This document shows, piece after piece, positions 1-64,000 of a stretch of DNA of 64,000 nt. Each line of letters begins with the position of its first letter. The first letter of the stretch is position 1. Location of the stretch: positions 90,150-154,149 of the forward strand of contig CAZEAI010000002.1 in NCBI GenBank assembly GCA_964510105.1, read 5' to 3'. A program made the position numbers and the translations under genes. Under the pieces are notes generated by a model. That model did no database searches, was not told where the DNA came from, and was given only the letters and a program-made list of their open reading frames with translations. This stretch comes from an uncultured bacterium (GTDB lineage Bacteria > Latescibacterota > MWCZ01).

Positions 1-1
1 C

Positions 2-265
2 GACGACGAAATCGTGACCCGCAATCAGCGGGAGGTCGCCAACCGACACGCGCACGGAATCGCGCACGAGAACTCGCGACGGCAACTGGATCACGTTATC
101 GGCAGGAGATCGCACGTCGTGCCGGACGGTGAACCATCCCGCGCGGACGACCCGAGTATCCGCGGCGGCCTCGCCGGCACGTACGGCGAGAATCATCAGA
201 ACGAGGACGGCTATCGACATCACCATCCGATGCCGGAGCATGTCCGGAACGTTGAATCGCGACAT
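2..265 (-). CDS. Partial CDS: N-terminus of a secreted or membrane-anchored hypothetical protein, continuing past the window start
   Basis: Absent from the ORF track because it runs off the window. My manual reverse translation from ATG 265 (alternative ATG 241) stays open to nt 2: MSRFNVPDMLRHRMVMSIAVLVLMILAVRAGEAAADTRVV... The N-terminus is hydrophobic and signal-like. It lies co-directionally 130 nt downstream of the TPR gene. Confidence 0.4.
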   Translation of the reverse strand, partial: MSRFNVPDMLRHRMVMSIAVLVLMILAVRAGEAAADTRVVRAGWFTVRHDVRSPADNVIQLPSRVLVRDSVRVSVGDLPLIAGHDFVV

Positions 266-394
266 CACGTGGACAGGCATCGAGATGTGGATGGGACCGC
301 GTCGGCGGTTCGAACGAGCATGCCGCATCCTCACGCGATGGCAAAATCAGACCGGTGGCCGGGATTCCCGGGGTCGGGCCCTCTGTCGCGGGCC

Positions 395-2089
395 TCAGTC
401 CCTCGGCAGGGCGTTGACCTTCGCACGCACCTGCTCGTTGGTCGGTTCCAGCCGTAGCGCCTCGATCCACGCGGCAAGCGCAAGACCGTCTTCTCCGAGC
501 GAGTGGTTCACATCGCCGAGATGCTCGAAGATCAGCGCACTTGTGGGATCAAGATCCGCCGCACGCAGTAGGTACCGCCGCCCCTCAAGGGGCTTTCCCT
601 GCTGGTACAGCACCCACCCCATGCTGTCGAGGTACGCCGAATTCTCCGGCTCCAGCGCCACGGCGCGAGCGATCATGCGATGCGCTTCCGCGAGATGAAT
701 CCCGCGCTCGGCGAACATGTACCCAAGGTAGTTCAGCGCCACGGCGTTCTGGGAATCCCGACTGATGAGGCGCCGGAACACCGGTACGGCTTCGTCATAC
801 CGTCCCGCTCGCTCCAGGCTGCTGGCGTAGTTGAACATCCACGTGGTGTTGTCCGCGTCATCGGCGAGAAGCGACGCGAATACGCCCGCCGACTCGTCCC
901 ACTTCGAGCGAGATCGAAGAGCGATGCCGAACAGGTACCTCAGGCGCGTATCGCCGGGATACCGTTCCACCGCGTCCCGACCGGCGCGCTCCGCGTGGCT
1001 TGGCGCGCCGGATTGCAGATAGGCCAGCAGCAGCCCGGTCAGCGCCTCGACGGTGGAATCACGCCGGGCCGCCTGCTCAAACGCTACGGCCGCCTCGGGG
1101 AACCGTTGCTGCGCGATGTACGCCTGCCCAAGCAGCACGTGGAAGGCCGACTCGTCGGGAAACCGCAGGAGCAGGCGCTCAATGTGAGACGCGATAATCT
1201 CGTGCTGTCCGCGCTTGAGCATGAGCGAAAGCCACGCGCGCCGCTGTGTCAACTCGTGCTCACCGTAGGGCGTCACGCGGACCATCGCGGAGTCGGCGAG
1301 AGCCCACTTCCCGCGTCCCGTGTGCAGCCACGCGAGCCGCTCGAGCAGGTCGTGCGAATCCGGGTGCCGCTCCAGTCCGTTCGTGTAGACCGCGAGGGCC
1401 TCGTCGGCGCGGTCGGCCTCATCGAGGAACTCGCCGTATTCCACCGCGCCGCGCTCCAGATCGGGCCAGTGCTCCAACACGATGCGGTAGAGGGTGTCCG
1501 CCGACGTCGCCAGCTTCATTCTCCGCGCGATCGTCGCCCACCGGAGCAGGTCGTACGGGGAATCCGCATCCTCCCGGGCGAGTTGCTTCAGCGTGCGCTG
1601 CGCGTCGACCGGTCTCCCGACTGCGCGGTAGAGATGGATCAGACTCCATGCGTCGGACTCGTCGCGCGAGATTCGAAGCGCCGCCTCGCGGTGCGGCTCG
1701 GCGAGGCGGAAACGCTCCTGTTCCTCGTGTAACTCCGCGAGAAAGCGGTGTGCGTCCGCGTAGGTGCTGTCCAGCGCCAGGGACGCCATCGCTGCGGAGA
1801 CTGCCGCGGAGTCGCCACCAACGCCGATGATCGCACGTGCGAGCCCCAGCCGCAGCGAGGGCGCGGCCTGATCCTCCGCCACGGCGGATTGCCAATGGAC
1901 GAGCGCGCTGAGGTCGTCGCCGTTTCTCTCTGCGCGCTTGGCGGCAAGGAGATGTATCACCGCCTGCGGTGCCGGCCCTGACGGTACGGCAGGGTCTTCC
2001 GCCGGGAGCTTCCGCGCCGCACACCCTCCCAGCACGCATATGGCGAGTGCCGAGGCGGCTATTCCTCCGATTGTATACGTTGGTCGCAC
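395..2089 (-). CDS. TPR-repeat lipoprotein
   Basis: 564 aa. Signal peptide plus lipobox (ALAICVLGGC). The rest is helical-repeat sequence with TPR-like periodicity (e.g. AVALNYLGYMFAERG, ALRLEPTNEQV). GTG start preceded by GGAGAG. Confidence 0.8.
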   Translation of the reverse strand: MRPTYTIGGIAASALAICVLGGCAARKLPAEDPAVPSGPAPQAVIHLLAAKRAERNGDDLSALVHWQSAVAEDQAAPSLRLGLARAIIGVGGDSAAVSAAMASLALDSTYADAHRFLAELHEEQERFRLAEPHREAALRISRDESDAWSLIHLYRAVGRPVDAQRTLKQLAREDADSPYDLLRWATIARRMKLATSADTLYRIVLEHWPDLERGAVEYGEFLDEADRADEALAVYTNGLERHPDSHDLLERLAWLHTGRGKWALADSAMVRVTPYGEHELTQRRAWLSLMLKRGQHEIIASHIERLLLRFPDESAFHVLLGQAYIAQQRFPEAAVAFEQAARRDSTVEALTGLLLAYLQSGAPSHAERAGRDAVERYPGDTRLRYLFGIALRSRSKWDESAGVFASLLADDADNTTWMFNYASSLERAGRYDEAVPVFRRLISRDSQNAVALNYLGYMFAERGIHLAEAHRMIARAVALEPENSAYLDSMGWVLYQQGKPLEGRRYLLRAADLDPTSALIFEHLGDVNHSLGEDGLALAAWIEALRLEPTNEQVRAKVNALPRD

Positions 2090-2221
2090 CTTTCGTCGCT
2101 CTCCAGAAGGCGGCCGCCCAGGTACTGGCCCCCGGGCGCTGCACCGAAGTACGTTGCGTGTAAGGTAGCCCGTCGGCGGGGCGCGGAACAGCCCTGAGCG
2201 CCGCCACGAGGCGACGGACCG

Positions 2222-3157
2222 ATGCTGGAGGCAGCCATGGAAAGCAGTCGACGAATCCTCGTGATAGGGGCCACCGGCCTGGTCGGACAGCCCGTGGCGC
2301 GCGCCCTCCTCGACTCAGGTTACGGCGTGCGGGTCATGAGCACCCGTCCCGAGGCGGCGAGGGAGACGTTCGATGCCCGATTCGAGATCGTCCACGGCGA
2401 CATCACAGACCCGTCGACGCTTCCCGCCGCGCTGGAGGGATGCCACGGCGTCCATCTCGGCGTGTCCTCCAGCGCAGGGGCGCAGGGCGCGGACGCCGTT
2501 GAACACCTCGGTGCCGCGAACGTCACGCGGGCAGCTCTCGACGCGGGCATCGAACGCATCATCTTCGTGTCCGGATCGACGGCGTTTCCGGAGAACAGCT
2601 CGAACCCGGGCGTGAAAGCGAAGCTCGACGCGGAACGAGAGATCGTCGAATCGGGTCTGCCCTACACGATCTTCTGTCCGACGTGGTTCATGGAATCGAT
2701 GACGCGCTTCATCAACGGCACCAAAGCGAGCGCGTTCGGGAAGTTCCGCCACCCGTGGCACTGGATCGCCGCCGACGACTTCGCTCGGATGGTCGTCCGC
2801 GCGTTCGAGCTGCCCGAAGCCGCCGGGAGGCGCCTGTTCGCCCACGGTCCGGACGCGCTGACGCTCCTTGAGGCGTTTGAACGCTATCGCGTCATCGTCG
2901 AACCGGAGCTGAACGTGCGGACGACTCCGCTCTGGCAACTCCGCATCATCGCGACGCTCACGCGCCGTCCCGCGATCAAGCGCATCATACCGTTCATGCG
3001 CTACATGTCGCGCACTCCCGAGGGTGGGGACCCGACAGAAGCGAACGAGCTTCTCGGAGCGCCCGAGACGACGCTCGACGACTGGCTTCGCGCCATACTG
3101 GAGGCGAAGCGAATCGCGGCGAACGTCGGCGAAGAGGAAGAATCGTGCCGGACGTGA
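2222..3157 (+). CDS. NmrA-like / atypical SDR NAD(P)-binding protein
   Basis: 311 aa. N-terminal Rossmann motif ILVIGATGLVGQPVARALLDSGYGVRVM. Length and layout are typical of NmrA/NAD(P)H-binding family proteins. Divergent from the TPR gene. Confidence 0.8.
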   Translation: MLEAAMESSRRILVIGATGLVGQPVARALLDSGYGVRVMSTRPEAARETFDARFEIVHGDITDPSTLPAALEGCHGVHLGVSSSAGAQGADAVEHLGAANVTRAALDAGIERIIFVSGSTAFPENSSNPGVKAKLDAEREIVESGLPYTIFCPTWFMESMTRFINGTKASAFGKFRHPWHWIAADDFARMVVRAFELPEAAGRRLFAHGPDALTLLEAFERYRVIVEPELNVRTTPLWQLRIIATLTRRPAIKRIIPFMRYMSRTPEGGDPTEANELLGAPETTLDDWLRAILEAKRIAANVGEEEESCRT

Positions 3158-3176
3158 ACTACCGGTAAGGGCGGAG

Positions 3177-4082
3177 CTACGCCCGCATCATGCTCGTCCG
3201 CGCGCCGAACCCGAGGCAAGCCGCCGCTCCGCACCTGGTCGCGAGCGCCACGGCGTCCTCAAGCTCCTCTCCCGAGGCCAGCGCCGACAATAGACCGCCG
3301 TGAAACGCGTCCCCGGCTCCCACTGTGTCCACGACTTCGATGTCGAGCGCCTCGCTCTGACGAACCGGGCCACCAGGCAGCGACCAGTACGCGCCGTGCG
3401 GCCCCGCGGTTACCACCGCGGTCGTCTCGTAGTCGAAGGCGATGCGGTGGGCGAGGTCCCGCGCGTTGAGGTTCGGATAGATCGAACCCATGGCGACGTG
3501 GTTCGGCACAATGACCTCGGCTGATCGAAAGATGTCGTGCGCGGACTCGGTCGTCCCGACGCATTGGCTCACCGGGTCGAGGTCCACGTCGACCATGATC
3601 CTGCCGCCGCGCAGACGTGCCGCCTGGCAGAACGCGAAGACGACGTCGAGCGCCATCTCGCCCACCTCGACGATCACCCAATCGCCTCGTTCTGTGCGTT
3701 CGGCGAGCAGGTAGGCGTCCTCGGCGGTCATCGATTCCAGGCTGTTCGGGAGCAGGAAGCCGCCCACTCTCCGCGTCTCCGCGTACACCGCGACGTTGAA
3801 CGGGGAGCAGTGGGCAGGATCGCGGATGGCGGCGCCGCAGTGGACACCCTCGTCGGCCAGATTCGCGACGATCTGATCGCCGATCCAGTCGGACCCGAGT
3901 TTGCCGAGCCACTCGGCCGCGCCGCCCAGCCGGGCAACCTGCACGAGGCAGTTGGCGGTCGCCCCGCCACCAAGCACGTCACCACGCCGTGCGAGGAGCT
4001 TGTCGCGGTAGTCCAGACCGAGGTCGGCGGTGGTTATGCGGAAATCGAGCGCCGCCGAGCCGAATCCCAGTACGCGCGGCAT
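3177..4082 (-). CDS. PfkB-family (ribokinase-like) sugar/sugar-phosphate kinase
   Basis: 301 aa. PfkB C-terminal signature DTVGAGDAFHGG and N-terminal GGGATAN. ATG start lies 1 nt after the stop of the upstream aldolase gene. Confidence 0.85.
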   Translation of the reverse strand: MPRVLGFGSAALDFRITTADLGLDYRDKLLARRGDVLGGGATANCLVQVARLGGAAEWLGKLGSDWIGDQIVANLADEGVHCGAAIRDPAHCSPFNVAVYAETRRVGGFLLPNSLESMTAEDAYLLAERTERGDWVIVEVGEMALDVVFAFCQAARLRGGRIMVDVDLDPVSQCVGTTESAHDIFRSAEVIVPNHVAMGSIYPNLNARDLAHRIAFDYETTAVVTAGPHGAYWSLPGGPVRQSEALDIEVVDTVGAGDAFHGGLLSALASGEELEDAVALATRCGAAACLGFGARTSMMRA

Positions 4083-4083
4083 G

Positions 4084-4779
4084 TCATTCAGCCTCCCCGT
4101 CCACGCCGGAGGTGAGGTAGTCGACGACTTCGCCCTTAACGTTCGCCCAGTTCGACGCGAACAGCGTCTCGGCGCGTCTGCTCAGCGGATGCTGCATCAT
4201 CTGCTCGACGAGTGGGTACCGCATGGCCACCGCGTCGACGCCCGCCGCGAGAGCGAGCTCCACATCGCCGACGCCCTTCATGCTCACCGCGATGATCTCC
4301 GGCGAATCGTCAAGCCGATCATACCCGCGTCGGATATCGCTGAGCATGGCGGCAGGATCGATGCCAAACTCACGCGCACGGGAGACGAAGGGGCAGATAC
4401 CGAAGGCTCCCACCGTCGCGGCCGCCGACGCCTGCGCCACACTGAAGAGGGCCGTGGCGATGCAGTCGATCCCCTCCTGCTGGAGGATGCGGATCGCGCG
4501 GAATCCTTTGGGGTCGGCGATGACCTTGAATCCCACGCGTTCGCGGTCCAGCGTGTTCAACTCGCGAGCGCGTTCCACCAGTTCGTCTGTTGTCGGACCG
4601 TGTATCTGGATGAACGCGCGAAGATCGGTCGCCTCGAGAATCTGGGCGGTGATCTCGGCAAGGGCGAGCTCGCCCCGGAAATACTGGTCGAACCCCTGCG
4701 GGTTCGTCAGAATGCCCGCTACGCCAAGCTGCGTACATGCACGAATATCGTCAAGCGATCCGGCACCGTAGATGCGCAT
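4084..4779 (-). CDS. Transaldolase-fold protein of the fructose-6-phosphate-aldolase (FSA/TalC) type
   Basis: 231 aa, the short FSA/TalC size. Contains ILTNPQGF (compare VTTNPS). The segment VGFKVIADPKGFRAIRILQQEGIDCIATALFSVAQASAAATVGAFGICPFVSR lines up with the Schiff-base Lys strand and the following helices of FSA. Confidence 0.75.
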   Translation of the reverse strand: MRIYGAGSLDDIRACTQLGVAGILTNPQGFDQYFRGELALAEITAQILEATDLRAFIQIHGPTTDELVERARELNTLDRERVGFKVIADPKGFRAIRILQQEGIDCIATALFSVAQASAAATVGAFGICPFVSRAREFGIDPAAMLSDIRRGYDRLDDSPEIIAVSMKGVGDVELALAAGVDAVAMRYPLVEQMMQHPLSRRAETLFASNWANVKGEVVDYLTSGVDGEAE

Positions 4780-4782
4780 GGT

Positions 4783-5880
4783 TCAGTCTCCCAGGAATGC
4801 GGAGCAGAGCACCGCTCGTACGTCGTCGCGGCTGACCTCGACGACAGCGTTCAGCCTGCCGTAAGCGTTCCAGCCGGAGTCGGTCCAGTCTTCCAGCGAC
4901 GCTTCGTCCACGTCGGCCGCGACGACATCGGGCGAGACCCCAGCGTTTCGGATGAAACCTCTGAGATCGCCGTCGAACACGTCGAGGACGCGTCGAGCCC
5001 GATCGGAGCCGAGTTCAGCCAGCACCTTGACGAACGTTCCAAGCATGAGGGCGTTCGCGTGGCCATGTGAGTAGCCGAAACGTTGCGTCAGCCGGTACCC
5101 CAACGCGTGCACGAACACTGTCCCGCACGTCGAGAGCGCGATGCCGCCCTCAAGCGACGCCAGCAGGAGCGTCTCCCTGGCATCGACATCGTCCGGATCC
5201 TCGAGAGCGCTCGGAAGCGCGTCCCGCACCAACCGACACGATTCCAGGGCCAGCGGCTCGATCATCCCGCCACACAGAGACGAGAGATAGCCCTCTATCG
5301 AATGGGATAGCGCGTCTATCCCCGTGTGCGAAGTGACGCGCCTCGGCACGCTCAGCGTGAGTTCGGGGTCCAGAAGCGCTGTGCCGGGAATGATCGACAC
5401 GTGTTTCACGAACGACTTCGCGTGCGTGTCCGCATCCGTAAGCACGGTAAACGGCGACACCTCGCTGCCCGTTCCGGCGGTCGTCGGAACCGCGACGATA
5501 TCCATGCGGACGGGCACTCCGGGCGCTGTGGTGTCAGCCCGCCAGACCGGGTTCGCGTCGAACCACGCTACGGCTTTGGCGAGGTCGATGCTGCTTCCGC
5601 CGCCGATGGCGATGAGGGTATCCGCCTCGAACTCGCGCGCCCGGAGCGCCAGCCGCCGCGCAAGCCGGTCGGTAGGATTCTCCTCGAACTCGTCCACCAC
5701 CGCGAGATCGAGCGCGGCCTCGTTGAGAGACTCCACTACATCCGGCTGACTGAATCCCGCGTATGGGAAGAGCATGCACCGCTTGCCGCGAACGGACTCC
5801 AGATCGGCCAACCGGTCCACGGCTCCGCGCTGGAAGACGATGCTGGTAGGGATGTTAAATGCGAAAGCGCTGACGGACAT
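4783..5880 (-). CDS. Iron-containing (group III) alcohol dehydrogenase
   Basis: 365 aa. GGGSSIDLAKAVA nucleotide-binding motif. His-rich metal site region (HALGYRL...YSHGHANA). Confidence 0.85.
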   Translation of the reverse strand: MSVSAFAFNIPTSIVFQRGAVDRLADLESVRGKRCMLFPYAGFSQPDVVESLNEAALDLAVVDEFEENPTDRLARRLALRAREFEADTLIAIGGGSSIDLAKAVAWFDANPVWRADTTAPGVPVRMDIVAVPTTAGTGSEVSPFTVLTDADTHAKSFVKHVSIIPGTALLDPELTLSVPRRVTSHTGIDALSHSIEGYLSSLCGGMIEPLALESCRLVRDALPSALEDPDDVDARETLLLASLEGGIALSTCGTVFVHALGYRLTQRFGYSHGHANALMLGTFVKVLAELGSDRARRVLDVFDGDLRGFIRNAGVSPDVVAADVDEASLEDWTDSGWNAYGRLNAVVEVSRDDVRAVLCSAFLGD

Positions 5881-6013
5881 CGGGCATCACTCCGTAGGCT
5901 GGCGGGCGATCAAGGCGAATCGTACCGCAACCGGATAGGGGAACCAATGCGCGGTACACAGAGCGAGGCCGCCCAAGCGTGCCTGAGCGACCTCGCTGAA
6001 GTCTGTCCGGGAC

Positions 6014-7237
6014 TCAGCCCCAGCCTTCGGCACCCTTGAGCGCACCGACGCGCTCTCCCGCTACTTTCGCGGAGTATCCACTCTCCCGGTGCGCGACTAT
6101 CGGATCGGGATGGAGGCCCCGGTCGGCGCGCACTTTCTCGACGAGTGGCCGGACGTCGGTCTGATACGCCTGCTGGAGAACGCGTTCGGCATCAACCGCA
6201 TCGTTGCGTTCGCGCGCATCTTCGAGCGCCGCAACATCCACGAGCAGCGACTTCGCGTAGATCGTCTGGATGTTCATTATCGACTGTATCATCGCTTCGA
6301 TCTTCTGTTTCACGATGTGGCTCTGGTCGATCATGTAGGTGATCGGCGTGCTGGACTGAACGCCATCGCGCTCGCCGGCCAGAATCTCTACGAAGATCAG
6401 GAATATCTCGTACGGGTTGATCGATCCGACGGTGAGGTCGTCGTCGGCGCTCTTGCGGTTGTTGAAGTGAAATCCGCCCAGCAACTTCTCATCCATAAGC
6501 GAGCCGACGATGTGCTCGATGTTCACACCATGGGCATGGTGTCCCGTATCCACCAGAACCTGAGCCCGTTCGCCGGCGTGACGACACATGAGCATCGCCA
6601 TCCCCCAGTCCGGGATGTCGGTGTGGTAGAAGCTGGGCTCGAATAGCTTGTACTCGATGAGCATGCGGCCCGTCTCCGGAAGCGCCTTGTGGATCTCCGC
6701 AAGGCTCTCCTGCATCCAGACTTTCCGTTTGCGCATGTTCGCCTGGCCGGGGTAGTTCGATCCGTCGCCGAACCACAGGCTGAGTATGTCGCTCCCGACG
6801 CTGCCCATGATCTCCACGCATTCGAGAATCGCGTCGAGGGCCTGTTTGCGGACCGATTCATCGGCGTTGGTGAGGCTTCCGTATTTGTACGCTTTGTCCT
6901 GAAACACGTTCGGATTCACCGCGCCGATCTCTATGCCCAGATCCTTCGCCTCCTGCAAGAGCGCGTCCCAATCGTCGACCTTGTCCCATGGGATGTGGAT
7001 TGCCACGCTGGGACATGCTCCGGTAAGACCGTTGACGTGCGAGGCATCCTGGAGGCGCTCATGCAGATCGCGCGCGGCGCCGGGCTCCTTGAAGACGCCA
7101 AAGCGGGTACCGGAGTTGCCGTATCCCCACGACGGAGTTTCGATCTTCAGATTCTTCAGGGCCTGTTCCAGCAGCCGGACGTTCATTCCGTGATCGGCGA
7201 GTTCTTCGGAGAGCGCATCGAAGGCTTTGTTGGGCAT
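6014..7237 (-). CDS. rhaI: L-rhamnose isomerase family sugar isomerase (Pseudomonas stutzeri/Streptomyces subtype, xylose-isomerase-like TIM barrel)
   Basis: PSWGYGNSGTRFGVF...AIHIPWDKVDDW matches my memory of the PSWGVGTGGTRF...HIPWDK landmarks of this subtype. I moved the start to ATG 7237 (MPNKAF...) because GGAG lies 8 nt upstream. The track start at 7336 adds a Cys/Arg-rich leader. Confidence 0.75.
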   Translation of the reverse strand: MPNKAFDALSEELADHGMNVRLLEQALKNLKIETPSWGYGNSGTRFGVFKEPGAARDLHERLQDASHVNGLTGACPSVAIHIPWDKVDDWDALLQEAKDLGIEIGAVNPNVFQDKAYKYGSLTNADESVRKQALDAILECVEIMGSVGSDILSLWFGDGSNYPGQANMRKRKVWMQESLAEIHKALPETGRMLIEYKLFEPSFYHTDIPDWGMAMLMCRHAGERAQVLVDTGHHAHGVNIEHIVGSLMDEKLLGGFHFNNRKSADDDLTVGSINPYEIFLIFVEILAGERDGVQSSTPITYMIDQSHIVKQKIEAMIQSIMNIQTIYAKSLLVDVAALEDARERNDAVDAERVLQQAYQTDVRPLVEKVRADRGLHPDPIVAHRESGYSAKVAGERVGALKGAEGWG

Positions 7238-7452
7238 CGGATACTCCGTTCGGGTAAGACGTTCCTGCTCGTGGCGCGCATTGGCGACACTCCGCCGCGC
7301 AGCCGGAACTGTGCAGACACAAACTTCGCCGCACACTCCGATTGTGGCAACCGGCTGATGCTCGTCGGGCAGGCGACGCGCCCGGAGGACCGGAGATCGT
7401 ACGGGCGGGCTGAACTACGGAACCGGCCCGCCGACATGGCGCCGCACCGTCG

Positions 7453-8208
7453 TCAGTGCACGAACTCCTCCTCAAGGAACGTCTCATTGGAGGTGTCGTC
7501 GTACCGCTTGTTGCACTCGCTGCATTTCGAGCAATCGCGGTGGTAGCAGTCGCGATGGATGCGGGTGGGGTACTGTTTGTGGAACGACTCCTGCGCCTTC
7601 TCGTCGATGAAGACATACCGTTCCTGACTCAGGCCGAACGCAGCGTACGACACGCGCGTGTCCTCGTCGGAAAGGTTCACCGGCTTACCACTCCACGAGC
7701 ACCTCACGATCCGATCCTCGTCTATCTCGGTCCGTCTCCGGGCGATCTCGTCCTCGGAAAGGTCGAATTCGATGAATGTCACGTTCGTGCGGGGCACGCG
7801 GTATCGCACCACGTCACCGGAGACGCACAGCACCTCATCCGGTGTGTAGAAGGTTTCCTCGCAGACCAGCGTGGCGCCGTCGCGCATATGCACGATGGTT
7901 CTGCCCGCTCGCGGAGGCGAGAACTTGGACCACCCGCAGCTCTCGCAGATCGTCGTAAAGAGGAACGCTCGTGTCTTCTTGCCGCAGGAGGGGCAGTGCC
8001 CCTCCTCTATCATCTTCGCCTCTTTGACCGTCTCCTTCGAGGCCTCGAATATCTTCGTGTCGACTTCGCGCGAAAGTCGATCGACCGCGCTTCGATCTTC
8101 GGAATTGAGAAGCGTCAGATGCTCCTGTAGATCGTCACCTTGATCAGCCATTGGCAGGTCAAGCCGTCGTTTGGCTTGTTCACGCTGCTTCTTGGTGATC
8201 TTAAGCAT
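7453..8208 (-). CDS. Cysteine-rich hypothetical protein (zinc-ribbon plus C-terminal Cys cluster)
   Basis: The ORF has balanced composition. CPSCGKK...CESCGW is a four-Cys ribbon, and there is a C-terminal HRDCYHRDCSKCSEC cluster. Start placed at ATG 8208 (MLKITKKQ), preceded by AGAGGA. No family recognised. Confidence 0.6.
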   Translation of the reverse strand: MLKITKKQREQAKRRLDLPMADQGDDLQEHLTLLNSEDRSAVDRLSREVDTKIFEASKETVKEAKMIEEGHCPSCGKKTRAFLFTTICESCGWSKFSPPRAGRTIVHMRDGATLVCEETFYTPDEVLCVSGDVVRYRVPRTNVTFIEFDLSEDEIARRRTEIDEDRIVRCSWSGKPVNLSDEDTRVSYAAFGLSQERYVFIDEKAQESFHKQYPTRIHRDCYHRDCSKCSECNKRYDDTSNETFLEEEFVH

Positions 8209-8772
8209 GGTATGGCGTCCTCTGGGCGCCCGGCCAGACCCGGACAGGTTCAGTGCATTCTTACGGAATGCGCGTGTGTACCAATCGATCAAGTTCAGGG
8301 ATAGAGTATAGCATACCGCCAGGCCGGAATGTTGACGGAGATCACGAGTTCGGAAAAACTTCGCATCGTGTCTGCACTCACGCTGTCGTCGCCAACCGTT
8401 GGGACCGGCAGGCGGCCCGACGTGTCAACGGGCCGAGGCACCTCCGGTCGGTCAGCGGGTCGGGCCCGTGCAGACATTCGCACTCGCAAACCACTGCCTG
8501 GGCCCGTGTTACATCGCCATCTATTGAGAATTCGCGAAGGATCACTGTCTCCCGCGCCCGTAGGTCGACGGTGTTCGGCTACCCGCAGACCGGTGCGCCA
8601 AGGCACCACTACATAGGCCAGTACTTAGGAAACATGAGTGGCGGGCCGTTGGGCGTCAACGCCCCGCGCGAGGGCCGGATCGACCGGCTACGCGGAGTAC
8701 ACGCGTCGACGCGGGCCGCGACCGGGAGTCGCGGCGCCGCTGGACGCGTAGTGCGGGAGTGTCAGACGGCGG

Positions 8773-8976
8773 TTAGAGCGCCGAAGCAATAATGTAGCCG
8801 ATCCCAACGCCGATCACACACGCGGCGACGCGGTAGGAAACCGGGATGACGACTTCGCGGACCCACTGAGCGGTCTCGCGTGAATGAAGTGTCGCGTAGA
8901 TATCGAGTTGCATGACAACCTCCCCTGCACTGCGCTGCACTGATACCCATTGCATACTATCAATGGGTTCCATCAT
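8773..8976 (-). CDS. Possible small membrane protein (67 aa)
   Basis: Single C-terminal hydrophobic helix (VSYRVAACVIGVGIGYIIASAL). Lower GC than its surroundings. No homology recognised, so it may be non-coding. Confidence 0.3.
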   Translation of the reverse strand: MMEPIDSMQWVSVQRSAGEVVMQLDIYATLHSRETAQWVREVVIPVSYRVAACVIGVGIGYIIASAL

Positions 8977-9093
8977 CTGGCTTTATTATACACCGGTCCC
9001 GTGAGGTTGTCAAGTGCGTCACGAAAAAAAACGAGGAAAGTCTGCATCGCTGCAGGTCATGGGGCTCTTGGCCGCCCCTGTCAGCCGCGCACG

Positions 9094-9127
9094 TTGCCAG
9101 CCGCACTGTGTCGCGCGTACATATATT
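9094..9127 (+). promoter_or_regulatory. Candidate sigma70-type promoter for the BNR-repeat gene
   Basis: TTGCCA (9094-9099), an 18-nt spacer, then TACATA/TATATT (9118-9127), about 60 nt upstream of ATG 9187. GGAAGGA serves as the RBS. Pattern match only. Confidence 0.2.
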
Positions 9128-9186
9128 GGTTCACGCGCCCGCGCTGACGCGATGCGTCGACCCAACCAGGAACTCGGAAGGAACAC

Positions 9187-11013
9187 ATGCACGTCCAGAT
9201 ACGCCTTCACACACTAGCGGCCCTGCTGGCTGCGCTCATGACGGTCTCGACAGTCGCCGCATCGTGGCAGTGGCAGAATCCGCAGCCCACCGGTGTATCT
9301 CTACGCGACATCGTGGCAACGGATGGCGGCGATGCATGGGCCGTCGGCGGCGACGGCACAATACTGAGGCGCGCCGATAGCGACTGGCTGGTCGAACACT
9401 CTCCGACAGGGGCGGAACTGCGGGGAGTTGCCATCTCCCGCGACAGCACCGTCTGGGCCGTGGGCGATAGCGGAACGGTGCTCGTGCGCCAGGTTGATGG
9501 TAGCTGGGGCTCACGCTCGGTGGGCGTCCAGGTGCGCTTCAACAGCGTCGCGTTCGCCGACGCCATGGTCGGATGGATAGCCGGTTCGGGAGTGATACTC
9601 GGCACCACGGACGGAGGCCGGTCCTGGCGGCCCCAGTTCACCACCGCCGGGACGGATGTCGCTGCTATCGACGTCTTCGACGCAACCACCGCCGTCGCTG
9701 TCGCCTGGGCAGGTGGAGCGCCACATGGCGAATCGCTCGTGTTGCGAACCGACGACGGCGGAACGACCTGGTACGATCAGGCATTCGGTCCGCGCTATCG
9801 ATTCACGGGTATCTGGGCCGACCGTGGCGCCGAACGGGTCTGGATCTGCGGAAACGCGCAGACCGATCGCGCCATCCCGCCGCTGGTGATCCACTCACCG
9901 GACCGCGGGGTTCATTGGAGGAAGCACGAGCTACCGGCAGCGGGCAAACTGACCGATATCGAAGTATCCGACGGCGTCGTGGTAGCGGTCGGCGTATCCG
10001 ACACGCGCAACTCGTGGGTGCTCGGATCAACGGATGACGGTGAAACGTGGCTGACGAGGCAACTGTCCACGGCCGTTCGTCTCATGGCAGCCACCGAGCT
10101 TGACGGCGCCATGATCGCGGTGGGTGAGTCCGGACTGATAGCCGGCCCCGGGAATCTCATCGACCGCGGTCTCAAGGTGTCTCGACGCGACCATCTGCGC
10201 GCCGTCGCCTTCGTCAACCCTCAGAGCGGCTGCGCGGTCGGCGAAGATGGCATACTCATGACCACCGATGACGGTGGGGCCTCATGGGCCGCTCCGCGGC
10301 GGACTTTCGCGACACACCTCTCCAACGTGGCGTGGACAAGCCGGAACGTGGCGTACGCGGTCGCGGAGGGCGGTTTGATGATTCGCACGCTCGACAAAGG
10401 CGCCACGTGGCACATGCATCAGTCCGGCACCGACGCGGACCTGCTCGCCATCTCCTCGCTGGGCGACGATGTCTTCGCGGGAGGATCGGGGGGCACGATC
10501 GTCTACAGCCGGGATCGCGGCAACACGTGGACGACGCCGGACTCGCCGACCAGCGCGCTCATCGTGGACCTTGACGTGACAGAGGGCGCGACGGCAACGA
10601 TTCTCGACGCGGAAGGCAAGGTCTGGCGCACGTCGGACGGCGGCGAGAGCTGGAACGCCCTGCGGGTTGCCGGCGATGGCCGTGCGACGGCTCTCGCCAC
10701 GCCGGACGCTTCCACGGTGATCGTCGCACGAACCGGAGCGACACCGGATTCGCCGGGCAGTCTGGCGATAAGCTCCGATTCAGGGCGGCGATGGAGCGAA
10801 GTCGAGACGCCCGTACCCGCGAGACAGATCAGTTTCGCGAGCCGAGCCGCGGGAGCGATAGTCGCCGGCGGCATGATCTACGTCACGACCGACGGCGGCA
10901 CGACGTGGCGGGAAGCTGCCAACGTCGGCTCAGCCACTCTCGCCGACGTGGACTACACCCGAGGCATCGTCCACGCGGTTGGTGAGCGCGCAGTTATCAT
11001 CCAGGCGGAGTAG
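9187..11013 (+). CDS. Secreted BNR/Asp-box repeat beta-propeller protein (Ycf48-like)
   Basis: 608 aa with a signal peptide. Recurrent Asp-box motifs: TTDGGRSW, TDDGGTTW, STDDGETW, TTDDGGASW, TLDKGATW, SRDRGNTW, TSDGGESW, SSDSGRRW, TTDGGTTW. Confidence 0.85.
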   Translation: MHVQIRLHTLAALLAALMTVSTVAASWQWQNPQPTGVSLRDIVATDGGDAWAVGGDGTILRRADSDWLVEHSPTGAELRGVAISRDSTVWAVGDSGTVLVRQVDGSWGSRSVGVQVRFNSVAFADAMVGWIAGSGVILGTTDGGRSWRPQFTTAGTDVAAIDVFDATTAVAVAWAGGAPHGESLVLRTDDGGTTWYDQAFGPRYRFTGIWADRGAERVWICGNAQTDRAIPPLVIHSPDRGVHWRKHELPAAGKLTDIEVSDGVVVAVGVSDTRNSWVLGSTDDGETWLTRQLSTAVRLMAATELDGAMIAVGESGLIAGPGNLIDRGLKVSRRDHLRAVAFVNPQSGCAVGEDGILMTTDDGGASWAAPRRTFATHLSNVAWTSRNVAYAVAEGGLMIRTLDKGATWHMHQSGTDADLLAISSLGDDVFAGGSGGTIVYSRDRGNTWTTPDSPTSALIVDLDVTEGATATILDAEGKVWRTSDGGESWNALRVAGDGRATALATPDASTVIVARTGATPDSPGSLAISSDSGRRWSEVETPVPARQISFASRAAGAIVAGGMIYVTTDGGTTWREAANVGSATLADVDYTRGIVHAVGERAVIIQAE

Positions 11014-11031
11014 CGTTGGGCGTCCGCCGCG

Positions 11032-11577
11032 TCAGAGCCAGTTATCGAGCTTCTTCCGCCGGGTGCTGATGCGCTTGCGGAGTACTTTCTGGTAGTTCTT
11101 GTCGCCGGATTCCAGCTCGGACGCGCCCTCGATAAGCGAAGCAAGTGCTTTCTCGTGCTTCGATATCTTCTCGCGCTGGGCATCGTCTTCGGGAGGATGG
11201 TCAACCGGCACGTCGTCGAGCAGGGATAGCACCCGTTCGAGCTGTTTGACGAGCTTCGGCTTCAGCGAGCGCCGCTCGGGGTGCGCGAGTAGTTCAGCGA
11301 TCTTGCTGCGGATCTCGGATCGTAGCGATGCGGTCCGCTCTTGCCACTGGCGTTGCGCGTCGGTGAGTTCGGTACCGGTGAGTACCTCTTTGATGCGCCC
11401 GGCGAGCACGTACCCTACTCCGCGCACATGGGCCAGATCGTCGATGCTCGCCCTGCGGACTGCGTCGACGTCCGTCATGCCGGCTTCAACCAACCAGTCG
11501 GCCTTCGTCGCGCCGATGCCCGGCAGATCCGAAAGTGACGCGTACGACCGCGCTCTCTGAGGCTCTTCAGCCTGCAT
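11032..11577 (-). CDS. Helix-hairpin-helix domain protein with a C-terminal coiled-coil
   Basis: LPGIGATKADWLVEAG...VRGVGYVLAGRI forms two HhH motifs. Start moved to ATG 11577 (MQAEEPQ) because AAGGAG lies 7 nt upstream. Confidence 0.7.
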   Translation of the reverse strand: MQAEEPQRARSYASLSDLPGIGATKADWLVEAGMTDVDAVRRASIDDLAHVRGVGYVLAGRIKEVLTGTELTDAQRQWQERTASLRSEIRSKIAELLAHPERRSLKPKLVKQLERVLSLLDDVPVDHPPEDDAQREKISKHEKALASLIEGASELESGDKNYQKVLRKRISTRRKKLDNWL

Positions 11578-11620
11578 GGTGGACTCCTTTCGATCTCCTG
11601 GCGTTCCGGAGTGCTCCTGC

Positions 11621-12355
11621 CTACATGTGTGTGCCCTCAGGCGCGGCAACACCGATGCCGACCTCCGGCCCGAAGCCTAGCTCGCTCGAAATCACGCGGC
11701 GCAGCTCTTCTTGTATGGTTTCCACGTCCCGGGCCGCGTCGATAACGGAGAAACCATGCTCTTCGGCCATGCGATCGTACTCGGCCAAAACCTTGCCCTG
11801 GTAGAGTTTGAAGCTGTCGAACGGATCGAGGGCAGGGTTGTGGTCCATGCCCGCCTCCCAATGATCGAGGCTATCGGCGAGCAGCACCCGATGGATGAGC
11901 GTGTCGACATCCACCCGCAGATACAGGACCAACTGCGGCACGAGTCCGAACCCGTACAGCTTTGTAATCCAGTCGCGATCGGCCCCCCGCACTATGGCTC
12001 GCGCGAACGCAGTATAGACGTACCGGTCGGCGAGTACGATGAAGCCGGCTCGCAGTGCCGGGATGATTTCGTTCTCGAGGCGATCGGCGAAATCCGTGGC
12101 ATAGAGGAGGTTGAACGTCAGAGCGTTCATCGTGTTGCCCTCTTTCGCCAGATCGGTCGTCTTGCTAACCAGTCGGGACCGCGTCCATCCAGTTTCGGTA
12201 ACACCGTATCCCTGGAGTTCGAGCCACGAACGCAGCATCGTGATCTGCGTCGTCCGGCCGACACCGTCGGAACCTTCCACGACGATGAGCTGCCCGGTCA
12301 GGTCGTCGAGGTTCGCGTAGGGCAACCCCGTTCCCATGAACTTTCCGTCTGCCAT
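11621..12355 (-). CDS. Thymidylate-kinase-like protein with an atypical P-loop (GVGRTT)
   Basis: 244 aa. LIVVEGSDGVGRTTQ is a Tmk-type P-loop in which the invariant Lys is Arg. DRY motif present (LADRYVYTAFAR). Paralogous to the adjacent gene. Confidence 0.75.
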   Translation of the reverse strand: MADGKFMGTGLPYANLDDLTGQLIVVEGSDGVGRTTQITMLRSWLELQGYGVTETGWTRSRLVSKTTDLAKEGNTMNALTFNLLYATDFADRLENEIIPALRAGFIVLADRYVYTAFARAIVRGADRDWITKLYGFGLVPQLVLYLRVDVDTLIHRVLLADSLDHWEAGMDHNPALDPFDSFKLYQGKVLAEYDRMAEEHGFSVIDAARDVETIQEELRRVISSELGFGPEVGIGVAAPEGTHM

Positions 12356-12368
12356 CTGGGTCCGTCCC

Positions 12369-13088
12369 TCAGATCGTCGCCGCGCCGTTGACCGACGCGT
12401 TCACCTGTTCGCCGTATGGAGCGAGATAGTCGTGGAGTTCGCGCTCCACGACGGCCCGAACTTGCTGCTGTTGGACCTGGATGGCCTGAACGGCGTCCAT
12501 CACGTGGAATCCGAACTCCTCGCCCATCTTGTCGTATTCGTCGAGCACCTTGCTCTGAAAAAGCTCGAAGCATTCCACGGGATCGCTGCTCAGACCCGTA
12601 TCCATGCCCGCTTCATAGAACTTCAGCTTCATCCGCACGCTGAGCAGCCTGCGCAGCGAAACGGAAATCGGCACCTTGAAGTAGAACGCGATGTCCGGCT
12701 TGATCGCAAAGCTGTACAGCGACCGGACCCACTCGGGATCCACGCCTCGCGCTCGATCGCGGGAGAACGCGGTGAATGCGTAACGATCCGCGATGACGAC
12801 CATCCCTGCCTTGAGCGGCGGGATGATCTTCAGCGACAGGCGATCCGCGAAATCGGTGGCGTGCAGGAGGCTGAACGTCGTCGGCGTAAGAGAGTCGCTC
12901 TTCTTCGCCTTCTTCGTCGTGGATTTGACAAGGTTCGATGAATTCCACTCCGTCCAGAAGACGGGCACGCCCTGGGCGGCGAGCCAATTCCTGAGCAGAC
13001 TGGCCTGAGTGGTCTTTCCCGATCCGTCAATACCTTCGACGATGATCAGGCGACCGGGGTAATCGTGCTGATTGCTGAGTCCTGGCAT
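12369..13088 (-). CDS. tmk: Thymidylate (dTMP) kinase family protein
   Basis: 239 aa. Canonical P-loop IIVEGIDGSGKTTQ and DRY motif (IADRYAFTAFSR). About 25 aa longer than typical Tmk, so true Tmk identity is not certain. Confidence 0.75.
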   Translation of the reverse strand: MPGLSNQHDYPGRLIIVEGIDGSGKTTQASLLRNWLAAQGVPVFWTEWNSSNLVKSTTKKAKKSDSLTPTTFSLLHATDFADRLSLKIIPPLKAGMVVIADRYAFTAFSRDRARGVDPEWVRSLYSFAIKPDIAFYFKVPISVSLRRLLSVRMKLKFYEAGMDTGLSSDPVECFELFQSKVLDEYDKMGEEFGFHVMDAVQAIQVQQQQVRAVVERELHDYLAPYGEQVNASVNGAATI

Positions 13089-13109
13089 TTTGCTGGCCTC
13101 GCTGACGAG

Positions 13110-13763
13110 TCAGGTAAAGGCGACCGGCCGGATCGCGACACGCGCACCGACCACTTCCTCTAGAAGCGATTTCTTGCGTTCTGCCGCCCAGACTTCAACA
13201 TCGGCGTTACCTCGCACGGTAAGACCTATCTCAAGTCTGGACAGATTCCACGCTATGTCCAACGCCTCAACGACGCTACGGTGCGATCTATCAAGCCCAT
13301 CAGCTACCCTGAGAACCGCCGACAAGGCCCGCACCACTTCGTATACGCCCTGACCCAGCCCCGTGAAAACCTTCTGATCCGGCGACGGAGAGCGCTTTCG
13401 ATGAAATCTCGCAACGAGCGCTATTATCTCGATTTCGAACGCGAGGAAACCCGGTAGCGACGCGTCTCTGATGAGCTGTTCCGCATGTTTGTGATGCTTC
13501 CTCGCATCGACAATATAACCGATATCGTGCAACAGTGCCGAGTGCTCCAACCACTCACCCGCCGGACCCGGGCGGAAGACATCCGCATCGATCACCCCGT
13601 CCCGTACCAGAAGGCGGTAGAGCACGAGCGCCAGCCGAGACACCTGAGCGGCGTGTCCGGAATGCCATTCACACTCCCTGCCGAGGGACAGCACAGCCTC
13701 TCGGCGGGCCGCCACACGGGCCGCGTCGTGCGTGCTCGGGTCGAGACGATCGTCCCCGCTCAT
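13110..13763 (-). CDS. Stand-alone HD domain protein of the Ppx/GppA C-terminal type
   Basis: SALLHDIGYIVDARKHHKHAEQLI...LVARFHRKRSP...LRVADGLDRSH follows the Ppx/GppA domain III/IV pattern. Start set at ATG 13763, which overlaps the upstream stop (ATGA at 13760-13763). The track ORF up to 14051 is an Arg-rich out-of-gene extension. Confidence 0.75.
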   Translation of the reverse strand: MSGDDRLDPSTHDAARVAARREAVLSLGRECEWHSGHAAQVSRLALVLYRLLVRDGVIDADVFRPGPAGEWLEHSALLHDIGYIVDARKHHKHAEQLIRDASLPGFLAFEIEIIALVARFHRKRSPSPDQKVFTGLGQGVYEVVRALSAVLRVADGLDRSHRSVVEALDIAWNLSRLEIGLTVRGNADVEVWAAERKKSLLEEVVGARVAIRPVAFT

Positions 13764-15244
13764 ACCGCCGACGATACCCAACGTAGCGCCGAGGTACGCA
13801 ACGCCCGCTTCAGCTTCGGCCAGGCCTTTCGGAAATGCTTCCACGCAATGTCCCGCTCCGCGGCGCAGCGCTCCCGAAGCCAGCGGTCGGTTTCGCCGTC
13901 GATGGCTTCCGGCAGCAGCGACGCGTGAACGTCTGCGTCGTGGACGTCTCCCAGGGCATCCTGCACGGCCTTCAGCCGCCGGTTCAGCCGTCGTCTTCCG
14001 GGCCCGAGCGCCGTGTACCCCGCCTCGACGGCGTAGCGCATGCGCCTGCATCGACGGCGCAACTCATGTATGCGCTCCACATCCGACACGACTATAGTAC
14101 CGTCGAACCTCATGATGGACCGCGCGTGCCGCCGGAGGAGGCGTGGCGTCTCCTCGAAGAGCGTCCTCGCCGACCGGCTCCTCAACCGCTCCGGGGAGTT
14201 CGCCTCGCGGTCCGCCCAGTCCGCCGCTTGATCGATCGTGGCCTGGAACGTGCCGTCGCGCACGCCGCGTGCGGTGGCGGCAAGCCCGATGCGACGGGTC
14301 CGCTCGATACCATGCTCGATGCCCGCAAGCGATTCCCGCACGCGCTCCGGGGCCTCCTCACGAACCGAGCGCAACCAGTCCAATGCCAGCTCCGCATCCC
14401 GCGCCACGCCCATCGCGTCACAAACCTCGGCCAGGCGATCTCGCACGTCGTCCATCGCGCCCGGTGTCCAGATGCGACGGTTCATCCGTAGCACCGCTCT
14501 GAAGCGACGTATGGCCACCCGGGCATCATGGCGCGCCGTGATACCCGCGAAGGTGCCGGCTCCGGAAATCGCGGCGGTCATGTGCGCGCAGTAGACACGC
14601 AGCGCGATTCCGCCGGCCTCCGCAAGCGTGTCGCCCGGCAGGGCCGGCGGCCGCAGGAGCGCAACGGAGCGCTCCGTGGTCTCAACGCGAAGCGGCGTGC
14701 CGACTACCTCGCGCCAGAGGTCCGCCTTCTTGTTCGCGCGGGCAACGTCGACTCCCACATCGTCGTAGCTATCCGTGATAGACACCGTCGCGCGGTTTCT
14801 GCCGCTAACGCGGGCGATCTGAGCGAGGTGCGTCCCGCAGTAGTCGAGTCCGTCGGCGACGCGCAGAATCGCGGCCAGCCGGAGGGTAACAGCGCGCAAG
14901 TCTTTCCCGAGGGACTGGAACAACGGCTCGTCGTCCGGCCTTACCCGTTTGCGATGAAACATCACGAGACACGCAACGGCCGCGCGCTCCTCGTCGCTGT
15001 AGCCTCGAAGCCCCTCGAGCGCCACGATATCGCGCCCTCTGACGTGGTGCAACGTGGCATCTTCGGCCAGTCCCACGTTGTGAAGAAGGGAGCCGGCCTG
15101 GAGAAGCGGTACGTACCGCGGACTCACGCCGTGCACTTCGAGCGTCTCGGTGAAGATCGTCGTGGCCAGATCGCTCACGTGATCGCTGTGCGCGAGGTAG
15201 TCACCGTGTCGCCTGCGAAGCGACGTGACGGTGGCGATTGACAT
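13760..15244 (-). CDS. Degenerate HD-like (Ppx/GppA C-terminal type) domain fused to a CHAD domain
   Basis: The N-terminal half matches the neighbouring HD protein, but the HD dyad reads HN (SLLHNVGL...FHRKRVRP...LRVADGLD). The C-terminal half has conserved-His helices typical of CHAD (HDARVAIRRFRAVLR, IHELRRRCRRMRYAVE, LGDVHDADV). Confidence 0.8.
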   Translation of the reverse strand: MSIATVTSLRRRHGDYLAHSDHVSDLATTIFTETLEVHGVSPRYVPLLQAGSLLHNVGLAEDATLHHVRGRDIVALEGLRGYSDEERAAVACLVMFHRKRVRPDDEPLFQSLGKDLRAVTLRLAAILRVADGLDYCGTHLAQIARVSGRNRATVSITDSYDDVGVDVARANKKADLWREVVGTPLRVETTERSVALLRPPALPGDTLAEAGGIALRVYCAHMTAAISGAGTFAGITARHDARVAIRRFRAVLRMNRRIWTPGAMDDVRDRLAEVCDAMGVARDAELALDWLRSVREEAPERVRESLAGIEHGIERTRRIGLAATARGVRDGTFQATIDQAADWADREANSPERLRSRSARTLFEETPRLLRRHARSIMRFDGTIVVSDVERIHELRRRCRRMRYAVEAGYTALGPGRRRLNRRLKAVQDALGDVHDADVHASLLPEAIDGETDRWLRERCAAERDIAWKHFRKAWPKLKRALRTSALRWVSSAV

Positions 15245-15262
15245 AGCCTTGCCCTCCCGTCG

Positions 15263-16624
15263 CTACTCCCTGACGTGAAGCAACAGCGCACGCGGTCCGC
15301 GCATTGCCCGATATTCGGCCACGGCGTTCGGGCTCGGTTCCGCCACGAGCCTGATTCCGCGGATGGCCAGCCAGTCACGCGCCTCGGCGCCGATCTGGAG
15401 CTTGCCGGTCGCTCCGATACCGATTACGAGGGCTTGCGGCATGCCTTTGCACACCCACTCCAGTTCCGGGATGCTCACTCGGCTGTCGGTGCCGAATACC
15501 CGACGGGACAGCTTCTTGCGGCGCTTGCGCAGGCTACCGTCCTCGCGGATGACGATGTCGTCGACGTGCCTTTCGCCGTTGATCCGAACTTCGCCCTCGG
15601 CGACCCATTCGACCGTCGGCACATACGCTGACGGCCCGCCGGGCCTGCGAGCGGCCAGGCCCTCTAACGCGAGAGCCGCAGCGCCCAGCACCCCCGCATC
15701 GTCTCCGAGACGCGACGATACGATGGGAATCGCGCCGCCGGGTATCGGCATCATGCGCTCTTCCGCCGCCGCGACGATTCTCGGCATCATGAAGATGCCA
15801 CATGCCTGCACCAGCCCGCCTCCAACGACTATCACATCAGGGTCCAGGAGATTCGCGACGTTTCCTATGCCCCTGCCCAGAGTCGTCGCGGCGCGCCTGA
15901 CGACCTCCATCACGACTTCGTCTCGCTCTTCGAGAGCCCTCTGGATCCTCGCGCTTCTGATCCGCTTGCCGGCGGCGACGCGGTCGCCGAGGAGCGATGG
16001 GCGACCAGCGTTGACCGCGTCGCGAATGTCCCGCTCCACGGCGGTCCGGCTGGCGAACGCCTCAAGGCAGCCGATTCGTCCGCACCCGCATACGGGGCCG
16101 TCCGGAGCGACCTGCATGTGACCGACCTCGCCCGACCCACCATGGGCGCCGAGGTGCATCTTGCCATCGATCACAAGGCCGCCGCCAATGCCCGTGCCGA
16201 CGAAGATGCCGAACAGGTTTGAGACCCCTCTGCCCGCGCCGTACCAGGCCTCGCCCATGGTGGAGAGCGTGACGTCGTTTCCAACGACGACCGGCAGCCC
16301 ACACGCATCGGAGACCTTCCGACCGAGATCGGTGTCGTCAAGCGGCAGGTTTGCCGTCGCCAGCACGTGGCCGGTGTCCGTGTCGACAACGCCGGGCACA
16401 CCGATTCCCACGGCGGCAATGTCGATGCCGCGATCAGCGTAGCGGGAGCGCATCGATTCGGTGAGGGTGATGATCTTGGTGAGGATTTCGGGCGCGGTGC
16501 TCTTGCCCGAAGAGGTCTTTTCTCGCTCGACGATTCTGCCCGCCGAATCCACCACGGCGACGAGCAGCTTCGTGCCGCCAAGGTCGATGCCGAGCACGAC
16601 CGGTTGTCGAAGCGTCATGGCCAT
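15263..16624 (-). CDS. ROK-family sugar kinase fused to a C-terminal Mth938-like (DUF498) domain
   Basis: VLGIDLGGTKLLVAVVD is the ASKHA phosphate-1 motif and CGCGRIGCLEA is the ROK zinc motif. The C-terminal ~115 aa (LRKRRKKLSRRVFGTDSRVSIPELEWV...ALVIGIGATGKLQIGAEARDWLAIRGIRLVAEPSPNAVAEYRAM) resemble Mth938 family proteins. Start set at ATG 16624, behind GGAGGGGA. ATG 16645 is also possible. Confidence 0.8.
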   Translation of the reverse strand: MAMTLRQPVVLGIDLGGTKLLVAVVDSAGRIVEREKTSSGKSTAPEILTKIITLTESMRSRYADRGIDIAAVGIGVPGVVDTDTGHVLATANLPLDDTDLGRKVSDACGLPVVVGNDVTLSTMGEAWYGAGRGVSNLFGIFVGTGIGGGLVIDGKMHLGAHGGSGEVGHMQVAPDGPVCGCGRIGCLEAFASRTAVERDIRDAVNAGRPSLLGDRVAAGKRIRSARIQRALEERDEVVMEVVRRAATTLGRGIGNVANLLDPDVIVVGGGLVQACGIFMMPRIVAAAEERMMPIPGGAIPIVSSRLGDDAGVLGAAALALEGLAARRPGGPSAYVPTVEWVAEGEVRINGERHVDDIVIREDGSLRKRRKKLSRRVFGTDSRVSIPELEWVCKGMPQALVIGIGATGKLQIGAEARDWLAIRGIRLVAEPSPNAVAEYRAMRGPRALLLHVRE

Positions 16625-16647
16625 TCCCCTCCGGGGAATACGCATCG

Positions 16648-17727
16648 TCAGACGTTGAATCGAATGTTCAGAACATCCCCGTCCTGCACGACGTAATTCT
16701 TGCCTTCCAGGCGCAGAGTACCGCGCTCGCGCGCCGCGGCTGTCGAGCCGGCTCCCATGAGTTCCTCATAGGTCACGACCTCCGCTCGGATGAAGCCCCG
16801 CTCCAGATCGCTGTGTATCGTTCCGGCGGCATCCGTGGCAAACGAGCCACGTCGAAGCGTCCAAGCGCGCACTTCATCCTTACCGACAGTAAAGAAACTG
16901 ATCACTTCGAGCAATCCATACGATACGCGAATCAACCTGAAGACAGCAGGTTCGTCCACGTCAAGTTCGTCCAGAAACGGCCGCTGGTCGGCCTCGTCGA
17001 GGCGAGATATCTCCATCTCAAGCTCTGCGCAGAGCACCACGACATCGGTTTCCGGCAGGTCGGCGAACCGCGCGAGACCCGACGTTGTGGACTCGATGTC
17101 ACCGATCTGCTCTTCCCCAACGTTGACAACCACGATCATCGGTTTCGACGTGAGGAACTGGTATCCCTTGATAAGCCGGTGCTCCTCCGCGCTGAACTCA
17201 AGATGGCGCAACGGCCGTTCCGCGCCGAGGGCCTCGTTGCACCGTTCCAGAACGCGAAGCTCCGCCTCGCCCTCTTTCCGCCCGGCCCTCACCTCACGCG
17301 AGAGCCGGTCGACTCGCCGCTCGATGACCTCCAGGTCCGCGAGGATGAGTTCGACGTCGAAGTCCTCAATGTCGCGCTCCGGATCGATGCCACCATCGGG
17401 AACAGAGACAGTATCGCTGTCAAACGCCCTCACGACGTGAATGAGCGCATCCACCGACCGGAGCGCGCCGAGGAGCTGCGCGCGGGAGCCGCTCGCGCTG
17501 CCCTTCGCCAGTCCCGCAACGTCGGCGTACTGAACCGTCGCGGGGGTTGTCTTCTTCGGTTCGTACATCGCCGACAGAAGGTCCACCCGCTCATCGGGCA
17601 CTCTCACAACCGAGAGGTGCGGGTCGGAGCTGTTCGACCACGCGCCGGTTTCGACGCTCTCACCCGTTAGCGCGTTGAAGAGTGTGGTCTTGCCGGTCAG
17701 CGGCAATCCGGTGATACCGAGATCCAT
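16648..17727 (-). CDS. ychF: Ribosome-binding ATPase YchF
   Basis: 359 aa. G1 motif GLPLTGKTTLFNALTG, a coiled-coil insert, and the C-terminal YchF/TGS-like domain (FIRAEVVTYEEL...KNYVVQDGDV). Confidence 0.9.
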   Translation of the reverse strand: MDLGITGLPLTGKTTLFNALTGESVETGAWSNSSDPHLSVVRVPDERVDLLSAMYEPKKTTPATVQYADVAGLAKGSASGSRAQLLGALRSVDALIHVVRAFDSDTVSVPDGGIDPERDIEDFDVELILADLEVIERRVDRLSREVRAGRKEGEAELRVLERCNEALGAERPLRHLEFSAEEHRLIKGYQFLTSKPMIVVVNVGEEQIGDIESTTSGLARFADLPETDVVVLCAELEMEISRLDEADQRPFLDELDVDEPAVFRLIRVSYGLLEVISFFTVGKDEVRAWTLRRGSFATDAAGTIHSDLERGFIRAEVVTYEELMGAGSTAAARERGTLRLEGKNYVVQDGDVLNIRFNV

Positions 17728-17805
17728 GGGCTCAGGCTCATCCAGGGTTTGGGTGCGTAGTTGCGCGGAAGACTGTTGAGACAGAAAGGTAACTTCCGCG
17801 CGGGG

Positions 17806-19728
17806 CTATGGGAACTGCCGCCATGTCGGGTACTGGTCCTCGTCGGGGCGTCCGAGCAGGCTCACGCGCTCGTGCAGGTTCAGTATCTGGCGGCGATCCA
17901 GCATGGCGACGATCTTCCCCGGTTCGTCGGGGGCGACGACAGGCAGGGTTGGCCGGTCGAACAGATCGAACTTGTTCATCGCCGAGTCGAGCGTCTCGTC
18001 CGGGAAGAGCGGCGTGTAGTTCGACGAGACGAGGTCCGCCGCGACCAGCAGCTCGGGGACCTCCGTATCCGACGCCTCCGCGACATCCGGCAGGCTTATC
18101 ATGCCGACGAGATTGCCGCCCGAAGCGACCACGGGGAAGTCGTATGACCGGGCCCGCCGGGCCGTGCTCACCACTTCGGCCAGCGACGCTCCCGGGCTGA
18201 GGTAGACGTAGTTCGCGAACATCGCGTCCGATACGTGCAACCGGCTGAGCAACCCCAGATCCAGACCGCGTCCAACGTGCCGGCCCGAGCGCACGAGCTT
18301 CTCCGTGTAGATCGACTCCCGGTCCAGCGCCCTGGCAACCGCCATGCTCACAACCGTGGCGAACATGAGCGGCAGAATGATGCTGTAGTTGTCCGTCATC
18401 TCGAAGACGATCACCACGGAGGTCATCCACGCGTGCGTCGTCGCGGCGACGACCGCACCCATGCCGACGAGCGCGTAGGCCCCGGCGACCGTGCCCGCCG
18501 CTGCCCCTGCCAGCGCGGGAAACGCTGCCTCCACACCGTGCCCGAACAGGCCGCCGACCATGGCGCCCAGGAACAGTGACGGAGCGAAGACACCTCCGCT
18601 CCCGCCGGAGCCAAGCGTCAGCGATGTAGCCAGCGGCTTGAGTAGAATGAGCGCGGCCAGCGCCGCCACCGTGAGTTCGCCATGCAGCGCCTCACCGATC
18701 GGGACATATCCGCCGCCGAGGATGCTCGGGCTCACCAGCGCGAGCAGTCCAACCGCCAGGCCACCGATCGCCGGCTTCAACCACTCCGGAATGCGGAGTC
18801 GGTCGTCGAATGCACCCTCGAACGCGTAGAGAAGCTTTGTGAAGCCGATGGCAGCGACGCCGCACGCCGCTCCCAGCGCCAGATAGTTCAGCAGCTCCCA
18901 CGACGCAGTGAGCTCGTACGGCGGTACGGTGAACGCCGGGTCGGAACCAAGGAACCGTTGCGCCACCACCGAAGCGAGGACCGCGGAGATTACCACGGGG
19001 CTGAAGGTCTGGATGCGGAAGTCGCCGAGTATCACCTCAAGCGCGAAGAGAACTCCCGCGATCGGCGCGTTGAAGATCGCCGAGATTCCTCCCGCCGCGC
19101 CGCAGCCGACGAGTACCTTCACTCGGTCGCTTGAAAGTCCAAACGCGCGGGCGAAACGCGACCCAAGCGCGGCGCCGATCTGAACGATCGGGCCCTCCTG
19201 CCCGGCGGAACCTCCCGACCCGAGCGTGATCGCCGACGCTATCGCCTTCACCACGACGACACGCCCTCGCAGACGACCACCCTTCGAGGCCACGGCGTCC
19301 ATCACCTCCGGCACTCCGTGGCCCTTCGCCTCGCGGGCGAATCGGAAGATGATCGGACCGACGATCAGGCCCCCCAACGCCGGTATGATCGGCAACAGGA
19401 ACCAGAGCGCGGCATTCGTTTCGCGAATCCAGTCGAGAGTGGCGAAGAAGGCATGGTGCGCGAAGTCGAGCAGGAGCGAGAATGCGACCGACGTGAAACC
19501 CGCGCCGACTCCCACAAACGCCGCCAGCAGGAGCATGAGGGCGTTTGGGTTAAGCTGCGCCAACCAGCGTCCGCTTCCCACGCTCACGCGTTTGAGGTGT
19601 GCGAATCGGCGGTACCACCACGCGCGAACGGCGGTCACGACAGTTTCCGATCGAAGCTGATGGGGTACATCTGACGCATCGTCACACGCGAGGGGTTGGA
19701 GTGCGAATCGTTCTGGAACGGCCCTCAA
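17806..19728 (-). CDS. ClC-family voltage-gated chloride channel/antiporter with C-terminal CBS pair
   Basis: GSGGSAGQEGP and GAAGGISAIFNAPIAG selectivity motifs, multiple transmembrane helices and two CBS-like modules. The track start at 19728 is TTG, so the true start is uncertain. Confidence 0.85.
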   Translation of the reverse strand: MRAVPERFALQPLACDDASDVPHQLRSETVVTAVRAWWYRRFAHLKRVSVGSGRWLAQLNPNALMLLLAAFVGVGAGFTSVAFSLLLDFAHHAFFATLDWIRETNAALWFLLPIIPALGGLIVGPIIFRFAREAKGHGVPEVMDAVASKGGRLRGRVVVVKAIASAITLGSGGSAGQEGPIVQIGAALGSRFARAFGLSSDRVKVLVGCGAAGGISAIFNAPIAGVLFALEVILGDFRIQTFSPVVISAVLASVVAQRFLGSDPAFTVPPYELTASWELLNYLALGAACGVAAIGFTKLLYAFEGAFDDRLRIPEWLKPAIGGLAVGLLALVSPSILGGGYVPIGEALHGELTVAALAALILLKPLATSLTLGSGGSGGVFAPSLFLGAMVGGLFGHGVEAAFPALAGAAAGTVAGAYALVGMGAVVAATTHAWMTSVVIVFEMTDNYSIILPLMFATVVSMAVARALDRESIYTEKLVRSGRHVGRGLDLGLLSRLHVSDAMFANYVYLSPGASLAEVVSTARRARSYDFPVVASGGNLVGMISLPDVAEASDTEVPELLVAADLVSSNYTPLFPDETLDSAMNKFDLFDRPTLPVVAPDEPGKIVAMLDRRQILNLHERVSLLGRPDEDQYPTWRQFP

Positions 19729-19896
19729 ATGTACCGAACCGCCCGCCGCGCGCCAATGGACGGTTCTATCATGACGCTATGAAGAGGGCTCGTTTCGCGC
19801 GCGACGGAAACGGGTTATCTTTTACCCTCTTCACCAGGAAGACGCCGCGCCAAATCGTGGCGCGCTGGGGCACGGCCACCGTCGGGGGACGTTCGC

Positions 19897-21873
19897 ATGC
19901 CAAGCCGGTATTGGGTCCGCGCATTCTATACTGCGCTTACGAGTAGCAAGGGCGTCGAAGACGTTCTCGCCTTCTGCAAGAAATCCCAGGCCCACGGTAT
20001 CCTGCTGCTCACCCACAGCTTCGACACCGAACCGGCACTCCTCCCGCCCGACGAGGTACAGAAGCGCGCGGCCGCCCTTCGCCGCCTCGTACCGGAGTTC
20101 AGCCTGGCGGGTCTGGAGGTCCACATCAACGTCATGAGCACGCTCGGTCACGGACCGCCCTCGCCCACGACGGTGGAGAGTCTCGGATTCGCTCCGATGG
20201 TGGACCACCTGGGGAATCCGTCCCCAACAACTCCGTGCCCGATGGACCCGGCATTCCTCACTTATGCGGCGGACCTCTACGCGGCGATGGCCGCCACCGG
20301 AGCGACGGCGATCTGGGTTGACGACGACGTTCGCTATGCGGGCCACGACACGCCGGGCACCGGGTGCTTCTGCGAACGGCATCTCGAGGCTGTTGGCGAA
20401 CGTCTGGGGAATCCCATCACGCGCGAAGAACTCGTGCCGCTCCTCTCCACCGACGACCCCGTACCGAACCCGGAGGGCATGGTCTGGCACGGCGTCAACG
20501 CCGAAGCAATCCGCGAATGTGCCACCACCATTCGCAAAGCGGTGGATGGTGTGTCCAGGAAGATCGAGCTGGGCCTCATGACCGTTGGGGCCACCGCGCA
20601 TGCCGCCGAGGGACGCGACACGCCGGAGCTGATGGAAACGCTCGGACCCAAGCAGACGCGCTGGTTCCGTCCAGGATCGGGCTTCTGGAACGACGAACGT
20701 CCACTGGAAGTGGTGAGCAAATCGGAGGATGCGTTCCGTCAGGTCTGCGTCGCGGGCGAACGTATCCGGCCCGTAAGCGAGGTCGAGAACTACCCGTACA
20801 CCAGCGGCGGCAAGTCGCGGACGATGCTCCGACTGGAGCTTCAGCTCAATGCGCTCGCGGGCCTGCACGACCAGAGCCTGAACCTGTTCGACGGGCTGCA
20901 CGGCGTCCGCGAAGGCGATGACGAACTCGCCTCCCTGCTCTCGGAGACGAAGCCGCGGCTCGACGCCCTTGCCGAGGAGATTGGCGGAAAGCGCCGCGCG
21001 GGAATCGGCGTCGCATTCGAGGAGGCCGTCGGAGCGTTTCTGCCACCGGGCGGAACGCGCTGGTTCGGGCGGCAACACTGGGACGAGAACCTCGCCCGGC
21101 TCGGACTACCCCTCGGGGAGCCGACCGGCGCACCACATCTGGTAACCGGCCTCATGGCGAACGTCGTCGGGCCGGAGCAGGTGGAGCAGCTCGTGTCCGA
21201 GGGACTCATTCTAGATGGCGCCGCCGCGTGGCAGTTCCAAGAGCGAGGCATAGCGGGGCTGATCGGGCTGAAGACGGTCCGACCGGTGGAAGGCTGCGGC
21301 TACGAGCGATTCACCGGGGACGCGCTGAACGGGGCCTATGCCGAGCGTCTGATGGCGTGGCGGCCGAGCGCCGGTGACACGCCGACCTACGCTCCGGAGC
21401 CGGCGTCGATGTCCGCCCGCATTGTGAGTCGACTCTTCTCGCTGGGCGGGTCCGATCTCGGTGCCGGCATACTGGCGTTGCCACGGGAAACAGGCGGACG
21501 AATCGTGGTGCTGCCGTGGGCTCTGCCCCATGCGAGCCAGATCGTGAACGGTCCGCGCCGAGCGCAGATGCAGGCACTCGTGCGCTGGGTATCCGGGGGA
21601 GCGCTGCCCGCGACCGCGCACGGCAGTCCGAACTCCTACCCAATCGTCTGGACGAACGAGCAGGACGACGAACGCCTCGTCGCCGTGGCGAATCTTTCGT
21701 CCGACGCCGCCGAGGAGATCGCCATACGCTTGGATGGCGGCAGTTGGGCCGTCGACAGCCTCGACGAAGCCGGCACGTGGAAACGGAGCGACGCGGTTGT
21801 CGCCGGTTCGAGTTACCGCGCCGGCGTGAGGCCGTGGAGCGTCGACGTGCGGCGCCTCAAGCGCGCCGGCTGA
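19897..21873 (+). CDS. Large hypothetical protein (658 aa), possibly carbohydrate-active
   Basis: Balanced composition. ATG is preceded by GGGGGA. The opposite-strand ORF 19831-21078 is Arg-rich shadow. No family recognised. Confidence 0.65.
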   Translation: MPSRYWVRAFYTALTSSKGVEDVLAFCKKSQAHGILLLTHSFDTEPALLPPDEVQKRAAALRRLVPEFSLAGLEVHINVMSTLGHGPPSPTTVESLGFAPMVDHLGNPSPTTPCPMDPAFLTYAADLYAAMAATGATAIWVDDDVRYAGHDTPGTGCFCERHLEAVGERLGNPITREELVPLLSTDDPVPNPEGMVWHGVNAEAIRECATTIRKAVDGVSRKIELGLMTVGATAHAAEGRDTPELMETLGPKQTRWFRPGSGFWNDERPLEVVSKSEDAFRQVCVAGERIRPVSEVENYPYTSGGKSRTMLRLELQLNALAGLHDQSLNLFDGLHGVREGDDELASLLSETKPRLDALAEEIGGKRRAGIGVAFEEAVGAFLPPGGTRWFGRQHWDENLARLGLPLGEPTGAPHLVTGLMANVVGPEQVEQLVSEGLILDGAAAWQFQERGIAGLIGLKTVRPVEGCGYERFTGDALNGAYAERLMAWRPSAGDTPTYAPEPASMSARIVSRLFSLGGSDLGAGILALPRETGGRIVVLPWALPHASQIVNGPRRAQMQALVRWVSGGALPATAHGSPNSYPIVWTNEQDDERLVAVANLSSDAAEEIAIRLDGGSWAVDSLDEAGTWKRSDAVVAGSSYRAGVRPWSVDVRRLKRAG

Positions 21874-21884
21874 TCGCGGGAGCG

Positions 21885-22592
21885 TCACTCAGGAGACGCG
21901 GCGCCCTGAACGCTCTTCACGCGGGAAATGGTGGGGCGAGCCGCCACGCCCGGCCGGGCTGACACGCCGATTGGGGCGGGGCGCGCGTAAACCCGAATGT
22001 CCGGGCCGTCGCCATTCACCATCAGGTGATCGATCACCACCTCGCCGAGAAAGCTGTCGATGGCAATGAAGCTCGTCTCGTAGGCGGCAAACGCGACGTA
22101 TTTCCCGTCAGGCGGACCGACGAGATTCCTGACGCTCTGCTCCGCCCCGATGAGCCCCGTAGCGGTATCCAGGACGTCGTACACCTGGTAGAATTTCACC
22201 GAGTGCCCCAAATTGCCGCCAGCAGAGTCGGACCCGAAATAACGCTCGGTATGCACGTTCTGCACGGCGTCGAACCACACCTCGACCGGCTCTTCATACC
22301 GGTCATCGCCGTCACGCCCGTATCGTTCTTCCATGGTATTCGCGCAGATGGCGAGATAGGACACCGTGTCCAGTTCGCCAAACTCGAACACAGACGTGGC
22401 CTCCGCACCACCAAGATGAACCAGATCACTCTGATACGGCAGGTACTGGGGTGGATCGTGCCTGTGAAACTCAGATGGCGAGGCGTATACCTCGTAGTGC
22501 CGGGGCGTCGGCGCAGGGGCGTTCACTGTCGTGGAGCACGCCGCGATCAGTGCCGCGGCGACAAGCGCCACTGCCGGGGGACGTATGTGCAT
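21885..22592 (-). CDS. Hypothetical lipoprotein
   Basis: 235 aa. Signal peptide with lipobox ALIAACS. No domain recognised. Confidence 0.65.
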   Translation of the reverse strand: MHIRPPAVALVAAALIAACSTTVNAPAPTPRHYEVYASPSEFHRHDPPQYLPYQSDLVHLGGAEATSVFEFGELDTVSYLAICANTMEERYGRDGDDRYEEPVEVWFDAVQNVHTERYFGSDSAGGNLGHSVKFYQVYDVLDTATGLIGAEQSVRNLVGPPDGKYVAFAAYETSFIAIDSFLGEVVIDHLMVNGDGPDIRVYARPAPIGVSARPGVAARPTISRVKSVQGAASPE

Positions 22593-22607
22593 GGCGCGTG
22601 CTTTCCT

Positions 22608-23366
22608 TCAGGTGAGGCCGAGATCGAGCGGCCAACCGCGCAGCTCATCCAGGGCCCGCTCATTCGTCAGGTCCATGTGTAGCGGCGTTACCGAGACGTA
22701 ACCCCGCTGAACGGTGGCATAGTCCGAGCCATCGTCGCCCACCCACTCCGACACATCCCCGGCGATCCAGTAGTATTCCCGCCCGCGCGGATCGTGACGC
22801 CGTACGACCTGGTCATGGTAGTCGCGTCTCGACTGCGTGGTGACTCGAACTCCCTGAATCTCGCTCACCGGGACATCCGGGACGTTCACATTGAGTAGCG
22901 TATCGGCCGGAAGCCCCCGGTCGAGCACCGTGCGCAGGATGCTCGCGGCGACCGTCGCGGCAGTGTCGAAATGCGTCTTGCCATCCAGGCTCACCGCTAT
23001 GGAGGGCAGGCTGAGAAGTGTCCCCTCCATGGCGGCAGCGACGGTGCCGGAGTAGGTCACGTCGTCGCCCATATTCGTCCCGGCGTTGATGCCCGACACG
23101 ACCACGTCCGGCGGTTCCGCCAGACCTCCACGGACGGCGACGAGTACGCAGTCCGTCGGGGTGCCGTCCACTTTGTAGACACCGGGATCGACCTCGTCCA
23201 GGCGAACGGGCCTGTGAAGCGTGAGGGCGTGGCTCGCTCCGCTCTGCTCTCGGTCGGGCGCGACGACCACCACTTCCCAGTCATCGCCCGCTTCGAGAGC
23301 GTGGCGCATCGCGCGCAGGCCCGGGGCGTAGAAGCCGTCGTCGTTCGTGAGAAGGATGCGAGTCAC
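22608..23366 (-). CDS. surE: 5'/3'-nucleotidase SurE
   Basis: N-terminal ILLTNDDGFYAPGL signature, 252 aa. GTG start overlaps the murB stop (GTGA at 23363-23366). Confidence 0.9.
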   Translation of the reverse strand: MTRILLTNDDGFYAPGLRAMRHALEAGDDWEVVVVAPDREQSGASHALTLHRPVRLDEVDPGVYKVDGTPTDCVLVAVRGGLAEPPDVVVSGINAGTNMGDDVTYSGTVAAAMEGTLLSLPSIAVSLDGKTHFDTAATVAASILRTVLDRGLPADTLLNVNVPDVPVSEIQGVRVTTQSRRDYHDQVVRRHDPRGREYYWIAGDVSEWVGDDGSDYATVQRGYVSVTPLHMDLTNERALDELRGWPLDLGLT

Positions 23367-24304
23367 TGTGCCCCCTGGGTGTCATCGGGCGACTCCTCGC
23401 CCAACCATATCACCTCGCGTTCGAGGTCGACGCCGAATTCCTCCGCCACCCGTTCGCGCATCCAGCGACTCAGCTCGGCGACGTCGGCGGCACTCGCGGA
23501 GCCGCGGTTCACGATGATGTTCGCGTGTCTCTCGAACACCGCGGCATCGCCGACATTGCGCCCGCACGCGCCCACACGGTCCAGCAGGAGCCCCGCGGCG
23601 ATTCGGTGGTCCGTACGCGGAAGATCAAGCTCCTCGATGAGCCGCAGTCGCGTCTCTTCATCCGCGATATTCTCGAAGAACGATCCCGCAGTCGGCTCGT
23701 CCTTCGACGGGTGCTTCGCGGCGCGGGTCGCCAGAATCCTCTCGCGTTCCTCCAGGAGGCCGGCCCGGTAACCCGTCTGGAGCGCGAATTGGGCCTCCAC
23801 AACGAGGTCGCCGGTTTCCTTCAGCGCGCTTTCCCGGTAGCGAAACCGTAGATCCTCCGGCGTCATGCTGCGCATCGAGCCGTCTCCGCCGAGCACCGTA
23901 GCGCTCACGAGTCGCTCGCCGACGCTTTCGCCGTACGCCCCGGCGTTCCCGTATACCGCGCCGCCGACAGACCCGGGTATCCCCGACATCGCAGCGATGC
24001 CCGCCAGGCCCTGGTCGACCGAGGCCGCCACTGCGTCGTCCCAGCTTTCGCCGCCGCCGCAGCGAAGTGTCGTTCCGTCGATCGCGAGGCCGGCGATTCG
24101 AATCACCGCGACGATGCCGGGCACCCCGTCGTCGGCCACGACTACGTTGCTCCCGCCGCCGAGACACGTCACCGGAACGGCGAGCGCGCGGGCCTCTCTG
24201 AGCAGCAACGACAGTTCATCGACTGTGCGGACGGGCGCCAGAAGCTCCGCCGGACCACCGATACGGATGGTCGTGTGGTCCGAAAGGGGGACATCCCGTT
24301 CCAC
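23363..24304 (-). CDS. murB: UDP-N-acetylenolpyruvoylglucosamine reductase MurB
   Basis: 313 aa. FAD-binding PCMH domain (TTIRIGGPAELL, LGGGSNVVV) and C-terminal MurB domain (AGSFFEN..., GDAAVFERHANIIVN). Confidence 0.9.
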   Translation of the reverse strand: MERDVPLSDHTTIRIGGPAELLAPVRTVDELSLLLREARALAVPVTCLGGGSNVVVADDGVPGIVAVIRIAGLAIDGTTLRCGGGESWDDAVAASVDQGLAGIAAMSGIPGSVGGAVYGNAGAYGESVGERLVSATVLGGDGSMRSMTPEDLRFRYRESALKETGDLVVEAQFALQTGYRAGLLEERERILATRAAKHPSKDEPTAGSFFENIADEETRLRLIEELDLPRTDHRIAAGLLLDRVGACGRNVGDAAVFERHANIIVNRGSASAADVAELSRWMRERVAEEFGVDLEREVIWLGEESPDDTQGAQ

Positions 24305-24488
24305 GGGCAGACCGGCGCGGACGAGCGTCGCGGCGAGGCGGTCCGACGCTGTGTGGGTATGGTGCGCTCCAACGCTCAGATTGCCCTCCGCCGTGTCGCG
24401 TGCTGGGAGAACACAAATGTAGCCTCCGTTGGCTCCCGGTTCAAGGTGACGAGGGGTAGAGCGAGCCGAGGCCGCACGCTATATTGTG

Positions 24489-24568
24489 GCGTATGCCGCT
24501 CGATCGTAGCGTATGCCACACGATCGCGGCGGAAGCCACACGATCGCGGCGGAAGCCACGCGGGCCTC
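24489..24568. repeat. Tandem 20-bp repeat array (about 4 units, 2 of them perfect) upstream of ald
   Basis: The units are gcgtatgccgctcgatcgta / gcgtatgccacacgatcgcg / gcggaagccacacgatcgcg / gcggaagccacgcgggcctc. GCCACACGATCGCGGCGGAA is exactly duplicated head-to-tail (24515-24554). Each unit carries a CGATCG palindrome. The array ends 78 nt before ATG 24646. Confidence 0.85.
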
Positions 24569-24645
24569 ACGAGGGCTCGCCGGATGACAGGGCTCCCAGC
24601 AGGGGCTCGAACACGAGGGTGCTAGTGCCCGCGAAAGGAGATCCC

Positions 24646-25752
24646 ATGCGCGTCGGAATACCCAGAGAGATCAAGAAGGCCGAGAGCCGTGTCGCCATTG
24701 TACCGGCCGGAGTGCATCAGCTCGTCGCCGCCGGACACGACGTGTTTGTCGAGAGCGGCGCGGGCGAGGAAAGTGGATACGTCGACGACGCGTACGAGGT
24801 CGCTGGAGCGACCATCCTCCCCAGCGCGGGTGAGACATTCGCCGCGGCGGACATGATTATGAAGGTCAAGGAGCCGCAGCCCTCAGAGTACGACCTGCTG
24901 CGCCCAGATCAGGTGGTATTCACCTACTTCCACTTCGCCGCCGACGAAGGGCTCACGCGTGGGATGATGGATCGCCGGATCGTCGCCATCGCGTACGAAA
25001 CGGTGCAGACGCCAGATGGCGAACTGCCGCTGCTGATCCCCATGAGCGAGGTCGCCGGCCGCATGGCGGTTCAGGAGGGCGCGAAGTTCCTCGAACGACG
25101 CATGGGCGGTCGCGGTATACTCCTCGGAGGCGTGCCCGGGGTGCCACCGGCGACGGTACTCGTCCTGGGTGGCGGCATCGTCGGACAGAATGCCGCGATT
25201 ATCGCGGCCGGGATGGGCGCGGACGTCACCGTGCTCGACATCAACCTGCGGCGGCTGCGTTATCTCGATGAGATCATGCCGCAGAACGTCAAGACGATGA
25301 TGTCGAACCACTACAACATCGCCGCGCTGCTGCCTCACGCCGACCTCGTCGTCGGGTCCGTGCTGATTCCCGGGGCGAAAGCGCCGAAGCTCATCACGCG
25401 GGAGATGCTCGCGTTCATGAAGCCCCGGGCCGTGATAGTCGATGTAGCCATCGACCAGGGCGGCTGCATCGAGACCTCGCGGCCGACGACTCACGAGGAT
25501 CCGATCTACGACGTGGACGGCGTCGTCCACTACGCAGTAACGAACATGCCGGGCACCGTCCCGCACACGTCGACACTCGCCCTGACGAACGCCACGCTAC
25601 CGTACGCCGTGGCCATCGCCAACGAAGGGTGGGAGGCAGCGGCACAGCGCGACGGCGCAGTACGTCACGGACTCAACATGGTGCGAGGGAAGATCGTCCA
25701 CGAGGGCGTCGCCGCGGCGTTCGGGATGCCGTGGGAGGCGTGGGAAGGATAG
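24646..25752 (+). CDS. ald: Alanine dehydrogenase
   Basis: MRVGIPREIKKAESRVAIVPAG N-terminus and NAD motif VLVLGGGIVGQNAA, 368 aa. Start moved to ATG 24646, behind AAAGGAG. The track start at 24484 would read through the repeat array. Confidence 0.9.
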   Translation: MRVGIPREIKKAESRVAIVPAGVHQLVAAGHDVFVESGAGEESGYVDDAYEVAGATILPSAGETFAAADMIMKVKEPQPSEYDLLRPDQVVFTYFHFAADEGLTRGMMDRRIVAIAYETVQTPDGELPLLIPMSEVAGRMAVQEGAKFLERRMGGRGILLGGVPGVPPATVLVLGGGIVGQNAAIIAAGMGADVTVLDINLRRLRYLDEIMPQNVKTMMSNHYNIAALLPHADLVVGSVLIPGAKAPKLITREMLAFMKPRAVIVDVAIDQGGCIETSRPTTHEDPIYDVDGVVHYAVTNMPGTVPHTSTLALTNATLPYAVAIANEGWEAAAQRDGAVRHGLNMVRGKIVHEGVAAAFGMPWEAWEG

Positions 25753-25769
25753 CGACGGCGCTCCATTCC

Positions 25770-28151
25770 TCACAGCTCGACGCGTATCCCGAAGAACGGC
25801 ATGCTCGGCAGCATGTAGCTGACCAACCTGCTACTGTAGTCGTCGTTCCAGTAGTACTCGTAGACGTTCCGGCGATTGAGCACATTGATGATCTCCAGGT
25901 ACACCAGGAAGCTCCTGCCTTCACCCCAGGTCCGCTCCCATCCCAGCCGCAGATCCAGCCGCCGGTAGCTCGGATTCCGTCGCGAATTCGTCTCTCCCCA
26001 GACGACCTCGCCGCGCTCGTCGAAGCGCGTGTCCCCGTGCTCATCCACCTCCACCGGCGTCCATGGAAAGCCGCTTCCGTAGGCGTATTTCACGTCGATC
26101 GCGGTCCGCAGGGTCGGTCGCAGCCGGCAAACGACATTGAGGGTGTGTCGCTGATCGAAATCCCGGAAGTAAGGTTGCTCCTCCGGTGTCTCTTCCTTGG
26201 TGTAGCTGTACGAGTAGCTCACCCAGCCGGATAGCCTGGACTGCGATGAAGGTTTCTTCTGAAGGAACAGCTCAAAACCACTGGCAAAGCCGCTCCCGGA
26301 GTTGTTGGGGACATCGTTCTCGGTGGAATCGGTCAGCACGACGAGATCGTCCAGCGATTTGTAGTACCCTTCCACCTTGGCTGTATAGCCTCGCCCGGCG
26401 TCCCATTCGAGTCCACCGAGGTAGTGTATCGATTTCTCAGTCTTGAGCGTGATCGTTTCGAACAGGTTCCACTCGATATTCCGCTCGAAACGCTCGAAGA
26501 GAGAGACGAACGTCGGCGCCTGATAGTGGTATCCCCAGCCGCCGCGCAGCGCCAGAGCCTCGTGCAGCATGTAGGTCAGCGAGAGCCGGGGGCTGTAGAC
26601 GGTCTCCCGGGTGAACGTCGAACGATCGACACGACAGCCCACCAACGCCCGGAACAGCGGCGCGAACCGCTTCCACTCATCCTGGACGTAGAACCCCGAC
26701 AACGTCGAGGCGTTCTGAAATCTGAACTCCCGATGCACGATTGCACCGTCTTCCGCTCGATGATCGTCGGGATTGTCGGAGTAGTAGCGCGCCGAATCCT
26801 GGTTCACTTCGGCGGTGATGTCGGCGATCTCATTGGCGATGGACACTCCCGCCTGAATGGAGTGCTGCCTGGAAGCGATGTGCAGGAGGTCCTCGTCGAT
26901 AGCGAGCTTGCGCATGTCGATCCCAAACTCGATATCCTGATCCTCCGTTGCGGCCCCGAAGGACCACGAGTCAGTGAAGTGAGAGAGCGTCAGTTCGGAC
27001 AGCGTCACGTCGGATATGGCGCTGGCCCAGCCGACGCTGTATAGACGGTTGTCGACCCCGCTGGTCAGGCTGAATTCCTCGTCGTCCCCGAAGAAGCTAT
27101 CCTCGTCATCATCCTCGACTTCCAACTCCTTGAGTTCCAGGCCTTCCCGCGAGTCCAGCAGATTCACCTGCAGCTTCTGAGTAGGGGACAGGTCGTAGAC
27201 GAACTTGCCCTGCAAATCCCTGAAATAAGGCAGTACAGTGCCTTCCGGCAGCTCGTCGAGATTGTTGAGCAGCAGATCGTAGTAGGTGCGGCGACCTGCC
27301 ACCAGCCAGGTACCGTCCCCGTCGGAGAGTGGCATCGGACCTTCGGCCAGGCCGCGCATGTCGATCAGGCTGACGTTGCCGTGGAAATGGTGTCCGAATC
27401 GATCTCCTTCGCGATTGTCGACCTTCAGCACGGCGGACAGCTTGTCTCCGTACTCGGCGGGAAAGCCGCCCGGCATCAGCTCGACGTATCCTACCACGTC
27501 CGGGTTGAACATGCTGACTGGACCGCCGAGCATTTTCATCCGGTACGGATTGAACACAGCCACGTCGTCGACGAGGATCAGATTCTGATCCGGCGTGCCT
27601 CCGCGCACGTAGAACTGGCTGGCGTAGTCGGCGCGCGCGATCACCCCGGGCAGGGCCTGGACGGCGCGAAACAGGTCCTCCCCGCCTCCCGCCATCGTCC
27701 TGACCTCGCCCGGCCGGATGGCGCGCACGCTGGGCCTGGTCTCCTCCTGCACCGAGGGGCTGCGGCGTCCGGTGACCGTCACCGTTTCCAGCTCGATGGG
27801 CCGCGCCTCGAGCGCGACATCGACCGTGACAATCGAATCCGCGACTACTCGGATGCCTCGAACGATCTCGTCGCGGTAGCCCATCATCCGCGCCACCAGT
27901 CGATGCCGACCGACGGGAACTCTCTCGATACTGTAGACGCCCGCCGTATCGCATATTCCACCCAGGCGCAGTCCCTCTACGGTCACGGCCGCCCCGACGA
28001 GGGGGCCGCCGGTCTGCCGATCCGCGACCCGGCCGCTTACCCGACCCGCCGTCGGTGAGTCAGCAACGGCCGGTCCAGCGGCGAACAGAAGACCGCACGC
28101 CAACAACGATATCAACCCCGCGGAAATGAAATCACCGGCGCCTCTGTACAT
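25770..28151 (-). CDS. TonB-dependent outer-membrane receptor with N-terminal CarboxypepD_reg-like domain
   Basis: 793 aa. Signal peptide, then a carboxypeptidase-regulatory-like beta-sandwich (GRVSGRVADRQTGGPLVGAAVTVEG...GVYSIERVPVGRHRLVARMMGY), then plug and beta-barrel with alternating aromatic strands. GGAGGA RBS. Confidence 0.85.
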   Translation of the reverse strand: MYRGAGDFISAGLISLLACGLLFAAGPAVADSPTAGRVSGRVADRQTGGPLVGAAVTVEGLRLGGICDTAGVYSIERVPVGRHRLVARMMGYRDEIVRGIRVVADSIVTVDVALEARPIELETVTVTGRRSPSVQEETRPSVRAIRPGEVRTMAGGGEDLFRAVQALPGVIARADYASQFYVRGGTPDQNLILVDDVAVFNPYRMKMLGGPVSMFNPDVVGYVELMPGGFPAEYGDKLSAVLKVDNREGDRFGHHFHGNVSLIDMRGLAEGPMPLSDGDGTWLVAGRRTYYDLLLNNLDELPEGTVLPYFRDLQGKFVYDLSPTQKLQVNLLDSREGLELKELEVEDDDEDSFFGDDEEFSLTSGVDNRLYSVGWASAISDVTLSELTLSHFTDSWSFGAATEDQDIEFGIDMRKLAIDEDLLHIASRQHSIQAGVSIANEIADITAEVNQDSARYYSDNPDDHRAEDGAIVHREFRFQNASTLSGFYVQDEWKRFAPLFRALVGCRVDRSTFTRETVYSPRLSLTYMLHEALALRGGWGYHYQAPTFVSLFERFERNIEWNLFETITLKTEKSIHYLGGLEWDAGRGYTAKVEGYYKSLDDLVVLTDSTENDVPNNSGSGFASGFELFLQKKPSSQSRLSGWVSYSYSYTKEETPEEQPYFRDFDQRHTLNVVCRLRPTLRTAIDVKYAYGSGFPWTPVEVDEHGDTRFDERGEVVWGETNSRRNPSYRRLDLRLGWERTWGEGRSFLVYLEIINVLNRRNVYEYYWNDDYSSRLVSYMLPSMPFFGIRVEL

Positions 28152-28356
28152 GTTTCCTCCAGGTCCCGTGGGAGCATACCGTAACGATCACGTCGTCGTG
28201 GCAGGAGACCAAGTGCGCGTCGCCTTGGATAGGATATCTGACCGCCCCGCAGTCGCGCCGGGCCAATCTCCGGCCGCTTGGCCCGAGCCCCATTCTCCCT
28301 GAGCTTTCCTGACGTGGGGATTGTATCATAGACGATTCAGGAAGAGGAGTCGACTC

Positions 28357-29433
28357 GTGTCAGACGTAGGAATCGGAATCATCGGCCAGGGAGTCGGATT
28401 CAGCCGTACCAAGTTCGCGCGCGACGCGGAAGGTCTGCGAATCGCGGCGATCTGCGACCTGCTGGAGGAACGTCGCGACCGGGCGGAGGCGGAGTTCGGC
28501 GCACCGGTGTACAAAGACTACCGCGAGATGCTGGAACGGCCGGACATCGACATCGTCGGCATCTTCACGCCCGCTGGGAATCGACGCGAGATCGCGCTGG
28601 ACGCGTTCGCCGCCGGGAAGCACGTGATCTGCACGAAGCCCATGGAGATCAACATCCAGCGCTGCGACGACATGATCGACGCCGCCGACGCCGCGGGCCT
28701 GACGCTCATGGTCGATTTCGGCCAGCGGTACGCGCCGAACATCCGCGCATTGAAAGCTGCCACGGATCAGGGCATGTTCGGCAGGCTCATCATGTCGAAG
28801 GTCGAACTCCGCTGGTACCGCGACCAGACGTACTACGACTGGAACGACGGCTGGCGTGGCACGTGGCGTCTCGACGGCGGCGGCTCGCTGGCGAACCAGA
28901 CGGTGCACTCCATCGACAAGGCGCAGTGGATCATGGGGCCGCCGGAGAGCGTCGCCGCATACGTCGGCGTGTTCAAGCACGAGATACAGGCCGAGGACCA
29001 GGGCGTCGCGGCGATACGCTGGAAGAGCGGCGCGATCGGCACGATATCCGGCGCGACGACCAGCATTCCGGAGGTGACGACCACCAAGGTGGAGATCCTC
29101 GGCGAGAAGGGCATCGCGATCTACGAGACCAACAAGGGCGCGTACAACGTCGGAGAGAAATCCGGCAGTACCGCGGACGGACACTGGGTGCTCCTCGACC
29201 CCGACGGCACGCCGATGCCCACGCCTCCGATAGACGTACCGCCCGGGCCGAAGAGCGTGATGGAGGATGCCGTCGCCGTGCTGAGGGATGGCGCCGAGCC
29301 GATGACCACGGGGCGCGAGGGGCGCAAATCCGTGGAGATCCTGAACGGCATATACGAATCGGCGCAGACCGGGCAAACGATTTCGTTCCCGCTTGCGAAG
29401 CCGTTTATCCCGAAGGGCGGCTACGACGCCTAG
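28357..29433 (+). CDS. Gfo/Idh/MocA-family oxidoreductase (copy 1)
   Basis: GIGIIGQG Rossmann start, then WRGTWRLDGGGSLANQTVHSIDKAQW in the C-terminal domain. Start set at GTG 28357, behind AGGAG. The track start at 28321 is TTG. Confidence 0.85.
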   Translation: MSDVGIGIIGQGVGFSRTKFARDAEGLRIAAICDLLEERRDRAEAEFGAPVYKDYREMLERPDIDIVGIFTPAGNRREIALDAFAAGKHVICTKPMEINIQRCDDMIDAADAAGLTLMVDFGQRYAPNIRALKAATDQGMFGRLIMSKVELRWYRDQTYYDWNDGWRGTWRLDGGGSLANQTVHSIDKAQWIMGPPESVAAYVGVFKHEIQAEDQGVAAIRWKSGAIGTISGATTSIPEVTTTKVEILGEKGIAIYETNKGAYNVGEKSGSTADGHWVLLDPDGTPMPTPPIDVPPGPKSVMEDAVAVLRDGAEPMTTGREGRKSVEILNGIYESAQTGQTISFPLAKPFIPKGGYDA

Positions 29434-29472
29434 CGAACTCGGTTGCAGCACAACGACCAAGGGGGGCAGGTA

Positions 29473-30549
29473 GTGGGAGACATCGGACTCGGCATCATCG
29501 GACTGGGAATCGGCATGTCCCGCGGCCGGATGGCATCCGCGACGCCCGGCGTACGCGTGGCCGCAGCGTGCTCACTGTCTGAAACGGAGCGCGACGAAGC
29601 GGCGAGCGAATTCGGCGTCGAGGCGGTTGACGACTATCGTCGACTGCTCGACCGCCCGGACGTGGACGTCGTCGGCATCTTCACGCCGGCCGGGCTGCGA
29701 CGCGAGATCGCCCTCGACGCCATTGCCGCCGGGAAGCACGTGCTCCTCACGAAACCGATGGAGGTCAACATCCAGCGCTGCGACGACATAATCACCGCAG
29801 CGGACCAGCAGCACGTCCAGGTGATGATGGAATTCGACACTCGCTACCGGCGTGAGAACCGCGCCATAAAGCAGGCGATCGACGCCGGTCTGTTCGGTCG
29901 CATGCTCATGGCGGACGTCCGCCTGAAGTGGCGCCGCGATCAGGACTACTACGAGTCGGGCGGCGGCTGGCGCGGCACGTGGGCACTCGACGGCGGTGGC
30001 TCGCTGGCAAATCAGGCCATCCACTTCGTCGACCGCCTCCAGTGGTTCATGGGCGGCGTCGAGAGCGTATTCAGCTATGCCGGCGTGTTCGACCACGATA
30101 TCGAGGCGGAGGATCAGACCGTCAGCGTCGTCCGATACGCCAACGGCGGCATCGGCACGATCACCAGCGCGACGACCGCGCCGTCCGATCTTTATGCGTT
30201 CACGCGTTCCGAGCTTCACGGCACTCGGGGCGGCGTCGTAACCATGACGACTTCCGGTGAGTACTTCCACAAGCCGACGAACACCCCCTACGTGCAGACA
30301 TGGCTGGTCACGGACGATTCCGGGCAAGCCATCGAGACTGAGCCGATCGAACCCGCCGACGGCCCCACCAACGTGATGGAAGACCTCGTCGCGACGCTAC
30401 GCGATGGCGCTGCTCCCATGGCGGACGGTCGCGAGGGGCGCAAGTCGATTGAGATACTGAATGCTGTCTACCTATCCGCCCATTCGGGCAGGGAGGTGAA
30501 ACTGCCTCTCGACGGCCCGTTCATCCCGAGGAAAGGCTCGCGATCATGA
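29473..30549 (+). CDS. Gfo/Idh/MocA-family oxidoreductase (copy 2, tandem paralogue)
   Basis: Collinear with copy 1 (GLGIIGLG..., WRGTWALDGGGSLANQAIHFVDRLQW). Start set at GTG 29473, behind AAGGGGGG. The track start at 29443 is TTG. Confidence 0.85.
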   Translation: MGDIGLGIIGLGIGMSRGRMASATPGVRVAAACSLSETERDEAASEFGVEAVDDYRRLLDRPDVDVVGIFTPAGLRREIALDAIAAGKHVLLTKPMEVNIQRCDDIITAADQQHVQVMMEFDTRYRRENRAIKQAIDAGLFGRMLMADVRLKWRRDQDYYESGGGWRGTWALDGGGSLANQAIHFVDRLQWFMGGVESVFSYAGVFDHDIEAEDQTVSVVRYANGGIGTITSATTAPSDLYAFTRSELHGTRGGVVTMTTSGEYFHKPTNTPYVQTWLVTDDSGQAIETEPIEPADGPTNVMEDLVATLRDGAAPMADGREGRKSIEILNAVYLSAHSGREVKLPLDGPFIPRKGSRS

Positions 30550-31373
30550 TCGAACTATCGTATTTCAGCGATGAACTCGGCACCGAGGATGTCCGCGAAT
30601 CCCTGCGCATGGGCACGGAAGCGGGCGCAACCGCCATCGAGATTCGCAGCCGGCTCTTCGGCGGATGCGTAAACACGATGTCGAACGACGACGTCAAGAC
30701 GCTGCGCGGCTACTGCGACGAATACGGGGCGCGCGTCGCCATTATCGGGTCCGGCGTCGGCAAGGTTTCGTTGGACGACCCCGACGAGGTCGAACTCAAC
30801 ATCAAGCGCTTCCACCGCATGGTGGAACTCGCCCACATGTTCGAGACGGACATCGTCCGTGTGTTCGCGTTCTGGAACACCTACTGGAGGTCCGAGAAAC
30901 GCCTCCACCCGGATCTCGACTCGGTAGTACCGGCGATTCGCGCGGCGTTCGAGCCCATCATCGAGCACGCCGAGCGCGAGGGAGTGGTCGTCGCGTTCGA
31001 GCCGGAGGCGGACACGCTCAACAGCAACTGCGAATACACCCGCCGCATCATCGACGGCATCGGCGGCAGCGACGTGCTACGCGTCGCATGGGACGTGAAC
31101 AACGCGGCTCGCACCGGCGAGAATCCCATCCCCGAGGGCTACAGCCAGATTCGCGGCCTGGTCCGGCACGTGCATGTGAAGCCCGACAGCAATCAGTCCA
31201 TCGAGACCGTCGCCGACACCTCCGTCAGCTACCGCGACGTGTTCCAGACGCTCACGGACGACGGCTACGACGGACCGGCGAGCATCGAGCATTGGGGCAC
31301 GCCGGAACTCATGCTCGAGGGCATCCGGCAGACTCGTGCGCTGCTCGACGACATGGGCATTCGGAAGTCGTAA
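30546..31373 (+). CDS. Sugar phosphate isomerase/epimerase (xylose-isomerase-like TIM barrel)
   Basis: 275 aa. Family-typical layout (VAFEPE..., HVHVKP..., SIEHWG). ATGA overlap with the preceding oxidoreductase gene. Confidence 0.8.
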   Translation: MIELSYFSDELGTEDVRESLRMGTEAGATAIEIRSRLFGGCVNTMSNDDVKTLRGYCDEYGARVAIIGSGVGKVSLDDPDEVELNIKRFHRMVELAHMFETDIVRVFAFWNTYWRSEKRLHPDLDSVVPAIRAAFEPIIEHAEREGVVVAFEPEADTLNSNCEYTRRIIDGIGGSDVLRVAWDVNNAARTGENPIPEGYSQIRGLVRHVHVKPDSNQSIETVADTSVSYRDVFQTLTDDGYDGPASIEHWGTPELMLEGIRQTRALLDDMGIRKS

Positions 31374-31424
31374 CGCCGCACATCCCGGCAGAGAACGAAC
31401 ACGGCTATCGGATTGCAGCATAAC

Positions 31425-31456
31425 GCGATGCGCCATCTCGTCACGGGGCGCATCGC
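31425..31456. terminator. Perfect 10-bp-stem hairpin between convergent genes (possible bidirectional terminator)
   Basis: GCGATGCGCC (31425-31434), a 12-nt loop, then GGCGCATCGC (31447-31456). It lies between the stop at 31373 (+) and the stop at 31500 (-). There is no clear U-tract, so function is uncertain. Confidence 0.3.
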
Positions 31457-31499
31457 GTCGCCGTCGGCGAACCCGCTGAGGATGTGCAACGCCTCGGCG

Positions 31500-32255
31500 C
31501 TAGTCATCCACCTCGATGACGGAACGGCTGATCGGCGATCCATCGGCGACGTCCGTCACCACCTGCCGCCGGATGCCTCCCTCGCCGCGCGCGAGAGACC
31601 AGCGCACAGTAGACCTCGCCGACGCCCCACGCTCGAATCGAATGCGCATCCTTCGGACGACGCCCGGTTCGGCATCCGACGCCAGTGCGAAGTGGTCCAG
31701 AATCCAGTCTGCGTAGACAGCGTTGTTGGCGTGACGCGCGCCGTCAAGCTCGCTCCAGAGCACTGCGTGGTCGCGCTCATCGACGAGTTCGAATCCATCG
31801 CCGGCGTCGAGCAGGTCGGCGCCCCAGTCGCGGTCGTCCAGTACGTGCTCGTCGAACGTGCTGAACTCCTCGATCAGTTCGTGGTCGATGCGCTTCGGAC
31901 GTCCCGTATCCCGGCTTACGTATACCCACAGCGCCTCGCCGAGCGCAACTACGTCACCGTTCGGACGCGCTATGCGGTACTGCCGGGGTGCGAGGATGCG
32001 CTCGAATCCAGCCGCCCACGTCGTGAGGATCACGTCGTCGCCGTTCCGGAGGGTGTCGCGCAGATCGAGCGTGAATTCCCGTACGAACCACGTGCTCCCG
32101 AGGGCTCGATAGCGCGCCGTGTCGAAGCCGTTCGCGTCGGACGCGTAGATCGCGGCGTCCTGACACCATCGCATGATCGTCCCGGGGAGGACGCGGTTCA
32201 TCGCGTCGATTTCGTGTGAACGCACGGTGAAGGAGAGCGTTGAGCGGTCCGGCAT
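31500..32255 (-). CDS. Acyl-ACP/acyl-CoA thioesterase-like double hotdog protein
   Basis: 251 aa, the size of two hotdog repeats. The N-terminus FTVRSHEIDAMNRVLPGTIMRWCQDAA is typical of the acyl-ACP thioesterase family. Confidence 0.7.
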   Translation of the reverse strand: MPDRSTLSFTVRSHEIDAMNRVLPGTIMRWCQDAAIYASDANGFDTARYRALGSTWFVREFTLDLRDTLRNGDDVILTTWAAGFERILAPRQYRIARPNGDVVALGEALWVYVSRDTGRPKRIDHELIEEFSTFDEHVLDDRDWGADLLDAGDGFELVDERDHAVLWSELDGARHANNAVYADWILDHFALASDAEPGVVRRMRIRFERGASARSTVRWSLARGEGGIRRQVVTDVADGSPISRSVIEVDD

Positions 32256-32276
32256 GGCAGGTCTCCGAGTGCCCGC

Positions 32277-34064
32277 TCAGGCGGCGGGAGGAGTAAGCTG
32301 GTCGCGGTACTGCAGCTCGTAGAGCCGCCGGTAGATACCGTCCTCGCGCATCAGCTCCGCGTGGCTGCCGACCTCGCGGACGCGGCCATGGTGCATCACG
32401 ACGATGCGGTCCGCGTGCTGGATCGTCGACAGCCTGTGCGCGACGACAATGGAGGTCCGACCCGCCATGAGCCGTTCGAGCGCCTCCTGGATGAGCTGCT
32501 CCGTCGCGGTATCGACGTTGGCCGTGGCCTCGTCGAGCACGAGGACGTCGGGGCTGAACGCGAGGGCGCGGGCGAAGCTCAGGAGCTGCCGCTGGCCGAC
32601 GCTCAGCGTGGAGCCCCGCTCGTTCAGCGGCGAGTGGTATCCCTGCGGTAGACGCTCTATGAACCGGTGCGCGTTCACCACACGCGCCGCCTCCTCGATC
32701 TGCGCGTCAGTGATTCGCTCATCGCCAAGCCGGATGTTGGCCGCGATGTCGCCCGAAAAGAGGAATACGTCCTGCTGCACGACGGCCATGCGTCGCCGGT
32801 GCTGCGAGAGTTCGAACTCGCGGATGTCCGTTCCATCGAACGAGATCGCGCCGCGCCCCACGTCGTAGTGTCGTCCGAGCAGGCTGATGAGGGTGGTCTT
32901 CCCGGAGCCGGTCGCCCCGACAATCGCCACGCGCTCCCCTCGACGCACCTTGAACGAGACGTCCTCAAGGACCCAGTCCTCGTCGTTGTAGGCGAACCAG
33001 ACGTTCTCGAATCGCACCGCCTGCTCAAGTCCCTTCACCCGTACGGGGCTCTCCGGAGAGGTGAGCGTCGGCGGCGTATCCAGAAGCGAGAAGAGACGCT
33101 CCGCGCTGGCCATCGCCTGCTGAAGCTGGTTGTATTTCTCGCTGACGTCGCGAAGCGGCCAGAAGAAGCGCTCGCAGTAGTTGATGAAAGCGACGAGCAC
33201 GCCGATAGTCACCACGCCCTCGAGCTGCAACCAGCCGCCACGCCAGATCACCAGCGCGATGCCAACGGCGCCGATGATTTCGACGCCGGGGAAGAACACC
33301 GCGAAGTAGAAGTTCGTTAGGATCTGCGAGTCGCGGAATCTGCCACTGTACTCCCGATAGTGGGCGGCGTTGTCCCGCTGGCGGTGGAACATCTGGACAA
33401 CGGACATCCCGGCGAGATTCTCCTGCAGGTAGCTGTTCATCCGGGCGAGATGCCGCCGGACCTCGCGGAACGTGTACCGGATGCCCCGGGAGAAGAACCA
33501 TCCCATGCCGAACAGGAGCGGCAACATCACCGCTGCATAGAGTGCGAGGGTGATGTTCAGCATCGCCATGAACGTGAAGGTCAGGATGATCGCCATCAGG
33601 CCGCTGATGATCGAGATCGCTCCGGACGCGAAGAACTCGTTGATGACACCGACGTCGCTCGTGACGCGGGTAATCAGGCGTCCCGTGGGATTGCGATCAT
33701 AGAACTGCAGCGACATCGACTGGAGGTGCTCGAACACCTGCGCCCGGAGATCGCGCATCACCCGCTGGGCCGTCATGGCACCAACGTATTCGGTGACGGT
33801 TCCGGTCACGAACCTGGCGAACATCACAAGAAGCAGCGCACCGGCCACAAGCCATAGACCAGACGGATCCTCACCCTTGATCGGACCGTCGATGGCCCAC
33901 CGGATGATCTGCGGCGGCAGCAGCATAGACACCTCCGCGACGACGAGCGTCCCGAAGGTCACCGCAACCGCTGTCCTGTAGGGCTTCAGATACGTCACGA
34001 GGCGGCGTACGAGCCGCGCATCGTATGCTTTGCCAAGCGATTCTTCTTCGCGAAAATCCTGCAT
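32277..34064 (-). CDS. ABC exporter, fused permease/ATPase (MsbA/multidrug type), subunit B
   Basis: 595 aa. Six-helix transmembrane domain, Walker A GATGSGKTT, signature LSVGQRQ, Walker B VLVLDEATA. Confidence 0.9.
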   Translation of the reverse strand: MQDFREEESLGKAYDARLVRRLVTYLKPYRTAVAVTFGTLVVAEVSMLLPPQIIRWAIDGPIKGEDPSGLWLVAGALLLVMFARFVTGTVTEYVGAMTAQRVMRDLRAQVFEHLQSMSLQFYDRNPTGRLITRVTSDVGVINEFFASGAISIISGLMAIILTFTFMAMLNITLALYAAVMLPLLFGMGWFFSRGIRYTFREVRRHLARMNSYLQENLAGMSVVQMFHRQRDNAAHYREYSGRFRDSQILTNFYFAVFFPGVEIIGAVGIALVIWRGGWLQLEGVVTIGVLVAFINYCERFFWPLRDVSEKYNQLQQAMASAERLFSLLDTPPTLTSPESPVRVKGLEQAVRFENVWFAYNDEDWVLEDVSFKVRRGERVAIVGATGSGKTTLISLLGRHYDVGRGAISFDGTDIREFELSQHRRRMAVVQQDVFLFSGDIAANIRLGDERITDAQIEEAARVVNAHRFIERLPQGYHSPLNERGSTLSVGQRQLLSFARALAFSPDVLVLDEATANVDTATEQLIQEALERLMAGRTSIVVAHRLSTIQHADRIVVMHHGRVREVGSHAELMREDGIYRRLYELQYRDQLTPPAA

Positions 34065-34121
34065 CTCAGCCTATTCGGACTACGGTCCGACTCATGTATC
34101 CAACGATCATTGGCAACGCCA

Positions 34122-34922
34122 TCACGACCCACTCGCCTTCGCATCGGCTTCAGCCGGTGACCCGGCGGAGCGCAGCGGCGCGAAGTTGATCGGAAACTCG
34201 AATAGCCCGTCCTGCCCTCGCGGCATCCGCCACCCGGCGATCGTACGGATCAGACAGGTATCCAGCTCCGGCTCGTTCAGGGTCGACTCCACAATCCGGA
34301 CGCCGGAAGTCATTCCGTCGGGGTGGATCGAGAACCTCACCACGACCAGTCCGCCGCTGTAGGAAAGCTCTCCCACGGGGAACGGCACCGGGCGCGCCAT
34401 GAGATAGCACTCGGCAAGCGTCTGTCGCGACGACCAGAGCAGCATCATCACCGAGCGCATCACGCGCCGCCCGTCGGGATCCGCCGCGTCCACCGGCCCG
34501 CCAAGCTCCGCCTCCGCCAGTCGCGCACTCATCGGCAGAGTGAATCGGTAGCGGCGCGGCGCGGGATCCTCGCTCAGGTACCACGTCCGGACGACGTCGC
34601 GAACGCAGGTGATCATCTGCGGGGTCGCACGAGAGCTTCGCGCCGAAACGCTATCCACCGACCCGTAGGGCGAGACGAAGAGGTCGAGCGTCACGAGGCT
34701 CACGCGCGCCTCGACACCGTCATCCGTCGTATCCGTGAGGCAGTCCGAGAGCCCGAGCCGTGTGCGCCAGAGCTCCATCTGCAGCAGCATCCGATCGAGG
34801 CTGTCGGGCACAACCGCGACATCCTGTCCGAACGGCGCGGGCGGAGGCGGCGCCGGAATCCGGGTCGCACACCCGGCCAACGCAACGAGCAAGACTGCCA
34901 GCACACTCGGGAGCGAGCGCAT
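34122..34922 (-). CDS. Lipoprotein with two TonB-C/AgmX-PglI-like C-terminal-type modules
   Basis: Only the last 266 codons of track ORF 34122-35549 are accepted. ATG 34922 overlaps the upstream ABC stop (TGATG). Lipobox LLVALAGC. The two modules are VSLVTLDLFVSPYGSVDSV...ITCVRDVVRTW and VVVRFSIHPDGMTSGVRIV...LDTCLIRTIAGWRMP. Confidence 0.65.
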   Translation of the reverse strand: MRSLPSVLAVLLVALAGCATRIPAPPPPAPFGQDVAVVPDSLDRMLLQMELWRTRLGLSDCLTDTTDDGVEARVSLVTLDLFVSPYGSVDSVSARSSRATPQMITCVRDVVRTWYLSEDPAPRRYRFTLPMSARLAEAELGGPVDAADPDGRRVMRSVMMLLWSSRQTLAECYLMARPVPFPVGELSYSGGLVVVRFSIHPDGMTSGVRIVESTLNEPELDTCLIRTIAGWRMPRGQDGLFEFPINFAPLRSAGSPAEADAKASGS

Positions 34923-36721
34923 CACGCTGCCTCCAGCTCTTCTTCGAGAAGCTGGCGACGGTAGAGGCCGGCGTAGTGCCCGTCGAGTGCTACGAGCTGA
35001 TCGTGCGTGCCCTCCTCCACTATCCGACCGTCCTCCAGATAGATGATGTGGGTCGCACTCTTCACCGCGGAGAGGCGGTGCGCGACGATGATCGTCGTGC
35101 GACGAGCCATCTCGTCGCGCAGGCTGTCGAGGATCGCCGCTTCCGTACGCGTATCGACGGCAGACAGCGCGTCGTCCAGTATGAGTATCGGCGCATCCTT
35201 CAGAAGCGCTCGGGCGATGGCTACCCGCTGCTTCTGCCCGCCGGATAGCGTGATGCCGCGCTCCCCGACGAGGGTCTGCCACCCGCCCGAGAATCCCTCT
35301 ATCTCCTCTGTCAGGCTCGCGATTTCCGCGACGCGCGAGACCTCGGACTCGGATGCGTATCGCTGTCCGAAGCGAACGTTCTCGAAAATGGTGTCGCTGA
35401 ACAGGAAGCTCTCCTGCGGAACCATGCCGATGGCGCCCCTGACGCCCTCCAGCGGGATGCGCCTGACGTCCGTCCCGTCGATGAACGCTGTTCCATCGGG
35501 CGGATCGAGTATTCGCACCATGAGTTGGGCCAGCGTACTCTTCCCGCATCCCGTCGGCCCGACGATACCGAGCGACTCGCCGGCGGCCACGTCGATACGT
35601 ATGCCATGTAGCACCGGCACGTCAGGTTCGTAGCCGAACGTGAGGTTCCGGATGCTGATTGCGCCATCGGACACCGCGGCGCTCACGTCGGTCTCCGGAC
35701 CATCGGCGATATCGGGCGCCTCGTCCATCACTTCGCTGATACGTCCGAACGCCGCGGCGCCGCGCTGGAACATGTTCACTACCCACCCGGCCGCGATCGC
35801 GGGCCAGATGAGCATGCCGAGGTACGCCACGAATTGCACCAGCCGTCCGAGCGAGATCGCCCCGGCAACCACCTGGTAGCCGCCGTAGAGGAGCGCAATG
35901 ATCGTCGCGCATCCCGCAAGAAACATCATCGCAGGGAAGAACGCCGCCTGGATCCGGATCAGTCGCTGGTTCGCCGCCACGAAATCGTCGTTCAGGTCCG
36001 CGAATCGGCTGATCTCGGCGGGCTCCTGCGCGTATGACTTTACGACGCGGATGCCGCTCAGGTTCTCCTGAATCCGGGCGCTCAGTCCACCGAGCTTCTC
36101 CTGGATCAGCAGGAAGCGATCGTGAATCATCTTCCCCGCGAATCGCACCATAAGAGCCAGAACCGGAAACGGCAGCAGGCTGACCAGCGCCAACTCCCAA
36201 CTGATCGACAACATGAGCGTCAGCGCGAAGGAGAACGCAACGGCGCTGTTCACCGAGTACATCACCGCCGGTCCGATCATCGACCGGACCGCATCCATGT
36301 CGTTCGTCGTCCGCGAGATCACGTCGCCGGACTGTGAGCGCTGGTAGTACCTCGTGGAGAGCGTCGCGAGCTTGTCGAAAAGCCTGTTGCGCAGATCGTA
36401 CTCGATGCGTCGCGACGTGGAGATCACATACCACCGCCCGGCGAAAATGAGGAGGCCGTAGATCGCCGAGAACCCAAGGTAGAGACCGCCGTAGAGAAGC
36501 AGAGCATGCCGGATGCCCGGCGATGTCCAGCCGAGCCATTCAACGACACGCGCGATTCCGCCCGGCATCGTGCCTGATTCGAGATGGTCCACCGAAAGCT
36601 GCAGCACCTTCGGAAGCGCCATCTGCGGGACCTTCGACAGGACCACGCCGAGAAGGCCGAACAGGAAGACTCCCCGGTACGGCCGCACGTATGGCAGTAG
36701 TGATCGAAACGCGTGTATCAT
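34922..36721 (-). CDS. ABC exporter, fused permease/ATPase, subunit A
   Basis: Walker A GPTGCGKST, signature LSGGQKQR, Walker B ILILDDALS. Start moved to ATG 36721 (MIHAFRSLLPY) so that it does not overlap the upstream PfkB gene by 74 nt. Confidence 0.9.
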   Translation of the reverse strand: MIHAFRSLLPYVRPYRGVFLFGLLGVVLSKVPQMALPKVLQLSVDHLESGTMPGGIARVVEWLGWTSPGIRHALLLYGGLYLGFSAIYGLLIFAGRWYVISTSRRIEYDLRNRLFDKLATLSTRYYQRSQSGDVISRTTNDMDAVRSMIGPAVMYSVNSAVAFSFALTLMLSISWELALVSLLPFPVLALMVRFAGKMIHDRFLLIQEKLGGLSARIQENLSGIRVVKSYAQEPAEISRFADLNDDFVAANQRLIRIQAAFFPAMMFLAGCATIIALLYGGYQVVAGAISLGRLVQFVAYLGMLIWPAIAAGWVVNMFQRGAAAFGRISEVMDEAPDIADGPETDVSAAVSDGAISIRNLTFGYEPDVPVLHGIRIDVAAGESLGIVGPTGCGKSTLAQLMVRILDPPDGTAFIDGTDVRRIPLEGVRGAIGMVPQESFLFSDTIFENVRFGQRYASESEVSRVAEIASLTEEIEGFSGGWQTLVGERGITLSGGQKQRVAIARALLKDAPILILDDALSAVDTRTEAAILDSLRDEMARRTTIIVAHRLSAVKSATHIIYLEDGRIVEEGTHDQLVALDGHYAGLYRRQLLEEELEAA

Positions 36722-36743
36722 GATCCCAAGCCAGTCCTCGCTG

Positions 36744-37694
36744 CTAAGTTCGGTACGGTTCCGCGGCGTCGAGGAACGCCGCCACTTCCGCATGAGCCGG
36801 TATGGCGGGCCGCCCACCGAGAGCGCGGCAGCTCAGCGCCGCGGCGGCTGAAGCGTAGCGCAGCCGCTCGCTGAACGGCATGTCTCGACCCAGTGCGGCC
36901 AGATACGCCCCGTGGAACACGTCGCCCGCGCCTGTCGTATCGACGACGTCGATGTCGAATGCAGGAAGCCGCACCTCCTCGTCCCCGCGCACGCCGATAC
37001 AACCACGATCTCCGCGAGTCACGACAACCGTTCCGGGTCCCAGGGCCCGCAATCGCGCCAGCGCCTCCAGAATCGACTCGTCGCTTTCCCCGTCGACACC
37101 GAGCCCGGCGAGGAGCGCCTCCGGAACGATGAGAACGTCGACGAGCCCGAGTCGCGTCTCGCATTCCGGCGACCACGCGCCCACGTCGGCGCTGACGACC
37201 GCCCCGACCTCGCGCGCAGCCGCGGCGACCTCTACCTCCAGCGGCCCCAAGTCGCAGATGTGAACCGCGCCGGCCTCCCGAATCGCGGCCGCGGCACCGA
37301 CCGGGAGGCGATCCATTCGCGCCGTCGCCGGTTGGAAGATGATGCTGCGCTTCCCTGACGCCTGGTGAACCAGGACGATACTGCGCGCTGACGAATGCCC
37401 GGCCACACACGCGACGAGATCCGTTCCAACGCCCTCCGATGCCAGGCCGTCGAGAATTGCGCGTCCGTCCGCGTCGTCTCCAACCGCACCGACATACGAA
37501 CACTCGCATCCGAGCCGGGCAGCCGCCACCAGCGCGGTAGCTACTACGCCTCCGCCACACATCGCGAAATCAACTAGCGTCGCGCCGGAATCGAGTTCGG
37601 GGAGACGATCTACGATACCAAGGTAGTCCTGCGTGGAGTTCCCCACGCCGACGACGGCGAACGGCTTCGTGGGATCGGACTCGAGGCTATGCAT
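36744..37694 (-). CDS. PfkB-family carbohydrate kinase (second copy in window)
   Basis: 316 aa. VVGVGNSTQDY start and the C-terminal signature DTTGAGDVFHGA. Confidence 0.85.
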   Translation of the reverse strand: MHSLESDPTKPFAVVGVGNSTQDYLGIVDRLPELDSGATLVDFAMCGGGVVATALVAAARLGCECSYVGAVGDDADGRAILDGLASEGVGTDLVACVAGHSSARSIVLVHQASGKRSIIFQPATARMDRLPVGAAAAIREAGAVHICDLGPLEVEVAAAAREVGAVVSADVGAWSPECETRLGLVDVLIVPEALLAGLGVDGESDESILEALARLRALGPGTVVVTRGDRGCIGVRGDEEVRLPAFDIDVVDTTGAGDVFHGAYLAALGRDMPFSERLRYASAAAALSCRALGGRPAIPAHAEVAAFLDAAEPYRT

Positions 37695-37700
37695 CGCCGT

Positions 37701-38060
37701 TCAGCCGCCGTCCGGCCGGTAGATGACAGAGACCGGACGTATGCTCGACCCGAACCGCTCCGAAGGCTCCGCGCGGGTGATCTTCTGCCAGAGCGAGCGC
37801 TTCGGACGCTGTTGGCTGATCGCGCGGACCATGAACCGGCGATTCGCCGCGAGGCTCAGCATGAACGCCGCCGCCACGGGGACGCGCATCCATTTTCGCT
37901 CACCGAATGCAGCAACAAGAAATCCCGTCGCGAGAGAGATCGTGGCGCTTGCATGAGCGATGATCCGCCAGAAGCGGCCTCTCTCCGCGCGCCCGGCGAC
38001 CATCGAGACGAGCGCCAGCGTGGCGAACGCCGAGGCGACTCCGCCAACAGCCGGCCGCAT
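37701..38060 (-). CDS. Possible small integral membrane protein
   Basis: About 119 aa from ATG 38060, with three hydrophobic segments. Its stop lies 6 nt before the PfkB start, which is operon-like geometry. No family recognised. Confidence 0.45.
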   Translation of the reverse strand: MRPAVGGVASAFATLALVSMVAGRAERGRFWRIIAHASATISLATGFLVAAFGERKWMRVPVAAAFMLSLAANRRFMVRAISQQRPKRSLWQKITRAEPSERFGSSIRPVSVIYRPDGG

Positions 38061-38252
38061 ATGCCGCTCATCCCGTTCAGTACCGCCCCACAGCATCGAG
38101 AATCGCCTGTTGGAGTGCGCTCAGCCTCGTCCGGCGCGGCGCGGGGACTCGCTCACGCTCACGCCACACAGTATCTTAAGATATTCGGTGGACCGGCGTC
38201 GCACCACCGCCGAATGCGCGGCGTACGCAGTCCGCCCCTGTCAGGAGGTCAC

Positions 38253-39587
38253 GTGAACTACGGCAAAGACACCTACTTCGAGCCGGCGGACGCGTTTGCT
38301 CCCGAACGCGCGGTGATCTTCGGAGTTCAGCTCGGCGGGCAGGACGAACGCGGGGCCCGCGAGTCCATGAACGAACTCGCCGCCCTCGCCGGGGCTGCCG
38401 GGGCCGACGTCGTGGGAGATCATCACCTTCAGAAACGCCATGCGCCGGACCCGACATACTATATCGGTAGCGGCAAGGTCGAAGATATCGCCGCCGACGT
38501 GAAAGAACATGAAGCGGATCTCGTCATCTTCGACGACGATCTCTCGCCCGGCCAGGCGCGAAATATCGAAAAGAAGACCGGCGTTCGAGCGCTTGACCGC
38601 AGTGGGCTCATCCTCGATATCTTCGCCGATCGCGCCCGGACTCGCGAGTCGCGGCTCCAGGTGGAACTCGCGCAGCTCGAATATCTCCTGCCGAGACTGA
38701 CGCGTGCCTGGACGCACCTGGAGCGTCAGGCCGGCGCGGGTGGCGCTGGTGCCGGCGGTGGTGGTGGAGGCGGCGGAGGCAAGAGTCCGATTGGACTGCG
38801 CGGACCGGGAGAAACGCAGCTCGAAACCGACCGCAGGCTCATCAGCGTCAGAATCGCTCACCTGAAGCGTCAGCTCGAGCACGTCGAACGTGTCCGCGCC
38901 ACACAGAGAGCGCGTCGCACGGACGTGTGGCGGATCGCCCTCGTCGGATACACAAACGCGGGCAAGTCCACGCTCATGCGCGCCATCACGGGAGCGGACG
39001 TATTCGTCGAAGACCAGCTCTTCGCCACACTCGACGCAACGACGCGGGCGTTCGACCTGGCTCAGAACAAGCAGGTCGTGTTGACGGACACCGTCGGCTT
39101 CATCCGAAAGCTGCCGCACGATCTCGTCGCTTCGTTCCGTAGCACGCTCTCCGAGGCGAACGAAGCCGAAATCGTGCTTCACGTCGTCGATGCGAGCCAC
39201 CCGAACGCGGCGGAGCATATTTCCGTCGTGCGGGAGGTGCTTGAGGAACTCGACATCGAGCCGCCGCACACGATACTCGTGATGAACAAGATGGATCGAG
39301 TCGACGACGAGAACATCGCCGCGGTGCTGTCGGACGGAGAACCTTACGTAGCGCTAAGCTCGACGACGGGCGCCGGCATCGATCGGCTGCGCGAGGAGCT
39401 TGCGGCGTGCATCGAAGTCGACATGGTCGAGATGGAGCTGCGCGTGCCACAGTCGAACGGCAAGCTCATCTCGGAGATACACGAAAAGGGCGAAGTGCTT
39501 GAGCGAACGTACGTCGCCAACGATGTCATCCTGCGCACGCGGTTGCGGCGTGAGGACGCAGGGGTGATAGCAGGTCACGTCGGATAG
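38253..39587 (+). CDS. hflX: GTPase HflX
   Basis: HflX N-terminal domain (LDIFADRARTRESRLQVELAQLEYLLPRL), then G-domain GYTNAGKSTL / DTVGFI / NKMD. Start set at GTG 38253, behind AGGAGG. The 188 upstream codons of the track ORF are not HflX-like. Confidence 0.9.
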   Translation: MNYGKDTYFEPADAFAPERAVIFGVQLGGQDERGARESMNELAALAGAAGADVVGDHHLQKRHAPDPTYYIGSGKVEDIAADVKEHEADLVIFDDDLSPGQARNIEKKTGVRALDRSGLILDIFADRARTRESRLQVELAQLEYLLPRLTRAWTHLERQAGAGGAGAGGGGGGGGGKSPIGLRGPGETQLETDRRLISVRIAHLKRQLEHVERVRATQRARRTDVWRIALVGYTNAGKSTLMRAITGADVFVEDQLFATLDATTRAFDLAQNKQVVLTDTVGFIRKLPHDLVASFRSTLSEANEAEIVLHVVDASHPNAAEHISVVREVLEELDIEPPHTILVMNKMDRVDDENIAAVLSDGEPYVALSSTTGAGIDRLREELAACIEVDMVEMELRVPQSNGKLISEIHEKGEVLERTYVANDVILRTRLRREDAGVIAGHVG

Positions 39588-39633
39588 CTGGACATACACC
39601 ACGGGCTCGACTCGGGATAGCGGGAATCGATAC

Positions 39634-40014
39634 ATGCGCTCCACGCTCATCGTCAAGACTGTCGCGGAATACGATCTGCTGGAGGGGAATACCCCAACCG
39701 CGTCGATCGAGTCCTACTTCGCGAAGCCGCTCGCGACGTGGGACCCTTCCAGCCTAGAACCAGGCGAGGCGGAATCCATCCAGCGCGCGTTCGTCAGAAA
39801 CGCCGCGACGGAAACCATCGAGATCGACCGCGAGGAGCACGTCGTCTGGGTGACCTATCTCGTGTCCGTCGACATGGACTACGCGCCGCAGTCGCTGGAC
39901 TATTTCGGCGCATCGCTCGAGAGCGTTCTGCAGAACGGCTGTCACGTAACGTTCCCACTCGACGAGCGAGTCGTCGAGCTGGTGGGCGATGACACTGCCG
40001 TTCGGCTCACCTGA
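39634..40014 (+). CDS. Hypothetical protein (126 aa)
   Basis: Acidic, balanced composition. Sits between hflX and the murU-like gene on the same strand. No domain recognised. Confidence 0.5.
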   Translation: MRSTLIVKTVAEYDLLEGNTPTASIESYFAKPLATWDPSSLEPGEAESIQRAFVRNAATETIEIDREEHVVWVTYLVSVDMDYAPQSLDYFGASLESVLQNGCHVTFPLDERVVELVGDDTAVRLT

Positions 40015-40047
40015 AGCGCCTCTCGACGGTAGGAGGCTGACGAAATC

Positions 40048-40806
40048 ATGCGCGCCATGATACTCGCCGCCGGCCTGGGCACCCGCATGGGCGATCTCGG
40101 CGAACGACTTCCCAAAGCTTTGCTCCCCGTCGCGGGACATCCGCTGATCGCGTATCCCCTGGGCCTGCTGAAGTCGGCGGGGATCACCGACGTGGTCGTA
40201 AACATCCACCACCACGCCAACGCCATGGTAGAGCATCTCGCCGCCACTGAGCGTCTCGGAATGTCGGTGACGCTATCGCACGAAGAGGTGCTGCTCGAAA
40301 CCGGTGGGGGCATCGCGAGCGCGTCGCAGTTCCTCGCCGACGACACGTTCGTCGTGCTGAACGCCGACACCGTCTGCGACGTCGACCTCACGGACGCGAT
40401 TCAAGAGCACGCCGAGTACGGTCCTATCGCGACGATGGTGCTGCGGGATAATCCCGACATCGACGCGTTCCCGCCCGTGGCGTGGGACCCGCGGAGCAAG
40501 CGGGTTAGGGACATCCGTGGAGCCCTTGGCACAGGGGCCCGAACCGACGTCGCCACGATGTTCACGGGTATCCACGTGATGGAACCCGACGTCTTCGGCT
40601 ACCTCACTCAGGTCCGCGAATCGGTCATCGACGGCTTCTACCTGCCCGCCCTTCGCGAGGGACGACACATCCACGGACGCCTCTGCGACGGCTTCTGGGC
40701 GGATGTCGGTGCGCCGGAGCGCTACGTCGCCGTGCGCGAGACATTCGACCCGGCCCGTCTGCGACACTTCCAGCCACTCGACATACCGGCGATGGCTCTT
40801 CCATGA
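40048..40806 (+). CDS. Sugar-1-phosphate nucleotidyltransferase, MurU-like (N-acetylmuramate-1-P uridylyltransferase candidate)
   Basis: MRAMILAAGLGTRMG...LPKALLPVAGHPLI is the GxGTR nucleotidyltransferase motif. 252 aa with no C-terminal LbH domain. AGGAGG RBS. Coupled by ATGA to an AmgK-like kinase gene. Confidence 0.7.
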   Translation: MRAMILAAGLGTRMGDLGERLPKALLPVAGHPLIAYPLGLLKSAGITDVVVNIHHHANAMVEHLAATERLGMSVTLSHEEVLLETGGGIASASQFLADDTFVVLNADTVCDVDLTDAIQEHAEYGPIATMVLRDNPDIDAFPPVAWDPRSKRVRDIRGALGTGARTDVATMFTGIHVMEPDVFGYLTQVRESVIDGFYLPALREGRHIHGRLCDGFWADVGAPERYVAVRETFDPARLRHFQPLDIPAMALP

Positions 40807-41849
40807 CCGACCCGACACCGGCTGCCTACGACACACGAATCGCAGGCCTGATCGCCGGCGCCGTGGGAAGCTACGTGTTCGACGTGCAGCAACTCTCCGG
40901 AGGCGCGTCGGACCGATGGTACTGCCGTCTCACCGGCGAACTCGCCCGGCATTTCGAGCAGAGCAGCATCATCGCCGCGGGCGTCGATCCCGACATGTGG
41001 GACATGATGTCGAGTTTCGTCGCGAATGGCGAGTCGCTTGCCGCTCACGGCATCCCCGTCCCCGAAGTGTATGAGTGCTTTCCGGAATCCGGCCTCGTCC
41101 TTATGGAGGACTTCGGCGACGTATGCATCACGGATCGGATTGCGGAGCGTCCTGATGAACGTGGAAAACTGCTCGACGCCGCGACGCGACTCCTTGCGGA
41201 GGTCCACTCGATTCCGCCGGGAGACCCCGCGACGTGCCCCGCGTTCGAGCTGCAATTCGACGAATCGAAGTGGCAGTTCGAGTTCGGCTTTCACGTCGAT
41301 ACGTGGCTGATCGGCCATCATTGCGCGACGGACCCCACCGACGCCGAGCGCGACGTTCTCGATGCCGCGTTCGCATGGATCAGCGAGACGCTTTCCGCGC
41401 CGCCACGCGTCTTCACTCACCGCGACTACCAGAGCAGCAATCTCATGGTGCGCGCCGACGGGACTCTCGGACTGATCGACTTCCAGGACGCGCGCCAGGG
41501 CCTCCGCCAGTATGATCTGGCGTCGATGCTCTACGACTCGTACCTCCCGATGAACGATGTCGAACGAAAGACCCTCCTGGACCGATATCTCTCCCTGGCC
41601 GGAGTCGAAGCGGCCAGCAGAGCGTTCCGGCACGGGCTGGGCGTCGCCGCGATCCAGCGGAAGCTCCATGACGCAGGCGCGTTCATCTACACGGCGTCGC
41701 ACCGCGGCAAGGAGGAGTTCCTGCAGTACGTACCGAGCGCCGTTTCCGTCGCCACGATGCTGATGGCCGGCGTCGCCGAGTGCCGCGAGGCGGGACGACT
41801 CATCGAGGGCTATCTGCTCAGCGCCGGCCAACGGGACCCATCGGCGTGA
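40803..41849 (+). CDS. Aminoglycoside-phosphotransferase-fold kinase, AmgK-like (anomeric MurNAc/GlcNAc kinase candidate)
   Basis: 348 aa. Catalytic loop HRDYQSSNLMV and LIDFQDA (the DFG equivalent), as I remember for the AmgK family. Adjacent to the MurU-like gene. Confidence 0.65.
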   Translation: MTDPTPAAYDTRIAGLIAGAVGSYVFDVQQLSGGASDRWYCRLTGELARHFEQSSIIAAGVDPDMWDMMSSFVANGESLAAHGIPVPEVYECFPESGLVLMEDFGDVCITDRIAERPDERGKLLDAATRLLAEVHSIPPGDPATCPAFELQFDESKWQFEFGFHVDTWLIGHHCATDPTDAERDVLDAAFAWISETLSAPPRVFTHRDYQSSNLMVRADGTLGLIDFQDARQGLRQYDLASMLYDSYLPMNDVERKTLLDRYLSLAGVEAASRAFRHGLGVAAIQRKLHDAGAFIYTASHRGKEEFLQYVPSAVSVATMLMAGVAECREAGRLIEGYLLSAGQRDPSA

Positions 41850-42595
41850 TCCGGTGGGTGTTCTGGGATATCGGCGACACCCTCCTGAACGAGGATCCAC
41901 TTCGCTGCCGGATATGGGAGCGACTCCACGACGAACTGCTGCGCTCAGGGAGCGGGCTCGCCTTCACCGAACTGATGGCGTGGCGCGAGCGACTCGCGTC
42001 GCACGACGACCCCAGCCCGCACTACACGGTCGCGCGCGACCGGCTGCCGCCGGATGTATTCGCGCGGTGGGAGCAGTGGGCGCGAGCGTTCCCCCGTAGC
42101 GACGGGCAGCAGCTTGTCGAACCCATCGTCGGGGCGCTGGATGCCCTTACCGCGGTGAAGCCGCATGTACAGCTCGGAATCATCGCGGATCAGCCATCCG
42201 CCGCGCTGGATACGCTTGAGCGGCTCGATATGCGGTCGCCGTTCGAAGAGATCGTGCTGAGCGAATCGGTGGGCGTGAACAAGCCCGACCCGGAGTTGTA
42301 CCGCATCGCGGCCCGGCGTGCGAAGTGCGATCCGACGGAGTGCGTCATGGTCGGCAACCGTCTCGACACCGACTGCGCGCCGGCGCACCGGGTCGGGATG
42401 CGCTGCGTCTTCTGCTATCTTCCAGCCGACGCAAAGGGTTGGCGACCGTCGACGGACCGGGAGCGCGTCTACGTCGAATCGTTGACGCGGATACCGAACT
42501 GGCGATCCCTCCCCCGAGACAGCGACGAGACGCCCGACGCGACGGTGAACAGCCTGGCTGAGATCGGTGCGACGATATCTCGCTGGTCCGAATAG
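41846..42595 (+). CDS. HAD-superfamily hydrolase
   Basis: Motif I VFWDIGDTLL (D-x-G-D-T variant) and motif IV-like MVGNRLDTD. GTG 41846 overlaps the kinase stop (GTGA). Confidence 0.7.
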   Translation: MIRWVFWDIGDTLLNEDPLRCRIWERLHDELLRSGSGLAFTELMAWRERLASHDDPSPHYTVARDRLPPDVFARWEQWARAFPRSDGQQLVEPIVGALDALTAVKPHVQLGIIADQPSAALDTLERLDMRSPFEEIVLSESVGVNKPDPELYRIAARRAKCDPTECVMVGNRLDTDCAPAHRVGMRCVFCYLPADAKGWRPSTDRERVYVESLTRIPNWRSLPRDSDETPDATVNSLAEIGATISRWSE

Positions 42596-42621
42596 GCGCG
42601 ACCATCACACACCGGAGATGG

Positions 42622-43308
42622 ATGATGGCACGAACGAGTCGCAGCGAGTTCCTCGCCGCGGTACGGGAAGCGACGCGACACGCGATTCCGCCACGCTCGC
42701 ACGACACGGAACCCGTTCCGGACGAACCGGGACGGATGCCTGAACCCGGCGATCTCACCGGGAAGTTCGTCGAACGCGCGGAAATCGCCGGCGCAAGCGT
42801 CCACCGGGTAGGATCGAGCCAGGAGATCGCGCCAACCATCGCAAGCATCCTGCGCGAAGCCGGTCTCTCATCGGCGCTGTTCGCCACCGCGCCGCTTCTC
42901 GACGACGCGAGCGTGGCGACGCAGCTCTCGAACGAGTTCACCGTCAGCCAGTGGACCCCGAACGCCCCCGAGGGTGAGACTCGCGATGCAGCGTTTGCCA
43001 TGGAGTGCGGTGTCACCGGCGTAGACTACGCCGTCGCGGAGACAGGTTCGCTCGTGATCTGCGCCGCGCCGGAACAGGGACGATCCGTCAGCCTGCTCGG
43101 GCGGCTCCACGTCGCTGTGGTCGACAGCAGCCAGATCATCCCCGATCTCTACGACCTTGCACCGCGCCTTGAATCGGATTTTCCGGACGGCATGCCGTCC
43201 AACGTGAACGTCATCACCGGACCGTCCAAGACCGCCGACATCGAGCTGAATCTCGTCATAGGTGTCCACGGCCCGGGACAGGTCCACATCATCCTCGTGG
43301 GCTCATGA
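42622..43308 (+). CDS. LUD-domain protein (LutC/YkgG family)
   Basis: 228 aa. VTGVDYAVAETGSLVI and NVITGPSKTADIE are typical LUD-domain segments. Confidence 0.75.
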   Translation: MMARTSRSEFLAAVREATRHAIPPRSHDTEPVPDEPGRMPEPGDLTGKFVERAEIAGASVHRVGSSQEIAPTIASILREAGLSSALFATAPLLDDASVATQLSNEFTVSQWTPNAPEGETRDAAFAMECGVTGVDYAVAETGSLVICAAPEQGRSVSLLGRLHVAVVDSSQIIPDLYDLAPRLESDFPDGMPSNVNVITGPSKTADIELNLVIGVHGPGQVHIILVGS

Positions 43309-44729
43309 TGTCCGACTTGCCGCCACAATCGAGATCGTCACCGCCGGATGGCGCCGTCGCCCCGCCGGACCCGCTCCTTGGATCGGTGAGACTGGTGCGC
43401 CCCCGCTCGGCGATTCACGCCACCCCGCACGTTGTTGAGATCATGAGGCGGCTGGAAGACCCCGACTGCTGGGCCGTGCCCGCGTTCGACCGGTACATTC
43501 GCGAACACCCGCGCCTCGGAAGCAGCGACCGCGCCATCATCGGCGACCTTGTATTCGCACTCGCCCGCTGGCGGCGGCGCCTCGGCAGCGCGTTCAACAC
43601 GTCCGCCGCCGTTGAGGCCCCCTCGCACCGCATGGCGTTCCTGATCGCCGGGCTGCTCACACTTGCGGGCTACGCTCCTGAAACTGTGCAGGCGGCCCTC
43701 GCGCGTATCGACGACGCAACGATCGATCCCGACCTGATCGCACGCGTCGCTCGCGCGATCACGGGTCTCGATCCAATGCATGCCCGCTCCACGCCGGAAC
43801 TCGCCGTCACTGGTTCGCTGCCGTCGTGGATCGCCGCTCGCCTCTCTTCGCAGTACGGATTCAGGCGATCGCGCAGCATCGTCGTGGCGAGTCGTCGTCG
43901 CGCGCCGGTAACGATCCGTGTGAACTCGCTCGCCGCGTCGCGAGAGGAGGTCGCGAGCCGGTTGGCGGAAGATGGCATCCTTTCTGAGCCGACAACGCTC
44001 AGCCCATTGGGGCTGGTCTTGCCCGACCGGAACGATGTCCGAAACCACGGGCTTATGCGTAGCGGAACGATCGAGATACAGGACGAAGGGAGCCAGCTCA
44101 TCGTCCTGCTGGCGGGCGCCCGACCGGGCATGCGAATCGTCGACGCGTGCGCCGGTGCGGGCGGAAAGACGCTCGGAATGGCGGCCGACATGGACGGCGA
44201 CGGTGAAATACTCGCGCTCGATACGGACACGGCCCGGCTCGACGAACTGAGCAAGCGCTCCCGCCGAGCAGGCATCGATATCATTCGCACCGCCAAGGCA
44301 ACCTCGGGGTGGGGTCTGCGTGAGTGGGAGTCGACGGCGGATATCGTCCTCATCGACGCGCCGTGCTCGGGAAGTGGAACGTGGCGCCGCGTACCCGACG
44401 GCCCGGAGCACCTGACGCCGGACGGTCTGCGTCGCCACGCGGAGGTGCAGACGGCTCTGCTCGACCGCTATGCATGGCTCGTCCGCCCCGGAGGCACGCT
44501 CGTCTACGCAACGTGCAGCATTCTGCGCGAGGAATGCGAAGAGGTAGTCGAACCGTGGCTGGTCGGGCGCGACGACTTCAGCCTGCTTCCCATCCACGAG
44601 TGCGACGTGCCGGATACGGTCGCCCGGCAGGTATCACGCGGACCCTACCTCGCCACCGCGCCGGACATTCAGCGAGCGGATGGCTTCTTCGCCGCGCGCA
44701 TGGTGCGGCACACGGAGACGACGGGATGA
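43305..44729 (+). CDS. RsmB/NOL1/NOP2/Sun-family RNA (cytosine-C5) methyltransferase
   Basis: SAM motif IVDACAGAGGKTL, catalytic motifs VLIDAPCSGSGTWRR and LVYATCSI. 474 aa. Confidence 0.85.
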   Translation: MMSDLPPQSRSSPPDGAVAPPDPLLGSVRLVRPRSAIHATPHVVEIMRRLEDPDCWAVPAFDRYIREHPRLGSSDRAIIGDLVFALARWRRRLGSAFNTSAAVEAPSHRMAFLIAGLLTLAGYAPETVQAALARIDDATIDPDLIARVARAITGLDPMHARSTPELAVTGSLPSWIAARLSSQYGFRRSRSIVVASRRRAPVTIRVNSLAASREEVASRLAEDGILSEPTTLSPLGLVLPDRNDVRNHGLMRSGTIEIQDEGSQLIVLLAGARPGMRIVDACAGAGGKTLGMAADMDGDGEILALDTDTARLDELSKRSRRAGIDIIRTAKATSGWGLREWESTADIVLIDAPCSGSGTWRRVPDGPEHLTPDGLRRHAEVQTALLDRYAWLVRPGGTLVYATCSILREECEEVVEPWLVGRDDFSLLPIHECDVPDTVARQVSRGPYLATAPDIQRADGFFAARMVRHTETTG

Positions 44730-45343
44730 GTTCGGTCTCGCCGCCCGAAAAGTACCCGCCTCATCTTCCCCTGCGGCGTGAAACCGGCCGGAAGCTGTTT
44801 CACCTCGTCGGGCTCGTGCTGCCGATCGGCTACGTGGTCCTCGGCGCGGAGCTGGCGAGACTTCTCATCCTCATCGCAGTGGCGATCGTGCTCGGCGCGG
44901 ACGTGGCGCGTCTCTTCTGGACGCCGGCCCGTCGCGTTTACGCGCGATGGTTCGCGCCAATCAGCCGCGCGAGCGAGGAGAGACGGCTCACCGGCGCGAG
45001 CATGTTCATTCTCGGACAGGCCGCTGCGGCCCTCATCTTCCCGGAGGCGGTTGCACCTGTCGCCATGGCGTTCGGCGTGGTAGGCGACACGGCCGCCGCA
45101 GTCGCCGGCAAGGCGTTCGGTGGGCGCGAATGGCGTCCGGGGAAGACCGTATCGGGGAGCTTGGGATGTCTTGCGGCATCGTTCGTGGTTGGGCTGTGCC
45201 TCGCTAACACCGCACCGCTCGTCGTGGCCACCGGCGCAATAGCGGCGACGCTGGCGGAAGGGCTCGCCCGGCGCGTGAACGACAACCTCCTGATCCCGAT
45301 CTGCGGCGGAGGGGTGATGTGGGCGTTGGTCGGCTTGGCATGA
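44726..45343 (+). CDS. Polyprenol/dolichol-kinase-like membrane protein (CTP-dependent kinase / CDS family)
   Basis: 205 aa and multi-pass. VVGDTAAAVAGKAFGG...GKTVSGSLG is the family motif. ATGA overlap with the rsmB-like stop. The upstream part of track ORF 44324-45343 is rejected. Confidence 0.7.
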   Translation: MSSVSPPEKYPPHLPLRRETGRKLFHLVGLVLPIGYVVLGAELARLLILIAVAIVLGADVARLFWTPARRVYARWFAPISRASEERRLTGASMFILGQAAAALIFPEAVAPVAMAFGVVGDTAAAVAGKAFGGREWRPGKTVSGSLGCLAASFVVGLCLANTAPLVVATGAIAATLAEGLARRVNDNLLIPICGGGVMWALVGLA

Positions 45344-45411
45344 CACGATCACGCGCGTAGCTTCAGCGCCGCGCGCCAGTATTGCACTGCGGCTTCGCAC
45401 CGGAATGGCCC

Positions 45412-46299
45412 ATGAATCTCGGCATCATATCCCGCGGACCCCTGCTGTACAGCACACGACGGCTCGTCGAGTCGGCAGCAGCCCTTGGCCACGCCGCGAG
45501 TGTCGTGGACCCCATGGCGAGCATACTCCGCGTGAGCAACGGGACCTCCACGGTTGTGCATCGCGGCGAATCGCTCCCACCGTTCGACGCCGTCATACCG
45601 CGCATCGGACCGTCGGCCACGTCGCACGGGCTGGCACTCATCCGGCAGCTTGAACTTACCGGCGCGTACTGCGTCAACGGCTCCGACGCCGTTGCCCGTG
45701 GACGCGACAAGCTGCGATGCCTCCAGGCTCTCAGCGCCGAGGGGCTCCCGGTGCCGCGAACCGCCTTCGCGTCACGATCCGCCAACGTCGAAGAGCTGAT
45801 TGAACTCGTCGGCGGACCACCCGTCGTCATCAAGCTTCTGAACAGCTCGCAAGGCATCGGGGTCATGCTGGCGGAGACGGCGCAGATCGCGCACTCCGTC
45901 CTCGAGTCGTTCCTCTGCCTCGGGCAGAGCGTGCTCGTGCAGGAGTTCGTGCGCGAAGCCAACGGGCGGGACCTCCGCGCCCTGGTCGTCGGCGACGAGG
46001 TCGTAGCGGCCATTCGACGACAGGCCGCCGACGGAGACTTCCGCGCCAATATCCACCGTGGAGGAACGTCCGAGCCGCTGAAGCTCGATCGCGACCTCAG
46101 GAGCGTCGCTCGACAAGCCGCGCGCACCATCGGCCTGGATGTTGCGGGTGTCGACATGATAGAGAGCCACTCCGGGCCGCTGATTCTTGAGCTGAACGTC
46201 TCACCCGGCCTCGAGGGGGTAGAGACCGTCACCGGGGTAGACGTTGCGTCCCGTATCACCGACCTTGCCACCGAGCGCGCCCACCGCGCAGCGCGCTGA
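45412..46299 (+). CDS. rimK: RimK-family alpha-L-glutamate ligase (ATP-grasp)
   Basis: MNLGIISRGPLLYSTRRL..., PVVIKLLNSSQGIGV, DLRALVVGDEVVAA, AGVDMIES...LILELNVSPGLEG. Start at ATG 45412. Confidence 0.85.
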   Translation: MNLGIISRGPLLYSTRRLVESAAALGHAASVVDPMASILRVSNGTSTVVHRGESLPPFDAVIPRIGPSATSHGLALIRQLELTGAYCVNGSDAVARGRDKLRCLQALSAEGLPVPRTAFASRSANVEELIELVGGPPVVIKLLNSSQGIGVMLAETAQIAHSVLESFLCLGQSVLVQEFVREANGRDLRALVVGDEVVAAIRRQAADGDFRANIHRGGTSEPLKLDRDLRSVARQAARTIGLDVAGVDMIESHSGPLILELNVSPGLEGVETVTGVDVASRITDLATERAHRAAR

Positions 46300-46318
46300 C
46301 ACATCACGGAGATACGCC

Positions 46319-48016
46319 ATGGCAACCCCCCGTTTCCCTCTCGCAGCGGACCCCGCACCGGGCCGCGTCTCGAACATACTCTACGCGACTCCGCCGTTCG
46401 GGTATGTCGCGGAAACCGCCGACGAGTGGGCGGCGAAAGGGTTCTCCGGCTTCATCAGACCCGACGTGATGCAGGGCTGGGATGCGGATGTGTGGGAGCT
46501 TGAGGACGGCACACGGATCGTCGGCGAGGACAACCCGCGATTCAGAGCCGTTCAGTACATGATCGACCGGCTCCGCGCGGCGGGTGTTGCCGAGAACGTC
46601 ATGTCCGTGGCGTTCTCGCGACACGTCCCGGACTGGTTCGACGACGAGGGATGGGCTCAGTTGCTCGAGAACCTCCGGCAGGGCGCCGTGTTCGCCCGAC
46701 TGGCTGGATTCATCGGCGTGGCGCTGGACGACGAGTATGTCGAGGAGCAGTGGGGTCTGGGCTGGGAGCCCTATCGCACAGCAGGACTCGATCGCGACGC
46801 GCTTGTGGCACAAGCTCGTACGCGCGGACGACAGATTCAGCGAGCGATGCTGGACGAGTTCCCCGAGATGGTGTCCTTCCACCTCCCGGAGGCGTGGTCC
46901 ATCCACGGCGAACTCTCGCGACAGATGTTTCTCGGGTTCCTGGACGTGATCGCCGAAGCCGACGCGCCGGGTGGCCTTCACCTCATGACCGAGACGACCT
47001 ACTTCATGCGGGATGCCGACTGGATCGCGCGATACGGCTACGGTATGGATCGCACGCTGCTCGATGAGCTGGCACCCGATGTCGCGGACTACTGGGCGCG
47101 GCGCTGTGGGATATCTGTCGGCCTCTCCCCGCTGGGGTATCTCCGTTTCGTGCGAGACGAGCACGGCCGACGACTCGGTTACGGCGGCCGGCCCGAGGTG
47201 TTCGGCAACCGTATACTCAAGGCCGGTGAGGACAAGAGCGGCAACTACTCCGCCGAGACGTTCGCCGAGACGCACGCAGCGGCGCGCATGGTGAGCCGCC
47301 GATACGTATGGGTATTCTCCGGCGGACCCGTCTGGTGGCAGATGACCGACGAACAGTTGGAACGCTACGGTGGCAGCGACGTCGCCACGCTGCCGCTCAC
47401 GCCGGAATTCGACGACTATGCCGAAACGCTTCGCTCGCCGAAGATCATCGACCGTCCCGACACGTCCCGCCTGATGGACGCCGTGGCGGACAGGACTCCA
47501 ACCGACGCGCTTGCCGGGCTCGGCATACCGCCTGCCTGGTGGATGATCGGCCCGTTCACGAACGAAGACGGCATCGGATACGACCGGGAATTCGGCCCCG
47601 AGCACGGCATCGAGATCGACGCGGAGATTGCGGGCCTGCTCGGACCGGCACAGTGGCGGTACGTCCGGACGCCGCCCTCCGGCTACGCGGACATGAGCCG
47701 CCTCGTGGAAGGCGGTGTCGACATATGCGGATACGCCGCCACATGGATCGATCTCGATGTTGAGACCGACGCCGTAATCCGATTCGGCAGCGACGATGCG
47801 GGCCGCATCTGGATCAACGGGGAGCATGTACACGGCGTCAACGAGGAGCGCATCAACATCCCGGACGAGGACATCGTGCCGGTTCGGCTGCCGGCGGGCA
47901 GATCCGAGGTCCTGCTGAAGATTGTGAACTACCACGGCGGCTGGGGCTTCTACTTCCGCGTGACCGATGCCGCCGGCGACGAGCTACCGGGCCTCACGTA
48001 TCCCATCTCCGGCTGA
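46319..48016 (+). CDS. Hypothetical protein (565 aa) with C-terminal beta-sandwich-like module
   Basis: Balanced composition. ATG 46319 lies behind GGAGA. The last ~150 aa (WMIGPFTNEDG...AVIRFGSDDAGRIWINGEHV...LLKIVNYHGGWGFYFRVTD) look like a carbohydrate-binding or PA14-type jelly roll. No confident family. Confidence 0.65.
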   Translation: MATPRFPLAADPAPGRVSNILYATPPFGYVAETADEWAAKGFSGFIRPDVMQGWDADVWELEDGTRIVGEDNPRFRAVQYMIDRLRAAGVAENVMSVAFSRHVPDWFDDEGWAQLLENLRQGAVFARLAGFIGVALDDEYVEEQWGLGWEPYRTAGLDRDALVAQARTRGRQIQRAMLDEFPEMVSFHLPEAWSIHGELSRQMFLGFLDVIAEADAPGGLHLMTETTYFMRDADWIARYGYGMDRTLLDELAPDVADYWARRCGISVGLSPLGYLRFVRDEHGRRLGYGGRPEVFGNRILKAGEDKSGNYSAETFAETHAAARMVSRRYVWVFSGGPVWWQMTDEQLERYGGSDVATLPLTPEFDDYAETLRSPKIIDRPDTSRLMDAVADRTPTDALAGLGIPPAWWMIGPFTNEDGIGYDREFGPEHGIEIDAEIAGLLGPAQWRYVRTPPSGYADMSRLVEGGVDICGYAATWIDLDVETDAVIRFGSDDAGRIWINGEHVHGVNEERINIPDEDIVPVRLPAGRSEVLLKIVNYHGGWGFYFRVTDAAGDELPGLTYPISG

Positions 48017-48043
48017 ACGACACCGCACACAAGGAGCGGCTGT

Positions 48044-49348
48044 ATGAGCGACGCGCGCGAGAAACTCCCAATATCCGGCCTCTGGACATGGGATCACAGC
48101 ACGAACTGGTGCGGCGATCCGACCATGGTCGAGAGCGGCTGCTTCAACCTCTACCGCAAGGAGCCCGGCAGCTTCGTGGAGGACTACACCGCGCTGCTGG
48201 AGTTCGCCGGAGAGCGTGACATCCCGTACCTGATGATCGCCGGGCTGTTCCGCGACTCCCACGGCGGCGAGCAGAGCGTCACGGAGGTGCTGCGTGTCGC
48301 GCGCCAGTGCGGCGTAAGAATGCTCGCCGGGATCGGCGTCAACTCCTACGGCGGATACTACTGGGAGGGCGAGCACCTCTACAGCCTGGAGACGTGGCTG
48401 CGGGACCATCCCGAGCTACGCGCTGTCGTACCGGAAGCGCCTGTTCAGTGGCGTCCCGGCCTGCACGGGCTGGGCATGGCCTGCCCGATGCGCGAGGAGA
48501 CGGTCCGCTGGTACGAGGACGGTATGCGCTGGCTGCTGGACAACTTCGACGTCGCCGGCGCGTATCTGGAAACCGGCGATTACGGCATCTGCCAGTGCGA
48601 GCTGTGCGTCGCGCGGTCGAAGGAACGCGAGCAGGCGAAGTTGGACCTCGCCGAGCAGGACTTCATCAACGAGGCCATCGCCGGAAGGGTCTCGCACGAC
48701 GACATCGCTCTCGCCATGCCGACGGTGATCGACGCGGCGTACGCCGCCCGACCCGACTGCGACGTGGTATACGCCACGTATTCCGGCTTCAGCGCCGACA
48801 TCGCCGAACGTCCGCCAGCATTCATCGATACGATCTCGCCGAAAGCAATCTGCCAGTGGACGCTCACCGACATGCCGTACCCGCAACCATGGGGCGAAGC
48901 GTCGCTACGGCCGCCCGCCGCGCGGAACATCGGCTACAGCCATCTGACGAGTCAGTGGAGCGCGGCGAACACGCGGCATCGCGTCGCGCTGCGCTACATC
49001 GGCGAGCAATTCGCGCGCGCGGCGGACGCCGAGATGGAAGGCGTGTTCATCCACGGCGAGCAGTCGCCGGACATGTGCTTCGCCGCGCGGATGAACTACG
49101 AGGCGTTCGCGTACTTCCGGAAGTATCCCGGCGCGCCGCTCGACGCCCTGGCGCAGGACGTACTTGCGGAGCACTTCGGCGGCGCGGACGAAGCCGTCGA
49201 GGCGGTGGAGTGGATGACGAGCCCGGCGGAGGAGCGGGAACTCGTGCGCCGGATGGAGGTCTGCTCCGCGCGGGCGAAGAAGATGAGCGGCCGTCAGGCG
49301 GATAGCTGGACCGAGCTGGGCGCGGTGGTGCAGGCGGTGCTGTTGTAG
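48044..49348 (+). CDS. Hypothetical protein (434 aa), possible TIM-barrel glycosidase-like
   Basis: AAGGAG RBS 8 nt upstream. Balanced composition. Cys cluster ICQCELC. No family recognised. Confidence 0.65.
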   Translation: MSDAREKLPISGLWTWDHSTNWCGDPTMVESGCFNLYRKEPGSFVEDYTALLEFAGERDIPYLMIAGLFRDSHGGEQSVTEVLRVARQCGVRMLAGIGVNSYGGYYWEGEHLYSLETWLRDHPELRAVVPEAPVQWRPGLHGLGMACPMREETVRWYEDGMRWLLDNFDVAGAYLETGDYGICQCELCVARSKEREQAKLDLAEQDFINEAIAGRVSHDDIALAMPTVIDAAYAARPDCDVVYATYSGFSADIAERPPAFIDTISPKAICQWTLTDMPYPQPWGEASLRPPAARNIGYSHLTSQWSAANTRHRVALRYIGEQFARAADAEMEGVFIHGEQSPDMCFAARMNYEAFAYFRKYPGAPLDALAQDVLAEHFGGADEAVEAVEWMTSPAEERELVRRMEVCSARAKKMSGRQADSWTELGAVVQAVLL

Positions 49349-49356
49349 GGAGGGGG

Positions 49357-50328
49357 TCAACGAGGGACGACAGCGTTCTCGATTGGGCCGAGCTCGACGT
49401 CCGGCGGCAGCTCAACTTCAGGCGGCAGCAGTATCTTGAAGGTCCTCCGCTTGCCGCTAATATAGCGAACAAGCGCATCCGGTTCTTGGTTGAAGATCGA
49501 TTGGATGATGGTAGCATAGGGCGAGAGGTTCAGCGTCTTCGGGCCACGACCCTCCGCAGCCTCACTTTCCAGCACAGTTCGAAGCGAGTCCAAGTGCATG
49601 CCAATCGCTTTCAGAAGCGCGTCCACGTTCTCTGCAAGCCGCCTCCTATCGCTCGGAAGAGCGGCATCATCCCACATCTCAGACAAGAGCCTGATGACCG
49701 TGTTTGTGCGCTCGCAGATGCGATCCGTCTTAGGGAAGTGTTTCGATTCGGCGAGCCGTCTGGCCTCGAAGATAGAGGTTTCCGCATGTTCGAGCATCGC
49801 TTTGACCTGGTAGGCGATCCGCTCCCTGGGCCAGCTCCGCTCGTTAGCTTTGAGGATGAGGTCGTGCGTGGCGATGCTCCACGCATGGGCAAGAAAGGTC
49901 TTTATCTGGACCTCGAAAGGCATTCCGTGCAGCTCGGATCGCGGGAGGCGTGGGTCGTCATGCCACTCCACGTACAGCCGCGTATCGTCAAATCGGAAAC
50001 AGTCTGCACACTTGGTTGTCGTTTCCAAGCTTTCCGGCCGGCGTTCCACCAGCCTGAACCGATCCGTGACCATCTTCTCGGCAGTGTCGACCGCACTCAG
50101 GTTATCGACGACAATGGTGCATGCGAAGAAGTCCTCTAGTCTTGTTGGATTCGACACGCGGCCGGTTTCTAACTTGAGAGCATAGCTTTCGAGCTCCTTT
50201 AGCCGACTCTCGTAGTGCCACCGAGGCTGTCTAGGCGTCACGATGATGTCGTCAACGCGTTCTTTGAGTGGCCGGTAGGCATCGATGCAGTGTGCATGCA
50301 CATCACGAACCGATGTCGGCACCTTCAC
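49357..50328 (-). CDS. Divergent RelA/SpoT-domain (small-alarmone-synthetase-like) nucleotidyltransferase with ~160-aa C-terminal extension
   Basis: aa 40-160 contain SRLKELESYALKL (Syn1-like), DFFACTIVV (Syn2-like) and FEVQIKTFLAHAWSIATHDLILK (Syn4/5, compare E-x-Q-x-R-T...W...H..YK). GTG start overlaps the DUF262 stop (GTGA at 50325-50328). Local GC is about 50-53 % on hand-counted lines. Confidence 0.7.
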   Translation of the reverse strand: MKVPTSVRDVHAHCIDAYRPLKERVDDIIVTPRQPRWHYESRLKELESYALKLETGRVSNPTRLEDFFACTIVVDNLSAVDTAEKMVTDRFRLVERRPESLETTTKCADCFRFDDTRLYVEWHDDPRLPRSELHGMPFEVQIKTFLAHAWSIATHDLILKANERSWPRERIAYQVKAMLEHAETSIFEARRLAESKHFPKTDRICERTNTVIRLLSEMWDDAALPSDRRRLAENVDALLKAIGMHLDSLRTVLESEAAEGRGPKTLNLSPYATIIQSIFNQEPDALVRYISGKRRTFKILLPPEVELPPDVELGPIENAVVPR

Positions 50329-51434
50329 GACGCAACTCCCAGCATCGCCTCTCCGAGCGCGCGATGCCTCTCTTTGCGCTGAGGCGGCTCGGTCCTCGCG
50401 CCCATGCTGCTCTGGTAGTACGCAAAAGCCAGCCTATCCAGACGCGGCACGGCTTCGCCATCCGCTAGCTCCAAGGCCTTCTCCTGCTTGAATCTCCCGA
50501 CGCTGTTCATGAACTCCTCATACTGCTTTCCAAGGTCTGCCGGAGATGGGAGTCGGGGTAGATTCAGGGCAACGACAGCCCAGAGCGAATAGAAATTGGT
50601 CATATCCCGCGCGTACTCGGAAATCGCCGACGAGTCCCGTTCCACTTCGAGCAGATATCCTTTGGCGGAATCGAACTGCTGCCGCACGGACGGCCCATCG
50701 AGAGACGAATCCGCGAGGTCATCGACGTCATCGACGTCATCGACGTCATCGAGATCATCGTACTTGGCGTAGTAGCTGTTGATATCAGCTTGGTCAAATC
50801 CGCCCACATCGCCCCTGAAAAGGACTATGAGTAACTCCGACAGAAACTGAACGTCGCGCATTCTCTTGCGACGCGCTCTAGTCACGACACAGAGTTTCTC
50901 CCAATCGACGGATTCGGACTCCGTCTCTACGAGCTGGATGAACCATCCGCGGTACCTGGCGTGTCGGAGTTCCTGGTCTTTGAGATTCCGCTGGTTGCGG
51001 TTAAGCCGGTCGAATATCTCGTTGACAGTCCTGGTGTCAATGATATTCGTCATCTCAACGGGTATCATGTAGTCCCAGAACGCGCGGGCCAGCTCGTCGT
51101 CGTCGACGATGGATCGCCATTTCTGCCCTGCCAGCCGCGAGTCTCCGAAGTCCTTGTCTATCGCCAGCTTGTTGGCAGTGAACTGGAAGATGGTCTCGAG
51201 CCTCTGCTTGCCGTCCACCACTGAGTACACCGTCTTCCCATCTTCGATCTGCTTGTGAAGAAATATGGGAGGACTGGGATAGCCTCTGAAGATTGTGTCC
51301 AAGAAGAAGCGTCTATCCGCCGCACTCCAGACGCTTCTCCTCTGATATGGCGGGTCTATGTTCAGCTGCCCAACCGCCTCCAGATCGATAAACCAGCTGA
51401 TATCCTGCGTAGTCAAACGGCGGTTAATGACCAT
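50325..51434 (-). CDS. DUF262 (GmrS-type ParB-like) domain protein without a recognisable DUF1524/His-Me nuclease half
   Basis: PPYQRRSVWSAADRRFFLDTIFRGYPSPPIFL...VVDGKQRLETI is the classic DUF262 core (Y-Q-R...D-G-Q/K-Q-R). ATG 51434 lies behind GGAGGA. An acidic DDVDDVDDVDD linker is encoded by a 9-bp repeat. Confidence 0.85.
   Translation of the reverse strand: MVINRRLTTQDISWFIDLEAVGQLNIDPPYQRRSVWSAADRRFFLDTIFRGYPSPPIFLHKQIEDGKTVYSVVDGKQRLETIFQFTANKLAIDKDFGDSRLAGQKWRSIVDDDELARAFWDYMIPVEMTNIIDTRTVNEIFDRLNRNQRNLKDQELRHARYRGWFIQLVETESESVDWEKLCVVTRARRKRMRDVQFLSELLIVLFRGDVGGFDQADINSYYAKYDDLDDVDDVDDVDDLADSSLDGPSVRQQFDSAKGYLLEVERDSSAISEYARDMTNFYSLWAVVALNLPRLPSPADLGKQYEEFMNSVGRFKQEKALELADGEAVPRLDRLAFAYYQSSMGARTEPPQRKERHRALGEAMLGVAS
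50718..50753. repeat. In-frame 9-bp tandem repeat (GTCATCGAC x3 plus GTCATCGAG) inside the DUF262 gene
   Basis: Read directly at 50718-50753. It encodes the DDVDDVDDVDD(L) stretch on the minus strand. Confidence 0.9.
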
Positions 51435-52860
51435 GGCATCGTCCTCCGTACCGAGAGCTTTCGCTCGGTCCGCGGCCTCTATCTACGAAATGGGGTATCT
51501 CTTTCACCGCGGAAACCGTGAGGTGCCGACAGCGGATGCGATTGTTGAGCCAGTCGTCCGTACTTCGTGACTTCAGTTGCGCTACTGCCGCACGGCACTG
51601 CCTCAGCGTACCGTCGCGTGGGAGCAGGACCACTAGATGGTTCTCTACGGCGACGAGGCCCTTTCCCGCCACGATGGTCGCGACACCTCTGTGTCGGTCG
51701 CTGGGACTTGATGTCCGGTGAATCGTCACGAAAGGTCGCGGAAACACGGTACCGCTGAAACGTCGGGTCTCAGGAATCTCTCGAACGGTCTGCCAAGCGG
51801 GTGCCGTACGCGCATGGAGGTATGGGTAGACTGGGCCGATGAGCGGATCACGGTGGGGTACAACAGCACCTACGTGGACATCGAACGCGTCTCCTATGGT
51901 GGTGAGATCGAGCGACGTGGCGGATATATCCTCTGGCCAGCCACACTCCTCACCGTCCGCGCCGTTCACAACTGCGTGCAGGAGAAACACATCCACGTCC
52001 GTGTGTTCGTCGAAGCGACCTGCCGGTTCCACCTCCAGCGACCCACAACGTGCCCCGATGCTGTCACGCCACTTCCGATATCGAGACCCGCTACGAAGCA
52101 CGTCCGGCAGGACTGCGACGACCTGTTGTCCGCCGACGGCGCGGTCGAGTATCTGATCGAGAAACCAAGCGGCAACCTGAATCTTCCCCCGCGCCCATCG
52201 ACAGTCGGATGGTGCGAGCATGTGCCCAAACGGAGGATTGACCGCGAAACATGCGTTGCTCGGAAGAGCGTTCTGAGCTAGTGCGTCGCCGATCCGTACA
52301 CCTGTGAAAGCTTCGTAGGCATCTCTGGATCCGAGTCGGGAGGAGGATTCTGGGTGCAGGCTTTGCACCAAGAGTGCTAGTCGAAGTTGTGCCGCACGGA
52401 CGAACTCCGGGTGCAAATCGTGACCGAACAGGAGGGAGGACCAGATGGCAAGAGTGTGTTGCAGGTCAACGCCTCTGGGGAGGTACTTGGCTGACGCCAG
52501 AAGCAGATTCCCCGCCCCACATGCGGGATCAACAACTGCAGCGCCCGTGCCGAGAATCGGACCCAACCGCTCTGCCACTCTCTCCGCGAGGGCGCCATTC
52601 GTGAAGAAGATACCAGCATCTCGTCGCGTACGGAGCGGGACGAGTTCCTGCAGCGCGGTTGTCGCGTCACCATTCAGAAAGCCCGATATGAGTCGGTCGC
52701 GGTCGCCGGCCTGGGGTTGCAGCGCGAAGAGGCTTTCCATGCTGTCGCAGTAGGCAGCAAATCGCGCCACATCGTGGCGAACCAGATCGCGAGATGCCGC
52801 GAACACGGATCGCGATCCTGATTCGTTTACCCGGTCGGCAGCCAACTCTGGATCGGTCAC
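51424..52860 (-). CDS. Gamma-class N6-adenine DNA methyltransferase with its own putative target-recognition domain
   Basis: GIFFTNGALAERV (motif X-like), VVDPACGAGNLL (motif I, aa 109-120) and FAVNPPFG (motif IV, aa 205-212), in gamma-class order. The C-terminal ~230 aa are TRD-like. GTG start, so the exact start is uncertain. Stop TAA lies 11 nt inside the next ORF. Confidence 0.85.
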   Translation of the reverse strand: MTDPELAADRVNESGSRSVFAASRDLVRHDVARFAAYCDSMESLFALQPQAGDRDRLISGFLNGDATTALQELVPLRTRRDAGIFFTNGALAERVAERLGPILGTGAAVVDPACGAGNLLLASAKYLPRGVDLQHTLAIWSSLLFGHDLHPEFVRAAQLRLALLVQSLHPESSSRLGSRDAYEAFTGVRIGDALAQNALPSNACFAVNPPFGHMLAPSDCRWARGKIQVAAWFLDQILDRAVGGQQVVAVLPDVLRSGSRYRKWRDSIGARCGSLEVEPAGRFDEHTDVDVFLLHAVVNGADGEECGWPEDISATSLDLTTIGDAFDVHVGAVVPHRDPLIGPVYPYLHARTAPAWQTVREIPETRRFSGTVFPRPFVTIHRTSSPSDRHRGVATIVAGKGLVAVENHLVVLLPRDGTLRQCRAAVAQLKSRSTDDWLNNRIRCRHLTVSAVKEIPHFVDRGRGPSESSRYGGRCHGH

Positions 52861-52955
52861 AACTCTCGCCCCGTATACCTTCCCACGATCTCACGATGTA
52901 GCACGGTCAACACCGAAGGTACCGTGTCGCGCCACGACCTCCAAGCTGACACCGC

Positions 52956-55193
52956 CTACCCACTCACCAGCGTCCGATCGATCACCTCGTCGCGCACCTC
53001 CGGCGTCAGCGTGCGGAAGTACGCGCTGTAGCCGCTGATGCGCACGACCAGGTCCGGATGCAACTCCGGGTGCTCGCGCGCTTCCAGCAGCACTTCTGGA
53101 TCGACGAGGTTCACCTGCAACACGGACCCGCCGTAGTCGACGAAGCACCGCATCACGGCGCTCAACACGTCGGGACGGTGCCGCGTGCGAATGACCGGCA
53201 TCTTCACGTCGAGCACGGCGACGACGGGGTACGCCGTCATGTCCAGCGGCTCCAGCGCGCGGAGCACCTTGCTCGCGCCGCACTCGCGGCCCAGCGCGAT
53301 CATGCTCGGGCTCATGCCCGGCGAGAGGTGCTCCCCCGCGCGACGTCCATCGGGCGTGGCGCCGTTCATGTAGCCGAAGTTCGTGAACGTGCGGAACGAG
53401 AACAGGCTCGCCTCGTAGCATCCGCCGCGAGCGTTCTTGTGCCCGCGCGAGACACGCGCCACGTCCGCGAACACTTTTCCGGAGAACTCGCGGATCGCCG
53501 GGTCGTCGTGGCCGAACTTCGGGATGCGGTTCGCAAGGTGGCGGCGGAACGCCTCCTCGCCGTCGAAGTCGCTGTCGAGCATGTCGCGAAGCTGCTCGAA
53601 CGGCACATCGCGCTTCTCGAACACCGTCTCACGCACGGCGTAGAGCGAGTCGATGAGGGTCCCGATCCCCGCGAGGGAGACGCTGCCGAAGCTGTACCGC
53701 GCGCCGCCGGCCATCATGTCGCGCGCATTGTCGATGCAATCGTCGATGGTGGCGGAGTGCAGCGGACACGGGTTGTACTGCGTCCCGACGCGCTCCGCCT
53801 CGTTCCGAAACTCAATGTGTGTCTTCAGCGTCGCTTCGAGGTTCGCCAGGAACGCGTCGTAGACCTCGTCGAATGTGGCGCAGTCGTCGTACGTGCGGAT
53901 GCTGATCCCGTCCCGCTCGGAGAGGAACGCCCACCGGTCGGGGAAGAAGCCCATGAGGAACACCGCCGCCAGGCTCATGTAGATCGTCGCGCGGCTGTTG
54001 ATCTCGGTATTCTCCAGCACGTTCTCCTGGCAGCCGCCACCGACGTATATCCGGCAGTCGGCAAGCGCTTTGCCCATCTTCACGTTCGCGGGGATTACCA
54101 CGTCGTCGTTGAAGATGGAGAGCGAGTTGCAGCCGTCCGCCATGAGGTTCGCCAGCAGATCGAAGTATTCCGTCGGATGCTCGCCGGATACGCGGACGTT
54201 GAGCTTCGGATCGACCAACGAGAACTCGTCGTACACTTCGGCGATCATCCGTGTGATGTCGTTGAAGATCGCCACGCCGTCGGCGCCGCAGCCACCGAGC
54301 ATCACGGTGCCATTCGTGCCGGCGTGATTCGTCGCATCGCGCATGCCGAACCGCGCGTCGTTCTTAGCGAGGAAGAACGACAACAGGTCCTTCGCCTCGT
54401 CGCGCGCGATGCGTCCCGCGGCGAGGTCGGCATCGTAATACGGCGCGAGAATGCGGTCCAGATGCCCGATGATGCTGATGCCGTTGCCTTCCAGCGACTG
54501 CGTCGTCTCCCGCATGAACAGGATCGTCGCGAGCGCTTCGCGGAACGTCTCCGGCGGAGCGGCCGGGATGCGGCGGTACATCCGCGACATGGTGGCGAGG
54601 CGGTCGCGAATGACCGGATCGTCCTCGGCGGCCAACATGCGCTCGGCCTCGTCGACGAACCGCTCGGCGAGACGCATCTGCGCGCGCAGGCCGGCGATCA
54701 TGCAGTCGAGGAACTCGCGCTCGTCGTCGTCCGCGGTGGACCTCCGCTGGTCGGCGCGCGCGATCAGGCCGTCCAGCCCATGGCGGAAAACATTGTCCAT
54801 ACCGAGGCAGTGGTGGTTGTCGTCCAGCACGAGCCAGCCAAGCGACAGGCCCGATTCGTTGCACGGCTGCCACCACTCCCTGCCGGACGCCTCAAGCTCC
54901 TGGCCGAAGGGCTGCTGCTTGATCCATGATCCGACGCCGCCGGCGCCCAAGTCTGACCGCGGCTTGCCGACGCCGACCTCGTAGCAGAACGGGAAGTGGC
55001 GAAAGACGTGCACGGGACAGTGTTCCGCTATGGCCTCGTAGACGATCGTCTTGCCGCGGTATGTGGAGAGCCCCGGCTCGGCAGCGAACGCATCGGTGAG
55101 GTGCCGCTCGATGTGTGAGACATCGTTCGGCATGGACGCGTAGTACGCGTCGAACTCCTGGTCGAACGCCGCGCGCTCGTCTACGAATGCCAT
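52956..55193 (-). CDS. Glycyl radical enzyme (PFL-like superfamily), eliminase/dehydratase-type active site
   Basis: 745 aa. C-terminal glycyl-radical motif VVRISGYSAYF, Cys-loop YVGGGCQENVL (C-x-E), and ATPDGRRAGE. AAGGAAG RBS. Confidence 0.9.
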   Translation of the reverse strand: MAFVDERAAFDQEFDAYYASMPNDVSHIERHLTDAFAAEPGLSTYRGKTIVYEAIAEHCPVHVFRHFPFCYEVGVGKPRSDLGAGGVGSWIKQQPFGQELEASGREWWQPCNESGLSLGWLVLDDNHHCLGMDNVFRHGLDGLIARADQRRSTADDDEREFLDCMIAGLRAQMRLAERFVDEAERMLAAEDDPVIRDRLATMSRMYRRIPAAPPETFREALATILFMRETTQSLEGNGISIIGHLDRILAPYYDADLAAGRIARDEAKDLLSFFLAKNDARFGMRDATNHAGTNGTVMLGGCGADGVAIFNDITRMIAEVYDEFSLVDPKLNVRVSGEHPTEYFDLLANLMADGCNSLSIFNDDVVIPANVKMGKALADCRIYVGGGCQENVLENTEINSRATIYMSLAAVFLMGFFPDRWAFLSERDGISIRTYDDCATFDEVYDAFLANLEATLKTHIEFRNEAERVGTQYNPCPLHSATIDDCIDNARDMMAGGARYSFGSVSLAGIGTLIDSLYAVRETVFEKRDVPFEQLRDMLDSDFDGEEAFRRHLANRIPKFGHDDPAIREFSGKVFADVARVSRGHKNARGGCYEASLFSFRTFTNFGYMNGATPDGRRAGEHLSPGMSPSMIALGRECGASKVLRALEPLDMTAYPVVAVLDVKMPVIRTRHRPDVLSAVMRCFVDYGGSVLQVNLVDPEVLLEAREHPELHPDLVVRISGYSAYFRTLTPEVRDEVIDRTLVSG

Positions 55194-55219
55194 CGTACTT
55201 CCTTTCCGCTGCCGGATGC

Positions 55220-55270
55220 CTACTCCTCGTCCACGATGTACACAACTGTGGAGACGCGCGAATCGTCGTA
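55220..55270 (-). pseudogene. Relic of a cupin gene 3' end (16 codons plus stop)
   Basis: Minus-strand reading gives YDDSRVSTVVYIVDEE*, preceded by an in-frame TAG. It matches the C-terminus of the intact cupin at 57729-58043 (...RALTDVVTMYIVDEE*). It sits at the same distance and context upstream of a GRE start. Confidence 0.55.
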
Positions 55271-55334
55271 CTAGGCCCGCTCTGTTGCCGACGATCCTGT
55301 GTTGCGTGAGGGTCGTGGCGGCCCAAGCGCGCGT

Positions 55335-56306
55335 CTATGGTCTCACGCACAGCTTGGCTATCGATCCGGCTCGCAACATGTCGATCCCCTTCGTGTAGTT
55401 GTCGAAATCGACTTCAGCGCCGATGATCGGCTTCGTTCTGACAGCACCTTTGGCCATCATCGCGAGCGCGTATTCGGCGGATTCGAGCGTGTGGCCGGGG
55501 TAGCCTCGGAGGCTCACGTTACGGCCCCAATCGCTCATGCCGAACCGAATCTCGCCGTGGACGACGCCGAACAGATGGACGGCCCCCGATGTAACGCGCA
55601 TGAGATTCTCAGCGGAAGCCGCTGCTCCGGCGCATTCGATCGCGATGTCCGCTGCGTTGGGGCCCAGAGCCAACGATTCCGACGAGCCGGGATCCAACGC
55701 GCCGTCCGCGCCCAACTGCAGCGCCAGTGATCGCCGCGTCTCGATAGGGTCGAAAGCGATTACGGTGCGGGCGCCAAGCGTCCTCACCATCTGGATCGCG
55801 ATCAGCCCTGCGGGACCGGTCCCACCAATCGCCACGCGCTTCCCGGCAACGTCGCCCGCCTGACGCACGGAAGCGGCCACGCACATGGCCAGCTCCAGTG
55901 GCGCCGCCTCGACGTACGTGAGCTGGTCGGGGATCCTCAACAGGCAATCTTCCGGCACGGCGGCGAAGTCGGCGTAGTACCCCAAACGGCCCTCAGCTTG
56001 TGACGCTCGCGAAGACCACGCCGCCACGCGGTCGCCGACGGGCAACGCCGTCACGCCGTCACCGACGGCCACCACGTCGCCCGCCATCTCGTGGCCCGGT
56101 ACGCCGATGGGTATCGGGTATACCGGATGATCCGGTCGCTCGAAGATGTCCTTGCCCGCGAGGAGCGTCAGATCCCACTGGGTGCATGCGGTCACCGCCT
56201 GCACCTTCACGAGCACCTCGCCTGGTCCCGCCGTGGGTGTGGCTGCCTCGACGATAGCAGCCGTGTCGGGCGCGACAATCTGGAGAGCGCGCATGGTGTC
56301 GGGCAT
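55335..56306 (-). CDS. Zinc-type medium-chain alcohol dehydrogenase (MDR family)
   Basis: GHEMAGDVVAVGDGV zinc/catalytic motif and AIGGTGPAGLIAIQ Rossmann motif. Start set at ATG 56306, 1 nt after the upstream stop. Confidence 0.85.
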   Translation of the reverse strand: MPDTMRALQIVAPDTAAIVEAATPTAGPGEVLVKVQAVTACTQWDLTLLAGKDIFERPDHPVYPIPIGVPGHEMAGDVVAVGDGVTALPVGDRVAAWSSRASQAEGRLGYYADFAAVPEDCLLRIPDQLTYVEAAPLELAMCVAASVRQAGDVAGKRVAIGGTGPAGLIAIQMVRTLGARTVIAFDPIETRRSLALQLGADGALDPGSSESLALGPNAADIAIECAGAAASAENLMRVTSGAVHLFGVVHGEIRFGMSDWGRNVSLRGYPGHTLESAEYALAMMAKGAVRTKPIIGAEVDFDNYTKGIDMLRAGSIAKLCVRP

Positions 56307-56307
56307 G

Positions 56308-57309
56308 CTATCCCCCAGTGTTCGTCCAGTCCAGGCAGATGCCCAGGAACGGTTCGGATTTGTTGAGCACCAGATCGTACGCTCTGTCCGCCTCATCGGC
56401 GGGGAAGACGTGGGTCACGAGTTCTCGGGCGCGGAGGCCGCCGCTCGCGATGAGATCGAGCGTCGCGAGCAGACGATCGCGCGTCCATCCCGCGGGGGCA
56501 TGGACCGTGATCTCCGCAGAATGCAGCGCCTGCATACTCAGGAGATGCTCGCCCTCACGGTAGTAACCGTTTAGGATGAGATGCCCGTTGTTCCGCGAGA
56601 GGCCGGTCAGTGACGCAACGCTTTCAGCCGTGCCGATAGTGTCCGCCACAATATCGAAGCCCCCCGGCGCGGCTCCCGATGCAAGCGCCGTCAGAGGGGT
56701 CTCCCGAACGTCCACCACGTCATCCGCCGAATGCTCGCGGGCCAGCGCGAGCCGTTCGGCGCGCCGCCCTGCGAGGAGGACGCGAGCGCCTCTGCCTCGA
56801 AGCGTTTGCGCGAGCCACTGCCCCACCAATCCGTCCCCCACGACCAGCGCCAGGCATCCCTCACTCACCGGCGGCCGCGAGCCGCCGTTGTAGCCAACTT
56901 GCGTCAGCACGAGGCCTGCCGCCTTCATCGGATCGAGCCCACCTGGCAACGGAATCACCTGGCTGTGGTCGCACACACTGTGCAGTACGTGACCGCCCCA
57001 GCCGCTCGTCGCTCCATCGCTGATTAGCGACGTCGTGGCGAACACCCACTGGCCCACGGCTAAGTCGCCAACATCTGCCCCTACTGCCTCGACAACCCCG
57101 ACCTTCTGATAGCCCGGAACGACCGGCCACGGCAGCGGTGGCTGTCCCGGCGCATGAAACTGCCCCGTGATCACCCATCGTTCCGTGCCGGTGCTGATCA
57201 TCGAGTAGTGGGCACGCACGAGCAGGTCATGCGAGCCAAGGTCCGGCACGATCACCTCGCGCAGTTCAACCCTATCCGGTGACAATGCGCACACAGCGCG
57301 GGTTCTCAT
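56308..57309 (-). CDS. MDR-family dehydrogenase lacking the GHE motif
   Basis: PGYQKVGVVEAVG replaces GHE. Rossmann motif VVGDGLVGQWLAQ. ATG 57309 (MRTRAV) is preferred over the TTG at 57336. Confidence 0.8.
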   Translation of the reverse strand: MRTRAVCALSPDRVELREVIVPDLGSHDLLVRAHYSMISTGTERWVITGQFHAPGQPPLPWPVVPGYQKVGVVEAVGADVGDLAVGQWVFATTSLISDGATSGWGGHVLHSVCDHSQVIPLPGGLDPMKAAGLVLTQVGYNGGSRPPVSEGCLALVVGDGLVGQWLAQTLRGRGARVLLAGRRAERLALAREHSADDVVDVRETPLTALASGAAPGGFDIVADTIGTAESVASLTGLSRNNGHLILNGYYREGEHLLSMQALHSAEITVHAPAGWTRDRLLATLDLIASGGLRARELVTHVFPADEADRAYDLVLNKSEPFLGICLDWTNTGG

Positions 57310-57367
57310 GTGTGGTGCCCCCATTTCCTGCGCCAAGCCGTATGACAGTGTGACACGCTGAATCAGC

Positions 57368-57690
57368 TCAGGGAAGCAGGCTTCCGTGAGCTACGAGCGA
57401 CCTCCAGTGGAGTCCGACTTCTACGATCTCGCGTCGAAAAGGCTGCTGCCTAATCCATGAGCCGACGCCGACTTCGTGGCGGATCGGGAAGTGTTGAAAC
57501 ACACACACCGGACAGCGTTCCGCTATCGCGTCGCAGGCGATCACCTTGCCACGGCACGACGATAGGCCGGGGCTCGGAGGCGAACGCGCCGGCCAGGTGT
57601 CGCTCGGTATCCGGCGCGTCGTTCGCCATGGAAGCGCGATACGACCCCAACCCATGAGCGAACGTCGTACGCTCGTCTACGGTTACTTCA
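57368..57690 (-). pseudogene. Truncated, frameshifted 5' fragment of a glycyl radical enzyme gene
   Basis: Two track ORFs in different frames both match the N-terminus of the GRE at 55193. One is 57450-57650 (YRASMANDAPDTERHLAGAFASEP); the other is 57368-57655 (AIAERCPVCVFQHFPIRHEVGVGSWIRQQPF). The start codon is lost, there is a 36-nt deletion, and the fragment ends after about 105 codons. Confidence 0.75.
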
Positions 57691-57728
57691 GCTAGCCCTC
57701 ATCGCTGCCGGATGCCGGGTACCGCTGC

Positions 57729-58043
57729 CTATTCCTCGTCCACAATGTACATCGTCACGACGTCCGTGAGTGCGCGCGGGATGTGCTTGTGCGCCTCGCC
57801 GCCGGGGATGACCATGCCGTCGCCCGGCTCGTACGTCACGACCTCGTCGGCGAACCGGACCTCGAGCTTCCCCTCAAGCAGGTAGCCGACGTGTCCGACG
57901 GTACACCACTCGGGATGCGAAAGCTCAGGGGTCATCTCAAGCAGGCGCATACGTCCGGGAGCCATCTGGAGGGTCTTGGAGCGCAGGCCGGGTCTCGGGC
58001 ATACCCACTCCGCGTCGTCGAATCTGAATCGGTACTCGGACAT
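57729..58043 (-). CDS. Cupin-domain protein
   Basis: 104 aa. Cupin motifs (HPEWCTVGHVGYLLEG..., GDGMVIPGGEAHKH). GGAGGCGGA RBS. Confidence 0.8.
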   Translation of the reverse strand: MSEYRFRFDDAEWVCPRPGLRSKTLQMAPGRMRLLEMTPELSHPEWCTVGHVGYLLEGKLEVRFADEVVTYEPGDGMVIPGGEAHKHIPRALTDVVTMYIVDEE

Positions 58044-58137
58044 TCCGCCTCCACGACTGCGTCAGGCGCGATCTCGGCCGCCTTCTTCCATGATCGCACC
58101 GTTCCGGCCGACAATCCAGCCACCGGGCCCCGGAGTC

Positions 58138-59226
58138 TCAGCAGCCGTCCCACTCGGCCCAGAAGTTGTCCTCGAACAGATCGCCGACGTTGTCCCGAAC
58201 GATCACGTTCTCGCCATGTCCGCCGAGGTCCTTCATCAGCGTCTCGACGGCGCCTCGCGCGAGCGCGTTGTCCTTCACGATGCTGTTCGCCAGTGAACGG
58301 TACAGGATGCCGTAGCGCGGCGACCACTCGCCGACGTTGCCGTCGTCGCGACCGGCGCGCATGGTGTTGCCCGTGCAGACAAGGCCGTGGACGTGCTCGA
58401 AGCGCAGGTGCGCATCCTCGTTCTCGTCCAAGGTACGCCAGTTCGGCGCGCCGCTTCGGAAGATAACGTTGCCCGTGATGCTGATGACCTCGCACGGCTT
58501 GCGAACACGCGACATAAGCGCGATGCCCGCGCCGCCGGAGCGGTCGATGTAGTTCCCGGTTATGTTGTAGTGATTCCCTCCGTGCAGGACGATGCCACCA
58601 CCGGCGTTCCACTCGATCCGGTTGCCGGTCATTGTCACGGACGCGTTCTCCTCGTACGCGCCGAACCCCGGCCCGCCATTCCCGGAGAACCAGTTATCCA
58701 TGACGAAGCCGTCCCACCCGCGGATGCGGAGTCCGCAGCCCCGGTTGAACGCGAGCATGTTGCTGCGGACGGTGAAGCACCAGATGCGACTCAAGGATAC
58801 CCCGTCGCCGGTGAAGTGGCTCACCCGGCACCGTTCTACGCGCGGAGTATCCTCCTCCTTGCCGTAGTCGGGCTTGTCGATCATCACGCCGTGGATGCCC
58901 TCGCCGAGATCGCCGCCCTCAAGGCACAGCCCGTTCAACGTCGCTCCGATGGCGCCGGTGAGGTCGATGAGGCATGGCGCCGACTCGTCCGCCAGGCGCA
59001 GAACCGAACCGCCCGCGTCGCGGAAGCTCCACGTCGGGTCGCCGGTCAGCCCCACGCGTGGCGGCAGGTGGATCGACGACGTGAGGTACGTTCCGGCGGG
59101 GATGTAGACCGTGCCGCCGACCTCCCCGGCCCGGGCCACGGCTTCGCGAGCTGCACCCGTGTCGTCCGTCTTCCCGTCGCCGACGGCACCGAAATCCATG
59201 ATGTCGATACGCGCGGACTCGCTCAC
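58138..59226 (-). CDS. Right-handed parallel beta-helix protein (pectate-lyase superfamily / GH28-like)
   Basis: N-terminal DFGAVGDGKTDDTGA signature of the Pectate_lyase_3 type. Repeated G/N-rich coils (NRGCGL, GNGGPG, NAGGGI, RSGGAGI). Start set at GTG 59226, overlapping the upstream stop (GTGA). ATG 59199 is an alternative. Confidence 0.8.
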   Translation of the reverse strand: MSESARIDIMDFGAVGDGKTDDTGAAREAVARAGEVGGTVYIPAGTYLTSSIHLPPRVGLTGDPTWSFRDAGGSVLRLADESAPCLIDLTGAIGATLNGLCLEGGDLGEGIHGVMIDKPDYGKEEDTPRVERCRVSHFTGDGVSLSRIWCFTVRSNMLAFNRGCGLRIRGWDGFVMDNWFSGNGGPGFGAYEENASVTMTGNRIEWNAGGGIVLHGGNHYNITGNYIDRSGGAGIALMSRVRKPCEVISITGNVIFRSGAPNWRTLDENEDAHLRFEHVHGLVCTGNTMRAGRDDGNVGEWSPRYGILYRSLANSIVKDNALARGAVETLMKDLGGHGENVIVRDNVGDLFEDNFWAEWDGC

Positions 59227-60503
59227 GATACGCTCCCTTCGGATGACTGGAATCGCCCGTTGACGGCTCGCAACCATTCCTGTTTCTCCGTCCAGGATAT
59301 GTGGTCCGGCCCGCAGTACGTGCCGGGCATGAAGCCCCAATAATCATGTTCGATGGCGAGGTCGGTGAACAGGTCGAGAATGCTGAGCCCCGGATACTCG
59401 ACCTCGAACCGCGATAAGCGCGGCGGATAGAAGAACCCTCCCTCGTCATGCACGAGTGGCAGACCGCGACGCCGCGCTGCGTCGGCATCGGCGGCGAACA
59501 TCTCGCGCGTTCCGGCGCGAATTCGGTCCTCCCACTCGGCAAACCGCTCCGTGACCCACGCATCCCACCGGTCGTTGTCGAGGTTCTCGTACATCCACAT
59601 CACGTCCCGCCACGCTTTCCTGATGTTCTGCGCGGGCACCATGAACTCGTCCCACGAAACGATGTCCTCACGCAGCACGCGATCCAGGGCGGCGAGCGCC
59701 CGGGGATTCGCCGGGTCGAAGTCGGGATGGCGCACCGTCTCGCCGTAGAGCGTGGAGAAATACCACTCGCCGCCGCCGTAGACGTGCTGGTCATACACCT
59801 GCACGTTGTCGGGCACAATCGCCTCGTTGTGCGACGAGAAATCGCCACTCACGAGGATATCGGAATGCTTGTCACGTAGAAACGCGATCGCATCGCGATG
59901 CAGCCGTGTGCCCTCGTCGCCGGAGGGGAGTTCGCTGTGCTCCGGCTCGTTGTGAACCTCGACGAACGCCACCTGGTCTTCGAGGCCCCACGATTTCAGG
60001 ATGGAGAGCAGCCTGTCGTGATGCTCGGCAAGCTGCATGAACCGGCGTTCGGGCGCGATGCCATACACCTGCGCGCGGAGGTCCGGATCGGCCAGGAACC
60101 ATGAGCTGTCCTGATACTCCCAGCTCGTCAGGATGACGTAGATGCCGTGTCGCCGCGCGTACTGGAAGAGGTAGAGCAGGCGCTCCAGCACGTCGTGACG
60201 TCCGCCGCCGCGGGAGTTCGTCGTGCTGAAATTCCAGCCGTGGCCGGCGATCCAGGGCCCGAATTCCACGTCGCCGCGCGGACGCCCGTCGAGATCGAAG
60301 GCCCAGTTCAGCCCGGCTTCGATCCGGATGGCGTTGAAGCCGCGCTCCTTCAGCGCGATCATGCAGCGTTCGAGGTCGTCGTACGGCTCGCCCTCAGTCG
60401 CAGACGTGATCCAGCTCCAGATCCAGCAACTGATGGAAAGCTTGCGCGGAAGGTGTTCGGGCAGCGTCGCCGCCCATTGATACGCGTCGGATTCCGACGC
60501 CAT
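59223..60503 (-). CDS. Glycoside-hydrolase-like TIM-barrel protein (GH5/cellulase-like clan GH-A)
   Basis: ...GFNAIRIEAGLNW..., VEVHNEPE (acid/base NEP motif), and an aromatic-rich barrel. Start set at ATG 60503, behind GGAGGAGGGG. Confidence 0.7.
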   Translation of the reverse strand: MASESDAYQWAATLPEHLPRKLSISCWIWSWITSATEGEPYDDLERCMIALKERGFNAIRIEAGLNWAFDLDGRPRGDVEFGPWIAGHGWNFSTTNSRGGGRHDVLERLLYLFQYARRHGIYVILTSWEYQDSSWFLADPDLRAQVYGIAPERRFMQLAEHHDRLLSILKSWGLEDQVAFVEVHNEPEHSELPSGDEGTRLHRDAIAFLRDKHSDILVSGDFSSHNEAIVPDNVQVYDQHVYGGGEWYFSTLYGETVRHPDFDPANPRALAALDRVLREDIVSWDEFMVPAQNIRKAWRDVMWMYENLDNDRWDAWVTERFAEWEDRIRAGTREMFAADADAARRRGLPLVHDEGGFFYPPRLSRFEVEYPGLSILDLFTDLAIEHDYWGFMPGTYCGPDHISWTEKQEWLRAVNGRFQSSEGSVS

Positions 60504-60591
60504 ACGCCCCTCCTCCACCGATGCGCGGGCACCGGCTTGTCATCTGTCACGAAAGGAGTCTGCCATGGCGTCGGAAATGCGACGGCGCCGA

Positions 60592-61614
60592 TCAGCTCCT
60601 TATGGAGAATTCAGCCCAGAGCGGATAGTGATCCGAGATGCGCCACGAAAGCTGCGTCTTCGTCAACTCCAGCGACTTCAGCGTGAACGGGACGAAATTG
60701 AAAAATCCACCGCCCAGGTAGTCCAGGGAGAGCGCAGGCGCCTCGGCCCCCTCGCCGAACCACGCGATCTGATCGTAGAACTTCGTCGGATCCGGCCTAT
60801 CCGGACGGTCGAATATGGAACGCGGTAGATTGCACTGGTCCGCCGGAGGCATGAGTCCGGTCGACGTGAACGCCTGATACCGCGGATCTCCCTCACGGTC
60901 GATATTGAAATCGCCCAGTGCAATCAAGTTGTGATGCCAGGCATGGACGCTGTTCGCCCAATCGGCCAGCCATTCCGCGATCGCGCGCAGCTCTGGAGTG
61001 CGCTCCGATGCCGAGTCGCCATAGAGCACGTGGAGCGTCACGAGGATGACCGTTTTGTCGCCGGCCTTGAAGCTCACGGCGTAGGGCGTCCGAGCGAACT
61101 GCACGTCGAGCGCGTCCGATTCGACGCCCTTCGCGAGCTGTTCCGCCGGGATGACGATCTCACATGCCAGACCGGAGAGCTGTGCTTTTCGACGGTCGAA
61201 CACGAATGCCATGCGCTCCGCGTTACCCGGCGCGCCCTTCGTGACGTCCGTGAGTATCAAACCCCAACTCGGGCCCAGCGCCTTCATCAGATGCCGCAAC
61301 GCCTTGATGTTCGACTTGGCCTCCTGCACGGCAACTATGTCGAACCGCGAAACGATCTCGGCGATGCACGCCAGCGCGTGCAGATCGCGCTTCGGGCTGT
61401 CACTGGAGCTTGACTGCCATTTCTCTGTCAGCCCGCCGAAGCCGCGTATGTTCCACGTCGCAATGAGCAGGTTGTCGTCGAGAATCTTGCGAGGAACAGC
61501 TACATCGAGGGCAGCACGCAGTTCTGCTAACTCAGTCTTCACGTAATCGGGCGCTTCATCGGTGATGTTCGGCACGGGGCCTCCCTTCGCACGACGCGCG
61601 GGATGCGCGATCAT
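60592..61614 (-). CDS. Endonuclease/exonuclease/phosphatase (EEP) family protein
   Basis: LLIATWNIRGFGG near the N-terminus, DIVAVQEA, GDFNIDR, and the C-terminal RISDHYPLWAEF. Start is ATG 61614, or GTG 61575 preceded by GGGAGG. Confidence 0.8.
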   Translation of the reverse strand: MIAHPARRAKGGPVPNITDEAPDYVKTELAELRAALDVAVPRKILDDNLLIATWNIRGFGGLTEKWQSSSSDSPKRDLHALACIAEIVSRFDIVAVQEAKSNIKALRHLMKALGPSWGLILTDVTKGAPGNAERMAFVFDRRKAQLSGLACEIVIPAEQLAKGVESDALDVQFARTPYAVSFKAGDKTVILVTLHVLYGDSASERTPELRAIAEWLADWANSVHAWHHNLIALGDFNIDREGDPRYQAFTSTGLMPPADQCNLPRSIFDRPDRPDPTKFYDQIAWFGEGAEAPALSLDYLGGGFFNFVPFTLKSLELTKTQLSWRISDHYPLWAEFSIRS

Positions 61615-61845
61615 GCATCGCTCGGTTGCGATACCCGGTGCGGAGGAGCCGAAATGTCGCACGTCGGAGCACCGACCGGGTACCCGTATGCTAGACTCAG
61701 TTCCGGCGCTACGGCGCGGAGCACGCAACGCTGGAGTCGATACGATACCGCGCACCCCAAGGGAGGAGTCGTTGTCGAAGTTACGGTTTTCTCAATCAAA
61801 ACGCCAATCATGATAGCAATCTCTATCCAGATCAACCCGAAGCGC

Positions 61846-63036
61846 CTACAGCCCGAACACGCGCTTCGGTGTCGCGCTGTAGCAGTTCTCGACGAACTCC
61901 AGCGCGTACCGCTCGTCGATGGTCCGGTCGGCGACACACTCGTCGAGCACGTCCGCCATGAGCCTGCGCATCGTGCTGTCGATGCCGACGATCGTCTCCG
62001 GCGTGCCGCTGTCGGAGCCGAAGCACATCCGGTCGTGCGGCACGCAGGCAAGCCACTCCGCCAGAGCGAGGCGGAATCGCGCGGGCGTCATCCAGCCGAT
62101 CCACGTGAAGTCGATGACGACGTTCTCGAACATCCCGGCCAGATACGTCGTCTCGCCCACGTACGGATTGCCGCCGTGGAGTAGCACGAACGTCACGTCG
62201 CGGTACTCCGGATTCACGATCACCGGGTGAAACAACATCGGGTTCGACTGCGAGAGATCGGCGTGACCCCAGATCTGATACCCCGTGTGGATGACCACCG
62301 GCAGGCCGTTCCGCTTGCACGCTCGGACGACGTGATGGAACGCGCAGTCGTGGACGGTGCGGAAGTCCTGCTCCGTCATGTCGTTCCGCCGGGCGAATGA
62401 GACCCGCGCCTCGTCTGTGCCTGGATTGGTGATCGCCAGCCCGCTCGTGTATGCGATTGCAGTCTTCATACCTACGACGCCGTGTGAACGCCACTGGTCG
62501 ATCTCATTATCGAGCGCGCCGAGGTAATCGTCGAGCGTGTTGAGCGGGCCGAGTTGTTCGCACAGCTTCCCGTAGTAGGTCCCGTCGAGCGTCGAGAAAT
62601 CCGGACTGGGATAGTTGCCCGTGCCGTTGATGGCGCTGTCGATGTACGCCAGGTACCCGAGCCGCCCCGGCGGCGCGTCATCGGCAAACGGACGCCCGTC
62701 GGCTGGGCGATGCCCGCAGAACGCCAGCTGCTGCTCGATGCCCGCAGTATCCAGTGCGTGCTCGATCGCTGCCCACGCCCCACGCGCTCGGAGTTCCGTC
62801 GCCGCGTCCAGGACCTCCGTCGGAACGTCGTGGCGCAACACCGCGCCGACATCCCGCCCGTAGAGGATGCGACACCCCTCCGCCTCAACACGCGCGCCGA
62901 TGAGGGCGCCGGCGTTGCCGATGTGACGCCGCGACTCGATCCCGTCGCGCAAGTCCGAGTACGTGTCGCCAAGGTGGGCATGCGTATCAATGCGCCCCTG
63001 CGTCAAGCAGGCTTCACGCACATCCGTCTTCGCCAT
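61846..63036 (-). CDS. Metal-dependent amidohydrolase-fold (TIM-barrel) hydrolase
   Basis: IDTHAHLGD (HxH metal motif), VVIHTG, VLLHGG. Stop of GRE-2 lies 3-30 nt upstream depending on start (ATG 63036 or GTG 63063). Confidence 0.8.
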   Translation of the reverse strand: MAKTDVREACLTQGRIDTHAHLGDTYSDLRDGIESRRHIGNAGALIGARVEAEGCRILYGRDVGAVLRHDVPTEVLDAATELRARGAWAAIEHALDTAGIEQQLAFCGHRPADGRPFADDAPPGRLGYLAYIDSAINGTGNYPSPDFSTLDGTYYGKLCEQLGPLNTLDDYLGALDNEIDQWRSHGVVGMKTAIAYTSGLAITNPGTDEARVSFARRNDMTEQDFRTVHDCAFHHVVRACKRNGLPVVIHTGYQIWGHADLSQSNPMLFHPVIVNPEYRDVTFVLLHGGNPYVGETTYLAGMFENVVIDFTWIGWMTPARFRLALAEWLACVPHDRMCFGSDSGTPETIVGIDSTMRRLMADVLDECVADRTIDERYALEFVENCYSATPKRVFGL

Positions 63037-63066
63037 GTCTCCGATCCCCCCGCCCGTAAGCACTCG

Positions 63067-64000
63067 CTAGAGCGCGTGCTCCGTTCGCGCGATGACCTCG
63101 TCCTGCAGATCGTCCCAGAGCGACGTGAACGGCGCGCTGTACCCCGCCACGCGGACCATCAGATCGCCATGTTCTTCGGGATGCTCCCGCGCCTCCAGGA
63201 GCATCTCGCGCGTTACCATGTTGAACTGGCACTGCTGCCCGCCGGAGAGGAAATGGCCCTCGATGAGCGCGGCAACCTTGTCGACGCCGGATTCGCCCGC
63301 GAGCATGGACGGGTCGAGTTTCACGTTCAGCGTCGTCGCCGTCGGCAGGAGCGAGTGCGGCAGCTTCGCGACAGAGTTGAGCAGTGCGGTGACGCCCTGC
63401 CTGTCCCTCCCATGAGCCGCACCGATGCTATCGGCGAGCGAGGTCCCGGCGGTACGCCCGTCGGGCGTCGCACCGGTGAGCCGTCCGAACTCAACGTGCA
63501 TGTTTTCGCCGCCGGCGGTGGTGCCGAGGATGTATTCACCGCCACGGAACGGCGTACGCCGCTTCAAAATCGCCGAGAACCGTTCGACCACGGTCGCGGC
63601 GATGGCGTCAACGTCGTCCTGATCGTTGCCGTAGTGCGGCATCCGGCTGAGCACGCGCCGACGAAGCGACTCATGCCCCTCCCAGTCGGCGCGCAGGATG
63701 TCGACCAACTGCGGTAGCGTAAGCTCGCCGCCCTCGAATACGAGCTGACGGATCGCCGCGAGAGAGTCCGCGAGGTTCGCCAGCCCGATGATGTCCCAGT
63801 TGCAGTGATTGTACCGGGCGCCGCCCTGCGTATACCCCAACGCGTTCTCGATACAGTCGTTGACGACGAGCGACGCGCCCAGATTGCCGCCCGGGTCCTC
63901 GGCGGCCTGACTATCCCGGGCCAGACTTGCCTCGTGCGTGAACCCGGCCACCAACTCCATCGCGTCTTCCAGCGCTCGCCACAGGTCGGCGTACGTCTCG
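63067..64000 (-). CDS. Glycyl radical enzyme, C-terminal part (5' end lies beyond the window)
   Basis: MVRVAGYSAPF glycyl-radical motif and GATPDGRTAG. Paralogous to 52956-55193. I checked that the frame stays open from 63960 to nt 64000 (...ETYADLWRALEDAMELV...). Confidence 0.85.
   Translation of the reverse strand, partial: ETYADLWRALEDAMELVAGFTHEASLARDSQAAEDPGGNLGASLVVNDCIENALGYTQGGARYNHCNWDIIGLANLADSLAAIRQLVFEGGELTLPQLVDILRADWEGHESLRRRVLSRMPHYGNDQDDVDAIAATVVERFSAILKRRTPFRGGEYILGTTAGGENMHVEFGRLTGATPDGRTAGTSLADSIGAAHGRDRQGVTALLNSVAKLPHSLLPTATTLNVKLDPSMLAGESGVDKVAALIEGHFLSGGQQCQFNMVTREMLLEAREHPEEHGDLMVRVAGYSAPFTSLWDDLQDEVIARTEHAL

Follow-up and report, generated by a model that had tools for sequence, protein, structure and literature searches.

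A DUF262 protein paired with a divergent RelA/SpoT-fold enzyme beside N6-adenine methyltransferases: a candidate undescribed anti-phage module

The operon described here lies on the minus strand of a 64,000-nucleotide stretch of DNA from an uncultured Latescibacterota bacterium (the whole stretch is referred to below as the window). It comprises genes for a DNA methyltransferase (MTase), a DUF262 protein and a RelA/SpoT-like protein (Rel), with the following features:

51424-52860, minus strand: MTase open reading frame, 478 aa, GTG start
50325-51434, minus strand: DUF262 open reading frame, 369 aa, ATG start
49357-50328, minus strand: RelA/SpoT-like (Rel) open reading frame, 323 aa, GTG start
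51424..51447, minus strand: MTase/DUF262 junction, sequence read directly
50325..50328, minus strand: GTGA junction, Rel GTG start and DUF262 TGA stop in a 4-nt overlap
50714..50758, minus strand: 9-nt tandem repeat coding for an acidic DDV-repeat insertion in the window DUF262 protein
49357..52900, no strand: low-GC island in the composition profile, GC 0.55-0.61 versus ~0.67 in the flanks

The list of open reading frames and the sequence itself place the three minus-strand genes, the 11-nt overlap and the GTGA junction exactly where the initial annotation had put them, and the translational coupling that it claimed can be read directly in the overlapping stops and starts. In minus-strand reading, the 11-nt overlap runs from the DUF262 ATG (51434-51432) to the MTase TAA (51426-51424), with a GGAGGA sequence (51447-51442) located 7 nt 5' of that ATG. 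No terminator-like site was found on the minus strand within the three-gene operon, which hints at a single transcript for all three genes. The GC trough coincides exactly with the MTase, DUF262 and Rel genes and, together with the numbers of homologues (1364 for Rel at E <= 1e-3 and 2076 for the DUF262 protein at E <= 1e-10), it indicates that the open reading frames are not due to chance. According to a Pfam scan, the island is bordered by a gene for a PFL-like glycyl-radical enzyme on one side and by an unannotated 434-aa gene on the other; the immediate flanks consist of metabolic genes, with no defence island. The three-gene operon is horizontally acquired.

The first gene encodes a gamma-class N6-adenine (N6A) DNA methyltransferase, which has no restriction endonuclease (REase) domain and belongs to a clade of lone short MTases. 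Its Pfam N6_Mtase score of 20.3 bits is just under 20.4, but the PADLOC model MTase_II gives 2.9e-11 (mad2, 4e-9) and an iterated profile links the protein to Eco57I/PstI-type MTases, so that the initial domain assignment stands. Residues 109-120 read VVDPACGAGNLL, and NPPF is found further on at 208-211. Among 17 members of the clade, motif I (DPACGAGNLL) is conserved, motif IV (NPPF) is invariant and the C-terminal half is conserved too; NPP[YF] occupies motif IV in 62 of 63 MTases. Judged from its retained catalytic motifs, the window MTase is apparently active.

The second protein is composed of a GmrS-like ParB/Srx NTPase domain followed by a helical C-terminal domain. Its identification as a DUF262 protein agrees with the Pfam GmrSD_N/DUF262 score (E 2e-22) and with the predicted structure (pLDDT 80), the best structural matches of which are SspE, Noc and BrxU. 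In PADLOC the best match is NsnA (E 1.5e-26, residues 17-224); the protein also matches PD-T4-2_A (E 2e-19) and the "REase_II" model PDLC03418 (372 positions, i.e., of similar length; E 1.8e-8). The characteristic motifs are YQRRSVW (30-36) and DGKQRL (74-79), and YQR.S.W, DGKQR and QELRH are invariant in all 63 sequences compared. As had been proposed, there is no nuclease half in this protein: at E<=1 neither DUF1524 nor any other nuclease profile gave a match, and profiles, model and structural matches gave no nuclease motif or fold in the C-terminal half. The DDV-repeat insertion is confined to the window copy, is missing from the homologues and falls in a low-confidence loop of the model (230-244).

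Rel consists of an N-terminal catalytic domain of ~195 aa and a conserved helical C-terminal domain. The RelA/SpoT fold suggested initially is confirmed by a Pfam RelA_SpoT match (31.3 bits, E 2.6e-7; gathering score 27) and by Foldseek, in which the top matches of the predicted structure (pLDDT 81) are RelP, RelQ, CapRel (7ztb) and FaRel2 (8pu4); for the N-domain, the probability is 1.0 and the target-normalised TM is 0.6-0.7 to RelP/RelQ. At the sequence level, Rel is only marginally similar to small alarmone synthetases (SAS) and CapRel of solved structure (E 0.01-0.06). The motifs are SRLKELESYALKL (41-53), DFFACTIVV (66-74) and FEVQIKTF...HDLILK (138-160), and R42, K44, K52, D66, E139, Q141, K143 and K160 are invariant (63/63). 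Two departures from the canonical RSH motifs, DFFACT for DxxGxR and Phe for the G-loop Tyr, mean that pyrophosphokinase chemistry is not assured. In addition, 62 of 63 relatives contain Tyr159, where the window Rel has Leu, so that this particular copy may be impaired. Of the CapRel-like layout that had been envisaged, only the synthetase fold of the N-terminal domain is borne out; for the helical domain at the C-terminus there is no match to anything known. All motifs first quoted for the three proteins are present in the translations, and with their predicted catalytic residues conserved the enzymes look active.

Across genomes, the invariant unit is a two-gene module of DUF262 and Rel, and the pairing is obligate. 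Of 80 loci, spread over many phyla of bacteria and archaea, 78 have the DUF262 gene directly upstream of Rel; in the other two, a contig end interrupts the locus. The junction distance ranges from -14 to +38 nt (62/62 loci), the two genes overlapping or lying no more than 14 nt apart, and the two proteins co-evolve, with a rho of 0.68 between their pairwise identities. The neighbourhood survey shows loci in other genomes where all three genes co-occur; of the triad originally put forward, the conserved core is the DUF262+Rel pair, and the class of MTase is exchanged. The distribution of the cassette in bacteria and archaea is patchy and HGT-like, and one copy, flanked by Tn3 and recombinase genes, is carried by a conjugative plasmid of Rhizobium. 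The flanks vary among loci and include integrases and some defence genes; most neighbours are housekeeping genes, and matches to defence-system models represent a minority of the scanned neighbours (a tally not of distinct proteins).

Among the 71 loci with enough flanking DNA for an MTase, 69 contain an N6A MTase within ~3 kb of the pair. By class, 28 loci have a separate PstI/BsuBI REase, 7 a fused PstI/BsuBI REase, 8 an Eco57I-type IIG enzyme plus MTase, 19 a lone short MTase and 9 another MTase; in one locus the pair is found with a PLD nuclease and a DrmB-like protein. The MTase is thus accompanied by its own restriction nuclease in 43 of 78 loci (35 PstI/BsuBI-type and 8 Eco57I-type). 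The window locus falls in the 19-locus lone-MTase clade without an REase, which spans many phyla and in which the MTase is kept abutting DUF262; this clade looks like a stable, selected three-gene unit rather than the decay of a restriction-modification (R-M) system. The partner class has been exchanged at least ~12 times, and the MTase barely follows the pair in sequence (rho 0.09). Even where the accompanying MTases are very different, the DUF262 protein retains ~46% identity, and a PstI-type R-M is found next to close relatives of the window pair; this argues both against the reading of a specific unmethylated sequence and against direct binding of DUF262 to the MTase. The earlier notion that Rel replaces the nuclease can at best hold for the REase-less clade to which the window locus belongs; since an REase is already present in most loci, the pair cannot be regarded simply as standing in for a nuclease.

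Neither PADLOC, NCBIfam nor the literature yielded a named system composed of MTase, DUF262 and Rel, in line with the initial annotation, which knew of none. Because dozens of lineages in bacteria and archaea carry this unnamed DUF262+Rel module beside R-M genes, it is a strong candidate for an anti-phage system that has yet to be described. The named systems closest to it are PD-T4-2 (DUF262+HEPN) and Menshen, validated defence systems in which a DUF262 protein (PD-T4-2_A and NsnA, respectively) is coupled with swappable effectors (PMC12065111, PMC10952713, PMC9519451). PD-T4-2 of E. coli ECOR65, validated experimentally against T4 (Vassallo et al. 2022, PMC9519451), likewise consists of two genes, the first encoding a nuclease-less DUF262 protein of ~360 aa and the second the effector. 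Its effector is a HEPN-domain protein (PMC10952713) instead of a RelA/SpoT-fold enzyme, the PADLOC model PD-T4-2_B does not match the window Rel, and the descriptions consulted do not mention an MTase or R-M partner for it. In Menshen (NsnABC; Millman 2022), NsnA is a ParB-DUF262 protein without DUF1524 and a putative sensor controlling a polymorphic effector (PMC12065111). Unlike the present module, Menshen requires the ABC ATPase NsnB and the inPIN-effector protein NsnC, both absent at the window locus, and contains neither a RelA/SpoT effector nor an MTase.

The same N-terminal ParB/Srx NTPase domain, with its DG(Q/K)QR motif, occurs in SspABCD-SspE and GmrSD/BrxU, and the best structural matches noted above include SspE and BrxU. 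In contrast to the window DUF262 protein, SspE, GmrSD and BrxU carry a His-Me (DUF1524) nuclease within the same polypeptide; they are concerned with phosphorothioate or modified cytosines rather than m6A, and their effector action is DNA cleavage or nicking.

Like the toxSAS defence proteins (CapRel SJ46, FaRel2) and the housekeeping SAS enzymes (RelP/RelQ), Rel has the synthetase fold in its N-terminal ~195 residues, with RxKxxxSxxxK, Asp and ExQx(K/R) conserved, and as in toxSAS the catalytic domain is followed by an extra C-terminal domain. The toxSAS enzymes pyrophosphorylate a nucleotide or tRNA. Rel differs in its very remote sequence similarity and in the motif departures described above, its C-terminal domain is unrelated to the CapRel pseudo-ZFD, and it is paired with a DUF262 protein where toxSAS enzymes have a small or fused antitoxin; no toxSAS system is known to be linked to an MTase. 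PANGU type I, composed of the YejK-like NAP Pag1A and the GRel toxSAS Pag1B (bioRxiv 10.64898/2026.04.06.716658), is also bicistronic and combines a DNA-binding sensor with a RelA/SpoT-type effector to which a C-terminal domain for binding the partner is added; the effector is activated by the sensor, which has no classical antitoxin role. Where the present module has a DUF262/ParB-Srx NTPase, PANGU has a YejK-like nucleoid protein as its sensor, its effector is of the GRel subfamily with an acidic DNA-mimic domain, and a link to an MTase is not reported.

From this composition we infer a defence role, in which a methylation-linked sensor (the DUF262 NTPase) and a toxSAS-like effector would form a module attached to an MTase in a horizontally acquired operon, a reading to which we give an even chance. 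The proposed core is the DUF262 protein (ParB/Srx-fold NTPase plus helical domain) coupled to a divergent, pyrophosphokinase-like RelA/SpoT-fold enzyme, almost always attached to a gamma-class N6A MTase that is lone here and, in most relatives, part of a complete type II R-M system of the PstI/BsuBI or Eco57I type. The MTase would write an m6A self-mark on host DNA, and the DUF262 protein would act as an NTP-driven sensor or regulator of DNA state, as in SspE, where the DUF262 domain reads the self-modification made by partner genes (PMC10952713). Rel would be under DUF262 control, and unmarked or foreign DNA, or loss of the mark, would release or activate it; PANGU offers an example of a DNA-bound sensor able to activate a toxSAS (bioRxiv 10.64898/2026.04.06.716658). 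Rel would then pyrophosphorylate a nucleotide or tRNA, leading to cell arrest and abortion of the infection.

An unlikely but credible alternative is that the pair is blind to methylation and serves as a guard or back-up of R-M, monitoring the integrity or activity of the R-M/MTase, or the DNA damage or ends that result from restriction or phage attack, and launching an abortive response against phages that inhibit or evade restriction. A precedent would be PrrC, an ABC-ATPase/anticodon nuclease that is encoded in the EcoprrI type I R-M locus and restrained by the type I R-M complex; it too is a translation-targeting suicide effector inside an R-M locus and a second line of defence, although the proteins are unrelated and the DUF262+Rel pair is linked, at the level of genes, to type II systems or to a lone MTase. 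The complete R-M attached to the pair in 43/78 loci would suit such a guard, as would the tolerance of PstI-type, Eco57I IIG and lone-MTase partners, and in one locus of a PLD nuclease plus a DrmB-like protein, while DUF262 hardly changes; in PANGU, moreover, loss of DNA binding activates the toxSAS (bioRxiv 10.64898/2026.04.06.716658). However, the feature common to the loci is the MTase and not the nuclease, the 19 loci of the window's clade offer no REase for it to guard and nevertheless stably retain an MTase that looks active, and the MTase-pair rho of 0.09 speaks against direct protein-protein monitoring. Rather unlikely is a toxin-antitoxin (TA) or addiction module without specific DNA sensing, stabilising a mobile MTase/R-M cassette, in which Rel would be the toxSAS-like toxin and the upstream DUF262 NTPase would neutralise it by binding or by hydrolysing its nucleotide product, like small-alarmone-hydrolase antitoxins. 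The family-wide antitoxin-first order with overlapping stop and start, the toxSAS fold, the mobile and patchily distributed cassette and the broad-specificity NTPase activity of the DUF262 domains of BrxU and SspE (PMC10952713) are in line with it. An N6A MTase neighbour in 69/71 loci is unexpected for a generic TA pair, and none of the known toxSAS antitoxins resembles a two-domain protein of 369 aa in which ParB/Srx NTPase motifs are invariant. A TA role does not preclude defence: CapRel combines both.

It is improbable that the MTase and DUF262 make up an unconventional R-M in which DUF262 does the restricting, as a ParB-like nuclease or DNA-targeting enzyme, and Rel is an accessory regulator supplying it with a nucleotide cofactor or signal. 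Nuclease activity is reported for some ParB/Srx-fold proteins, e.g., Osa, and Osa (4o7k) is a weak structural match of the DUF262 model; the "REase_II" match and the lone-MTase clade, which is devoid of any other nuclease, point the same way. Against this, the DUF262 domain of the characterised GmrSD, BrxU and SspE proteins is an NTPase or sensor and cleavage requires DUF1524 (PMC4619093, PMC10952713), most loci already possess a dedicated REase, and the C-terminal half is free of detectable nuclease motifs or folds. Most improbable in our estimate is a physiological or stress-signalling unit linked to methylation but unrelated to defence, in which a small alarmone synthetase would be regulated by DNA state. 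The metabolic genes around the window operon, the predominance of housekeeping neighbours across loci and the ordinary stress roles of SAS enzymes would be compatible with such a unit, but the patchy, HGT-like spread in bacteria and archaea, the GC trough, the plasmid carriage and the near-obligate linkage to restriction-modification genes all argue against it, and the nearest DUF262 relatives are validated defence proteins.

The initial annotation had described three co-directional genes, for an N6-adenine methyltransferase (MTase), a DUF262 protein and a RelA/SpoT-like protein (hereafter Rel), and had proposed them as an undescribed defence system. Their coordinates and lengths agree exactly with the ORF listing, and all of the motifs quoted for them are found in the proteins. 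The genes and their nearest surroundings are as follows:

51424-52860, minus strand: MTase, 478 aa, GTG start
50325-51434, minus strand: DUF262 protein, 369 aa, ATG start
49357-50328, minus strand: Rel-like protein, 323 aa, GTG start
52956-55193: PFL-like glycyl-radical enzyme gene
48044-49348, plus strand: unannotated ORF, 434 aa, downstream of the island, no Pfam match at E ≤ 1e-4
46244-48016, plus strand: unannotated ORF, 590 aa, downstream of the island, no Pfam match at E ≤ 1e-4

The minus-strand sequence also bears out the overlapping junctions: the MTase TAA (51426-51424) lies within the DUF262 ORF, whose ATG at 51434 is preceded by GGAGGA (51447-51442, 7 nt 5' of the start codon), and the sequence GTGA at 50328-50325 holds the stop codon of DUF262 (TGA) as well as the start codon of Rel (GTG). 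No internal minus-strand terminator was found in the operon by promoter and terminator scans, which gave nothing decisive. The composition profile shows a GC trough over the three genes, 0.55-0.61 compared to about 0.67 on either side. The neighbours identified by the Pfam scan are the PFL-like glycyl-radical enzyme gene on one side and the 434-aa gene on the other, with RimK-like and alcohol-dehydrogenase-like genes farther away. The three genes thus make up a discrete insertion amid metabolic genes, outside any visible defence island. A repeat search of the window found no att-like repeats flanking it. Beyond the PFL-like gene, a 95-aa minus-strand ORF (57368-57655) shows 51% identity over 68 residues to residues 40-107 of the glycyl-radical enzyme (E 1e-20), and looks like a gene fragment or duplication remnant.

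The distribution of these genes was assessed by scanning one genome per species, which yielded 80 related loci. The bacterial carriers belong to Desulfobacterota, Acidobacteriota, Bacteroidota, Planctomycetota, Chloroflexota, Actinomycetota, Nitrospirota, Alpha-, Beta- and Gammaproteobacteria and Cyanobacteria-related lineages, and the archaeal ones to Thermoplasmata and Nitrosopumilaceae. A DUF262 homologue is located immediately upstream of Rel, on the same strand, in 78 of the 80 loci; the remaining two end at contig edges. The end of DUF262 and the beginning of Rel overlap, or are separated by at most 14 nt, in each of the 62 loci that could be scored, and the pairwise identities of the two proteins are strongly correlated (Spearman 0.68). 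No conserved extra gene beside the cassette was found among the 80 loci. Single-sequence phmmer searches, which detected the MTase at only about 17 of the 80 loci, had suggested that it is a mere accessory. This view was overturned by an iterated profile: in 69 of the 71 loci with enough flanking DNA, it revealed an N6A MTase of the gamma class no more than about 3 kb from the pair. The frequent gap of about 1 kb between MTase and pair is occupied by a BsuBI/PstI restriction endonuclease (REase) gene (Pfam E ~1e-62). The triad proposed as a unit does co-occur in other genomes, but its invariant core comprises only the DUF262 and Rel genes. Judged from these comparisons, the conserved unit is a two-gene DUF262+Rel module, nearly always docked to a module that contains an N6A MTase.

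Partner classes counted among the 78 loci with a DUF262+Rel pair
MTase and separate PstI/BsuBI REase: 28/78
MTase fused to PstI/BsuBI REase: 7/78
Eco57I-type IIG enzyme (~995 aa) and M.Eco57I-like MTase: 8/78, Bacteroidota
Lone short MTase without REase (window type): 19/78
Other Eco57I/TaqI_C-type MTases: 9/78
No MTase found: 7/78, 5 of which end at a contig edge

The sequence of the MTase follows that of the pair only weakly (rho 0.09; the observed value was reached in 30 of 500 Mantel permutations), but the partner class is clade-structured on the Rel+DUF262 tree, requiring 12 Fitch changes as opposed to a mean of 28.6 in shuffled data. Together, these results show a partner that is co-inherited inside clades, yet has been exchanged at least about 12 times. 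L001, a close relative of the window pair that adjoins a PstI-type restriction-modification (R-M) system, provides an example of such an exchange.

Two of the partner arrangements occur at the following loci:

L026, 4198-6789, and likewise L030, L036, L039, L061 and L068: fused MTase-REase polypeptide, upstream of the pair
L029, L033, L034, L035, L040, L046, L047 and L048, ~2370-8975 in each: Bacteroidota four-gene array, co-directional

The fused polypeptides, 783-864 aa in length and directly 5' of DUF262+Rel, combine an Eco57I/N6_Mtase-type MTase with both BsuBI/PstI REase domains; here, an R-M system that classically consists of two proteins has been fused into one. The Bacteroidota arrays each encode an Eco57I-type IIG enzyme (~995 aa; HSDR_N+Eco57I+TaqI_C), an M.Eco57I-like MTase of 535 aa, the DUF262 protein and Rel. 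Among the loci with good flanks, L028 (8998-11975) is alone in having no MTase. It instead encodes a PLD-family nuclease (PLDc_2) and a protein of 704 aa that lacks MTase motifs and is Cys-rich at its C-terminus, a combination possibly reminiscent of DrmC and DrmB of DISARM; a HipA toxin gene is located upstream.

One copy of the cassette is carried by a conjugative plasmid of Rhizobium, flanked by Tn3 and recombinase genes; the annotation of its products there goes no further than 'DUF262 domain-containing protein', 'hypothetical protein' and 'N-6 DNA methylase'. In a bulk scan of 137 flanking ORFs from 74 loci, the majority of the neighbours were housekeeping genes; some were integrases, resolvases or transposases, and others were defence genes (CapP twice, DRT-type reverse transcriptases, a pAgo-associated SIR2, DrmD, Cas1 and other MTases). 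No homologue was found in a collection of phage genomes. In its behaviour, the cassette resembles a mobile island that is small and self-contained.

The assignment of the first gene of the window to the N6-adenine MTases is marginal in Pfam (N6_Mtase, 20.3 bits for a threshold of 20.4), but PADLOC MTase_II (E 2.9e-11) and the iterated profile, which links it to the gamma-class N6A MTases of Eco57I/PstI type, are in agreement with it. An NCBIfam scan of the window proteins gave nothing above any curated cut-off; the matches of the MTase to the BREX PglX and Alw26I families are far below theirs and were rejected. Motif IV reads NPPY or NPPF in 62 of 63 loci. Within the REase-less clade with a lone short MTase, to which the window belongs, motif I (DPACGAGNLL), motif IV (NPPF) and the entire C-terminal half of the MTase are conserved, its overall identity being 35-53%. 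Because of this conservation, and because the MTase gene abuts the DUF262 gene, the lone-MTase cassette is best regarded as a stable, widely transferred three-gene operon and not as a decaying R-M system. Pfam detected no REase domain in the window island, and the flanking genes are metabolic; with the SAM-dependent MTase motifs I and IV present and the cognate REase absent, a complete type II R-M system was rejected for the window.

The second protein matches GmrSD_N (PF03235, E 2e-22), and no match to DUF1524 or any other nuclease was obtained in Pfam even at E ≤ 1, as had been noted from the sequence. In its model (pLDDT 80) the C-terminal half is all-helical, and the best structural matches, in a comparison of folds that is itself weak, are SspE, the ParB-family CTPase Noc and BrxU; a PDB sequence search found nothing. 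The protein is thus predicted to comprise the ParB/Srx N-domain and helical region of GmrSD-like proteins, with the nuclease absent. The motifs YQRxSxW, DGKQR and QELRH are fully conserved in 63 loci. Like GmrSD, BrxU and SspE, the family has an N-terminal DUF262 domain with a DGQQR-type motif (DGKQR here, 63/63); unlike them, it lacks the C-terminal DUF1524 His-Me finger nuclease, and with only 369 aa and a helical C-terminal half its membership in that group was rejected. The best PADLOC match is NsnA of Menshen (E 1.5e-26, residues 17-224 versus 58-261 of the 385-position profile), a ParB-DUF262 protein. In Menshen, genes for the ABC ATPase NsnB and the inPIN effector NsnC directly follow NsnA, whereas the three-gene operon gives no match to either in Pfam or PADLOC. 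PD-T4-2_A (PDLC04027, E 2.1e-19) is matched over the N-terminal domain only (residues 20-198 versus 48-232 of 363), and the downstream protein has a RelA/SpoT fold, not that of the HEPN-type PD-T4-2_B. Menshen and PD-T4-2 were both therefore rejected.

The RelA/SpoT-like character of the third protein is upheld by a match to RelA_SpoT (PF04607, residues 41-162, E 2.6e-7, 31.3 bits for a gathering score of 27) and by the synthetase fold of its AF2 model (pLDDT 81), in which the N-terminal domain is alpha/beta. Its sole PADLOC match, the candidate PDC-S33, is weak (E 2.5e-6). Foldseek aligned the model with the small alarmone synthetases RelP and RelQ (5dec) at E ~5e-7 and target-normalised TM values of 0.6-0.7, the best PDB match being RelP 6fgj (E 5e-7, TM 0.71 normalised to the target); CapRel 7ztb and FaRel2 8pu4 rank after these. 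Residues ~200-323 form a confidently predicted helical domain outside the matches to all four. By sequence profile, the similarity of the family to solved SAS and CapRel chains is marginal (E 0.013-0.058). Among 63 loci R42, K44, K52, D66, E139, Q141, K143 and K160 are invariant, and S48 and H155 are also kept, these ten positions being conserved in 62-63 of the 63. In the profile alignment the invariant residues correspond to the RxKxxxSxxxK motif, the Mg-binding Asp and the ExQx(R/K) motif of RSH synthetases. The family differs from RSH and toxSAS enzymes in that DFFACT replaces the canonical DxxGxR (Gly to Ala, Arg to Thr) and the G-loop Tyr is a Phe (Phe111). In addition, residue 159 of the window protein (49852-49854) is a Leu, compared to a Tyr in 62 of 63 family members (H...YK motif), and this substitution might weaken the window copy catalytically.

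Rel belongs to a uniform family of about 323 aa: there are 1364 matches at E ≤ 1e-3 in a 90%-clustered database, and 295 clusters at E ≤ 1e-30, nearly all of 320-335 aa, in an exhaustive 50%-clustered library, among which no recurrent fusion was found. Two long ORFs, one of 1360 aa ending in DUF262 (L076) and one of 896 aa starting with Rel (L051), have no extra domain in Pfam; they were therefore treated as run-on ORFs in high-GC DNA and not as Rosetta-stone fusions.

Two further systems were considered and rejected, PANGU type I, since the partner here is a DUF262 protein and not a YejK-like NAP sensor beside a GRel toxSAS, and MADS, since MAD2 scored 27 bits in NCBIfam for a cut-off of 720 and the other mad genes are absent. 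No PADLOC model, NCBIfam model or literature description of a DUF262 and RelA/SpoT pairing was found in our searches, in accordance with the earlier statement that no named system of this composition was known. As the concept fits the established patterns of modular sensor-effector defence and of R-M loci with an abortive module inside them, we do not call the module categorically new. DUF262+Rel is nevertheless a strong and experimentally tractable candidate for a defence module that is widespread, linked to R-M and undescribed; the observation behind the initial annotation stands, and its interpretation holds in part, refined from a triad to this R-M-linked pair.

The best-supported reading, to which we give roughly an even chance, is that the MTase supplies an m6A self-mark to the DNA, that the DUF262 protein acts as an NTP-driven sensor or regulator of DNA state, and that Rel would be a toxSAS-like effector, bringing the cell to arrest once it is activated. 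We favour it because the MTase linkage is near-obligate, also in the long-lived REase-less clade, where functional dependence seems the only plausible reason for keeping an apparently active MTase beside the pair. There are also precedents: the DUF262 domain of SspE reads the self-modification made by linked genes and controls the effector by NTP hydrolysis (PMC10952713), NsnA and PD-T4-2_A, the nearest named DUF262 proteins, are parts of validated systems in which the effector can be swapped (PMC12065111, PMC9519451), and PANGU shows that a toxSAS of two domains can be activated by a sensor bound to DNA (bioRxiv 10.64898/2026.04.06.716658). Across the loci the DUF262 protein is little changed while very different MTase types are exchanged, so that recognition of each specific sequence, or binding of each MTase, is hardly possible. 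A simple reader of unmethylated sites is thus disfavoured, and DUF262 would have to sense m6A generically or a downstream consequence. A more specific form of the self-mark reading is tentative and less likely than not: the m6A mark would gate a nucleotide- or tRNA-pyrophosphorylating toxSAS-like effector, not a nuclease, with the nuclease-less DUF262 NTPase as the link from DNA modification state to effector, adding a second abortive layer to type II R-M in most lineages and replacing the REase in the window clade.

Alternatively, the pair may be a PrrC-like guard or back-up of R-M, which we consider unlikely; an REase is present among relatives (BsuBI/PstI in 35 loci, Eco57I-type IIG in 8) and is absent from the window clade. 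The pair could also be a toxin-antitoxin or addiction module, with Rel kept neutral by DUF262, possibly through hydrolysis of the Rel product; this would be in keeping with the tight gene coupling, but appears quite unlikely. With no nuclease match in the DUF262 protein, it is improbable that this protein is itself the restriction component and Rel its accessory, and a non-defence signalling role is the least probable of all.

If functional, DUF262+Rel would be an unnamed, widespread module (295 clusters at 50% identity, in many bacterial phyla and several archaeal lineages) and would join two separately studied fields, the discrimination of self from non-self by modification and toxic effectors of the alarmone-synthetase type. 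The module would also provide a new effector class for the family of modular DUF262 sensors (PD-T4-2, Menshen, Dazbog, SspE) and a new type of partner for toxSAS-like enzymes, and it might help to explain the stable upkeep of some orphan adenine methylases. An m6A-gated pyrophosphokinase effector in the place of a nuclease, if true, would be of high interest. The idea is directly testable, because cultured strains carry the cassette, near-obligately linked to PstI/BsuBI- and Eco57I-type R-M. These carriers include Myroides indicus DSM 28213 and Pedobacter steynii DSM 19110, both of the PstI type, as well as Pseudomonas pudica, Rhodococcus tibetensis, Microvirga spp. and a Terriglobus sp. A DUF262 homologue (P0207) is also encoded by the complete genome of Geomonas nitrogeniifigens.

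Short tandem repeats occur in two of the window genes. Near the Rel C-terminus, an 18-nt tandem duplication (49391-49426, repeat family D5) encodes PPEVELPPDVEL. The other lies in the DUF262 gene:

50714-50758: 9-nt tandem repeat, four copies, encoding the acidic DDVDDVDDVDDL insertion

This insertion, which is missing from the homologues and sits in a low-confidence loop of the model (residues 230-244), may be a recent repeat expansion.
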